DNA from: Macrostomum lignano
Taxonomy: Eukaryota
Direction: 5' to 3'
Length of the DNA stretch: 64,000 bases
Assembly: GCA_002269645.1 (NCBI GenBank)
Contig: NIVC01000382.1
Coordinates: 310,001 to 374,000 of the forward strand
Shown in pieces: positions 1 to 64,000 of the stretch (positions are counted from its first letter, which is position 1; each line of letters opens with the position of its first letter). Both the position numbers and the translations under genes were made by a program. A model generated the notes under the pieces. It was not told where the DNA came from. It saw only the letters and a list, made by a program, of their open reading frames with translations, and ran no database searches.

Positions 1-1100
1 CACCAAGCTAAATGATCCGGAACCAAGCTAGATGATCCCACACCAAGCTAAATGATCCGGAACCAAGCTAGATGATCCCACACCAAGCTAGCTCGTAGAT
101 GATCCCACACCAAGCTAGATGATCCGGAACCAAGCTAAATGATCCGGAACCAAGATAGATGATCCTAAACCAAGCTAGATGATCCCAAACCAAGCTAGAT
201 GATCCCACACCCATGTAGATGATCCCACACCAAGCTAGATGATCCCAAACCAAGCTAAATGATCCGGAACCAAGCTAGATGATCCCACACCAAGCTAAAT
301 GATCCGGAACCAAGCTAGATGATCCCACACCAAGCTAGCTCGTAGATGATCCCACACCAAGCTAGATGATCCCAAACCAAGCTAGATGATCCCAAACCAA
401 GCTAGATGATCCCACACCAAGCTAGCTCGTAGATGATCCCACACCAAGCTAGATGATCCCAAACCAAGCTAGATGATCCCAAACCAAGCTAGATGATCCC
501 ACACCCATGTAGATGATCCCACACCAAGCTAGATGATCCCAAACCAAGCTAGATGATCCCGCACCAAGCTAGATGATCCCAAACCAAGCTAGATGATCCC
601 AAACCAAGCTAGATGATATCAGACACCAAGCTAGATGATCCCGCATCAAGCTAGATGATCCCACACCAAGCTTGATGATCCCAAACCAAGCTAGATGATC
701 CCACACCAAGCTAGATGATCCCACACCAATGTAGATGATCCCACACCCATGTAGATGGTCCCGCACCAAGCTAGATGATCCCACACCCATGTAGATGATC
801 CCACACCAAACTAGATCATCCCACACCAAGCTAGATGATCCCACACCAAGCTAGATGATCCCACACCCATGTAGATGATCCCACACCAAACTAGATCATC
901 CCACACCAAGCTAGATGATCCCACACCCATGTAGATGATCCCACACCAAGCTAGCTCGTAAATGATCCCACAACAAGCTAGATGGTCCCACACCAAGCTA
1001 GACGATCCCACACCCATGCAGATGATCCACACCAAGCTATATGATCCCACACCCATTTAGATGATCCCAAACCCATCCAGATGATCCCACACCCAGCTAG
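1..1100. repeat. 20-bp minisatellite (ccacaccaagctagatgatc)n, truncated by window start
   Basis: A 20-bp period is directly visible (e.g. 841-900). Variant units are interspersed and the array degenerates near 1100. Confidence 0.95.
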
Positions 1101-2074
1101 ATAATCGCACAGTTGAGAAAACTACCGCGAAAAATTCCAGATCAGTTCTTACTGATCTTATTCTCATAATCTGACTGATTCAAAGCATCCCCATTAAATC
1201 TTACAGAGTATTCCCATGTAAAATCTATTTTTTTTTTACACTATACAGCAAGAGAACTCCATAAAAGTAGCTGACATAAAAATCGATAACCATACAGATT
1301 AGCAAGGTAACTGCTGTTGTCTGTACATGCCAGGCACAACAATTAATGACAGACTGACTGCTATTGTGCGCATAGATCTCGTAGCTTCTTGTTGAGTGCT
1401 TTTAGAAGAGACAGAGAATGTTGGGGATTTTTTAAAAAGCGAGAGAAAAGAGAGGGAACTAGGAGAGCGGGAAACGAAGGAGGCGCTGGACGTCATCTGG
1501 CATGTCGCCACGCCCTAACACGGGGCTATGCTGTACACACGGCTTCTCTGGTTATTACGTAACAGCACCAGTAGTAACTCTCATGTTTACTTCGCTACAT
1601 GTAGCCTATCCCTGTATCCATCTCTACCCCCCAATGCCAATTTTGCGCCTTCAATGTTTAGTTTGTAGTATAGGCATTAGGGTATAGATTTATTGCATGT
1701 GTGACGGCATGAAGTATTAAGGATTTTAATAACTAGGGATTATGGATAATGTTAGCCTAGTCTATCACCCCTGAAGGCTTTTTGTCGTCGTTGTTTTTTA
1801 TTATTATGCATTTTAGAAATCCGCCCGCAGATTAGGGTAGTGGGACTTAGCCTCAGTAGATTACTAACGCAGATCTCTGTACGTTCGTATGCATGAGAAA
1901 CAGGATACTCCCCGAGTGTCTTCTCGGGCTGGTGAGTGCGACATCGACTGGTGGCTTTGAGGGATTAGACTGATCGCCTTGATGTGCAGGGCTGAGGGAC
2001 AGCTCCCAGTGTTCTCTCCGCACCCGGAGGCTAACAAATGCAGATTATCCGAGAGAGTGTGAAGCTGATGACAA

Positions 2075-2171
2075 TAGATAGAAAGATAGATATATAAATA
2101 GATATATAGAAAGATAGATAGATAAAAAGATAGATAGGCAGATAGATAGAAAGATAGATAGATAGATAGAC

Positions 2172-2256
<85 letters not shown>

Positions 2257-2257
2257 C

Positions 2258-2293
<36 letters not shown>

Positions 2294-2305
2294 TAATAGA
2301 TAGAC

Positions 2306-2340
<35 letters not shown>

Positions 2341-2341
2341 C

Positions 2342-2396
<55 letters not shown>

Positions 2397-2421
2397 CAGA
2401 TAGATAGATAGATAGATAGAC

Positions 2422-2505
<84 letters not shown>
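2075..2505. repeat. (GATA)n microsatellite
   Basis: Near-pure GATA run with occasional GACA. Confidence 0.97.
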
Positions 2506-2809
2506 CAAGCGATAGAAAAAACTACCGCTAGCTTGCAGGCACGAGCGTGCCAAGCCAACAAATCCTCTTAGCGCTAAGGTATCTTCGTGAGTTAATATCC
2601 GCAGCAAAAATCTACATGTATTTCCTTTAAATAGGAAATTGTGTTTTCCAAGAAATTGCATAATCTTCTCGGTCTTGTGCACGATAGCAAAAAGCAAAGC
2701 GTAATCTTTAGATTTCGTGTTCCGCAATAAGGCGGTGATTATTTTAAGCTGATTGTCACATTGGAGATTCAGTCTGCGAAATGTGTCAGACATGCGAGCA
2801 CAATTTAGC

Positions 2810-3650
2810 CTCTCTCTAACTCTACCTACTTCTCCTTACCTAACTGTCTCTACCTCCCTACTTCTCTCTGTCTCTCTCTACCTCCCTCTACTTCTCTTCA
2901 CCTCTCTCTACCTCTCTCTATCTCTCTCTACCTCTCTCCACCTCTATCTACCTCTCTCCACCTCTATCTACCTCTCTCCACCTCTATCTACCTCTCTCTA
3001 TCTCTCTCTACCTCTCTTTACCTCTATCTACCTCTCTCCACCTCTCTCTACCTCTCTCCACCTCTATCTACCTCTCTCCACCTCTATCTACCTCTCTCCA
3101 CCTCTATCTACCTCTCTCTATCTCTCTCTACCTCTCTTTACCTCTATCTACCTCTCTCCACCTCTCTCTACCTCTCTCCACCTCTATCTACCTCTCTCCA
3201 CCTCTATCTACCTCTCTCTATCTCTCTCTACTTCTCTCTGTCTCTCTCTACCTCTATTTCTCTTCACCTCTCTCTACCTCTCTCTATCTCTCTACCTCTC
3301 TCCACCTCTATCTACCTCTCTCCACCTCTATCTACCTCTCTCCACCTCTATCTACCTCTCTCTATCTCTCTCTACTTCTCTCTGTCTCTCTCTACCTCTA
3401 TTTCTCTTCACCTCTCTCTACCTCTCTCTATCTCTCTACCTCTCTCCACCTCTATCTACCTCTCTCCACCTCTATCTACCTCTCTCCACCTCTATCTACC
3501 TCTCTCCACCTCTATCTACCTCTCTCCACCTCTATCTACCTCTCTCTATTTCTCTCTACTTCTCTTCACCTCTCTCTACCTCTCTCTACTTCTCTTCACC
3601 TCTCTCTACCTCTGTCTACCTCTCTCTATCTCTCCCTCACTTTCTCTACG
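2810..3650. repeat. C/T-rich 10-bp repeat (ctctctctac / ctctatctac / ctctctccac) with higher-order duplication
   Basis: 10-bp subunits are visible. The 319-aa ORF over it is a low-complexity by-product. Confidence 0.9.
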
Positions 3651-4250
3651 TCTTCCTATCCTACCACTCTCTACCTCACCTTATCTCTTCCGAACTGTTC
3701 CTGTTTCCTTAAATTCCCCACCTTATCTTCCAGCAATGCTCACACTATCTCCAATTGCCTCATCCCTCTCGTCGCAGCTCCACTTGAAATCATCAGCCTA
3801 TAAGCTTCATCCAACTAACTTAATTAGTGTAAACCTAAATGTGTTGCCAAACAAATGTTTGCCTGCTCCCTACCGAGCCAGTAGCGCTGGGAATGCAGCT
3901 CGCCGCCGCTTAGAAAACCCGAATGGCTATTTAAGTAAGTGTCAATCATCGCTTCGGTTTGCCAGTCACCGGCTGCTTTCACTTAGCAGCGCAAATGCAT
4001 CTGATATGGATTTCTTAGTCTAATGCGGTTTCTCTCTCGCGACCAATATGAGGCGCGCGTAAATCATTTTCACTTTTGGGCTATCAATTCGCCATTTTCC
4101 TTGTCACCATTTCTTTGGTCAAGATTCTGGCATGTTGAGCCCACTGTATCGATTTTGCTTTTTACTTTACACAATAGGCGATAGAAAGTAAGTAGTTAGT
4201 CTGCGTTGAAATGTACGAGCGATAGGGAAGTGCAAAATGAAATTTATTCA

Positions 4251-5480
4251 AAGTCACGAGACGCTCAGGTTTCTCGGGCATTGTCGCCACCAAGTGACGT
4301 GATGCTCCAACTTTTTTGGAATCATCGCCACCAAGTGACGTGATGCTCCGGTTCTATCGGGCATCATAGCCACCAAGTCACGTGATGCTCCGTTTCTATC
4401 GGGCATCGTCACCACCAAGTCACGTGATGCTCCGTTTCTATCGGGCATCATAGCCACCAAGTCACGTGATGCTCCGTTACTATCGGGCATCGTCAACACC
4501 AAAGTCACGTGATGCTCCGTTTATATCGGGCATCGCCACTATCAAGTCACGTGATGCTCCGTTTATACCGGGCATCGCCGCCACCAAGTCACGTGATTCT
4601 CCGGTTTCTCGGGAATCGTCGCCACAAAGTCACGTGCCTATAATAAATCATATTTTACAATTACATCGCCTCACTGACTGCTTTTTGGCCAATAAAAGCT
4701 CAGTAAACTTTTTTTCATTCAACTTTTTTTAACGTACGAGTAGAAACAAACAGACTGATTCCAGTTCTACCAATTCAGGTGCAACCCATAATTAGCTCGT
4801 AAATGTACAAGAAAAAATGACCCAAGCAAACCTCAATTTTATTTCTTCAGCAGAGACATTTGCGTCTTTAAAAAATCAGAGAGCAATGCTGTATAATAGA
4901 TGAAAAAATCCGAAGATATGCAGCCCAATCAGTTTTATTTCAGATTCGCTAGGATTTTAGCTACATTTATTTTTTTTAATGATTCACCAGTAAAGTTTTA
5001 CGCTTTATACGCAAATTAGAAACTTTGGATTAATTTTCTGCTTTTGAATTTGATTTGTGCAGCAAACCAGTTGACACAATATTCCCTTTATGTTTGGTGC
5101 AAATTTAAAAGTAGAAAATCAGTTCATTTATTCATTTATGAGTGTGGTTAAATAGTGGACAAATAAGATCGGTAGTACGACTGCTAGCGACAATTTGGAA
5201 ATCCAGAAAAAAATTAAGGAAAAAAGAAAGAAAACTGGCATCTCAGAGGCGCTAAAATGATAGTTACGAGATTTTCATGGCAAAGTCAGAGAGATAGTAA
5301 CGTCACGTGACTTGCGGGCGAAGATGCCCGATAAAAAACTGAGCGTCACGTGACTTGGTGGTAGCGATGCCCGATAAAAACGGAGCGGCACGTGACTTGG
5401 TGGTGGCGATGCCCGATAAAAACGGAGCGTCACATGACTTTGTGGCAACGATGCCCGATTAAAACTGAGCGGCACGTGTC
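4251..5480. mobile_element. Foldback-like element: two inverted arrays of a 42-bp E-box-containing unit around an AT-rich spacer
   Basis: 4251-4637 holds about 9 units of ccaccaagtcacgtgatgctccgtttctatcgggcatcatag. 5302-5480 holds about 4 units of the reverse complement. No TSD or transposase was identified. Confidence 0.5.
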
Positions 5481-6029
5481 TTATCTATTTATCCTATTCA
5501 TAGATAAATATGTCTAACTTAGGGATAAAAATTATAGAAAAAAATAATTCAGAGAAAAAAACCAGCATCTGATGGCACTAAAATATTAGAGTTTTTTGGC
5601 TAATTTCCGGTCAAATAGGGTCAAATCATTATCGATAAAATTCCTTGCCAAACTTTTAGTGCGCGTTTTCAGTCTGTGCTGATGCGCAGGCCTCAGCTTT
5701 GACTGACAGCAGCGGCAAGGCGGATGTGCCGTCCCATCAGCCAATGGCCCACCAACCTCACTCTCCCCACTCTGTCAATATCTCCATATCAATAACCCGC
5801 GGAGTACTAGAACACTATACTTAGTTGCCATGCAAAAGAATCAACAACGAATATAGCTATCACTAATTGAACTACAATTTGGCAGTAACAACCCTATATC
5901 TGTACCAATGAGGCAATTTTGTTGGCTCAAGGAAACAATATGACGTGAAAAAAAGATTTGCTTTAAAACTAAAACTGATTTCATCTTGTATATATAGGCA
6001 ACCCGAAACTTTTTTGTTCGTCCACCTGA

Positions 6030-7545
<1,516 letters not shown>

Positions 7546-10500
7546 AGTACCAGCTTAACTTTCACTTTTTAACTTCCTGGCAGCCCTTAGCAGTAATTTC
7601 CGAACTCTCCCCTGACTGTTTTTAACAGCTGAATCTACAAGACCCGGCAGGCAGACGCGCATTGCAATGACTTATAATGCTCCACTTTGAAGCAGTTTTT
7701 TTGTCGTTTTTTTGTGCGTCTCCCTTGCAGACAGCAACTGCAGCGGTCTTCAACGCGGCCCTCATGTGAAATTTTCGGCCATTTTGACTCGGCGGCTTCA
7801 TCGCCTTTAGTCGTGATCGGCTGTGACGGGATAGCGACAGTCTGGGAACCGATCCCCTTTCCTGAGAGAGAGAGAGAGAGAGTGAGGGCAGAGAGCTGGG
7901 GCCAAAGCAATTGCGGCGCGTTTCTCCCAATGGGAATCGATGTTTTTCATCTTATCAGTTTTTTAGCTTCCAAAACAATTCTTTTCTAACCCGCAAACAC
8001 GCGTGGAGCCCCCTAGGCATGTGCCTCGGTCCTCTTTGCCCGTTTTAATTGCAAAGGTAAACGGGGGAGAGGCGGGTTGGCGGGCACTGCGCTGAAAGAG
8101 GCGGCCAGCGCAGGCAGCAGAGACGGACAGGGACAGGGCGAGTCAAGGTGTGAAGTCGAATGATTTCTTGAAAGCAGCAAGCAGCAAGTCTGCTGTTTCG
8201 TTAGTCAGAGCCTTTTTGGGGTCGTTTCTATCCTAAGTTTTTGACTGGGAAGCGTTTGGTGTGTTGTTAATTCTTGTTTTTCCTAGCGGTGGTCCTCTGT
8301 GCCCCCCCTATGCAGTGACCTCTCCGCCCTGACGAATGTCTGCCGTCTGTGCAGTGGCTGATTGAAAGATCCAACAGGCGCAGGACATGCATGATCTTGC
8401 GTCACTGTCAATCTAACGGCGTCTCAGTGACTCGCTTTTATTTATAGTTCAAAATGTTTTGCTTGTGTTGAAAAAGAAAATTAATGTTAGCTTTGAATCC
8501 GAACAAATGAATTTCATTGCAAAAATGGATTTAGATTGCTCACCGAAACGTGAATGTAAAGTAGTGCTGAGAAGAGACTAGCGGCTGTCTAGGATAAGTC
8601 TTCTTACATAGTCCCGTTTGACCTCCGGCTTCAGCCATGCCTTCGCTATATGGCGTGTTGGTATTAAAGCAGTGCAGCACGTTTTCGCACAGCGGGTCCA
8701 CATCCGGTATGTTTAGCTGGTTAAACCATATTAAGATGCGCTGAGAACTCTCAGCTAGAAGGTGTACCTCGCAGGAGAAATTCGCTGGATAAGGTTCTAG
8801 GCCGAATCGATGCGAATGAATCTCAGCCGCTCGAACGGGCACCTGCATCACTCCTTTGCGTCCAATTATATCATCGCGATAAATGCAGTCGCGAGTCAGA
8901 TAGACTGAAATTCATGACATTATTTTGACTCAATCTCAAAATGTATTATATCTTCACACTACACTTCTTAAACTAAACAGGATGCAGGACAATTAACTGC
9001 TAACTAATGAATTACTCAGTCTTGATTCGTAATACTACGCCTAGAGTCATACACATTAAATGAAACTATTTTCAACACCATACACACTACAAGGATACTG
9101 ACAAAAGTAGCGTTTGCAGGGCTACATGTACATGTACATATACTATGTACACGCATAAATATAGAATGTAATTTCGAATGTTTAGGAAACTGACAAATAC
9201 TAAACGGATTTTGTCATTGTTAACTTTAATTAAATCCTTATTAAACTAGTATTTTTATGTGTATTTCAGAAAATATGAGTGATTAAGCTGATACAAACTT
9301 TACTCACAGCGTTTTTTGTCTTCATCCGTAATTGTTGTCACTGACGGATTAATGACCCGCCACAGAAATATTAACATTAGAAAGCACCAGCTATTCATTT
9401 AGTCGGATTTGTGATAGTTTTCACAGTTACATGGTGAATAATTACTATTATTGACGGATATGACCATACAGAACAACAGAAGTAAGATAAAGTATTAATT
9501 CTAATTTAAGTCAAATGCTGAACATAAAGTTAAAGCGGTGCGAAATGTGAAACTGCGCTAACAGCAAATCATATTGCATTGAAAGAGGCCGAAAAATGAC
9601 TTTTTCTTGTTGTTTTAAAGTATATTTGAGAAATGAAGCAACTTTTTAAAACCTTATTTAAAAAAAGTGTTTTAAAGTTTTGTTAAAAGCTGTAATATTT
9701 TTAAAACCTCGCTGTACTGAACAAATTTGTACGTGCAACTTGCGTGGCACGCATTCACATAACATAATAAGATGTTAAAGATTTGTGAATGATTTTGTCA
9801 TTGTGAGCATAGCTTTGCATTTAAAATTAGGAGCATTGGCAAATGGAGAATAATGACTTGCAACATCAATCTCTTTTTTTATTTGGATATAGGGGCCTAT
9901 ATTGACAATACAATAAATATAGGCCTATTTAATAAAGTAATGTCACTGACTTTTTTAGATTAGGCCTGGACCTGGATATCATTATCAACACTAAAGTTCA
10001 CAAAAAGTAAATTTTGTTGAATATATACAAAGTTTACCCATGTAGGCATAGTATTTTTTATCAATTTCAACAATAATTGCTTAGTTAGTATACTTGTTTG
10101 ATACCATCAAAAGTACTAGGGCCTAGCAATACTTGACTTTATATTCATACCTAAAAATAAGTACTAGTTGTTTCGTCTGCTGACAGACAAAAAGTTTTCT
10201 CTTTTTAAAATTGTTCCTCTGCTGGGAAATGAGAATAAGAGTAGGATGGGACATACATGCCCAACACCTGTCTAACCTGTCTAAACTGGGCAAGTCTAGT
10301 GAAATGGCCACCAGCCAAGGTAGGGACCTAAGTTGCAATATCAAAAATTCAAAAAACAAAAAATTGAGGGGAAAAAAAGAAAAAGAAAAAGAAAAAGGTA
10401 CAAGAAAAGAGGAAAAAAGAGAGGGAAAAGAGAGAGAGAAACAGAGAAAGAAAAAAAAGCAAGAAAAGTCATATACAAAGTGAATATTAAGTTGCAATCA

Positions 10501-11655
10501 AATAAACTAAATCACCATCAAGGGAACTAAGTCGCAAATCTGAATTCTAGACAAAACTAAATTGCATCAAATGGCTAAAATTTTGAGGTTCGGCATACAT
10601 GGGATAAAAATACAAAGTGAGATTATGACTGCACAACAAGCTCGTTGATATTGTTAAAATGTTGCAAAGGTTGGTCTTTTCAAATATGACAAGCTATACT
10701 AGTTTATAGATATTAGGCCTAGGGCCTAGGCTAAGCCTATGGTAAAGGGTTTAGAAAGGGAGACATGGTATGCAACAATTCTAGATTTGAAGTGAGGCAA
10801 ATGTTTTGCATTCAAGAATTGTTAAATAAGAAATAAAATTTGTTGATATTTATTTATTTTTATAAATTTTCAATAGCTTTGGTTTCATTGGTTTCTAATG
10901 AAGCTTATTATTCTTCTTGTAGATGTTATAACTTATATGTATAAAAAAGTCTAAGCCTATTAAAATGATAGAACACATTATATTTAACAATATTTATAAA
11001 TATTGTAGGCCCTAATTAAGTGGCTCCTTATCCCATTCTCACCCAACCCCACTGCTATTCCTATCTTTATCAATAGCTAGGTGCTGACCAATTTGGTGAT
11101 AAACAAATTTGGTGGCCGAGATTCAAAATAGACAAATTCAATGAAAGCAAATTTAGCAACAATCTAGGAAAATTTGGTGATAATTAATAAAAGAAAAACA
11201 ATTAATTGTATATAGTCATATATGCACAACTTCCAAAATTTAGTCAGCTGTATAACTTAGTTTTAACAAAAAATGCAATGTAGTTTTTGGATGGGCATTT
11301 TTGCAACTTACCTTGGTTGCCTGCCAAATTGGTCAATTGGATCAGCCAACTTGGCCAACTATTGTGCATGTCTATATATATATATAAATAGATTTTGGCT
11401 AAATCACAATAAAAATTGGTTAAGAATTGCAGTCTCTAGAGTATTATTGACATTCACACAAACCTTAAAGATTTAGTATATTTAAATACTCAGCTTTCTA
11501 TTTTAATTGAGTTTGTTTTATATCATTTATCTTTCTGCCTTTTTATTGCAGTTTCCAAGACATTTTTTTTATTATAGGGTCAAGGCAGCCTCAAAAGCAA
11601 AAACCTTTGGTACTTAAGAAAAAAAAGAAAAAAAGAGTTTTGGTATGTTTATTAA

Positions 11656-11826
11656 CATGCTTGGGCGCAACCTTGGGATTCGCCCGGCCGTTTCTATTGG
11701 CAACACACGCATGTAAGTCGCTATTGGCTGAGAGCAGTCACGTGACTACTGTTCTGTCCAATAGCGACTTACATGCGTGTGTTGCCAATAGAAGCGGCCG
11801 AGTGAATCCCAAAGTTGCGCATGTAT
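11656..11826. mobile_element. 171-bp palindromic MITE, copy 1 (9-bp TSD, Mutator-like)
   Basis: Near-perfect hairpin 11665-11820 centred on GTCACGTGAC (11737-11746). Direct repeat gtttattaa at 11647-11655 and 11827-11835. A homologous 171-bp copy lies at 14300-14470. Confidence 0.85.
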
Positions 11827-14299
11827 GTTTATTAAGGTCTTTCCAGTGGCTATAATGTCTGCAAAAAGCTGGGATATGCAATAATGTCATAAAAAGAAAA
11901 AATTAAAAAAAAATTGTTATTATCGCTCTACTACTATATTCTTGAAAATGTAGGATGTTCAATTTAACAAAACACATTTTCAGTCATTATTTTCTACTTT
12001 AAAACTTTTACAAGCATTATAAAAAAGTATTATTATATATATAACTCACTTTAACTTATTTTAGCTATAAAAACTTGTCACCAGATTTCCTTAGATTGCC
12101 ACCAAATTTGCCTAAATTGTTGCCATATTTGCTTTTGCCAAATTTGTCCATGTGAAATTTCTATTGCCAAATTTGTTTTTTTGTGAATTTGCATGGATCT
12201 TTCTTAGTCTATTCCCTAGCAAACAAATAGTTTTAGAAAAAAACTTTTTGGGCAATTCCATGAGTATGATGGTTGTAGCTTGATGACTTTGAACTTTAAT
12301 TCTAACACGAAAAAAATACTTAAACTAGAGTTTTTTGTCTCAAAAGAACAATTCTGTAATGCAGTCTAGGGAAAACAAACATTTCTGCACACAGAAATTT
12401 ATTTTAAACAAATGGGACACGATTTAGTCACTTTAGTGGGCGCAACGGTCGTAGCCACAGAATTGAGCACAGGTGCAGTTGGAAAAAAAGAATTTTAAAT
12501 CCTGAGAATTACAACTGCTTAGGTATCTAAATTGGTCTGTTTCTGATAAAAAACACTAGCACCTTGAAAAAAAGAGACAAAGCTAGGCGTAGTACTCTTT
12601 TTTATTAATTTTTATGATTATTTTTTGTTGTGACGGTCATAGCGTGACAGTCGTAGCCTTCAATTTACCCACTCTAACCAACTCGGAAAAATTAAAAACT
12701 GCATGTAACACAAACAAAAAAAGACTACTAAAGGTCATAATTCAAATTGTACACCAATGTTACGTATTTCAACAGTAATTATAAGTGACTAAAATCATTA
12801 TTATGGGGGTCATTGTTGGAGCTTCTGATGGAAGGCTGCTGGACAATGACCCCAGTTGGCTATCCCATCAAGCGAGTCGCGACCCCTGGCATCCATCTGG
12901 TAAATGGTGCCAATCCAACGTTAAAATGTGTGCAATTTAACTATAAAATGAGTTAGAAAATGCATTTGAATTAGAAAATGGTAAATTGACTACTAGGAAA
13001 GTAACTGCTATGAGCAACTGGGAGAATAGCAAAACGCTGACAGCAAAATGAACAGTAGTTGGGGTGAACAATCATTAGCCCAGGTGAACAAAGTCAAGGG
13101 CATTTAGTCACGCATAGTCAGGGGCAGATACACACCAATAGTGAACAGTTATTTAATCAGACAGCTGCAGACATATAGCCACCCAGTCGGGATACAAATT
13201 ATAGTCAAACTCAAAATGGGATGGGGAACTCAAAGTGCCCACAATTGTTCTTGGGCGTGGGGGGCTGAAGATGCTGCAAAACTGAATATATGGTACATTG
13301 AAAGTTTAATAATGCCTTTAACTTGATTTCAATTCGTAAAAGAAGATGATATGAAAGTATACTAGCTGGTATACCATAGAGTGTCATTAGATACAAAATT
13401 CCTATGATGGTTGTAGCTAACTTTGCAGACTTTTTTCTACTAGCCCTTAAGACTTATGTGAACCAAATTTTACCAAATAAAAGTACACATGAAAGACTAA
13501 TTTTTTGTGCATTTTTACAATAGTAGGTCTTACAGGAAAGCCAAGAAAAAACTTTTTAGATTTTTTTGTGATGGTCGTAGCTATACTACAGTTTTTAAAC
13601 TTTGAAGTCCAATATTCATTGTCCTATGAACTTTACATTAAAAAGAAAGATTGCAATAAGCTGCAAAAGACACACTTAACGTATAGAAAAAAAAGTATGG
13701 CTCAATGAAATACCAAACAGCCAGGGAATGAAATTATATTTGTTATAAGAAAAGCATTAATATATTTAGGTCCGGGTGAAGGGTATGCACATTTGGAGCA
13801 AAAAATCAAATGAAAAAAGGCAGCAGATTAAAAAAAAATAAAAAGGACAAAAATATACATTTTAAACTATATTATAAACATAAAGTTGTCATTATTCAAC
13901 AATTTTTTAATTTTTGTCCTAGTGGTGACCCATTCGTGGAATTGCCCTTTTATTTACTTAATAGACAAACCATTAATATATAAATGAACTAAATGCTTTT
14001 AAAACTAATATAAATAGCATAGTTAAAATTTATTATAGGGCAAATTCTAAAGAGTAAATACCCAAATAAGGGATGGGAATAGAGGTTGCATCTATATTTT
14101 GGCAAAATATGCTTGGTCTTTTTTTCATTCTTTAGGTCTCTAGTATTTAGTAAAAAGGAAAACTAATGGACTGCTTCCCTTTTGGCTTTGGTATACCTTT
14201 TATATTAAAAAACTTTCTTTTTGATATTTATATTGAATAGGTATTGTATATTAAGCCTTATAATATATGCCTATAATTAGTATTAGATAGGCTAATGCC

Positions 14300-14470
14300 C
14301 ATGCTTGTGCACAACCTAGGGATTCACCTAGCTGTTTCTATTGGCAACACACACATATGAGTTGCTATTAGATAGAATAGTAGTCATGTGACTGCTCTCA
14401 GCCAATAGCAGCTTACATGTGTGTGTTGCCAATAGAAATGGCTGAGTGGTTCCCAAGGTTATGCATATAT
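14300..14470. mobile_element. 171-bp palindromic MITE, copy 2 (decayed)
   Basis: Aligns end to end with copy 1. TSD gctaatgcc at 14291-14299 and 14471-14479. Many C>T and G>A changes. Confidence 0.85.
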
Positions 14471-17400
14471 GCTAATGCCTAGTTCAAAACTTGGTCTTAG
14501 CAGTGTATCCTTATAGGTATATTAGGTATTAGGCCTACTAAGTTTTTTTCAAAGATTTATTTAAAGTTTTGTAGACTAGGCCTAGATATTTTATAAGTAT
14601 TTCAACAAGGTTTAGAACTATTATGGCTAAGATTTGGTAACTTATTTAATTAGTTAATTTAATAATAAGCCTATATTTTTGGTATTTATAGGCTATATAT
14701 TCTTCAAACTTTCACTTATTCTATAATAAATAAATAATAGTTTTTTATTAGTAGAAATAAAAAATAATATGAAAGTATTTATACTTAAAATCTTTATGGT
14801 TGCTTTGCTTTTATGTATGATAAAGACCTAGTTATTATAGTATCCATACTTTTTAACGCCTATAACAGTTTTTATTCCTGCTATCTTTTGCTCATAAGCC
14901 ACAAAGAATTTCTACCACACTGGCCTCCAAGGGCCCTGTTATAAGTGTGAGGCTCACGTTTCCAAATCTCTCTATGCCGCAAATTATTCAAAGCAGTGTA
15001 TTGTATAATGAAGCAAGCAAATTGGTTTAGTTGACCAAATGAGTAGCAATGCATAGTTAGAGCAGGGCAAGGTTATTGGTTAAGCAGTTTTTTCTATCCT
15101 GTTGTTAGACAACCATATCACCCCCTTGAAGCATTGCTGTGAGTCTACTGTGTCACACATTTGTAGGCTTTTGGCTTGGCCTTCAAACCTCAGCTTTATT
15201 ATTTGCTCTTTAGTGTAGAGCTGGTCTGGCTAGATAGCACCAGTCAAGACAAGAGGAGGCCATTGTCTTTTTGCTTTGATGTAAGCACAATTCCAGTGCT
15301 TACAATGCCTATGCTTTTTTGGTTTTAGTAACCCAGTTTGCTTTTTGATGTCTAAATTATATAAATTAAAACTAGACACAAAATTAAAAACTAGAAAGTG
15401 AGCTCAAAGTTAATTTAAATGTTTGCTTTGCAGTACTTCTTTAATTTAAATAACTAAGTTATTGCTTACTTTGTTAGGCTGACCTGCTATTTTAATTGTG
15501 AAGTCTTATTTCATTAAAATTTTTGTCTCAATTCTTCAAAAAATCAAACATAAACGTGTGAATCAAAAATCAATACTGAAATAGAATTTTCATATTTCAT
15601 AATTTTGATCAAAACTATATATATCATTGTTGATAGATTTCATCTTTACCTAACTAAGGCCTCTTAATATGCATGTTAAGTGCAACCTTGTATATATGAT
15701 TAGGAAGAAAGAGTAAATTAAATTAGAGATTTTTCAAAATTAAAGAAATTGTTAATTTTATAAATTTGATTCTGCTTTCATTAGGAAAATTGGTTTTGTA
15801 AAACATTTAGTATGTTTTTATTTAAATAAAATAAAATAAAAACTAATACTTTAATAATATTTTGCAATTATTAGACTAAATATGGGGTATAAAAAGTGCA
15901 TTGGAATTAAAACTCAGTAGGCATCTAACAGATGACCCATATTGGTATTGGCATATGTGGCAATAATGGTTTGGGCATTTCTATCTTAGACTATAGTCCC
16001 AAGTCAGCAAATGATGTGCACCTAGATCCCTTGCTCCCTAGAAAAGGCATGGATATAGGCTGCAAGAGTGGAAACAAGCTCTAGGATATGGTGACCAAAG
16101 GTGCCTAGATATTGTTATTAGATTGCATTTTATTATTTAGGTATCATAAACTAAGATTTTAAATAGACAAATTTAGCAAAAAGCAAATTTGGTAACAAGT
16201 CTTTTATATAGGGCATAGCATTTAATTGTTAGCTGTTATTTAAGTTTAACTTCTAGAATTTTATTTTGTTTTCAATGCATAGTATTTATTTTTTGTTGCC
16301 AAATAAGTGCAGTGATAAATGATTTTATATCAAAGCTGATGACCTTCGATAAAAAAGTATTTGATCAAGATAGGCCTTTAATAGAAATTATGCATCTTAA
16401 AACATTAATAAACATTTCTTGAATAGCATATTTAGAATGCAAAGATAAATAATGGATAAAAGAAACTCAATTAAAAGAGAAAGTAATGTTTGCATTGATT
16501 AGAATCATTATATTAAAAGAATTAATAAGATTATATACAATTGTTTTTCCTTCATGGTCACCAAATTCTAGACTGTTGCTAAATATGTTTTTGCCAAGTT
16601 TGTCTACGTTAAGTCTAATTAATAAAGGTTATTAATTTGCAAAAACTACTTTAAATTTAAAATTACCTTTAATTTTGCTTTAATAATTATTATTAACTTT
16701 GCTTTAATTTTGCTTTAATGCTTTAATTTACCTTAAATATTAATTTTAATAATTATTAATAATTTAATAAATGAATTTGCATTTTAGTTTTAAAACTAAA
16801 CTAAATTTTAATTTATATATTTTTAATTAATGATTATTAAAGACTAGTAAAGTTCCTACGTCTTGCCAAGGCAATATACATAGGCCTTATAAAGGTAATT
16901 TTAAATTTAAAGTAGTTTTTGCAAATTAATAACTTTTTAATATAATTACAAAATAAAAAGCTAATATAAGCTAAAAAAACAAAAAAAATGAGAAAAGCTG
17001 TTTTTTAATAGATATCTGCCCTTCCTTCATCAGGATAAGTAGAAATTAAATTATCTTTTTTTCATAAACATGGCTTTTTAAAGAAACTATGGCACTTACA
17101 AAGAATATGTGCATTTTGTATTTTTAAAACTAAACAAAAGTAATAGGTTCTGGCATAAACAAGACTATCATTACAATATGCTAAGCCTTATTTTTATTAT
17201 GTTGCAATTAATGTTTTTTAAGAACAAAAATAACATTTTTGCTTTTAAAAGGTTTTCATTGTAGTCTTGAAACAAAAAAATTAAAATTGAAATGTTTGCT
17301 ATCCATTTTTAATTTTAACTTTAAGACAGGCAGCATTAGGGATAAGAACTTTTTGGTTTTGATAACAATACAGTTATTAAAGTATTAGAAAGACCATGTT

Positions 17401-18313
17401 TCTTTATTGGCCATGTTCAAAGCACTGGAAAAGTCAATATAGCAATTGCAAAAAATATTTATTAATAAAGTTCACAAAGAATCTGTCTGCATTTAGATTC
17501 TTATGTATGTTTAGCTTGTAGAGTTACCTTAACCATGCAGCCAAGTTTTACAATTACTTAAAATTAAAGCCAAAGAATATTAAAAATTCTAAATTTTGTG
17601 GCTTATCATTGGCTTCCATCTTCTACAACTTATGTCAGTTAGATTGGCAAAGTTGTCTAGCAGGTGTGAAATATGTTTAGATCAATTAAATCATATGAAT
17701 TGGTCATGAAAATGACTAAAGAGTAAAAAACGAATTTGTAATAATGATTTTAATAATGACTAAGCCCTATTATATTTTAACTATATAATTTATGTTATAG
17801 CAAGTCTCCCAATGAAGACAAAAATGTAGAAATTATTAATTTAAACTATAGCTATAGTTTCAACATTATATTCAGGTTTAGTTATATAAAGATTAGAAGT
17901 TTTAATAGCTATTGCTAAATATAAAAGTGGGACAGATTTAAGGGGGGCCTTGTGTTGTGGCTGGCAATGATAGCGACCCTTTTGATGATGGTGCCCCTGC
18001 CAACTCTTACATAGAGTCAGCAGACTTCTGTATGTCTGAGAGGCTTAGGAAAATAAAGGGTAGGGAAGGGGCAAATGTTGGCATTTTATTTGGTTTTGAA
18101 TTTTTTAAATGCCATCTGGCATCCTGGTTTTCAATTTTTCATCGTGAGTTTTCACCTAGACTATATGATGTTACATCAGATTTTTGTATTCTTTTGCTTT
18201 CATTGCTACTGATTTCTAACCAAATCAGTAGTATAATGTGAGAGCTACTGTATTTTATTTATCAAATGTGGGTGGGTTTGCTCGGTGACGCCCACACGGA
18301 GACACGCAGGGAC

Positions 18314-18323
18314 TATATATAAA
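18314..18323 (+). promoter_or_regulatory. Candidate TATA box of PCYT1 / head of the gene cluster
   Basis: TATATATAAA about 100 bp upstream of the PCYT1 ATG, where the AT-rich block gives way to CpG-containing sequence. Motif match only. Confidence 0.45.
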
Positions 18324-18423
18324 TCTAGCTCACTGGCCAACTGGCTCACTGGCTATTCTCCCGCGAAAAATTCATTTCATATCTTGTCAAATTTCTCTGC
18401 TACTAAAAAAAAGCCAAGAAAAT

Positions 18424-21400
18424 ATGCCAAAACGAAAGCACGCGTCGCCACTAGTAGAACAGCGTCAACTAAGCGGCAACGACAAAAACAGCAACGCTAA
18501 TAATAGAGACAGCGAAGGATCTGTGCGATCTGTTGAATCGGCAAAATTGCCAACCAATGTGACGCCTGCCGGCACGGAGTCATCGAATCGACTTCAGCCT
18601 GCAACCCTGGCTTGCAATCATGTTCGTCCGGCTCCGTTCAGCGACGATCCAGACGCTCAGGCAATCCTGCAAGCCACTGACTACAGCGTGAAAGTGTCCC
18701 TAGAAGACGCTAAAGCTGGCCGCTCTGTCCGGCCAGTGCGAGTTTACGCTGACGGAATCTACGACATGTTTCATTCTGGTCACGCCCGGCAACTCATGCA
18801 AGCTAAGATGGCCTTCCCCAATGCCTATCTTATTGTTGGTGTGTGCAACGATGTGGATACCCATAGGTGAGGACTTAAGAGATGTCTAAATAGACAGTGA
18901 CTAATGTCTCAAGCATAACTGGATAGATTTTTCAACTTTAATTGGTACAAAACAAGCTGAAAATTTGCAGTTTAGCAGTTTTGCTTTTATGCTACTAGTA
19001 GTAGTTTTAGTTCAAGAAAATATCAGTAGACAGAAAGTAGAATAAAGGCAGGAGGCTGTGTGCAACCTGTCGCACTTTAAGCGACATAGGCACACAACAG
19101 GCGAGAGGCATTACTGCCCATTCCGGCAACTCCCCTGAGCAGGCACACAAGCGCGCGGATACGTACGCAGTCATACGCACAGGCACACACTCACACAGGA
19201 GTGTACAGCGGCCCTAACCCTAAGTCGGCCCTCAATGACGTTAATTGCACGAGCAGAGCCAAGCCGAGATTCCAATTTAGCCCCCCAAATTAATGTGACT
19301 GCACAGGGAATCGAGCCTGGACCGCTTGGCACATCAGAGCGCCACGGTCGACCACTGGGCTGCGCCCCCCCCCCCTCCTGTAGATACACAGTAGAATAAA
19401 TTACAATATGGCTAGGATTGCACAAGAGGTGTCACACCCATAGTTAAGGCGAAGTTTTTATGTGGTATAAATAAATTTTGTACAAATTTAATGTTTACCC
19501 CCTCCTATTGACGCAGAATGAAAGGCAACACTGTGATGCGCGAATCTGAACGCTACGAAGCTGTCCGACATTGTCGCTACGTCGACGAAGTCCTACGCGA
19601 CGCGCCCTGGTCATACGATTATGATTTCTTGTCGAAGCATAAAATCGATTTTGTCGCCCATGACGACCTACCGTACGGAGCTGGCAACACCGAGGATGTG
19701 TACAAATGGATTAAAGATCGGGGAATGTTTCTTGCCACAGAGCGAACCGAAGGCATCTCTACTACTGACGTCATTGCTCGGATCATTCTGGACTATGACG
19801 TCTATTTGCGTAGGAATTTGAAGCGCGGCTTGTCTAGGAAAGAGCTGGGCATATCCTACATGAAGGAGAAGGAGCTGCAGGTTAAGGTGAGTAACTTGGG
19901 GTTGTTCTGAATTGTTGCTGTTTTCTTTTTAATGAGTATTGGATTCATGATAATTAGAGATAATCGATTAGATAATTAGCGATAGTCTATTAGATAATTA
20001 GCGATAGTCTAATTAGATAATTAGCGATAGTCTATTAGATAATTAGCGATAGTCTATTAGATAATCAGCGATAGTCTATTAGATAATTAGCGTTAGTCTA
20101 ATTAGATAATTAGCGATAGTCTAATTAGATAATTAGCGATAGTCTAATTAGATAATTAGCGACAGTCTAATTAGATAATTAGCGATAGTCTATTAGATAA
20201 TTAGCGATAGTCTATTAGATAATCAGCGATAGTCTATTAGATAATTAGCGACAGTCTAATTAGATAATTAGCGATAGTCTATTAGATAATTAGCGATAGT
20301 CTAATTAGATAATTAGCGATAGTCTATTAGATAATTAGCGATAGTCTATTAGATAATTAGCGATAGTCTATTAGATAATCAGCGATAGTCTATTAGATAA
20401 TTAGCGTTAGTCTAATTAGATAATTAGCGATAGTCTAATTAGATAATTAGCGATAGTCTAATTAGATAATTAGCGACAGTCTATTTGATAATTAGCGATA
20501 GTCTATTAGATAATTAGCGATAGTCTATTAGATAATCAGCGATAGTCTATTAGATAATTAGCGACAGTCTAATTAGATAATTAGCGATAGTCTATTAGAT
20601 AATTAGCGATAGTCTAATTAGATAATTAGCGATAGTCTATTAGATAATTAGCGATAGTCTATTAGATAATTAGCGATAGTCTATTAGATAATCAGCGATA
20701 GTCTATTAGATAATTAGCGTTAGTCTAATTAGATAATTAGCGATAGTCTAATTAGATAATTAGCGATAGTCTAATTAGATAATTAGCGATAGTCTAATTA
20801 GATAATTAGCGACAGTCTATTTGATAATTAGCGATAGTCTATTAGATAATCAGCGATAGTCTATTAGATAATCAGCGATAGTGTATTAGGAATTAGGTAT
20901 AGCTTGGCTCATTAGATAATTAAATATCATTATGCAATTTAGCGATACTTATTATCAATGCTCGGTTGTTAAAAGCCAGGCCGCTAAGCCTCTTTGACTG
21001 ATATGGCAAATCTATTTTGAGCTGTTGTTTTCTCTTAGTTCGCTAAGCCTTGGCTAATATATGGTAGCAAATCGATCTTTTTTTCAAGATTTTTTTCTAC
21101 AAGACGATATTTTCTACTTCTAGTTTATTAATTTTTCTTTAATTCTTTAATACAGATAATGACTATGCCGGTTTTCTGGTAAGAATATTTCTCTCTACTT
21201 CCTCCGCTCTCTCTCTCCTAGGAGACATTCAGCACAATGCGCGACAGGATCGGGCAGACCAGACGCGAACTAATTGGCAAATGGGAGCAGCAATCGAACA
21301 GATTCGTTTCCGGATTTGTTTCCGTATTTGGTCACGACGGCCGGATTAGTCATTGGGTTCGGGATAAACGGCTGGCCTTTGCCAGGGCTATCAGTCCGGA

Positions 21401-21668
21401 GTTCGTACAGCTTCAGCAGGGTCCGCAGCAGCAGCAGCCTTCGCTATCTTCATCCTCAGCCTCGTCTCCGGTTGCTAAGCGAGGCAGACCGTTGCTACCC
21501 AGCGGTGCAGCTTTCTCAGACGAGGACGACGAAGAGGAGACGGAGGATTGGGACACTTTGTTCCCGAAGCTGCGGGCGGCTGCCGCGGTGCAGCACCGGC
21601 ACCAGCAGACTGGCGGGGGAGGCAGCGGCAGCAGCAGCTCCGGTAGCAGCGGATCCAATAATGCTTAA
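18424..21668 (+). CDS. PCYT1: Choline-phosphate cytidylyltransferase (CCT), 3 exons, about 419 aa
   Basis: Exons 18424-18866, 19517-19886, 21222-21668 (1260 nt, GT-AG, frame preserved). Motifs [23 protein letters not shown] (HxGH), [15 protein letters not shown] and RTEGISTTD, followed by an amphipathic membrane-binding helix and a Ser-rich tail. Confidence 0.95.
19047..19389 (-). mobile_element. tRNA-derived SINE-like insertion in PCYT1 intron 1 (antisense)
   Basis: On the minus strand: A-box CAGCCCAGTGG (19362-19352) and B-box GGCTCGATTCC (19317-19307), spaced 45 nt as in tRNAs, but the cloverleaf is broken. An 11-bp direct repeat agtagaataaa at 19036-19046 and 19390-19400 flanks the 343-bp insert. 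Confidence 0.7.
19968..20890. repeat. 22/23-bp minisatellite (tagataattagcgatagtctat)n in PCYT1 intron 2
   Basis: Period 22-23 is visible. The 23-bp variant contains the palindrome tctaattaga. Confidence 0.95.
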
Positions 21669-21935
21669 AGATTCTCTGCGTGCATAATTTACCTTTGATG
21701 GGGACGTTTGTGTATGTGTGTGGTTTTCATTTCTATCCATCTTGACATCACCGCGTGTGACTCTTTGTTCGCTCAGACTTAAACTTTAATCTTTAGGGAT
21801 CGGGGAGTTCTTATCTTAAATTTAACATTAACGATGCCTTGGTACTTTAGAATTAAATATCTAACGTTTATCATTTTTAATTTCTAAATTTTAAGCTTCC
21901 CGTAGAATCTTCGTTTTTGGGATTTAGGCTGTTTT

Positions 21936-23008
21936 GGGGATTCCAGCTCTTAGTTTTTGGGATTCGGTATCTTAGTTGTTGGGATTCGGTATCTTAGTTG
22001 TTGGGATTCAGGATTTAAGTTTTTGGGATTCGGGATCTTAGTTGTTGGGATTCAGGATCTTAGTTGTTGGGATTCGGGATCTTAGTTGTTGGGATTCGGG
22101 ATCTTAGTTGTTGGGATTCAGGATTTAAGTTTTTGGGATTCGGGATCTTAGTTGTTGGGATTCGGGATCTTAGTTGTTGGGATTCGGGATCTTAGTTGTT
22201 GGGATTCGGTATCTTAGTTGTTGGGATTCAGGATCTTAGTTGTTGGGATTCGGGATCTTAGTTGTTGGGATTCGGTATCTTAGTTGTTGGGATTCGGTAT
22301 CTTAGTTGTTGGAATTCGGTATCTTAGTTGTTGGGATTCGGTATCTTAGTTGTTGGGATTCGGGATCTAAGTTTTTGGGATTCGGAATCTTAGTTGTTGG
22401 GATTCGGGATCTTAGTTGTTGGAATTCGGTATCTTAGTTGTTGGGATTCGGTATCTTAGTTGTTGGGATTCGGGATCTTAGTTGTTGGGATTCGGGATCT
22501 TAGTTGTTGGGATTCGGGATCTTAGTTTTTGGGATTCGGGATCTTAGTTGTTGGGATTCGGTATCTTAGTTGTTGGGATTCGGTATCTTAGTTGTTGGAA
22601 TTCGGTATCTTAGTTGTTGGGATTCGGTATCTTAGTTGTTGGGATTCGGGATCTAAGTTTTTGGGATTCGGGATCTTAGTTGTTGGGATTCGGGATCTTA
22701 GTTGTTGGAATTCGGTATCTTAGTTGTTGGGATTCGGTATCTTAGTTGTTGGGATTCGGGATCTTAGTTGTTGGGATTCGGGATCTTAGTTGTTGGGATT
22801 CGGGATCTTAGTTGTTGGGATTCGGGATCTTAGTTGTTGGGATTCGGGATCTTAGTTGTTGGGATTCGGGATCTTAGTTGTTGGGATTCGGGATCTTAGT
22901 TGTTGGGATTCGGGATCTTAGTTGTTGGGATTCGGGATCTTAGTTGTTGGGATTCGGGATCTTAGTTGTTGGGATTCGGGATCTTAGTTGTTGGGATTCG
23001 GGATCTTA
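21936..23008. repeat. 22-bp minisatellite (gggattcgggatcttagttgtt)n
   Basis: Period 22, highly homogeneous in the 3' half. Confidence 0.95.
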
Positions 23009-23830
23009 ATTTTCAGATTTCAAAAATGTTAGTTAAAAACATGCTTCCTTAGTTGAAGGTTTATAGAGGATATATTTTATAATGTAATAATATCCTCACC
23101 TGTTGCACCCGCGGTACAAACGTGTCGCACAATCGAGTCTGTATGATTTATGGTAATAGAATTGGTGAAGGGCACAGTGTGGTATTAAAATTCTACAACA
23201 CTTTAGACTAGAGGCTCTGCTTATACATCATATTGTTTGGCATTGTTTCTAAACACTTTAGTTTGTCTGTCATAGGTAATATCTGACTTAGTTAGCTGCT
23301 GTCATCAATTGTAATTCTTTTTGAGCATAGACAGGTCTCTTCATTAGTCATTTTATTAAGTTTATGCTACTATAAGTAGATGATAGGTCAGTCAATAAGT
23401 TGCAGTATTTAATACGCGTGCGCAAATGTCGGTACATGTTGGTGACATTTGGCAGGAAAATGTGATTTAATTATTTAAAATAAGTAAAAAAGCTTATTTG
23501 TCATTTTTATCAACTCTGTATCGTTTGGACTTCCGTCAATTTTAAATTTCCCTCGCAAAGTTTTTGTTTCATTTTTTTAGTAGCAATGCGACTTGTCGAT
23601 AATTGCAGTGTGCCGCAATATGTTGAAAATTCAGTGATCTAGTGAAAATAGTTACTGAAATTATTTACCTATACAGTAATAGCAACTCCTGTTGTATTAA
23701 GTAAGCGATCGTTTTTTGCACTATCATTTCATTAGTCATTTTTCTGTACTTTTGCTTTTTATTTTGTTGGAAAATTATTGTTTACATTAAAGTTGATTTT
23801 TGATTATATAGACTTCCTGGAACTTCTTCA

Positions 23831-24300
<470 letters not shown>

Positions 24301-24828
24301 TCTCTCCCTCTCTCTCAGTGATTGTCTGTCTTAGTGTCAGTCTTTCTGTCTTGTGTTGTTTTGCGTTCGTTCCAAAATTTAGCGGCTTCTTGCTTTTGCT
24401 GAAACTTTGCCATATTATTTATTAAAAAAAGTTTAATAAATGTGAGATTTGAAGGTCAAATTTAGGTGACAGCTATTTTACTCGGATGCAGAGTGTCCGT
24501 AGAATTCGTTGTAGTGTCTCTATGGCATATTGACACCATTCAATTTTGAATTTATGCATGTGCTTGCGCGCTTTTCGTTTTATTAAGATGACTGACTGTC
24601 GGGTAATTTTGTTGTCATGAGGGCAATGATATAATTTGAGTTTTAAAATAAATTTAAAGTCTTTGCTTTTTGACAATGCTTTTAATTTTGTTTCTTTTTG
24701 GCTTGTTTGGTGAGAAATTATCAGTTATATGCATCAATCTGGAATCGGAAGTGGGAAATTTTCTAGGTGAGACTTGTTATTATTTAACATAGGAGTGTAG
24801 AGGGAGATTATTGAAATTGTCAGCAGGG

Positions 24829-26139
24829 TAAGAGTGTCAGGTAGGTTAGGAGTGTCAGGTAGATTGAGTGTGTCAGGTAAGTTGGGAGAATCAGGTAGGT
24901 TGAGAGTGTCAGGTAGGTTGGGAGTGTCAGGTAGGTTAAGTGTCAGGTAGGTTAAGAGTGTCAGGTTAAGAGTGTCAGGTAGGTTAACAGTGTCAGGTTG
25001 AGAGTGTCAGGTAGGTTGACAGTGCCAGGTAGGTTGAGTGTCAGGTAGGTTGAGTGTCAGGTAGGTTAAGAGTGTCAGGTAGGTTGAGTGTCAGGTAGGT
25101 TAAGAGTGTCAGGTAGGTTGAGTGTCAGGTAGGTTAAGAGTGTCAGGTAGGTTGACAGTGTCAGGTAGATTGACAGTGTCAGGTAGGTTGACAGTGTCAG
25201 GTAGGTTGACAGTGTCAGGTAGGTTAAGAGTGTCAGGTAGGTTGAGTGTCAGGTAGGTTAAGAGTGTCAGGTAGGTTGACAGTGTCAGGTTGAGAGTGTC
25301 AGGTAGGTTGACAGTGCCAGGTAGGTTGAGTGTCAGGTAGGTTGAGTGTCAGGTAGGTTAAGAGTGTCAGGTAGGTTGAGTGTCAGGTAGGTTGACAGTG
25401 TCAGGTAGATTGACAGTGTCAGGTAGGTTGACAGTGTCAGGTTGAGAGTGTCAGGTAGGTTGACAGTGCCAGGTAGGTTGAGTGTCAGGTAGGTTGAGTG
25501 TCAGGTAGGTTGAGTGTCAGGTAGGTTAAGAGTGTCAGGTAGGTTGACAGTGTCAGGTAGATTGACAGTGTCAGGTAGGTTGACAGTGTCAGGTAGGTTA
25601 AGAGTGTCAGGTAGGTTGAGTGTCAGGTAGGTTAAGAGTGTCAGGTAGGTTGACAGTGTCAGGTTGAGAGTGTCAGGTAGGTTGACAGTGCCAGGTAGGT
25701 TGAGTGTCAGGTAGGTTGAGTGTCAGGTAGGTTGACAGTGTCAGGTAGATTGACAGTGTCAGGTAGGTTGACAGTGTCAGGTTGAGAGTGTCAGGTAGGT
25801 TGACAGTGCCAGGTAGGTTGAGTGTCAGGTAGGTTGAGTGTCAGGTAGGTTGAGTGTCAGGTAGGTTAAGAGTGTCAGGTAGGTTGACAGTGTCAGGTAG
25901 ATTGACAGTGTCAGGTAGGTTGACAGTGTCAGGTAGGTTAAGAGTGTCAGGTAGGTTGAGTGTCAGGTAGGTTAAGAGTGTCAGGTAGGTTGACAGTGTC
26001 AGGTTGAGAGTGTCAGGTAGGTTGACAGTGCCAGGTAGGTTGAGTGTCAGGTAGGTTGAGTGTCAGGTAGGTTAAGAGTGTCAGGTTAAGAGTGTCAGGT
26101 AGGTTGACAGTGTCAGGTTGAGAGTGTCAGGTAGGTTGA
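24829..26139. repeat. 14-18-bp minisatellite (gtgtcaggtaggttgaca and variants)
   Basis: Variant units are arranged in repeated blocks. Most units contain CAGGTAGGT. Confidence 0.95.
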
Positions 26140-26259
26140 ATGCTGACAGTATCGGGTAGGGTGTGTTAAGACGATCTGTTCTAATCGCAGTTTTATAATC
26201 TTTCAGAGAAAGCAGAAGGTAATTATTGTTTTCTAAACGGTGAATTGCAAGAATCAATC

Positions 26260-27729
26260 ATGTCCTGCGGCGGAGACGGCGGCGGCGGCTGTTGCGATGG
26301 TCACTCTCATGTTGACGCCAGCACCGATCAATCGTCAAGATATTGTCTGCATCAGATGATTGACACAGAAAATTTACAATGCCTGAACGAATCAACGCCC
26401 GGATCTTGTAAACTGGTGTTCAGACCTTGGTCAGAGCGGTTGAGTTCGGATAGTTTTGTTGAATCCGACTGCGATGAAGAATTGTTGTTTAATGTGCCCT
26501 TCACGGGGGTTGTACGCGTCAAAGGTATTGTGCTGATTGGCGGCGAAGCCGAATCGAGGCCTACTAAAATTCGTCTGTTTCGTAATCGCGAATTTATGAC
26601 ATTCGACCAGGCTGGAGCCGAGGCTGACCAAGAGATTGAACTGTGTCCCGATCCTAATGGACTTATCGAGTATAGCTTGAAGCCCACTAAGTTTGGTTCG
26701 GTTAGTACTGCGTTTATTTTTAGAGGCAGGGCTAGATTTTGGTAGCCTGAGTAGGGTAGATTTTGGTAGCCTGAGTAGGGTAGATTTTGATAGCCTGAGT
26801 AGGGTAGATTTTGGTAGCCTGAGTAGGGTAGATTTTGGTAGCCTGAGTAGGGTAGATTTTGGTAGCCAGAGTAGGGTAGATTTTGGTAGCCTGAGTAGGG
26901 TAGATTTTGGTAGCCTGAGTAGGGTAGATTTTGGTAGCCTGAGTAGGGTAGATTTTGGTAGCCTGAGTAGGGTAGATTTTGGTAGCCTGAGTAGGGTAGA
27001 TTTTGGTAGCCTGAGTAGGGTAGATTTTGGTAGCCTGAGTAGGGTAGATTTTGGTAGCCTGAGTAGGGTAGATTTTGGTAGCCTGAGTAGGGTAGATTTT
27101 GGTAGCCTGAGTATGTTAGGGTAGATTTTAGTGGTAGTCTGATTAGGTTAGGGTAGGTTTCGGTATAGTCTGATTAGGCAGGGTTGATTTTAGTAGTAGT
27201 CTGAGTAGGTTAGGGTATATTTTGGTGGTAGCCTGAGTAGGTTAGGGTAGATTTTGGTGGTAGCCTGAGTAGGTTAGGGTAGATTTTGGTGGTAGCCTGA
27301 GTAGGTTAGGGTAGATTTTGGTGGTAGCCTGAGTAGGTTAGGGTAGATTTTGGTGGTAGCCTGAGTAGGATAGGGTATATTTTGGTTGTAGTCTGAGTAG
27401 GATAGGGTAGATTTTGGAAGTAATTTATGTAGATGTAGCATTTTCACGGACCTACCTAAAATGTTATTATTACAGACATTATAATACAGTGTTAATCTTC
27501 TAATCCCACCTGTATATTGCAGGTCAGCCATCTGTCAATTCACATATCAAGCAACGCAGGCGGCGAGACAAGTCGCGTACACTATATTGGTTTACGAGGC
27601 GACTTTATTGAGCCGTTCAGGTCTAAGGTGGTGTTAGCTAATTACGAGATCCGGCCTCAGGCATCTGATCATCAGGCTGGTTCTGATTCTATCGAGTCTG
27701 GCTTCAATCAGACTGCCGCTTCTAAGTAA
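26260..27729 (+). CDS. PITHD1: PITH domain-containing protein 1, 2 exons, about 215 aa
   Basis: Exons 26260-26700 and 27523-27729 (phase 0). Motifs LQCLNE, FVESDCDEELLFNVPFTG, HLSIHIS and YIGLRG match the PITHD1 family. Confidence 0.93.
26733..27418. repeat. 24-bp then 32-bp minisatellite in PITHD1 intron
   Basis: (gattttggtagcctgagtagggta)n grades into a longer variant with ggt and ggttag insertions. Confidence 0.95.
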
Positions 27730-27736
27730 TTTGCTC

Positions 27737-27742
27737 AATAAA
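27737..27742 (+). promoter_or_regulatory. Candidate poly(A) signal of PITHD1
   Basis: AATAAA 8 nt after the stop codon. Motif match only. Confidence 0.4.
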
Positions 27743-28347
27743 TCAGTTGTACTAAGCCAGGCATAAAAAAGCGCTGAGTCATGTGGGTCAGTTGTACTGA
27801 ATGCGTTCGGTTCAAACCGAGCAATGCCATGTGTTTTTTGTTCACCTATAACCCTATTCTATGACCATTGAACCCTTGGTGACTTTTGGTATTCATTATG
27901 CACTGTGTTCAGTTTTTCTCTCCTGTCTATTTGTTTATTCAAGCCCGGTAGGTTGATTCTCAACCTCTTGTGATTTCTTAATATAAAATTTCTGAATTTC
28001 TTATCTTTCTACTTAGGCTGGGGGTGAAGATCGAGGCAAGAGGGCTCAAAGGTCAGTAAAAGGAAGAATTTAGACTGTGTTAAAAGTTCTGTACGAGTTC
28101 ACTATAACACAAGTTTTGTAGCTGCACTGTACGCAAGCAAATAAATTATCTACTCAAGTTGAATAAATTAGCTTTCAAGCAGTAAATTCTCGCATTTTAC
28201 TAATGATTTTGCCACACGTGCTCTCTTATTTTTCATTTTTATGCGTAAAATGTTTGTATTTCTACTTGCAGTAGGCTGATTAGTACTACAATTTTGACTG
28301 CGTGCTAATAAATTTGTACAATAATGTTTCCCTTTTTCAGAACAACT

Positions 28348-29157
28348 ATGGCGACTTCATGGCATCCGCAATCTTGTACTCGTTTTAACAATTTCTGGTC
28401 AAACTATTGTACCGTTTGGCGCAACAGCCGCCCCGCTACGCTACTGAGAGACGCCTCAAATGCAAGCGCTACTAATAGTAGGCTGAATGCTACATATTCT
28501 CATATTAGTCAACAACAAGCGGATTTAAGACGCAGTTTAATAGACGCTGAGAACCGCTATAACGAGCATCAAATATCAATTAATCGTCTAACCGAACGAA
28601 TTGCCGCTCTATACGAAGCCCGTTTAAGATTGTTGACAGTTTGCTCTGAAAGAAAAGCTGGTTTAGACTCTCCGGTGTTAGTTGAGTATGCTCGTTTACT
28701 TGCCGAGCGGCGTAGTGCTGATCAGATTGGTTCTGGCAATGTAGATGGCCTTGATGTTTATGATCAAATTGATGTCGAAGAAAAAGAAGAGCCAGCTGTT
28801 GAAGAAGAAGAAGATTTGTTGCACTTAGACGAAGGCTACGCAGAGTTTCTCAGACAGTCAGAAGCTCACAGACATCGACGAGATGCTGCAAGTGGCGGAG
28901 CTCGCCAACCGAATGGCAACGATGACGGACCGACGGAGACTGTTGAATCGAACTCCGGGTTGCTAGCCAATAGTTTGCCGCCAACAGTGCAGCCAGGCTT
29001 AGAGCGGACTATTGATATGCGCCGGCTGTACGGCCGTCACGCTGCCATTATTCAAGGCATGGAGACTGCTATGCAGATGCGATTCGATCAAGCCTGCGAT
29101 TCCGGAGCTAATAGGCCAGTTTATTGGCCTAGCATGCCTTTGAGACCGCAGTTTTAG
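28348..29157 (+). CDS. GEMIN8: Gemin8-like SMN-complex subunit, about 269 aa
   Basis: The C-terminus PTVQPGLERTIDMRRLYGRHAAIIQGMETAMQMRFDQACD...YWPSMPL resembles the Gemin8 signature (human EMKRLYG...IQAMEAAVQLSFDKHCD...KYWPVIPL). An acidic stretch followed by EFLRQSEAHR also matches. The ATG follows the acceptor cctttttcag (28340). A possible 35-nt upstream exon lies at 28017-28051. Confidence 0.8.
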   Translation: MATSWHPQSCTRFNNFWSNYCTVWRNSRPATLLRDASNASATNSRLNATYSHISQQQADLRRSLIDAENRYNEHQISINRLTERIAALYEARLRLLTVCSERKAGLDSPVLVEYARLLAERRSADQIGSGNVDGLDVYDQIDVEEKEEPAVEEEEDLLHLDEGYAEFLRQSEAHRHRRDAASGGARQPNGNDDGPTETVESNSGLLANSLPPTVQPGLERTIDMRRLYGRHAAIIQGMETAMQMRFDQACDSGANRPVYWPSMPLRPQF

Positions 29158-29199
29158 CCAATACCCAAGCATTGCGGTTTAAAGGGCTTAAAAACATAC

Positions 29200-29205
29200 A
29201 ATAAA
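29200..29205 (+). promoter_or_regulatory. Candidate poly(A) signal of GEMIN8
   Basis: AATAAA 43 nt after the stop codon. Motif match only. Confidence 0.4.
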
Positions 29206-29254
29206 AATTGGAATCTAAAATTTTAAAAGAATCCCCAAACTATTAGGTAATAAT

Positions 29255-30112
29255 CCCAATCTAGATGCAAAGAATTCCAATCTAGATGCAAATAGTTCTA
29301 ATCTAGATGCTATATAATCCCAATCTAGATGCTATAGAATCCCAATCTAGATGCAAAGAATTCCAATCTAGATGCAAATAGTTCTAATCTAGATGCTATA
29401 TAATCCCAATCTAGATGCTATAGAATCCCAATCTAGATGCAAAGAGTTCCAATCTAGATGCAAATAGTTCTAATCTAGATGCTATATAATCCCAATCTAT
29501 ATGCTATATAATCCCAATCTAGATGCTATAGAATCCCAATCTAGATGCTATAGAATCCCAATCTAGATGCTATAGAATCCCAATCTAGATGCTATAGAAT
29601 CCCAATCTAGATGCTATAGAATCCCAATCTAGATGCTAGATAGAATCCCAATCTAGATGCTATAGAATCCCAATCTAGATGCTATAGAATCCCATTCTAG
29701 ATGCTATAGAATCCCATTCTAGATGCTATAGAATCCCATTCTAGATGCTATAGAATCCCATTCTAGATGCTATAGAATCCCAATCTAGATGCTATAGAAT
29801 CCCATTCTAGATGCTATAGAATCCCATTCTAGATGCTATAGAATCCTATTCTAGATGCTATAGAATCCCATTCTAGATGCTATAGAATCCCAATCTAGAT
29901 GCTATAGAATCCCAATCTAGATGCTATAGAATCCCAATCTAGATGCTATAGAATCCCATTCTAGATGCTATAGAATCCCATTCTAGATGCTATAGAATCC
30001 CATTCTAGATGCTATAGAATCCTATTCTAGATGCTATAGTCTATAGAATCCCAATCTACATGCTATAGAATCCGAATCTAGAAGCTAAGAATCCCAATCT
30101 AGATGCTAAGAT
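29255..30112. repeat. 22-bp minisatellite (gaatcccaatctagatgctata)n
   Basis: Period 22; the unit contains the palindrome atctagat. Confidence 0.95.
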
Positions 30113-30661
30113 TTTCAATTTTTATGGGATATGTTTCTCTTGAAATTTCAGCATAGATTTTGTGTAATAAACAGTGCTTTCATGTAGTTACGTTCTACAG
30201 TTTGCATAGCAGGGAATATATAAATATGGTAGGAAAGCATTGTCTTTGGAAGGCTTGATCAGCTGTACAAACATGTGCATTTTTCTTTAGCAGTGTTACA
30301 GCTTCAGAGTATTAAGACATTGAAATTCCTGTTCATTGTTCGTGTTTCTATGCGACATTATATTGAACATGTCGCGCGTGAAACAATGCGAAATCTGATA
30401 TATTGTAGCTAGAGATTGTGCCAGCTTATAAAAGTTCTCTGTAACCTTCTATAGTATTGATTTTTTCATTCTTGCAGAGTTTGTTTCCTCCCATGCGCAA
30501 ATTTCCATGAATGACATTGCTTAAGCGTAGCGAGAACCGAAAAACTTGTTAGCATTCAACAATAATAAATTGCATCTGCTGCGTCTGTACTCTGTACTTT
30601 GTACTTATTATTCTATTTGTGTTTTTGTCTCAATTTTTTCTCTTATGTCAGCTTATGTAGT

Positions 30662-31218
30662 ATGGCGCCAATTCAGTAGATAGTGTGGCGCCATCTAATA
30701 GATAGGGAAGCGCCATCTAGTAGATAGTGTGGCGCCATCCAGTAGGTAGTGTGGCGCCATCTATTAGATAAGGAGGCGCCATCTATTAGATAAGGAGGCG
30801 CCATCTATTAGATAAGGAGGCGTTATCTAGTAGCTAGTGTGGCGCCATCTAGTAGATAGTGTGGCGCCATCCAGTAGGTAGTGTGGCGCCATCTATTAGA
30901 TAAGGAGGCGCCATCTAGTAGCTAGTGTGGCGCCATCTAGTAGATAGTGTGGCGCCATCCAGTAGGTAGTGTGGCGCCATCTATTAGATAAGGAGGCGCC
31001 ATCTAGTAGATAGTGTGGCGCCATCTAGTAGCTAGTGTGGCGCCATCTATTAGATAAGGAGGCGCCATCTTGTAGCTAGTGTGGCGCCCTCTATTAGATA
31101 AGGAGGCGCCATCTAGTAGCTAGTGTGGCGCCATCTAGTAGCTAGTGAGGCGCCATCCAGTAGGTAGTGTGGCGCCATCTAGTAGGTAGTGTGGCGCCAT
31201 CTAGTAGATAATGTGGCT
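30662..31218. repeat. 22-bp minisatellite (ggcgccatctagtagatagtgt)n
   Basis: Period 22; each unit carries GGCGCC. Confidence 0.93.
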
Positions 31219-31347
31219 CCCTGTTTAGGTTTTTTATGTTTGTGGAAGTGACGAAGTTAAATTATTAGCTTTGTAAATATCTCAAGACCATGTTTATTGT
31301 TTTCAGTTGATTGAAGTCAATTCCAAGGAAAAACAAGAATAAATCCT

Positions 31348-32776
31348 ATGGCATCTACTCAAGAGGCAGCTAGCAACAAGAGCTCCGAAGTTAGTGACGA
31401 GCCTACGCCAGCTAAACAGCCTCGCCTTGATCAGCCGACAGCGTCTCAAGAGTCAACTGCTATGCAACAACACGATTTTACCAAATTCCGTTTACTAGAA
31501 ATTCTTGACAATTCGCAGCGAGCAAAATACGTCGCTCTGTTAGGAAAATTCGATACTACTGACGGAATTAGTAGCAGTAGTAGTAGTCAGGATGGCAAAA
31601 ATGGCGAAGATTCCAAATCCAATTCAACGTCGGCTATATTACTATTGGAGAAGGAAGCGTTTCCAGTTGAACAGTTACAGCAGAGCCAGCTTGGCTTGTC
31701 GTTGTTCGACCAACACCAAACTGTTGAAACAGTGATGCACAACGATATCTGGCACAAGTACAGACTGCCCTTAGAATCTAGTTTTTGCCTAGCCAAAGCC
31801 ACTCTTGTACACCCGGCTACCGATAGATTAGCGGCCAAATATCGCCAGCGTCCTTGTCATCTGGTTGTTGAATCGCCCGAAGATTATCGCAAACGTACGG
31901 AACCGGCGCTTCAATCTGCCGGAGCTAAGCATAGCCTAGCCTGGGTTGGCAACCTGTTAGACGGCAGCGCCGAGGCAGATCGCCTTGTGTTTGACGATCC
32001 CGATCCAGCTGTGGGATTTGTTTTACACGCCGATTTAAAATGGGACGGTCGACGAATTGATGACTTGTATTGTTTAGCTGTGTGTCGAGTGGATGGTCTG
32101 CATAGCTTGAGGCAATTGGGTGCGCAGCATCTGCCGCTGTTGGAGAACTTGATGGATAAGGGACGGAAGGCCCTTAGAGATAGGTTTGTTTAAATTCCTC
32201 TTTTGATTAGGCTGCTGCAATATTTTGTTAGAAAGCTAGCTATTTATTTATTTTAATTCGGCGTTTAAATGGTTGGTTACGTAGTCGGTCATATAGCTAG
32301 TTAGTTGGGTGGTTTGTCTGTTAGTTGGTTAGTTAGCTGGTTAGTAAATTAGCTAGCTAGCTAGTTTTTTTGTTTGTTTGTCAGTTAATTAGTTTGCTAG
32401 CTAGCTGTTCAGTTAGTTAGCTACTTAGTCAGTCAGTCAGTCAGTCACCCACTCACTCAAGTCAGTCAGTCAGTCAGTCAGTCAGTCAGTCAGTCAGTCA
32501 GTCAGTCAGTCAGTCAGTCAGTCAGTCAGTCAGTCAGTCAGTCAGTCAGTCAGTCAGTCAGGCAGTCAGTCAGTCAGTCAGTCAGTCAGTCAGTCAGTCA
32601 GTCAGTCAATCAGTCAGTCAGTCAGTCAGGCAGTCAGTCAGTCAGGCAGTCAGTCAATCAGTCAGTCAGTCAGGCAGTCAGGCAGTCAGGCAGCCAGTCA
32701 GTCAGGCAGTCAGTCAGGGAGGCAGGCAGGCAGGCAGGCAGTCAGTCAGCCAGTCAGTTAGTCAGTCAGTCAGCCA

Positions 32777-32819
<43 letters not shown>

Positions 32820-33373
32820 AGTCAGTCAGGGAGGCAGGCAGGCAGGCAGGCAGTCAGTCAGTCAGTCAGTCAGTCAGGCAGTCAGTCAGTTAGGCAGTCA
32901 GTCAGTCAGTCAGTCAGTCAGTCAGTCAGTCAGTCAGTCAGTCAGTCAGCCAGTCAGTCAGTCAGTCAGCCAGTCAGCTAGTCAGTCAGTCAGTCAGTCA
33001 GTCAGTCAGTCAGTCAGTCAGCCAGTCAGTCAGTCAGTCAGCCAGTCAGTCAGTCAGCCAGTCAGTCAGTCAGTCAGTCAGTCAGTCAGTCAGTCAGTCA
33101 GTCCCCTACCAACCCCGCAGGTACGGAGTGCCGCTAAGTCAGCAGCGAGTGTTTCTGCACTACCAGCCGAGTTTCTACCATTTGCACGCTCATTTCACTC
33201 ACGTCTCGGCCGACTGGCCGGGTCAGCAGGCCGAGCGAGCCCATCTAGTAACCGAAATTATCAACAATATCCGACTTATGCCGGATTATTATGAGAAAGC
33301 GACGCTAACTTTCCCAGTTAAGGAAGGCGAACCACTGTACGATGCTTACAAAGATCAACTGGATCTGCTGTAG
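31348..33373 (+). CDS. DCPS: m7GpppX diphosphatase (scavenger decapping enzyme), 2 exons, about 362 aa
   Basis: Exons 31348-32183 and 33121-33373 (phase 2). Motifs ILLLEKEAF, AKATLVHPAT...KY, GFVLHADLKWDG, SLRQL...HLPLLEN and the HIT-like HYQPSFYHLHAHF. Confidence 0.95.
32280..33102. repeat. (CAGT)n / (CAGG)n microsatellite filling the DCPS intron
   Basis: Direct reading. Confidence 0.95.
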
Positions 33374-34360
33374 TCATATTGTAGTGCATTGTCTGACTTC
33401 TGTCTTGCTCTTATTGCCAAAAAGAGTTGAATTAATTTATCGTCTTGCTGACTGACTTTATTAGAGAATTGTACCTTACTTTTTTAATTAAAGCATTTTT
33501 TGTATAGAAATAATTGGTGCCGTAAAAATGCTACTATCACTACAGCAGATGGCACTATATCCTCAATGCGATAGCACTATATCAAACAAGCGGGCATCAT
33601 CTTTAAAAATGGCACCGTATCCTCAGAAAGTTACTCTAAATTTTAACAACAACACCATATATGTGATATTGTGTCACACGTCTTCAAATATGATACCGTA
33701 CCGTCATAAAATGGGTCACTTCGTGTGAAAAAATATTCAGAAAATAACACTATCTACAAAAATGGCATCACATTCACCAATAAGTGGCACTGTATCTTCA
33801 AAAATGGCATCACATTCTCCAATAAGTGGCACAGTATCTTCAAAAATGGCATCGTAATCCCTAGAGATGTCTTGATATGTAAAAAATGAAATAATATGTG
33901 CAAGTAGATGAGGCTTCTCGTTATTTGATAATGGCGTAAACTTTTTAAGGATATAGCTACCATTTTTAGCCAGTTCAAAACAATTTAACCAATAAATAGC
34001 TCATGCTTGTATAAATGCCTATATATAGTCGATTATTGTTGTTATTTAAATGTCTACCAAATGATTACGATGAGTACTTGATACTTAAGTTTGCATTTCT
34101 CATCGTGCATGTTAAATTACCTAGGCGCTTTACAGCTTGCTAACTTGTTAGTTAATGCACTGTTTCGTGTTTACGAAATAAACTAAACGTTTTTTGGCGT
34201 CGATCATTCTGTAAATTTGTGTTTGAATTTTTTTACAGCATAGGAATAATAGAATGTATACGATTTATAATATAGATACTATTCGATGCTTAAATGATAT
34301 GCTCGAATACCATATTTGAATTCCAGTTCGATTTCTAACCCCGAGTAATAAGCTTAAGAG

Positions 34361-34639
34361 ATGGCCAAACGCACCAAAAAGGTTGGCATTGTTGGCAAAT
34401 ACGCCACCCGTTACGGCGCTTCGCTGCGTAAAACGGTGAAAAAGATTGAAATCCAGCAGCATTCAAAGTACACCTGTTCATTCTGCGGCAAAGACGCTCT
34501 CCGTCGCCAGGCTGTTGGCATCTGGCACTGTCGCGGCTGCCGGAAAACTCTGGCCGGTGGCGCCTATGTGTGCTCTACGACCGCTGCGGTGACCACCAGG
34601 GCCGCCATTAGGCGTCTGCGCGAGCTTACCGAGGGTTAA
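34361..34639 (+). CDS. RPL37A: 60S ribosomal protein eL43 (L37a), 92 aa, intronless CDS
   Basis: [24 protein letters not shown]; CxxC...CxxC zinc ribbon; typical length. Confidence 0.97.
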
Positions 34640-34727
34640 TTGTAATAATTTGTAGAGAGCTGCTATTGGACTGGAGCTGATTTCTAATATTGATAGCTAA
34701 ATTCACTGTGACAGATTGACAAGAAGT

Positions 34728-34733
34728 AATAAA
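34728..34733 (+). promoter_or_regulatory. Candidate poly(A) signal of RPL37A
   Basis: AATAAA about 90 nt after the stop codon. Motif match only. Confidence 0.45.
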
Positions 34734-34864
34734 TTTGAGTTGCCGTCCTCAGCTGAGCTGGCAATTTGCCTTCTTGGTTGTGTGCCGTTTGTCGTGAATG
34801 GAGTACTTGGTTCTGCGGGCTTGCATTTACTTTATTTTTATACTTTTAGCACAGAATACACAGC

Positions 34865-35550
34865 CAGGCTGACAGACTGACAAGACAATTAAAGTAAGAC
34901 GGACAGAGTGACACTTAGACACTAAGACAGCCACTTGAACAGACATTTAGAGTGACACTAAGGCAGATACTTAGACTGACACTAATACTGACACCTGGAC
35001 TGACACTTAGACATACACAAGACAGACACTTAGACAGACACTAAGACAGACACTTAGACTGGCACTTAAACCGACACTTAGACAGACACTTAGTCAAACA
35101 CTTAGACAGACACTAAGACAGACACTTAGACTGGCACTTAAACCGACACTTAGACAGACACTTAGTCAAACACTTAGACAGACACTAAGACAGACACTTA
35201 GACTGGCACTTAAACCGACACTTAGACAGACACTTAGTCAAACACTTAGACAGACACTAAGACAGACACTTAGACTGGCACTTAAACCGACACTTAGACA
35301 GACACTTAGTCAAACACTTAGACAGACACTAAGACAGACACTTAGACTGGCACTTAAACCGACACTTAGACAGACACTTAGTCAAACACTTAGACAGACA
35401 CTAAGACAGACACTTAGACTGGCACTTAAACCGACACTTAGACAGACACTTAGTCAAACACTTGGACAGACACTTAGACAGACACTAAGACAGACACTTA
35501 GACTGGCACTTAAACCTACACTTGAGAGACACTAGGACTGACACTTAGAC
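34865..35550. repeat. 12-bp monomer (gacacttagaca) organised as a 72-bp higher-order repeat
   Basis: The variant ggcacttaaacc recurs at 35061, 35133 and 35205 (period 72). Confidence 0.93.
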
Positions 35551-35631
35551 ATGTATAATATCATATCTAGTCTAGGTATCTATCAATAAAAAACTCACTA
35601 AAAACATTCCAGCCCTTAATAGAGACCAGCC

Positions 35632-35949
35632 ATGGTCAACGTGCCGAAAACTCGTCGGACATTTTGCAAGTTCACCTGCAAGAAGCACACGCTGCACAAG
35701 GTGACCCAGTACAAGTCTGGCAAAGCCTCCCTATACGCCCAGGGCAAGCGCCGCTACGATCGAAAACAGAGCGGCTACGGCGGTCAAACTAAGCCAATCT
35801 TTCGTAAGAAGGCCAAGACCACAAAGAAGATTGTGCTGAGAATGGAATGCTCCGAGTGCAAGCACAGGAAACAATTGGCTATTAAACGGTGCAAGCACTT
35901 CGAATTGGGCGGCGATAAGAAGAAGAAGGGACAGATGATCCAGTTCTAA
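35632..35949 (+). CDS. RPL36A: 60S ribosomal protein eL42 (L36a/L44), 105 aa, intronless CDS
   Basis: [48 protein letters not shown] and [13 protein letters not shown]. Confidence 0.97.
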
Positions 35950-36258
35950 AGTTGATTGATGGATAGTTTCACTTATATAATATCTGATGACGTTTGGCCG
36001 TAATGACTTGCAGTAGTTGGATGAAAAAGTGAAAATATAATTGGAATACGTGCTTGTTGCTTTAACGGTTTGGAGTAAAAAAACTTTCACGTTTTCTTGT
36101 TTTATGTTTCTTTTAGACTTTTTAGCTAGAATATATTGTCCGTAAACCAAGGCATTTTAAGTGTTTAGGTTAATAGTGTTAGCTGTTAGTATTTGGTGTT
36201 TAGGGGCTGTAAGTGTCCGTTAATCGTGATGTTTTTGGTCAGGTATTTAGGGTCTGCC

Positions 36259-36360
36259 TACGGCGCTTCGCTGCGTAAAACGGTGAAAAAGATTGAAATC
36301 CAGCAGCATTCAAAGTACACCTGTTCATTCTGCGGCAAAGACGCTCTCCGTCTCCAGGCT
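36259..36360 (+). pseudogene. 102-bp internal fragment copy of RPL37A
   Basis: Matches 34412-34513 with one mismatch (36353). It has no start codon and is embedded in the satellite. Confidence 0.9.
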
Positions 36361-36661
36361 TTGGCAAATTTGCAGCGTAAGGCGTGGTGTTTTAGGTTAG
36401 GTATTTAGGGTCTGCAGTTACCGTGAGTCGTGATGTTTTAGATTAGATATTTAGGGTCTGCAGTGTCCGTGAGTCGTGATGTTTTAGATTAGGTATTTAG
36501 GGTCTGCAGTGTCCGTAAGGCGTGGTGTTATAGGTTAGGTATTTAGGGTCCGCAGTGTCCGTGAGTCGTGTTTTAGATTAGGTATTTAGGGTCCGCAGTG
36601 TCCGTGAGTCGTGTTTTAGATTAGGTATTTAGGGTCTGCAGTGTCCGTGAGTCGTGTTTTA

Positions 36662-37970
36662 CGAGGGACACTCCAAAAGTTTTGCAATTCAACCACTTGC
36701 GCAAGTCGCACAATCTTCAAAATCAACCCTCTGTACAATAAACATGTATATAGTCCCCACCTCAATTTTTTAGTAATTTCATACATATATGCCTGCTCAG
36801 CCCCCAGTCAAAGTCAGTGACTCCTTAACCTGTACTGCTGCGGCCATGGAATTGAATCGTGAGCAGAATCGGCTACTAATTTGGTACTGCCACAAGCGAA
36901 AGCTCACGGCGCTTGAGACTCATGCCGAGCTACTAGCAACATTGGAGGCTCAAGCACCGTCATATGCTACGGTTACACGCTGGTACCGCGAGTTCCAGGC
37001 CGGCAGGACCAGCTTTTCTGACGACCCCCGGCCCGGGAGACCTCCGACAGCAGCGACGGAGGAAAACATCGCTGCAGTGCAGGAGCTGATCCATCAGGAT
37101 CCGCGAATCACCACGGACACGTTAGCTATGAATGTTGGCATCGGATCGGCAGCGGTCGATACGATTCTACACGATCACCTCAGAGTCAGGAAGCTTTGTG
37201 CCCGATGGATACCCCACATCCTGACAGATGCTCAGAAACAGGCCCGCATGGAGTTCTGTCAGTTTCTCATCGATCGATATGAGCACGGGAGCCATCAGCG
37301 CCGCTCTGAAGTCATCACTGGTGATGAGACGTTTCTCTATCATTTTGACGTCGAGACAAAGCGCAGCAGTGCAGAGTGGGTGCCGGAAGGTGGGCAACGA
37401 CCCCTGAAAGCAAGGCGGTCCCGGTCCCAGGGCAAGCGGATGTTTGCCATCTTCTTCGACTCACAAGGCGTGGTGGCGATGGCGAAGCTGGAGGGTCAAG
37501 CTACAGTCACTGCTCGATGGTACACTGAAGAGTGCTTGCCTGTCGTGATCGACAGCGTGACCCAGAGGGCACCAAGGACGGGAATGCGAGGGCGGAAGCT
37601 TCACCATGACAACGCCCCCGCCCACACGGCTGCTGCAACTCGAGCGTTCCTGGACCAAGAGGGCATTGCAACGCTACCACACCCGCCCTACTCACCAGAC
37701 CTCGCCCCCTGCGACTTCTGGCTCTTTCCAGAAATCAAAAAGTCGCTTAGGGGGTGCAGGTTTCAGTCCGACGAGGAGCTGGAGCAGGCGGCGAAGGAGG
37801 CGACTGACGGCATCCCAATTGAAGAGTTCCAGGGCCTCATGAACAAGTGGCTCGGAAGAGCGCACAAGTGTTTGCAGTTCCGGGGAGCCTACTTTGAAGG
37901 ATTGTAATAGAAAAGTTTAGCAGAATTAACTTTAAATAGTCGAATTGCAAAACTTTTGGAGTATCCCTCG
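36662..37970 (+). mobile_element. Full-length mariner (Tc1/mariner) DNA transposon, 1309 bp
   Basis: 29-bp TIRs at 36662-36690 and 37942-37970 (1 mismatch). TA TSD at 36660-61 and 37971-72. Removing the element restores the satellite unit gtgttttagattag. Confidence 0.97.
36846..37907 (+). CDS. Mariner transposase, DD34D, about 353 aa, intact
   Basis: N-terminal HTH region, WIPHIL (WVPHEL-like), ITGDET, HHDNAPAH and HPPYSPDLAPCDF, with 34 residues between the 2nd and 3rd Asp. No stops or frameshifts. The ORF is also open from 36789. Confidence 0.95.
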   Translation: MELNREQNRLLIWYCHKRKLTALETHAELLATLEAQAPSYATVTRWYREFQAGRTSFSDDPRPGRPPTAATEENIAAVQELIHQDPRITTDTLAMNVGIGSAAVDTILHDHLRVRKLCARWIPHILTDAQKQARMEFCQFLIDRYEHGSHQRRSEVITGDETFLYHFDVETKRSSAEWVPEGGQRPLKARRSRSQGKRMFAIFFDSQGVVAMAKLEGQATVTARWYTEECLPVVIDSVTQRAPRTGMRGRKLHHDNAPAHTAAATRAFLDQEGIATLPHPPYSPDLAPCDFWLFPEIKKSLRGCRFQSDEELEQAAKEATDGIPIEEFQGLMNKWLGRAHKCLQFRGAYFEGL

Positions 37971-38316
37971 TAGATTAGGTATTTAGGGTCCGCAGTGTCC
38001 GTGAGTCGTGTTTTAGATTAGGTATTTAGGGTCCGCAGTGTCCGTGAGTCGTGTTTTAGATTAGGTATTTAGGGTCTGCAGTGTCCGTGAGTCGTGTTTT
38101 AGATTAGGTATTTAGGGTCTGCAGTGTCCGTGAGTTGTGTTTTAGATTAGGTATTTAGGGTCTGCAGTGTCCGTGAGTCGTGGTGATTTAGGTTATTTAG
38201 GTATTTGGGGTATTTAGGTGATTTAGGTATCTGTAAGTCTTTGAATCTTGGTGATTGCTACTACAAATATGGTTGCCATGGCAACTAATGCTAACAAACA
38301 CAATCAATTTGCAGAC

Positions 38317-39354
38317 ATGACCAATTCAACCAATCACGGCAATAGTAATCAGGACACGCCGGAGAGTCTAGCGGCTAACAATGAGCAACTGGCCAAACGG
38401 TGCAATGTTGTCCAGGTTACTAATATATCGCCGCAGGCTACTAAGGATCAGATTAAATCGCTGATGGGCTACCTCGGCCACATAGACGAGCTAGTGGTCT
38501 ATCCGAATAATATTAATACTGACCCGCCGCCGTCCAGCCTGGTAGCTTATATTCGTTATAACGAACGCGAGAATGCTCTGCTGAGCTTGCATTTGAACAA
38601 TACTGTTCTGTTAGACAGAGCACTGATTGTATTGCCTGTGCTATCCAATAAAATACCGGACGAAGCCTACGCTATGAAGGTGATGTGCCCAGAGCACACG
38701 TCCGCAGGCGTGTTTCCTAAAACTGCCGACTGGCCATTGGACGTAATCAGTATGGTTGTTGGCAAGATGGGGGAGCAGCAGATTATCACTGTTGATCCCA
38801 AACTGTCGTCTGAGCACGCCTACCCGCCTTTGCCGCCTACTACCGATCCTAATAGGATTGAGGAGATCCGGCGGACTGTGCTGGTTACCGGGCTGGAGTC
38901 TAACACCAACCCGCAACAGGTGAGCGCTTGGTGTCTGCATGTCTGTCTGCATGTCTGTCTGCTGTCTGTCTGCTGTCTGTCTGCATGTCTGTCTGCATGT
39001 CTGTCTGCCTGTCTGTCTGCTGTCTGTCTGCATGTCTGTCTGCATGTCTGTCTGTCTGTCTGTCTGTCTGCTGTCTGTCTGCATGTCTATCTGCATGTCT
39101 GTCTGCCTGTCTGTCTGCATGTCTGCCTGTCTGCCTGTCTGTCTGTCTGCATCTGCATGTCTGTCTGTCAGTCTGTCTGCATGTCTGTCTGCATGTCTGT
39201 CTGCATGTCTGTCTGTCTGTCTGCATGTCTGTCTGTCTGTCTGTCTGTCTGCATGTCTGTCTGCATGTCTGTCTGCTGTCTGTCTGCATGTCTGTCTGCA
39301 TGTCTGTCTGCATGTCTGTCTGTCTGTCTGTCTGTCTGTCTGCCTGTCTGTCTA

Positions 39355-39399
<45 letters not shown>

Positions 39400-39436
39400 G
39401 TGTCTGTCTGCCTGTCTGTCTGCATGTCTGTCTGCA

Positions 39437-39469
<33 letters not shown>

Positions 39470-39583
39470 GCCTGTCTGTCTGCATTTCTGTCTGCACGTC
39501 TGTCTGTCTGTCTGCATGTCTGCATGTCTGTCTGTCTGTCTGTCTGCATGTCTGCCTGTCTGTCTGCATGTCTGTCTGTCTGC

Positions 39584-39625
<42 letters not shown>

Positions 39626-41393
39626 GCTATCTGTCTGTCTGTCATTCACACCCTGAGTCCCCGCCCCCCACCCAGGTGATCTCCTACTTCGAGCCCGATC
39701 TGGAAGTGAAATTCGCTCGCATGGCAACCGGCGACGGCGGTCGAATCGGCTGCTTTGTTGAATTCTCGTGCCAGACTAGCATAGCTAAGGCGCTGGCCAT
39801 GTCCGGCGGGGTGATCAACGACGGTCCGGCTGTAGTGCAGCACGCCACCTGCGCTATCATCAAGCCGGCCACAATGTACGGAGTAGATCCGAAGACCAGC
39901 TTTTTCACCGAGAGTGCGCCTGGCAGCCGGCAAGCTGGCAGATCTTCGTCTAGGCGCAGTCGATCTAGGTTGGTTTGTGTTTGTGTTTGTGCGCGTATTA
40001 TCGGAATGTCAGAGACTTTAACCTGGGTGTCAAGGTGTCAAGGACTCATATTTTGTTGTCAAGGTCTCAGATTTGGTTGTCAAGTGCTCACATTTGGGTC
40101 TCAAGACCTCAGAGTTAGTTGTTAAGGTCTCAAAAGTGGGTCGTCAGGGTTTGTAATGTCTGTCAAGGGCTAAAATTTGGTTGTCAAGGCCTCAAATTGG
40201 ATGTCAAGGACTCAACTTGGATGTCAAGGACTCAAAGTTGGTTGTCAAGGCCTCAAATTGGATGTCAAGGACTCGAATATGGTTGTCAAGGGCTCAAATT
40301 TGGTTGTCAAAGCCTGAAATATTGTTCTCAAAGACTCAAATTTAGTTGCCACGAACTGAAAAATGGTTTTTCCGGGTCTCAAATTTGGTTGTCAAGGCCT
40401 AAAATATGGTTGTTATGGTTTAAAATTTGGTTTTCAAGGTTTTTAAATTTGGCAAATCAAAAATCAAAATCAAACTTCTATAATCGAAATTTTATCCCAA
40501 GAATTAAAAAAAGCCTGCTGCGAATCCTTAAACCCAGGTCCTCCAGACGCTCGCGCCACTCAGAGCGTCGTCGTTCGCGCTCGCGCCATAGTCACAGGCG
40601 CCGCTCGTCGCGCTCTCGTTCGCGTTCCCGTCGATCATCGCGCGACCGGGACCGGGATCGGGACCGGGACCGCAAGCGCAGCAGTCGCAGACGCAGCCGC
40701 GATAGGGATCGAGACCGGGACCGCGACAGGGACCGGGACCGGGACCGCGACAGGGACTCGCGCAAGCGGAAGCGCAGCCGCAGCCGAGACAAGCATCGGG
40801 ATAAGGACAAGGATCGGGACCGAGACCGGGACCGGGATCGGGATCGCGGCGACGGCGAGGGCGAGGCTGGTCGCACGACGAAATCGCGCAGTCGCAGTCG
40901 GAGCCGCGGTGGCAAGCGTCGGCATCGTCATCGTAGCCGGGACCGCGATAAGAATCGGGACCGGGATCGGGATCGCAAGCGGGACCGTGGCAAAGACGGC
41001 GATCAAGTTGAAGAATCGTCGTCTAACGCCGGCGGAGTCGCGGCAGGCGGCGCAACAGCTGACGAAGACACGAGAGGCAGCGCCGGTGACGGAGGCGGCG
41101 GCAGTCGTAACAGCAGCCGCAGCAGGAGCCGCAGCAACAGTTGCAGTCGCGGACCAACAGGCGAAGTCAAAACCGAGGACAGCGCTAAAGAAGAGGCCGG
41201 CAATGATAATAAAACTGAAGCTAGTAGCGCTGAACAGCAGAAAGAGACAGTTGCGGAAGTAGCTGAAGAGGCTAAGAACGAAGCTAGCGAGGAGAAAACC
41301 GAGGCCCAGCAGCAGCAAGAGCCGCAGGCGGAAGCGGAAGCGAAGGTAGAAGCTACGGAGTCTGCTAACGATTCCTCCATGGACACTTCGTAG
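38317..41393 (+). CDS. SREK1: SR-related splicing factor, SREK1/SRSF11 family (2 RRMs + RS/RD domain), 3 exons, about 583 aa
   Basis: Exons 38317-38919, 39676-39968, 40538-41393. Motifs VVQVTNISPQA, HLNNTVLLDRALIV, IPDE, IEEIRRTV and EVKFARMA...FVEF, then a long RS/RD tract. The start is uncertain: ATGs occur at 38269, 38278 and 38317; the last follows ctaac...tttgcag. SREK1 versus SRSF11 is not resolved. Confidence 0.85.
38930..39645. repeat. (TCTG)n/(ctgcatgt) microsatellite filling SREK1 intron 1
   Basis: Direct reading between the donor at 38920 and the acceptor at 39675. Confidence 0.95.
40015..40445. repeat. Degenerate ~22-bp repeat (tttggttgtcaaggnctcaaa) in SREK1 intron 2
   Basis: Recurrent gtcaagg...ctcaaa units. 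Confidence 0.8.
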
Positions 41394-41624
41394 ATCATGA
41401 AACATAAATAATTGATTGCCGGTGACAAATCAATGGTTGGACTGGCTAACAGTTGAGGGGGCCTATTACATATTCAGTTTGTATAGAGACATTCTCTGTG
41501 TGTTGTGTGTGAATGAATGTGCTGTTTTTTATATGAACTTAGTGAATAAAATAATATTGGTAAGAAACTAAATTTTGTTATTCCGTAAGTCCTTACTCTA
41601 AAAATTCTGAAATCTTTTCCGAAT

Positions 41625-42170
41625 TTTCAAAATGCCATTTCCCGAAGTTGAGAGATGCCATTTCCCGAAGTTGAGAGATGCCATTTCCCGAAGTTGAGAG
41701 ATGCCATTTCCCGAAGTTGAGAGATGCCATTTCCTAAATTTGAGAGATGCCATTTCCGAAGTTGAGAGATGCCATTTCCCGAAGTTGAGAGATGCCATCT
41801 CCTAAATTTGAGAGATGCCATTTCCTAAATTTGAGAGATGCCATTTCCGAAGTTGAGAGATGCCATTTCCCGAAGTTGAGAGATGCCATTTCCTAAATTT
41901 GAGAGATGCCATTTCCCGAAGTTGAGAGATGCCATTTCGTGAAATTGAGAGATGTCAGTTCCTGAAGTAGAGAGATGCCATTTCCTAAATTTGAGAGATG
42001 CCATTTCCTAAATTTGAGAGATGCCATTTCCTGAAGTTGAGATATGCCATTTCCCAAAGTTGAGAGATGCCATTTCCCAAAGTTGAGAGATGCTATTTCC
42101 TGAAGTTGAGATATGCCACTTCCCGAAGTTGAGAGATTCCATTTCCTGAAGTTGAGAGATGCCATTTTCA
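41625..42170. repeat. 23-bp minisatellite (gagatgccatttcccgaagttga)n
   Basis: Period 23 (41641, 41664, 41687). Confidence 0.93.
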
Positions 42171-42854
42171 AAGTTAAGAAATGCTTTTGAAATAAATTAC
42201 AGCTTCAAATTTATGTTAAAAATTGCTATCATTAATCAGCAATTTCAATTATTCATCATAGCTGCTAATCTAGTTTAGTTTAAGTCAAAGTGCATTGTAT
42301 GATAAAAATGCTTTTAAAAATATTCTTGTATTGTACAAGTGGACTGTTCTTAGAAGTATTGTTTTTGTAATATGCAGTGTAACCGCATTAATAATAATTA
42401 TTTTATTTCAAACATTTATATTAACAAATAATTGTTGTGCACATTATCATTCTTTTTTAATTAATACGCTATTGTTAGTTGTACCGCAGCGCATTGTTCT
42501 ACTCATCATAATCTTGTGCTCTAATTATAATTGAATATAATTAGTAAGCTAAGTAGAATAATTTAATTCAACAAAACAAATGCATGCCAAAATGCATAGT
42601 GAATAATCAGAAAGTACAGTAATGTCTGTCTTAATTTCGAAGTGTTAAAGTGCTGTTTCTATTATGTTAAGTAAACAATAGGACGACTCCAAATATATTA
42701 TATAAGCCTTCAACTAACGTCGATCAAATATGAGGGGTAATAAATGTTTATCTTAAAAACTATATTTTTAATTTGTCAATCTTTTTGTAGAAGTTTTAAT
42801 ATAGATAAGTTAATCCAATATCATGTTATTTTATCCCCAAATCGTACCTCCCAA

Positions 42855-43107
42855 TTGCTATGGAAACCATCTAGCCCAAATCCCCATGGAAACCATATCT
42901 ACCCCACATCCCCATGGAAACCATATCTACGCCACATCCCCACGGAAACCATATCTACCCCACATCCCCATGGAAACCATATCTACCCGGGTCCCCATGG
43001 AAACCATCTACCTCGCATATCTACTTATCTACCTATCTGTCTAACATCTACCTATCCATCTATCATCTATCTATCTACAACTTTGTATCTATCTATCTAT
43101 CCATCTG

Positions 43108-43151
<44 letters not shown>

Positions 43152-43207
43152 ATCTATCTATCTAATCTATCTATCTAATCTATCTATCTAATCTATCTAT
43201 CCATCTG

Positions 43208-43271
<64 letters not shown>

Positions 43272-43285
43272 ATCTATCTATCTAC
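42855..43285. repeat. 28-bp repeat (ccccatggaaaccatatctaccccacat) followed by (TATC)n
   Basis: 28-bp units at about 42855-43010 and a TATC microsatellite at about 43015-43285. One more partial 28-bp-like unit lies just before the PEX12 ATG. Confidence 0.88.
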
Positions 43286-43387
43286 ACATCTACCCCAAAT
43301 ACTCCACACATAGTCCATATCTACCCTTCATCCCCATGGAGACAATGTGCATATCGGTAAGGAAACATACAAATAAAAAATGCATGC

Positions 43388-44482
43388 ATGGCTGATGACG
43401 CAATCGCCAACCAGCCTGACGTTGCCGCCGCCTCCACGGCAGTCCGGCCCAGTGTGTTTGATTTATTAGCAGCCGATCAGCTGTCGAGCTTATTACAGCC
43501 GGCATTCGATCATCTGTTAACATCAGTAGCCAGTTGGCTTACTACCGCTAATAATGACAATGAGGACCAGCCTACTGACGCTAGTAGTAGACCTAGAATA
43601 TTAATTCTTCACCGTCTGGCCGATTGGTTAGTTCGCCATCGACGCGTCGCATTCGCTTTGTTGTCGATTTGCGTCGAAATCTACTGTCTAAGACGCAGAG
43701 GCGCCACATTTGCTGAGAATTTCTATTCACTTCGTAGGCGTCGAGTTGCTGATGGTGGAGTCGCATTAACTGCTAGGCTAGTTGTTATGTCGCTGTTTAC
43801 ATCCACAGTCGTTCCCATGGTAACTAGATGGCTGTCCGAGCTGTACGAAGAATGGGCCGAACGGTCTATCGTTGAAGAATCGGACTCTGATACTTTGGGT
43901 TCGACTATAAGAAAACAATTTTTAACTTGTCTCGTCAAAGTTTATCCTCGAGCTAGAGCTGTATTGTTGCTTAGCAACGCGGCTTTACTATTCGGCTACC
44001 TAACTGAACGAGTCGATCGGCATAGATTAGAACACGTTCTAGCCGGTGTTAGGCTAAGCTGTCAAATTGATCATCCAATTGATGAAGAAGCTAATGGAAG
44101 AGTCGGCTTGCGTTACTGGGCTAGTCAGGCGTTGAGTCACGGAGTAACATTGGGCATGTTCTTCTTGCAGTTCTACCAGTCCAGAGTTGATAGCGATGGC
44201 CATTCGTCCAGTGCTTCGGCGGCGGCTGCTGCACCGTCACCTTATCTTGGCGCCGTGTCGATTCCTCCGCCGCCGAGGCGGCATCCGGCATCCGACCATG
44301 TCGATCCTCGATTGTGCCCCATGTGCAAACGACCGAGGCGTAATCCTTGCGCTTTAACCACTTCCGGTCACGTGTTCTGTTTCGCGTGTATTCACAGTCA
44401 TCTGGCTGGGAATGGAAGCGCTGGAAAGTGTCCAGTAACTGGTGTACCATCGAGTATTCGGCATATTGTTCGACTGTTGTGA
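43388..44482 (+). CDS. PEX12: Peroxin-12 (peroxisomal RING E3 subunit), 364 aa, intronless CDS
   Basis: N-terminal PSVFDLLAADQLSSLLQPA, ATFAENFYSLRR, FFLQFY, PPPP, and the degenerate RING CPMC...SGHVFCFACI...KCPVTG. Confidence 0.93.
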   Translation: MADDAIANQPDVAAASTAVRPSVFDLLAADQLSSLLQPAFDHLLTSVASWLTTANNDNEDQPTDASSRPRILILHRLADWLVRHRRVAFALLSICVEIYCLRRRGATFAENFYSLRRRRVADGGVALTARLVVMSLFTSTVVPMVTRWLSELYEEWAERSIVEESDSDTLGSTIRKQFLTCLVKVYPRARAVLLLSNAALLFGYLTERVDRHRLEHVLAGVRLSCQIDHPIDEEANGRVGLRYWASQALSHGVTLGMFFLQFYQSRVDSDGHSSSASAAAAAPSPYLGAVSIPPPPRRHPASDHVDPRLCPMCKRPRRNPCALTTSGHVFCFACIHSHLAGNGSAGKCPVTGVPSSIRHIVRLL

Positions 44483-44569
44483 TGCTGTTTATGACGGGCT
44501 GTAGATTTTAACAAGTAGCTTAGCTTAGCTATAAGATATTATTGTGCTTAACTGCTCTATTAGTTATTG

Positions 44570-44695
44570 CCTGACAAGTTAGTCTATAGACAGTCCACTA
44601 TCCTATGACCGATTAGTCTATAGACAGTCTGCACCCTATGACCGATTAGCCTATAGATCAATCTGTACCCTATGACCGATTAGTGTATTAGACCT
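44570..44695. repeat. Short degenerate array of ccctatgaccgattag units, related to the 29-bp array at 46788
   Basis: ctatgaccgattag occurs 3 times with similar spacers. Confidence 0.75.
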
Positions 44696-45182
44696 GTTTG
44701 ATTATCAGTCACTTTAGAGACCTAATTAATAATCTTTATTATCGTCAAGATCGTAAATCGAGACAATTATTTCTACTTATAGCCTAACTGTTTAAATTGC
44801 CCTGGGTGTTGTACCTGACCTGACTTTGTGTACTTTTAGTGCACGCGTGTATCTGTATGTAGTGTTATTTGCAATTTTATGTATTTACATTTTTAATAAT
44901 TTAACAATTTGATTTTCTTGTTCAATTAATTGTTTGTGACATTTCCCATATCTATGCTGTACATACAAAATTAACATTTTAAATTGAGTTATAGAATTTG
45001 TATATCTGCAGTCGTTTTATTCAATTGATTCATTCGCAACATAATCATGCGTCCAAAGTGGCCAATATGGATCAATATTTTAAGCGCTTTCAACTTGGAA
45101 GCGTAATTAATTGGCAGACTACGTGTTTCGTTCCTTTTAAAATTATTTTCTTCATTTTTGTGAGACAAACTGTGTGGTTTTG

Positions 45183-46035
45183 AGAATCGCCCTTAAACCC
45201 CTTCCAAGAATCGCCCTTAAACCCCCTCTAAGAATCGCCCTTAGAAACCCATTCTAAGAATCTCCCTTAAGCCCCTTCTAAGAATCGCCCTGTAAACCCC
45301 TCTAAAAATGGCCCTTAAACCCCTTCTAAGAATCACCCTTAAACCCCCTCCAAGAATCGCCCTTAAACCCCCTCCAAGAATCATCCTTAAACCCCCTCCA
45401 AGAATCACCCTTAAACCCCCTCCAAGAATCACCCTTAAACCCCTTCGAAGAATCACCCTTAAACCCCCTCCAAGAATCACCCTTAAACCCCTTCGAAGAA
45501 TCACCCTTAAACCCCCTCCAAGAATCACCCTTAAACCCCTTCGAAGAATCACCCTTAAACCCCCTCCAAGAATCACCCTTAAACCCCTTCGAAGAATCAC
45601 CCTTAAACCCCCTCCAAGAATCACCCTTAAACCCCTTCGAAGAATCACCCTTAAACCCCCTCCAAGAATCACCCTTAAACCCCTTCGAAGAATCATCCTT
45701 AAACCCCCTCCAAGAATCGCCCTTAAACCCCTCTAAGAATCCCCCTTAAGCCCCTTCTAAAAATCCCCCTTAAGCCCCTTCTAAAAATCCCCCTTAAGCC
45801 CCTTCTAAGAATCCCCCTTAAGCCCCTTCTAAGAATCCCCTTAAGCCCCTTCTAAGAATCGCCCTGTAAACCCCTCTAAAAATGGCCCTTAAACCCCTTC
45901 CAAGAATCACCCTTAAACCGCCTCCAAGAATCACCCTTAAACCGCCTCCAAGAATCACCCTTAAACCCCCTCTAAGAATCCCCCTTAAACCCCTTCTAAG
46001 AATCCCCCTTAAACCCCTGCTAAGAATGGCCCTTA
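45183..46035. repeat. 24-bp minisatellite (agaatcacccttaaaccccctcca)n
   Basis: Period 24 (an 8-aa repeat in the ORF track). Confidence 0.95.
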
Positions 46036-46081
46036 AACATTCACTATATTCCAGCGTGAATCGCCAAGCCCTGCAGTTGCC

Positions 46082-46546
46082 ATGGCTACCCCATCGTCAA
46101 GCGATCAGCAACAGCAGCAACAACAGCAGCAAGACAGATTCCAACAGTTACAAGACGAACTGTGCGCCCTAATAGAAAACTGCTGGGAAGCCGGCATAAT
46201 GGTGTGCAACTATCAGCCTCACGTCAATCTTCAGCACAAGATGGACTTCCTAGTGAATCGTTTGAACTCTTTAGACCGGGCCAAAGCTCAAGTTGCCGAC
46301 GTTCAAGTCCCACTAGCCGTGTTAAAGTACATTGACGAAGGTCGCAATCCTCATCTGTACACTAGGCATTGTTTAGAAACTGCTCTACAAAGAAACGAAG
46401 AGGTTAAAGGCAAAATTGAGAATGTTAGTCGGTTTCGTACTCTGCTATTGGCCGAACTGTCTCAGGCTTTTGAGCAGGATATGAGCAGGTATAGAAGTCT
46501 CAGGGCCGATCCAACTCCGCCGCATCCACCTAGGACTGACGAGTAG
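46082..46546 (+). CDS. MED10: Mediator subunit 10, 154 aa, intronless CDS
   Basis: VPLAVLKYIDEGRNPHLYTRHCLETALQRNEEVKGKIE...FRTLLLAELSQAF matches the MED10/Nut2 family. Confidence 0.95.
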   Translation: MATPSSSDQQQQQQQQQDRFQQLQDELCALIENCWEAGIMVCNYQPHVNLQHKMDFLVNRLNSLDRAKAQVADVQVPLAVLKYIDEGRNPHLYTRHCLETALQRNEEVKGKIENVSRFRTLLLAELSQAFEQDMSRYRSLRADPTPPHPPRTDE

Positions 46547-46787
46547 TGATGCTCGCCTTTTCTTTGTAACAATAATTTAATCATTGACAATTTATTATTT
46601 GCAACTGTTGTTACCTGTACGACGTATATTAGTAATTGTACTCTTTATTATAACCTTATAAGCTTAAGTGTTTCATTATGTTGCTTTGTAATTTCTTTGA
46701 GAATACGTGTTAAAAATTACGTTAAAGTAATTCGATTCTTTTATTTTAATATACTATTGATTAACAGTAGGAATTAGGCCGATTTGT

Positions 46788-48097
46788 CTGCAGTCAGCTA
46801 TACCCTATGACCGATTATTCTGTGGGCTATACCCTATGACCGATTATTCTGTAGGCTGTACCCTATGACCGATTATTCTGTAGGCTATACCCTATGACCG
46901 ATTATTCTGTAGGCTATACCCTATGACCGATTATTCTGCGGGCTATACCCTATGACCGATTATTCTGTAGGCTGTACCCTATGACCGATTAGTCTGTAGG
47001 CTATACCCTATGACCGATTATTCTGTGGGCTATACCCTATGACCGATTATTCTGTAGGCTATACCCTATGACCGATTATTCTGTAGGCTATACCCTATGA
47101 CCGATTATTCTGTGGGCTATACCCTATGACCGATTATTCTGTGGGCTATACCCTATGACCGATTATTCTGTGGGCTATACCCTATGACCGATTATTCTGT
47201 GGGCTATACCCTATGACCGATTATTCTGTGGGCTATACCCTATGACCGATTATTCTGTGGGCTATACCCTATGACCGATTATTCTGTAGGCTATACCCTA
47301 TGACCGATTATTCTGTAGGCTATACCCTATGACCGATTATTCTGTAGGCTATACCCTATGACCGATTATTCTGTAGGCTGTACCCTATGACCGATTATTT
47401 TGTAGGCTATACCCTATGACCGATTATTCTGTAGGCTATACCCTATGACCGATTATTCTGTAGGCTGTACCCTATGACCGATTATTTTGTAGGCTATACC
47501 CTATGACCGATTATTCTGTAGGCTATACCCTATGACCGATTATTCTGTAGGCTATACCCTATGACCGATTATTCTGTAGGCTATACCCTATGACCGATTA
47601 TTCTGTAGGCTGTACCCTATGACCGATTATTCTGTAGGCTGTACCCTATGACCGATTATTCTGTAGGCTATACCCTATGACCGATTAGTCTGTAGGCTAT
47701 ACCCTATGACCGATTATTCTGTAGGCTATACACTATGACCGATTAGTCTGTAGGCTATACCCTATGACCGATTATTCTGTAGGCTGTACCCTATGACCGA
47801 TTATTCTGTCGGCTATACACTATGACCGATTAGTCTGTAGGCTATACCCTATGACCGATTATTCTGTAGGCTATACCCTACAACCGATTATTCTTTAGGC
47901 TGTACCCTATGACCAATTATTCTGTAGGCTACACCCTATGACCAATTATTCTGTAGGCTGTACCCTATGACCAATTATTCTGTAGGCTGTACCCTATGAC
48001 CAATTATTCTGTAGGCTGTACCCTATGACCAATTATTCTGTAGGCTGTACCCTATGACCAATTATTCTGTAGGCTGTACCTTATGACCGATTATTCT
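46788..48097. repeat. 29-bp minisatellite (ccctatgaccgattattctgtaggctata)n
   Basis: Period 29. The last unit overlaps the first ATG of the NUB1 ORF. Confidence 0.96.
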
Positions 48098-51000
48098 TCA
48101 CTTCAGGAGGAGCAGGAACTGTTGCATAAACTGCGCCAAGCATTGCGCAGCCGCGCTATAAAACTATGGGAGCCGCCGTACACCTCGCCAGACTCAGGTT
48201 CTGCGCCTGACGCAGCCAGCATGCAATCTCTCGCGGAATCTTTGTCGCAGAATCTGCGTCTTTGTCCGTCGGCTTGCGCAGCGGCGCTAGAGAATCTGCG
48301 TCAACAGACGCTAGATAATGCAGAATCGTTGGCGCATTTCAGGGCTACTCAAGAGGCTACGCTGAAGGTTCGCCTGCCGCGTGGACAGAATCCCCAGTTG
48401 CTGAGGATTCGATGCAGTCTGCAATCGACCGGCTATCAGTTTAAATCCTTAATTGTTGCCAGGGCACCTCAGCTGTCTATGGCCGGGGTTAGCCTCATCT
48501 GCAATGGTCGAGTGCTTGAAGACGCTCTGTCCCTTGGTAGGTTGGGGGGATGGGGGAATTGTGTGATTTATGAATTGGGGATTTATGCAATTCATGATTT
48601 GGGGAATTATGTGATTTATGATTTGAGGAATTATACGAATTATGATTTGGGGAATTATGCGATTTATGATGGCCATAATTATGCGATTGATTATTGGGGA
48701 ATAATGCGATTTATGATCGGGGAATTATGGGATTTATGATCGGGGAGTTATTCGATTGATTATTGGGGAATAATGCGATTTATGATCGGGGAATTATTCG
48801 ATTTATGATCGGGAATTATGCAATTTCTGATCGGGAAATTATAAAATTTATGATTGGAGAGATTATTCGATTTATGATCAGGGAATTATGCAATTTATGA
48901 TCGGGGAATTATGCAATTTATGATCGGGGAATTATGCGATTTATGAACGTCTAATTATGCGATTTATGATCGGGAAATTATGAAATTTATGATTAGGAAA
49001 TTATGAAATTTATGATAAGGGTTATTACAAAGTTTTTTTAGAAATTTATATAATTTTTGGTTAGATAATTATGCAGTTTTTGGATGCGGTAATAAATTTG
49101 AATTTGATTTAATTAAAATTTTGATTAAATAAATTATTTTGATTAAAAAAACGTGAGGAGCAAATCAACAATATAAATTACAATTGAGTAACAATTCCCA
49201 TACAGGCAACCAAGGTGTGCAGCACAACAACAGCCTGATGCTGCTGATGCGCGCTACTACAGACGATGTGCAGAATTTGCGCGCATCAGCCGACGATGCC
49301 GACGCATTGCGCGAGGCCGAGACCGAGGCTGGCCTGCTGGCTGGGGAGGAAGACGACGGATTGGGCTCTGCAGGCGGCGGCTCTGCCGCTCTACACGTTA
49401 CTAATCAGCGAGGAGAGAAGATTAACTTGCCTAGAGAGCATCGGAAAGCTCTTTACTATGCCATGATTCTGGGAGAGAAGGTTCGTACTTATTTATCTAC
49501 CTTTTCAGTGTACCATCAAGTTTTCCTTCTAATAATCTCCCAAATATTCCCCTTAATAATCTCCCCAATATTCCCCTTAGTAATCTCCCTAATATTCCCC
49601 TTACTTATCTCCCCAATACTCCTAGCAATAATCTCCCCAATATTTCCCCTCCCCAATATTCCCCTTAATTTCCCAATATTTTCCTTAGTAATCTCCCTAA
49701 TATTCCCCTTAATTTCCCCAACATTCCCGATAGTAATCTCCCTAATATTCCCCTTACTTATCTCCCCAATACTCCTAGCAATAATCTCCCCAATATTTCC
49801 CCTCCCCAATATTCCCCTTAGTAATCTCCCCAATATATCAATTAGTCTTGCCGCATCCTCCCACGCACACGCAGGGCAAGGCGGCTCTCCGATCGAACCA
49901 GCACGGTCGAGCACTTGTTCTGCTCCTAGCAGCCGATGAAGCCTTCAATCGGGTAGACAGGAGCCTGCTGGACAGAGTGGACAACCACGCACTGCTACAG
50001 CTGGACACGGTCTGGTGCTACCTGTGCCTGGGTCGGCTGGACGAACTGGGCGACGCCTGGGACAGACTGGGCCTGGCTGAGAGGGCGCTGGTGAAGGCCT
50101 ACGGAGAGCAATTGGAACGCGTGGAGGCTGTGAAAGGTTTGCTGGTCTGCTTTTTTATTACTTTTTTATAATACATGATTAAGTACTACGAGTACTTATT
50201 AGGTAGATGGCTATCTTTATTAGCTAGGATACTCTCAAATCCTATCTCAGAACCTGGTGACTTCGGATACTCTCAAATCCCAATTTCACATCCCATCTCA
50301 GAACCAGGTGGCTTAGGGTACTCTCAAATCCCAATTTCAAATCCCATCTCAAAACCAGGTGGCTTATGAAACTCTCAAATCCCAATTTCAAATCCCATCT
50401 CAGAACCTGGTGACTTCGGATACTCTCAAATCCCAATTTCAAATCCCATCTTAGAACCTGGTGACTTCGGATACTCTCAAATCCCAATTTCAAATCCCAT
50501 CGCAGAACCTGGTGACTTCGGATACTCTCAAATCCCAATTTCAAATCCCATCTTAGAACCTGGTGACTTCGGATACTCTCAAATCCCAATTTCACATCCC
50601 ATCTCAGAACCAGGTGGCTTAGGGTACTCTCAAATCCCAATTTCAAATCCCATCTCAAAACCAGGTGGCTTATGAAACTCTCGAATCCCAATTTCAAATC
50701 CCATCTCAGAACCTGGTGACTTCGGATACTCTCAAATCCCAATTTCAAATCCCATCTTAGAACCTGGTGACTTCGGATACTCTCAAATCCCAATTTCACA
50801 TCCCATCTCAGAACCTGGTGACTTCGGATACTCTCAAATCCCAGTTTCACATCCCATCTCAGAATCCCAAATTTCACATCCCATCTCAGAATCCCAATCT
50901 TCGAAGCCAATCAATCCCAAAGCTTAATGCTCTGAATTTTCAGGCACATCAGCAGGCGGCGAGCGAATCCATCTGCTCAGACTGCACCTGCTCAAAGCAA

Positions 51001-52397
51001 TGTGCTGCTTCTACAGCAATCGGCTGGAAGAGGCGGCTACAGAAGCCCGGCTCGCTTCGGCCGAGCTGGACAAACTGGCGGTGGATGACGCCGGGCTGAG
51101 CAGCCTCATGGGAATGGGATTCAGCCTGCTCGAATCCCGGCTAGCTCTGCGCCACTGCGCCAATGATACTCAAGCGGCCATCAATTGGATTGTTGCTAGG
51201 CGCGAACGGCAGCGAACTCAAGCTGCCGAGCGTAAATTGCAGCGTCGTTTAGGTTACCTTGACGACGGCGAGACTCGAGTATCGGCTGCTAGTTGTCTGC
51301 GACTCACTGAGATGGGCTATTTGGAGTCCCACGCGCACGAGGCTCTGGTGCTTACTAGGAATAGCATTGACGCAGCTCTGACTCTGCTACAGGATGACCA
51401 GGATAGGCTGCAGGTGATTTTGGGGATTCTATCGGTTTGGCGATTTTAGGGGTTTTATTATCGTTTTGGGATCTGGGGGGTTTCATCATTTTGGATTTAG
51501 GATTTGATCATTTCGGTATTTAGGGATTTTTCACTTGGGGATTTCATCATTCCCGAAATTTGGGGGATTTTGAAGATTCTTCCATCTTGAGATTTTAGGG
51601 ATTTTTTCATTTCGGGATTTTTTGGAGTTTTACCATTTCAGGATTCTTGAGGACTTTATCGTTTCGGGATTTTACGGAATTTTATCATTTCGGGATTTTA
51701 GGGATTTTTCATTTCGTGAGTTCGTGAATTTTCAATTCTATGCTTATTTTGGATTCTAGAATTTAGGAAATTTACAATTCTCTACTTAACATCATTATTA
51801 ATCTTCCTTTCCGCGCAGACCCTGGCAGATCAGCGCTACAATTCGCGCCTGCAGCTGGTACTGGACACTGCCACCTCATCCGGAATCGCCTCAGCCGATG
51901 CTCAGCGCATGTCTAGCAAGTTGTGCCGTTTGATTGGGGCCAAGCTTGAAGCCTTGAACCGCCGACAGCAGCGCGACCCGACTGGCAATCATAGTCTGAA
52001 AGCGCAACAGCTGCTAATTGGCTGCATCGATGAACTGCTAGAAGACGAACAGCAGCAAAAGCAGACTAGCGAAGCTTCGGATGCTTCTCCGTCTTCTGCT
52101 GCCGCCAGTTCCTCTGTCCCTTCATCGCTGGCGTCTTGGACAACAACGGATTCAGACGAAGGCGAGGCCGCTACAGCTCTGGCTGCGAAAATTCGTCGAG
52201 TTGAACAGGAAAAAGAAACGGCCGAAGCCGCCTCGCCTGACGCTGCGGCATTGCGCGAAGCGTCTCAACGTCAGCGCAAAGCGTTGGACAAACTGCGCGA
52301 CGAGGTTGGCGATCAAGACGAAGAGGCCTATTTGGATTCCGACCTGCAAGAGGAGAGACGGCAGCTAGACCGTCTATTGGCAATGCTTGACAATTGA
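48083..52397 (+). CDS. NUB1: NEDD8 ultimate buster 1 (UBL + UBA domains), 5 exons, about 672-679 aa
   Basis: Exons 48083(or 48107)-48536, 49206-49480, 49875-50136, 50944-51413, 51819-52397, all GT-AG and in frame. Motifs IKLWEPPYT, LLAADEAF, LLDRVDNHALLQLDTVWCY, LRLHLL, and the UBAs LMGMGFS...SRLALR and LTEMGY. Confidence 0.9.
48091..48106 (+). promoter_or_regulatory. Candidate trans-splice acceptor of NUB1 (ttattcttcacttcag)
   Basis: Pyrimidine-rich tract ending in AG. The next base (48107) starts a codon of the conserved NUB1 frame. No obvious upstream cis exon was found. Confidence 0.55.
48545..49020. repeat. Degenerate ~22-bp repeat (gggaattatgcgatttatgatc) in NUB1 intron 1
   Basis: Recurrent units visible. 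Confidence 0.85.
49520..49835. repeat. C/T-rich repeat (aatctccccaatattcccctt) in NUB1 intron 2
   Basis: Recurrent units with a longer duplicated block. Confidence 0.85.
50235..50905. repeat. 51-bp minisatellite in NUB1 intron 3
   Basis: 17-aa periodicity in the minus-strand ORF. The unit is approximately ctctcaaatcccaatttcaaatcccatctcagaacctggtgacttcggata. Confidence 0.92.
51420..51780. repeat. Degenerate repeat (tcatttcgggatttt) in NUB1 intron 4
   Basis: Recurrent catttcgggatttt motif. Confidence 0.65.
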
Positions 52398-52487
52398 TTT
52401 TGGGATAATGCTCTGTAACTGATTTGAATATATCTGGGCAAACGTCGTCATGAAAATTTAAGCAGCTGGGGCCGTAAGGGTTTCGTC

Positions 52488-53600
52488 TTCAGAATCGCCT
52501 CTAAACCACCTTCGGAATCGTCTCTGGACCACCTTCAGAATCGCCTCTGAACCACCTTCAGAATCGCCTCTGAACCACCTTCAGAATCGCCTCTAAACCA
52601 CCTTCAGAATCGCCTCTAAACCACCTCCAGAATCGCCTCTAAACCACCTTCAGAATTGCCTCTGAACCACTTTCAGAATCGCCTCTAAACCACCTCCAGA
52701 ATCGCCTCTGAACCACCTTCAGAATCGCCTCTGAACCACCTTCAGAATCGCCTCTGAACCACCTTCAGAATCGCCTCTGAACCACCTTCAGAATCGCCTC
52801 TGAACCACCTTCAGAATCGCCTCTAAACCACCTTCAGAATCGCCTCTAAACCACCTTCAGAATCGCCTCTAAACCACCTTCGGAATCACCTCTAAACCAC
52901 CTTCAGAATCGCCTCTAAACCACCTTCAGAATCGCCTCTGAACCACCTTCAGAATCACCTCTGAATCACCTTCAGAATCGCCTCTAAACCACCTTCGGAA
53001 TCACCTCTAAACCACCTTCAGAATCGCCTCTGAACCACCTTCGGAATCACCTCTAAACCACCTTCAGAATCGCCTCTGAACCACCTTCGGAATCACCTCT
53101 AAACCACCTTCAGAATCGCCTCTGAACCACCTTCGAAATCACCTCTAAACCACCTTCAGAATCGCCTCTAAACCACCTTCAGAATCGCTTCTAAACCACC
53201 TTCAGAATCGCCTCTAAACCACCTTCAGAATCGCTTCTAAACCACCTTCAGAATCGCCTCTAAACCACCTTCAGAATCGCCTCTAAACCACCTTTAGAAT
53301 CGCTTCTAAACCACCTTCAGAATCGCCTCTAAACCACCTTCAGAATCGCTTCTAAACCACCTTCAGAATCGCCTCTAAACCACCTTTAGAATCGCTTCTA
53401 AACCACCTTCAGAATCGCCTCTAAACCACCTTCAGAATCGCCTCTAAACCACCTTCAGAATCGCCTCTAAACCACCTTCAGAATCGCCTCTGAACCACCT
53501 TCAGAATCGCCTCTGAACCACCTTCAGAATCGCCTTTGAACCACCTTCAGAATCGCCTCTGAACCACCTTCAGAATCGCCTCTGAACCACCTTCAGAATC
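52488..53600. repeat. 23-bp minisatellite (ttcagaatcgcctctaaaccacc)n
   Basis: Period 23. The unit resembles the 24-mer at 45183. Confidence 0.96.
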
Positions 53601-54178
53601 CTATGTACTAAAATTACATCTGAAACTCTATTTTCAATTGATTTTTATTAAAATATCCAGGCCAAACCGGCTTTATAAACTGTATTTGCCGTCATAAAAT
53701 GCTTTTCTGTCTTATAAACAGTTTATCCAGCTGTGTCTTGCGGTGCGAACCCCCTAAAAAACTGAAAATCGGTCAATAAATAAGCCGACATATTGTATTT
53801 ATTTTGTCTTTCTTCTAACTTTTGCGTATCGTGGTATATACGGTTTTTGTTAAACTAAAAATTTTATATATTCCGCGAATTTTAAAATGCGCAAACTTCT
53901 TTGGTGATGCAATAATAATAAAATCTCTATAATTTATTCAGCGATACTACTGCCAACTACTGCTTAGTAGTATTGACATTTTTTTGGGGTAGCCTTATTT
54001 ATTTAAGCTAAGTTTTGTATTACACCAACCCAAAGGGGGGCTAAGAGTGCTAGTCCACTATACTAAAACTGCGATGTGTGTATCTGTTTCTATGTACTTT
54101 TCAGCAGGGAAGCGCCGCACTAACATTATACATAGTAAAACACTACTGCAACCAGCTACTCCAATGAGCTAAATTTCC

Positions 54179-57100
54179 ATGGCTACAGAAGTTGATAATG
54201 CTGACCAAATGCAGAGCAGTAGTAAGCTATTGATGAATATTGGTTAAAATTAATAAATTGTACATTAATTATGTTAATTAATAAATTCAATTTCTAGATG
54301 AAGCAACGGATAAGGAGAAGCCGGCAACAGATCTGGCGGGAAGTAATCCTTTATCCGAGGAAGAAATGGTTTGTAAAAATTAGCATTTCTTACTACTTAC
54401 TTATTTCTCGATTTAGTAGTATTGTAAAAAACAAGGTTTTAACAAGTTTTTAACGCAATTATTTAAGGCCGAATTGGAAGCATATCGCGTTGAATTGTCC
54501 ACTCGTTACGGCCAGTTGGACGCTCTGTTGCTAGGCAACGAGAATCCTAGCGAGTGCGCAGATTTTCCACCATTCGCCAAGAATGACTCCAGTCTGAAAC
54601 GGAATACCGCCTTTGTGAAGAAGCTGGTGAGTTCGTGTTCAGGAGGCATAAACGATGCGTGATATCATGTTTTATAGCCTAAGATATCGGCACCCCATTT
54701 GAGTCTCGGCAACTCAGCAACTCCCCCCCCCCCCATTTGAGTCTTGGCAGCTCAGCAACTCCCTCATTTGAGTCTTGGCAACTCAGCAACTCCCCCCATT
54801 TGAGTCTTGGCAACTCAGCAACTCCCCACCCCCCCATTTGAGTCTCGGCAACTCAGCAACTCCCCCCCATTTGAGTCTCGGCAACTCAGCAACTCCCCCC
54901 ATTTGAGTCTCGGCAACTCAGCAACTTCCCCCATTTGAGTCTTGGCAGCTCAGCAACTCCCCCCATTTGAGTCTTGGCAACTCAGCAACTCCCCCCCCCA
55001 TTTGAGTCTCGGCAACTCAGCAACTCCCCCCATTTGAGTCTCGGCAACTCAGCAACTTCCCCCATTTGAGTCTTGGCAACTCAGCAACTCCCCCCCCCAT
55101 TTGAGTCTTGGCAACTCAGCAACCCCCCCCCCATTTGAGTCTCGGCAACTCAGCAACTCCCCCCCCATTTGAGTCTTGGCAACTCAGCAACCCCCCCCCC
55201 ATTTGAGTCTCGGCAACTCAGCAACTCCCCCCATTTGAGTCTTGGCAGCTCAGCAACTCCCCCCCATTTGAGTCTTGGCAGCTCAGCAACTCCCCCCCCC
55301 ATTTGAGTCTTGGCAGCTCAGCAACTCCCCCCATTTGAGTCTTGGCAGCTCAGCAACTCCCCCCCATTTGAGTCTCGGCAACTCAGCAACTCCCCCATTT
55401 GAGTCTTGGCAGCTCAGCAACTCCCCCCATTTGAGTCTCGGCAACTCAGCAACTCCCCCCATTTGAGTCTTGGCAGCTCAGCAACTCCCCCCATTTGAGT
55501 CTCGGCAACTCAGCAACTTGTCTCTGTCGCCTCTGATTTGTGGAGATGCCCAACAGACCCCTAAAAGACTAACAAGCAATTCCATGTTAATTAGCGGTAT
55601 TAGCAAACTCCATCAATTGCTCAAATCCCGCAGAAAAACTACACAGAATCTCAGCGAGACGCCATCATGCGAGAACTGCCAGCCCTAAACCTGTCTAAAT
55701 ACCTTGAAGAAGTTGCCAATGCACTGTTAGAAGCCAAGTTGAAATCTAGCGACCTATCAAGCATCTTGCTAATTAATTGCTTACTAGCTAGAAACTATGC
55801 CGAATACGCTGAATTAGCGCTGGTTGCTTGGCGAAAGGTTCTGCTGCCAAAGCAGCAACAACCGAAAGAGTCCCAGCAGAGCCAGTGGAATCTGGCTAAA
55901 CTACGTGTCGATCTCCGTCTATACTCGGATTTAATATTCGCAAAAGTTCTACCAACAATGCCAGCTTTGAAGCTGCTTGGCCAATGCTTGCAAGCTCTGA
56001 CATTGAATGACGCGGATTTCTATCACTGCGGTTTAGTCTGTCACCTGTTGAGCCACTCTGGCGACTCGCTTATTGGCCAGCTGCCAACTAGAAAACTCGC
56101 ACTGGCCAACCGGTGCAGCCCAGCAGTTGAGTTGCCTCGCGGTACTCACTATTTAGAGGCCGAGACCAGGCGTCCGTTCTATCGATTGTTAACCGAATAT
56201 GGCAAACGGTTGACCAGCTCACTGACCGACCGGGCTGGCGAGTTGAGTCGGATGGATCGGCAGAATCGGCGAATTTTGAATAGTAAAGGCGAGCTCAGCC
56301 AGGACAGGCGCGACGCTTTTGAGACGTGCAAAAAAGAAGTTGATAGATTGCTTGGTGGGTGACAATTGCAATAAATTTTGCTTTTCTTGATTCACTCAAC
56401 AAAAGTCGGTAGAAATCCCCATAAATCGGTAGAAATCCTCAAATCGGTAGAAATCCCCATACAAATCGGTAGAAATCCCCATATAAAACGGTAGAAATCC
56501 CCATATAAAACGGTAGAAATCCCCATATAAAACGGTAGAAATCCCCATATAAAACGGTAGAAATCCCCATATAAAGTCTGTAGAAATCCCCATATAAAAC
56601 GGTAGAAATCCCCATATAAAACGGTAGAAATCCCCATATAAAACGGTAGAAATCCCCATATAAAACGGTAGAAATCCCCATATAAAGTCTGTAGAAATCC
56701 CCATATAAAACGGTAGAAATCCCCATATAAAACGGTAGAAATCCCCATATAAAACGGTAGAAATCCCCATATAAAACGGTAGAAATCCCCATATAAAACG
56801 GTAGAAATCCCCATATAAAACGGTAGAAATCCCCATATAAAACGGTAGAAATCCCCATATAAAGTCTGTAGAAATCCCCATATAAAACGGTAGAAATCCC
56901 CATATAAAACGGTAGAAATCCCCATACAAATCGGGGGAAATCCCCATGTAAGTGGTAGAAATCCCCATATAAAGCGGTAGAAATCCCCATATAAAACGGT
57001 AGAAATCCCCATATAAAACGGTAGAAATCCCCATATAAAACGGTAGAAATCCCCATATAAGTCGGTAGAAATCCCCATATAAAACGGTAGAAATCCCCAT

Positions 57101-59172
57101 ATAAATCGGTAGAAATCCCCATATAAGTCGGTAGAAATCCCCATATAAAACGGTAGAAATCCCCATACAAATCGGGGGAAATCCCCATGTAAGTGGTAGA
57201 AATCCCCATATAAAGCGGTAGAAATCCCCATATAAAACGGTAGAAATCCCCATATAAAGCGGTAGAAATCCCCATATAAAGCGGTAGAAATCTCTATTAA
57301 AATTGCCAGGCCTGGCCAACCAGCTGTGCAACTTACTCGGCGAGCCAGCTCCCGAACTGCCGCCAATCGAATCGGACGATCTGGACGAAGAGGAGCGGGC
57401 CGTGGCCGACTCTCTGTCTGCCCCGGCCGGAGCGGGTCGCCTCCCAGGCCTGGACGAAGCTTCGGGCGTTTTAGGCCGCTTTGAAGACGAGGACGCGAGA
57501 GCTTTCTACGAAACTCTGCCAGATTTGAGGCCAATGCTGCCGGAAGTGCTGGTTAGAGAGGCCAAAGAGCGAATGGAGACTGCTGCTGCGGCTGCTGCTG
57601 CTACTAAGCAGGTATAGGCCAGTTGCAGTATAGCAATGCTACTAATAGTAGCAATATAGCAAAGCTACTAATAGTAGCAATATAGCAATGCTACTTATAG
57701 TAGCAATATAGCAATGCTACTAGCAATATAGCAATGCTACTAATAGTAGCAATATAGCAAAGCTACTAATAGTAGCAATATAGCAATGCTACTTATAGTA
57801 GCAATATAGCAATGCTACTAGCAATATAGCAATGCTACTAATAGTAGCAATATAGCAATGCTACTTATAGTAGCAATATAGCAAAGCTACTAATAGTAGC
57901 AATATTGCAATGCTACTAATAGTAGCAATATAGCAATGCTACTAATAGTAGCAATATAGCAATGCTACTAATAGTAGCAATATAGCAAAGCTAATAATAG
58001 TAGCAATATAGCAATGCTACTACTAGTAGCAATATAGCAAAGCTAATAATAGTAGCAATATAGCAATGCTACTAATAGTAGCGATATAGCAATGCTACTA
58101 CTAGTAGCAATATAGCAATGCTACTAATAGTAGCGATATAGCAATGCTACTAATAGTAGCAATATAGCAATGCCACTAATAGTAGCAATATAACAATGCT
58201 ACTAATAGTAGCAATATAGCAAGGCTACTAATAGTAGCAATAATAGCAAGGCTACTAATAGTAGCAATATAGCACAGCTACTAATAGTAGCAATATAGCA
58301 AAGCTACTAATAGTAGCAATATAGCAAGGCTACTAATAGTAGCAATATGGCAAGGCTACTAATAGTAGCAATATAGCACAGCTACTAATAGTAGCAATAT
58401 AGCACAGCTACTAATAGTAGCAACATATAACAAAACTACTTTATTGACTCTTCATTAAATAAACCTGAAGAAAACGGAAGATTCAATCGCGCTAAAAGAA
58501 GAAGAAACCGAGCGTCAAGAAGATCAAAGCAAAGCCGAACAGAAATCAGAATCTGCAGAAGCAGACACGGAAGCAGCGGAAGACGATGAAGCCGCTTTAG
58601 AACGAGAACTGCTCGAAGAGGAAGAGCAGCAAGCGGCTGCGGCGGCAGCGCCTGCGGAGCCCGACAGTGTCGAAACTACCGACGCTACTTCGACCTCGGC
58701 CACTGCTCAGCAAGATGAAGATGAAGAATCTGCTGTATTAACTAGCCAACCTGCTGCTCCTGCTCAGACTCAGACTCAGCGCCAGGCTCAGCTAGAGCAG
58801 TTCCTGACCGCGCTGCCAACTCTTGTCAATCGCGACATGATCGATAAAGCGGCTGTGGAATTTGCCACCGGATTGAATTCCAAATCCGCCAGGAGGCGCC
58901 TGAGTCACGCCATGCTCACTGTGCACCGCAGCAGGTCCGACCTGCTACCGTTCTACGCCCGTCTGGCAGCCGTGCTGCAGCCAGTGGCGCCCGAGGTGGC
59001 CCAGGAGCTGCGGCAGCGGCTGCAGGCCGACTTTCGGCACGCTTTTCATAAGAAAGACCACACTAACCTGGAGTCCAAGCTGAAGGTTGGTGCCGCTTGG
59101 GCTGTCTGTCTGCCTGTCTGTCTGCCTGTCTGTGTGTCTGTCTGTCCGTCTGTCTGTCTGTCTGTCTGTAAT

Positions 59173-59245
<73 letters not shown>

Positions 59246-62200
59246 GTCTGCCTGTGTCTGTCTGCCTGTCTGTCTGTCTGTGTGTCTTTCCGTCTGGCTG
59301 TCTGCCTGTCTGTAATTCTGTCTTAGACTTTGTAATTCCTATCATTTTATTGCCTAATAAACAATATTGATAACAAAATTCACTCGCTCCCCGCAGACTG
59401 TCAGATTCATCGGAGAGCTGGTCAAATTCGGCCTGTTTCCTTTGGCTGATGCGGCCGCTGATTTGAAATTGTTAATTATTAATTTCAGTCATCACAGCAT
59501 TGAATTGGCTTGCACCCTATTGGAAAGCTGTGGTCGGTATCTGTACGCTACACCTGAGACTCACCTGCGAATTAAGGTGCGTAATTGCTTTGTTTTATTA
59601 CGTAATGGCCTGTGATGCTCTCTGATTGGTCAGTGACTGACTGAATACCCTGCGGTGCTTTCTGATTGGTCAGTGACTGACTGAATACCCTGTGGTGCTC
59701 TCTGATTGGTCAGTGACTGACATTCTCTTTCTTATTAACCCTAATGTTCTTCCCTACTTCATGGCAACAATTCAGGTGTACCTGCGCAATCTGTGGAACA
59801 AGAAGACCAAGATGGTGACAGACGAACGCCTATCAGCAATGATTGAAAATGCCTATTATTCTGTGGCGCCGCCCGACGCCAACTCACGTCGATTAGCTAA
59901 AGTAGTCCTGTTGCCGCCAATGATGCAGTTCCTGCAACGGCTGCTGTTTAAGGACCTGTGCAATTCTACCGTTGAAAAGGTGACACACCCGTTGTGTGCT
60001 GGCGGGACCTCCCGGCTAGTGGGAATGCTGGAGTTTTACAAGGATGTGGGGAATTCTTTGATGAGGACCATTGTTTATAGTGTGCAATTTTGTAAGGGGA
60101 ATTATTCACTTGGAGAATTATCAAGGGGAATTATTCAGCATGAAAAATTATTCATCAATAGGGAGTTATTCAGCATGGGGAATTATTAATCAACAGGGAA
60201 TTATTCAGCATGGAGAATTATTAATCAACAGGGAATTATTCAGCATGGGGAATTATTAATCAACAGGGAATTATTCAGCATGGAGAATTATTAATCAACA
60301 GGGAATTATTCAGCATGGAGAATCATTAATCAATAGGGAATTATTCAGCATGGAGAATTATTAATCAATAGGGAATTATTTAGCATGGAGAATTATTAAT
60401 CAATAGGGAATTATTTAGCATGGAGAATTATTAATCAATAGGGAATTATTTAGCATGGAGAATTATTAATCAATAGGGAATTATTTAGCATGGAGAATTA
60501 TTAATCAATAGGGAATTATTTAGCATGGAGAATTATTAATCAATAGGGAATTATTTAGCATGGAGAATTATTAATCAATAGGGAATTATTTAGCATGGAG
60601 AATTATTAATCAACAGGGAATTATTTAGCATGGAGAATTATTAATCAATAGGGAATTATTTAGCATGGAGAATTATTAATCAACAGGGAATTATTTAGCA
60701 TGGAGAATTATTAATCAATAGGGAATTATTTAGCATGGAGAATTATTAATCAATAGGGAATTATTTAGCATGGAGAATTATTAATCAATAGGGAATTATT
60801 TAGCATGGAGAATCTTTTTCAAGGGGAATTATTTATCGAGAAAGAATTATTCCAAACAGACAGGATAGACAAATGCTAACACCTTGAACCCCCCCCAGGT
60901 GCTGAACCTGTGCCTCCGGCTGCCCTGGACTGATCCTGAAATCTCCCAATTTGCTGTCCGCTGCTTCACCAGCGTCTGGTGCATCCCCTACAGCTCTGTG
61001 CACTGCCTGGCCTCAGTCCTGGCCGGTCTAGCGCCCTACCAACCGTCAGTTGCCATAGCCGTAGTTGACAACGTGCTCGAAGACATTCGCCTCGGCATGG
61101 AGATTAACGAGACTCGATTGAATCAACGCAGAATAGCTTGCTCCAGATACCTGGGCGAGCTTTACAACTACTGCCTAGTTGAGAGCGGTCTGATATTTAA
61201 TACTTTGCATTCTTTTATATCCTTTGGTGTAGACCTGTCCGATCCTACCGCTCCTGAGCAGTCTTCTCAACCTCCGGCAGCCGATTACATTTCGCTTGAT
61301 CCTCCCGAGCATCTACTCAGGATTCGTCTGTCGTGTGTTCTGTTGCAGACTTGTGGGCAGTACTTCGACACAGGCTCTAATAAGAAGCGCCTAGACGCCT
61401 ACCTGCTCTACTTGCAGCAGTATTATTGGTCTAAACGGCGGCAACTAGTTTGGTCTAGCGAGGATCGACCGTTTCCTTTAGATATCGAATATCTCTACAC
61501 AGAGACTGTGGACTCTTTGAGGCCGAAATTTAAGCACGCAAATGATTTTCAAGAGGCTAGATTGTTAGTTGACAAGCAGGAGAAAGCTTTTCTTGCTAAG
61601 CTTGGTAAGTTTTTTATCTTGGAGGAGTTGCCGGGGCATTAAAATAAAATCTCCAAATCCCTTATCTCATATCGCAGATCCCTAATCCCATATTCCAGAT
61701 CCCTAATCCCATAGTCCAGATCCCTAATCCCATTTTCCAGATCCCTAATCCCATATTCCAGATCCCTAATCCCATAGTCCAGATCCCTAAATCCCATATT
61801 CCAAATCCCTAATCCCATATTCTAGATCCCAATCCCATATTCCAGATCCCTAATCCCATTTTCCAGATCCCTAATCCCATATTCCAGATCCCTAATCCCA
61901 TAGTCCAGATCCCTAAATCCCATATTCCAAATCCCTAATCCCATATTCTAGATCCCAATCCCATATTCCAGATCCCAATCCCATATTCCAGATCCCTAAT
62001 CCCATATTCCAGATCCCTAATCCCATATTCCAGATCCCTAATCCCTTATTCCAGATCCCTAAATCCCATATTCCAGATCCCTAAATCCCATATTCCAAAT
62101 CCCTAATCCCTTATTCCAGATCCCTAATCCCATATTCCAAATCCCTAATCCCTTATTCCAGCACCCTAAATCCCATATTCCAGATCCCTAATCCCTAATC

Positions 62201-63347
62201 CCATATAGATCCTCTTATTGATTAAGCCCTCTTGATTAAGCCCAAGGGCAACCCTTAACCCAAATCATTCGCAGAACGCGTGGCCGCCAAGCTTCAACAG
62301 CAAAGCGACACAGCAGCTCGCGGTCAGTTGACCACGATAGTTGAAGCCTCCGGCGTCGCAGGTGCCACCTCGACAGCTTCGGGCACGTCAGCGACTGAAG
62401 ACGAAGACGATGAGGACGATGATGATGAAGAAGAGGACGGAGATGACGAGAGAGGCGGCGGGAAGCGACGTTCCGGTGGACGGAATCATCGTCGGGATGA
62501 CGCTGGCACCGACGGTGATAATCCAGAAGGCGAAGACGACGCCGACAGAGCATCATCGAACTCGGCGACTCCCCAGCGGCGACAGTCGCCCAGGCCGGAG
62601 CTGATGGCCTGCCCGGAGGACGAGGAATTCATTCGAGCTTTCGAACGAACTCTGGCTGTGGAAGGTGGCGTGGGCGGCGGCGTCGGCGGCGGCGTCGGTG
62701 GCCCGCCCGGGTTTCTGTCCGCTTCCGGCGATCCGAATTCCATCGCCTGTGCCTCCAATTCTCCAGCCGCTGACGCTCCGGCTGCTGGCACCGTGGCCTT
62801 CACCGTCATGGCCCGCCGTGGCGGCAACTTGCGCAACCAGCCTGTGGTGCGGCTGCCGGCCGACAGCCACCTGGCCAGGCGTTACCTGGCCGCCGTTGAA
62901 GCCGACGCCAGAGAGCGAGAGGCTGTCAAACGAGCCACGCTGAGCATCACGGAGGCGCAGATGCGGCGAGACGAAGCTGCGGATGAGGCGGCAGCGGCAG
63001 CTGCGATTGCCGATGCGGAGGTGCCGCATCTCATCGGCCACAGGCAGCGCGGCGGCGGCGGCGGGCGCTGGCAGCACCGACAGGGCGGAGCTGGCAGGTA
63101 ATTGGCGTGCGGGTCTGTGTCCCAGATCCCCAGTTTCTGGGCCAGCCTCCCAGATCCCCAGTTGCTGAGCCAGCCTCCCAGATCCCCAGTTGCTGGGCCA
63201 GCCTCCCAGATCCTCAGTTGCTGGGCCAGCCTCTCAGATACCCAGTTACTGGGCCAGCCTCCCAGATCCCCAGTTACTGGGCCAGCCTCCCAAATCCTCA
63301 GTTGCTGGGCCAGGAAAAACCGCTTCTACAAGCTAAGCAGCAATTAA
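54179..63347 (+). CDS. UPF2: Regulator of nonsense transcripts 2 (3 MIF4G domains), 11 exons, about 1285 aa
   Basis: Exons 54179-54221, 54298-54368, 54468-54626, 55634-56354, 57310-57611, 58471-59085, 59397-59576, 59776-59979, 60899-61604, 62275-63097, 63314-63347 (3858 nt, frame preserved). Motifs [77 protein letters not shown] and an acidic tract. The first two and last exons are inferred from phase, not homology. Confidence 0.92.
54690..55518. repeat. ~31-36-bp minisatellite (atttgagtctcggcaactcagcaact + variable poly-C) in UPF2 intron 3
   Basis: Constant 26-bp core plus a variable C-run. Confidence 0.93.
56400..57296. repeat. 22-bp minisatellite (cggtagaaatccccatataaaa)n in UPF2 intron 4
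   Basis: Period 22. It is the source of three spurious minus-strand ORFs. Confidence 0.96.
57625..58425. repeat. 26-bp palindromic minisatellite (tgctactaatagtagcaatatagcaa)n in UPF2 intron 5
   Basis: Period 26; the unit contains the inverted repeat tgctacta-a-tagtagca. Confidence 0.95.
59098..59330. repeat. (TCTG)n microsatellite in UPF2 intron 6
   Basis: Direct reading. Confidence 0.93.
59612..59720. repeat. ~41-bp repeat x2.5 (ctctgattggtcagtgactgactgaataccctg) in UPF2 intron 7
   Basis: tctgattggtcagtgactgac occurs three times. Confidence 0.8.
60100..60815. repeat. 35-bp minisatellite (gggaattatttagcatggagaattattaatcaata)n in UPF2 intron 8
   Basis: Period 35 (60371 to 60406). Confidence 0.95.
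61672..62205. repeat. 21/22-bp minisatellite (cagatccctaatcccatattc)n in UPF2 intron 9
   Basis: Period 21; the unit contains CCCTAA. Confidence 0.93.
63105..63313. repeat. 28-bp minisatellite (cccagatccccagttgctgggccagcct)n in the inferred last UPF2 intron
   Basis: Period 28, about 7 units. Confidence 0.92.
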
Positions 63348-64000
63348 ATTTCATTTCCAGATATTGAACCCGAGTTTCTGCTGCTATCAACTCTGCTTTT
63401 TTAACTTAAAAAACTAAAGTCTGTCTTCAAGTAAAAAATTAACAATTCTTGTAGTTAGTACTTGTCTGCCTTTTATTTAGCAAATTTATAAGGTAACAAA
63501 ACGTGCATCTGCTTGGTATGTTCCCAGCTAATCTGTACAGCTTATAGCTCATGCCTGTGTAATTTTGTGTTGCCAAATATATATAAAATATGCATAAAGT
63601 CAAGTTGGTTTATTACCTGTTCACAATATTCAGACATTAAAGAAACTTCAAACAAAAATTATTGTGCAATTTTATTATTATTAATTCACCATAATTATTT
63701 TATTAACATCAAGCAATCAGCAATAAGTATTAATTGAAGAGAGAGATTAATCGGTGCTATTAAAACTTACAGCAAGAAGTAATACGCATTTATGAGTAGA
63801 AAGACGAATAACAGGTCTGCATTGACATAAATCAAGAGGAAAAGCATGATAGCTCGTGTTATTAACAATGCGGCGATGGGAATGAGATTGGGATATCATT
63901 GAAGTTTTAATTATACATAATTGATTGGTTGCGAGTATGGTTGCGATGAATTACGGTTACCAAGCATTCTTGATATATGTTAATCTGCTTAAACCTTTGC

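Follow-up and report, generated by a model that had tools for sequence, protein, structure and literature searches.

Genomic organization of the NUB1 locus

The window analyzed here is a 64,000-nucleotide stretch of the Macrostomum lignano assembly Mlig_3_7 (GCA_002269645.1, contig NIVC01000382.1), and its sequence is identical to that of the assembly. The gene Mlig025284.g1 (GenBank protein PAA84289.1) is assigned by its sequence features to NUB1 (NEDD8 ultimate buster 1), as it has the N-terminal LW.PPY motif, ubiquitin-like and UBA domains, and full-length homology. Pfam domains UBA_7, UBA, and Ubiquitin_5 were detected in the protein, the human NUB1 chains 8usc/8usb matched residues 5 to 425 with E = 7e-53, and the best named matches were insect NUB1 proteins. 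The model comprises five exons on the forward strand. Exon 1, as it would follow a spliced leader (SL), occupies 48107..48536 and begins where PAA84289.1 begins; exons 2 (49206..49480, frame continuous), 3 (49875..50136), 4 (50944..51413, containing the UBA domains), and 5 (51819..52397, with the stop codon at its end) follow a GT-AG model, the translation of which is PAA84289.1. M. lignano has three NUB1 copies, namely the window copy and the paralogous loci L002 and L003, which share 98% identity and retain an intact ORF. For M. lignano NUB1, the entries in the protein database were limited to these GenBank paralogues plus a single chimeric UniRef model, and RNA-seq–derived ORFs were absent.

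Upstream on the same strand lies MED10 (46055..46546), annotated as a 5′-partial CDS that begins directly past attccAG (46053–46054). The SL AUG is in frame at MED10 (M-RESPSPAVA-MATPSS), and a genomic ATG is also present at 46082; the protein database contained no exact match to the 154-aa MED10 ORF. The intergenic or outron region between MED10 and NUB1 contains a 29-bp satellite (46797..48097, forward strand), for which TRF reported 44.9 copies of the consensus GCTATACCCTATGACCGATTATTCTGTAG; at the paralogous loci the arrays comprise 32.9 and 32.8 copies. After adjustment for the repeat, approximately 260 nt separate the MED10 stop codon (46546) from the NUB1 acceptor, a distance that is operon-like by the published criterion (PMC8629364). 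From distances alone, we infer that NUB1 is an operon member. It would then belong to an extended same-strand precursor, probably operon-like, that contains a PEX-family gene, MED10, and NUB1, with satellites filling the intergenic stretches.

Candidate start codons of NUB1

The only genomic in-frame ATG 5′ of the conserved N-terminal motif LWEPPYT (48164..48184, forward strand, aligned to human LWKPPYT and to 59 orthologues) is found at 48083..48085 on the forward strand and would encode MTDYSSLQ-EEQELL, the nearest in-frame stop upstream being TAG 48041. This ATG is located in the last, slightly diverged unit of the 29-bp array. The array holds 44 ATGs, 43 of which open uORFs of 3 to 15 codons, and in 38 of these 43 uORFs the TGA stop overlaps the ATG of the following unit. 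All three paralogous copies carry ATG 48083, which reads into NUB1 in frame and without a stop. That the final satellite unit should supply such an open frame is unremarkable, its chance being about 0.24 (1/3 for the frame multiplied by about 0.7 for seven stop-free codons). Between 48107 and 48230, the only ATGs on the forward strand are at 48166..48168, which is out of frame and opens a 14-codon ORF, and at 48221..48223, which is the next in-frame Met (SMQSL) and lies 3′ of LWEPPYT. A genome-encoded in-frame AUG is thereby absent between the NUB1 acceptor and the conserved N-terminal region.

The acceptor and the spliced leader

A pyrimidine-rich tract and putative trans-splice acceptor, CCGATTATTCTTCACTTCAG, was identified at 48087..48106 on the forward strand. 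Its AG at 48105–48106 (cacttcAG/GAG) is preceded by CCGATTATTCTTCACTTC, which consists of 78% pyrimidines, and the unique sequence TCACTTCAG begins 9 nt 5′ of the junction. The next base, 48107, starts an in-frame codon (GAG GAG CAG). Approximately 30% of M. lignano genes are trans-spliced, with the acceptor motif [T/C]TNCAG (PMC8629364), to which the CTTCAG of NUB1 conforms. A sequence-only reading of this region had described the sole ATG at 48083, its satellite unit, the acceptor, the in-frame GAG, and the SMQSL methionine, and each of these was confirmed.

The same reading assumed that the SL of this species ends in AUG, which agrees with the published 35-nt sequence CGGTCTCTTACTGCGAAGACTCAATTTATTGCATG, whose 3′ end is ...TTGCATG (PMC8629364). 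M. cliftonense and M. hystrix share an SL that ends in ATG (PMC10468722). When the SL is joined at 48107, the sequence ...TTGCATG/GAGGAGCAG is translated as M-EEQELLHKLRQALRSRAIKLWEPPYT, which places the SL AUG in the frame of the conserved ORF; the product then reads MEEQELLHKLRQALRSRAIKLWEPPYT. Further AGs are found at 48108–48109, 48111–48112, and 48114–48115, and the SL AUG is in frame at all four AGs between 48105 and 48115. An in-frame SL AUG has a chance of 1/3, and the case for its use at NUB1 is made by the lack of any other suitable ATG together with the indirect, RNA-derived evidence on the junction described below. No SL RNA gene was found within the window.

Comparing N-terminal lengths, the SL Met would stand 19 residues ahead of the motif and ATG 48083 would stand 27 residues ahead. 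An exhaustive HMMER search with exon 1 (E-value up to 0.001) returned 49 proteins, including a representative of the M. lignano paralogues (P0001), a spurious repeat protein (P0023), and 47 further proteins; these matches served solely for the N-terminal length distribution. Among 59 orthologues, 18 to 28 residues precede LW, with modes at 20 (n = 19) and 23 (n = 15) and a further seven orthologues at 19. The earlier comparison of 19 residues with 20 in human NUB1 stands as an offset of one residue, as query residue 5 aligns with human residue 6, but it is weaker than was implied given the 18-to-28 range of the orthologues. Overall, the orthologue N-terminal lengths appear to favor the SL Met modestly.

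RNA-derived indications of the junction

In the Mlig_3_7 annotation, transcripts were cut where SL-trimmed reads peaked (TBONE), and ORFs were called by TransDecoder (PMC5730564). PAA84289.1 is flagged "partial" and begins with EEQELL at 48107, the first base past the AG, and the annotated NUB1 transcript, with its 5′-partial CDS, leaves out ATG 48083. A transcript extending to 48083 would have received a complete, M-initial ORF in this annotation. We infer that SL-bearing reads define the CDS boundary at 48107. Of the three annotated paralogues, the window copy alone starts exactly at the AG; the annotated starts of L002 and L003 lie 12 and 18 nt downstream of the junction, respectively, and neither follows an AG. 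Moreover, 5′-partial CDSs are common in the Mlig_3_7 annotation and are sometimes off acceptors, as in the 572-aa gene at 38335.

The assembly was polished by Pilon with RNA-seq, and the paralogous copies carry 3′ bases of the SL over their acceptors in a nested series. The PEX acceptor reads ttccag in L003, ttcATG in L002, and tGCATG in the window, and the MED10 acceptor reads tccag in the window and GCATG in both L002 and L003. From this burn-in, the PEX gene and MED10 demonstrably receive the SL. At NUB1, the window and L003 have ttcAG at the acceptor, whereas L002 has ttcTG, with T at position −2. This A-to-T change is the sole transversion among the L002-specific differences in a 306-nt alignment and is probably an SL footprint, although it could be a genuine substitution. 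We also considered that the SL-like blocks were real biology, such as cDNA-mediated conversion, and rejected this because polishing with RNA-seq is documented and the changed positions are nested, which makes a polishing artefact far more likely. The GCATG at Met 48221 was likewise rejected as an SL footprint, since a match over 5 nt has a chance of about 1/16 given the ATG and the three paralogues are identical there.

Proposed initiation at the spliced leader AUG

NUB1 probably lacks a usable start codon of its own and obtains its AUG from the SL by trans-splicing. The 35-nt SL would be trans-spliced onto the CTTCAG acceptor, and the mature mRNA would start SL...UUGCAUG/GAGGAGCAG, with ...TTGCATG/GAGGAGCAGGAACTG as the expected SL–NUB1 junction. 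ATG 48083, as one of 44 satellite copies, would be lost with the outron, and the genome-encoded part of the mRNA would have no AUG ahead of the conserved motif. The 3′-terminal AUG of the SL, 32 nt from the cap and in frame, would then act as the initiator at which ribosomes begin, yielding a protein that starts MEEQELLHKLRQALRSRAIKLWEPPYT. The earlier proposal that an SL joined at 48106/48107 supplies the AUG is supported by the ATG end of the published SL, the acceptor motif, the 5′-partial CDS at 48107, the SL-type base in a paralogue, and an N-terminal length like that of orthologues.

Alternative explanations

The satellite ATG could instead be the real initiator, either directly at 48083, on transcripts that lack trans-splicing or begin in the last repeat unit, or through a unit donor that is cis-spliced to the 48106 acceptor. 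The first route has an in-frame ATG with no stop before exon 1 at three of three paralogous loci. For the second, the unit donor ATGACCGATTATTCT/GTAGG joined to the acceptor is also in frame, as a 38-nt intron (48069–48106) would link ATG 48054 to the ORF. The spacing of 27 residues falls narrowly within the orthologue range of 18 to 28. However, GTAGG deviates from the species consensus GT[G/A]AG (PMC8629364), and the residues MTDYS are satellite consensus without homology to NUB1 N termini. In addition, the annotated transcript starts at 48107 and excludes the ATG, any longer, unprocessed precursor would carry 43 upstream ATGs with short uORFs, and chance alone would place an open, in-frame ATG in the last unit in about one case in four. 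Initiation from the satellite is therefore unlikely, the co-option of its ATG that had been offered as the alternative is disfavored, and ATG 48083 is probably not the initiator.

A related and improbable scenario is that the last satellite unit has been exapted, such that some NUB1 transcripts are not trans-spliced, or begin or undergo splicing inside the array, and use ATG 48083 or an in-frame spliced unit ATG. NUB1 would then have two N termini, one from the SL and one from the satellite, and the satellite supplying the second varies in copy number between paralogues.

Translation could also begin at Met 48221, the first genome-encoded in-frame AUG in the annotated transcript, with the open frame upstream serving as 5′ UTR. 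Such a protein would lack the conserved LWEPPYT, yet the 38 codons upstream (EEQELLHKLR...LWEPPYTSPDSGSAPDAAS) show homology to the N termini of NUB1 from human, insects, and other sources, and they include the invariant LW..PY. A ribosome that missed the SL AUG would, moreover, reach the out-of-frame ATG 48166 before Met 48221. A start at Met 48221 is very unlikely.

There is little prospect that a cis-spliced upstream exon gives the Met, whether from beyond the satellite or in a conjoined MED10–NUB1 transcript. Flatworm acceptors are often common to cis- and trans-splicing (PMC12582326), and the UniRef model P0011, from an older assembly, joins pieces of the PEX gene, MED10, and NUB1. However, this patchwork omits most of each gene and attaches MED10 partway into NUB1 exon 1, and we rejected the fusion as evidence because it looks like an ab initio artefact. 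The best donor-like site of MED10 (46489) would be out of frame, and all three paralogues lack an upstream exon in the RNA-seq–guided annotation.

Finally, the absence of trans-splicing, with 48107 as an annotation accident or transcription start and either non-AUG initiation or an untranslated copy, is highly improbable: some other 5′-partial CDS starts in the annotation do not follow an AG, but a random 5′ end directly past a consensus CTTCAG is estimated at well below 1 in 100, the three copies are 98% identical with intact ORFs, and the SL footprints at the neighboring PEX gene and MED10 count against it.

Comparison with known systems

A flatworm SL AUG acting as initiator is an established mechanism, described by Cheng et al. 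in 2006 (J Biol Chem 281:733; summarized in PMC9851317). Every SL reported from the flatworm group ends in ATG (PMC12582326), and in Macrostomum annotation the final ATG of the SL is handled as a start codon (PMC10468722). In Schistosoma mansoni (Cheng, Cohen, Ndegwa & Davis 2006; summarized in PMC9851317), as proposed for M. lignano NUB1, an SL ending in AUG is trans-spliced straight onto an ORF without its own AUG, and the in-frame SL AUG supplies Met1. However, the SL of M. lignano, a free-living macrostomorph, differs in sequence, the NUB1 acceptor adjoins a 1.3-kb minisatellite with an in-frame decoy ATG, and SL-AUG use is experimental in Schistosoma, whereas in M. lignano NUB1 it is predicted from sequence and annotation. 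NUB1 also resembles the slORFs of slORFfinder, which become complete only upon SL addition at the trans-splice site; slORFs are usually new or alternative ORFs, whereas at NUB1 the SL would complete the canonical ORF of a conserved gene (PMC9851317). Like the M. lignano operon genes of Ustyantsev & Berezikov (2021, PMC8629364), NUB1 has a same-strand neighbor, a [T/C]TNCAG acceptor, and a repeat-filled intergenic space, with a repeat-adjusted distance well below 1 kb; that study does not discuss start-codon supply.

Most likely, NUB1 is an ordinary case of a known mechanism, one more conserved gene with an SL-supplied Met1. The biological weight of the case is small, since such a Met1 was described for Schistosoma in 2006 and is assumed for Macrostomum. 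It explains the "5′-partial" state of NUB1 and of many GenBank proteins of M. lignano, which can be completed with an M at the SL junction, and the satellite ATG should not be read as the NUB1 start. RNA-seq polishing over acceptors means that some "genomic" ATGs in Mlig_3_7 are probably artefacts and that some real acceptors are masked. One such probable artefact is ATG 43388 in the PEX-family gene, within the altered bases at 43386–43390. The SL footprints in the assembly are usable as a free map of SL junctions.

NUB1 and its neighbors in the window

Used as a query, the assembled NUB1 model matched three GenBank Macrostomum lignano NUB1 proteins that are 98% identical, and human NUB1 chains 8usc/8usb matched at E=7e-53 over residues 5-425. 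One of the three is encoded on contig NIVC01000382.1 (GCA_002269645.1), whose sequence agrees fully with the window, placed there at 300001-364000. The protein contains UBA_7, UBA, and Ubiquitin_5 domains (Pfam), and its best named matches are insect NEDD8 ultimate buster 1 proteins; judged by homology, the gene is a genuine NUB1. A five-exon GT-AG model (48107-48536, 49206-49480, 49875-50136, 50944-51413, and 51819-52397) reproduced the GenBank protein PAA84289.1 residue for residue.

On the same strand lie a PEX2/10/12-family RING gene (CDS 43391-44482), MED10 (46055-46546), NUB1, and UPF2 (CDS from 54179), and upstream of this group are RPL37A, RPL36A, and a gene for a 572-aa protein, making seven consecutive genes on the plus strand from 34361 to 54179 and beyond. 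Nearly every noncoding interval is filled with satellite, including all four NUB1 introns, and the arrays end 9-16 nt from the MED10 and NUB1 acceptors. With the array subtracted, about 260 nt separate the MED10 stop codon (46546) from the NUB1 acceptor, and the repeat-adjusted PEX-MED10 spacer is about 600 nt. Measured this way, both spacers fit the published M. lignano operon criterion, a repeat-adjusted threshold of 1 kb, and repeats are described as accumulating in the operon spacers of this species (PMC8629364). A satellite beside an acceptor is therefore typical of the genome and not specific to NUB1. A downstream operon gene requires trans-splicing to obtain its cap, in keeping with the proposed SL addition at NUB1.

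The annotated 5' boundary coincides with a consensus acceptor

The M. lignano spliced leader (SL) is given as CGGTCTCTTACTGCGAAGACTCAATTTATTGCATG, is received by about 30% of genes, and ends in AUG, as the sequence-only reading had supposed; the motif enriched at its acceptors is [T/C]TNCAG (PMC8629364). The acceptor-like AG noted earlier ahead of NUB1 is at 48105-48106, followed by in-frame GAG GAG CAG, and the acceptor reads CTTCAG. Joining the SL to 48107 gives, in frame, MEEQELLHKLRQALRSRAIKLWEPPYT, and the frame of the SL AUG is kept at each of three further AGs at 48108-48115.

The GenBank annotation of assembly Mlig_3_7 is described as guided by SL-trimmed reads: these were mapped, transcripts were cut at the peaks they formed (TBONE), and TransDecoder was used to call ORFs (PMC5730564). 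In this annotation, PAA84289.1 (Mlig025284.g1) is flagged "partial" and begins with EEQELL at 48107, the first base after the AG. Because a transcript reaching ATG 48083 would give a complete ORF starting with M, the annotated transcript excludes 48083. The MED10 model is likewise 5'-partial and starts at 46055, directly after attccAG. For the two NUB1 paralogues, the models begin 12 and 18 nt past the junction, neither after an AG, and another 5'-partial gene, at 38335, has no AG next to its start, so the flag by itself is little proof; the weight lies in the exact coincidence of the boundary with a consensus acceptor picked earlier from sequence alone. The protein collections searched contained no RNA-seq-derived M. 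lignano NUB1 protein, and support for SL trans-splicing at the NUB1 acceptor is indirect.

In two further M. lignano loci paralogous to the PEX-MED10-NUB1 region, L002 and L003, 5'-partial CDS starts (L002 1523, 4298, and 6001; L003 4289 and 6001) lie 3-36 nt downstream of an SL junction and not after an AG, whereas those of the window fall exactly at the junction. The offsets look like pipeline behavior where reads multi-map.

Probable SL burn-in at paralogous acceptors

Comparison of the three loci revealed that they differ at trans-splice acceptors, and that the changes turn the acceptor into the SL 3' end (a slash marks the junction). The MED10 acceptor is unchanged in the window (tccag/CGTGAA) and changed in L002 and L003 (GCATG/CGTGAA); the PEX-family acceptor is unchanged in L003 (ttccag/GCTGAT) and changed in L002 (ttcATG) and the window (tGCATG, 43386-43390); and the NUB1 acceptor is unchanged in the window and L003 (ttcAG/GAGGAG) and changed in L002 (ttcTG). 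The acceptor positions concerned, changed or unchanged, are at 43386-43390 and 46050-46054 in the window, 1482-1486, 4290-4294, and 5987 in L002, and 4281-4285 in L003. These changes are nested: position -2 alone is affected at NUB1, -2 and -3 at PEX in L002, and -2, -3, and -5 both at PEX in the window and at MED10 in L002 and L003. All acceptor changes are transversions that bring in the SL base, and the other L002-specific differences around NUB1 are all transitions (306-nt alignment).

The Canu assembly is reported to have been polished with Pilon from Illumina DNA and RNA-seq, STAR-mapped (PMC5730564). Because RNA-seq entered the polishing, the acceptor differences are most likely artifacts of it: SL-bearing reads forced over the junction would have led to overwriting of the bases nearest to it. 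The burn-in marks SL joining sites independently of annotation, for NUB1 at /GAGGAG. The SL footprint is unambiguous at MED10 and the PEX gene; that at NUB1 is a single base and could be a real substitution. In Mlig_3_7, burn-in has probably made spurious genomic ATGs and masked acceptors, which is the most useful, if technical, by-product of this analysis.

The SL AUG and the satellite ATG as candidate start codons

The acceptor motif, the boundary at 48107, and the burn-in together support SL joining at 48106/48107, and with it the reading first proposed, in which the SL AUG would be the start codon. In the most likely account, which we favor with considerable confidence, the SL would be trans-spliced at 48106/48107, initiation is predicted at the SL AUG, 32 nt from the cap, and the satellite and its ATGs would be lost with the outron. 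Were the SL AUG skipped, the out-of-frame ATG 48166 (14-codon ORF) would be met first and then Met 48221, with loss of the motif. By sequence criteria (SL AUG terminal and in frame, no genomic AUG before the conserved N-terminal region), NUB1 resembles the class in Schistosoma mansoni, where the 3'-terminal AUG of the SL was shown to act as initiator methionine (Cheng et al. 2006, via PMC9851317). All reported flatworm SLs are stated to end in ATG (PMC12582326), and the authors of the M. cliftonense/M. hystrix genome paper explicitly regarded the ATG that closes the Macrostomum SL as a start codon and did not trim it from reads, to prevent annotation problems (PMC10468722). NUB1 would be a further case of already known SL-AUG initiation, and the mechanism itself is not new.

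The 29-bp satellite (46797-48097) has 44.9 copies in the window versus 32.9 in L002 (5027-5979) and 32.8 in L003 (5021-5973), and nine unique bases, TCACTTCAG, separate it from exon 1. ATG 48083 does sit in its last unit, in frame with exon 1 (upstream in-frame stop, TAG 48041), and is the sole in-frame ATG ahead of the conserved LWEPPYT motif (48164-48184). It is rather unlikely that a satellite ATG is used, be it directly or by in-frame splicing of the ATGACCGATTATTCT/GTAGG donor of a unit to the NUB1 acceptor. An open in-frame ATG in the last unit has a chance of about 1 in 4 and is unremarkable by itself, and the encoded MTDYS is plain satellite consensus. The 44 ATGs of the array are evenly split among the three frames; 43 open uORFs of 3-15 codons, 38 of which stop at a TGA overlapping the ATG of the next unit. 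Each unit encodes a 10-codon uORF with this overlap (ATGA), and 3' of the PEX gene, at 44579-44693, a related 34-bp repeat has ACCCTATGACCGA in common with the satellite.

The residues ahead of LW number 19 from the SL Met versus 27 from the satellite ATG. Among 59 NUB1 orthologues with an initial Met, this spacing is 18-28 residues (19 in 7, 20 in 19, and 23 in 15), which favors the SL Met, although not decisively. The sequence-only reading had set 19 residues against 20 in human NUB1; the SL Met indeed gives 19, and the human alignment offset is one residue, but the argument is weaker than presented because the orthologues span 18-28. Recognizable homology starts at about the exon start (EQELLHKLRQAL versus EDLLIKLRAKL in Lepidoptera).

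A start at the next in-frame Met, 48221, is very improbable; it lies beyond LWEPPYT, as noted from the sequence, and would forfeit the motif. Slightly less credible still is a Met supplied by an upstream cis-spliced exon, as the fusion in P0011, a UniRef model from an older assembly, is an ab initio patchwork. This 373-aa "Mediator subunit 10" was rejected as a chimera of PEX, MED10, and NUB1 fragments merged across the co-directional cluster. A complete lack of trans-splicing is equally hard to credit beside the acceptor, boundary, and burn-in.

Other SL-related sites

The PEX-family gene is 5'-partial and starts right after gcATG. Because the unpolished-looking L003 copy reads ttccag/GCT, with no ATG there, ATG 43388 of the window probably stems from the SL, and the PEX-family gene, too, may rely on the SL AUG. 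A mini-exon of seven codons (43336-43356), followed by a 34-nt micro-intron (gtaagg...ag), lies near the PEX acceptor and could supply an alternative by in-frame cis-splicing to that acceptor. At MED10, the SL AUG is in frame ahead of genomic ATG 46082 with no stop between (M-RESPSPAVA-MATPSS...), and the protein may carry a 10-residue SL-initiated extension.

An exact 12-nt SL suffix, ATTTATTGCATG, followed by TGTGACGGC, occurs at 1688-1699 on the plus strand, with a chance expectation of about 0.008 in the window. An SL RNA gene was ruled out here, as the site lacks a GTAAG donor and the ORF behind it has only seven codons; a noncoding trans-spliced RNA with a long burn-in could account for the match.
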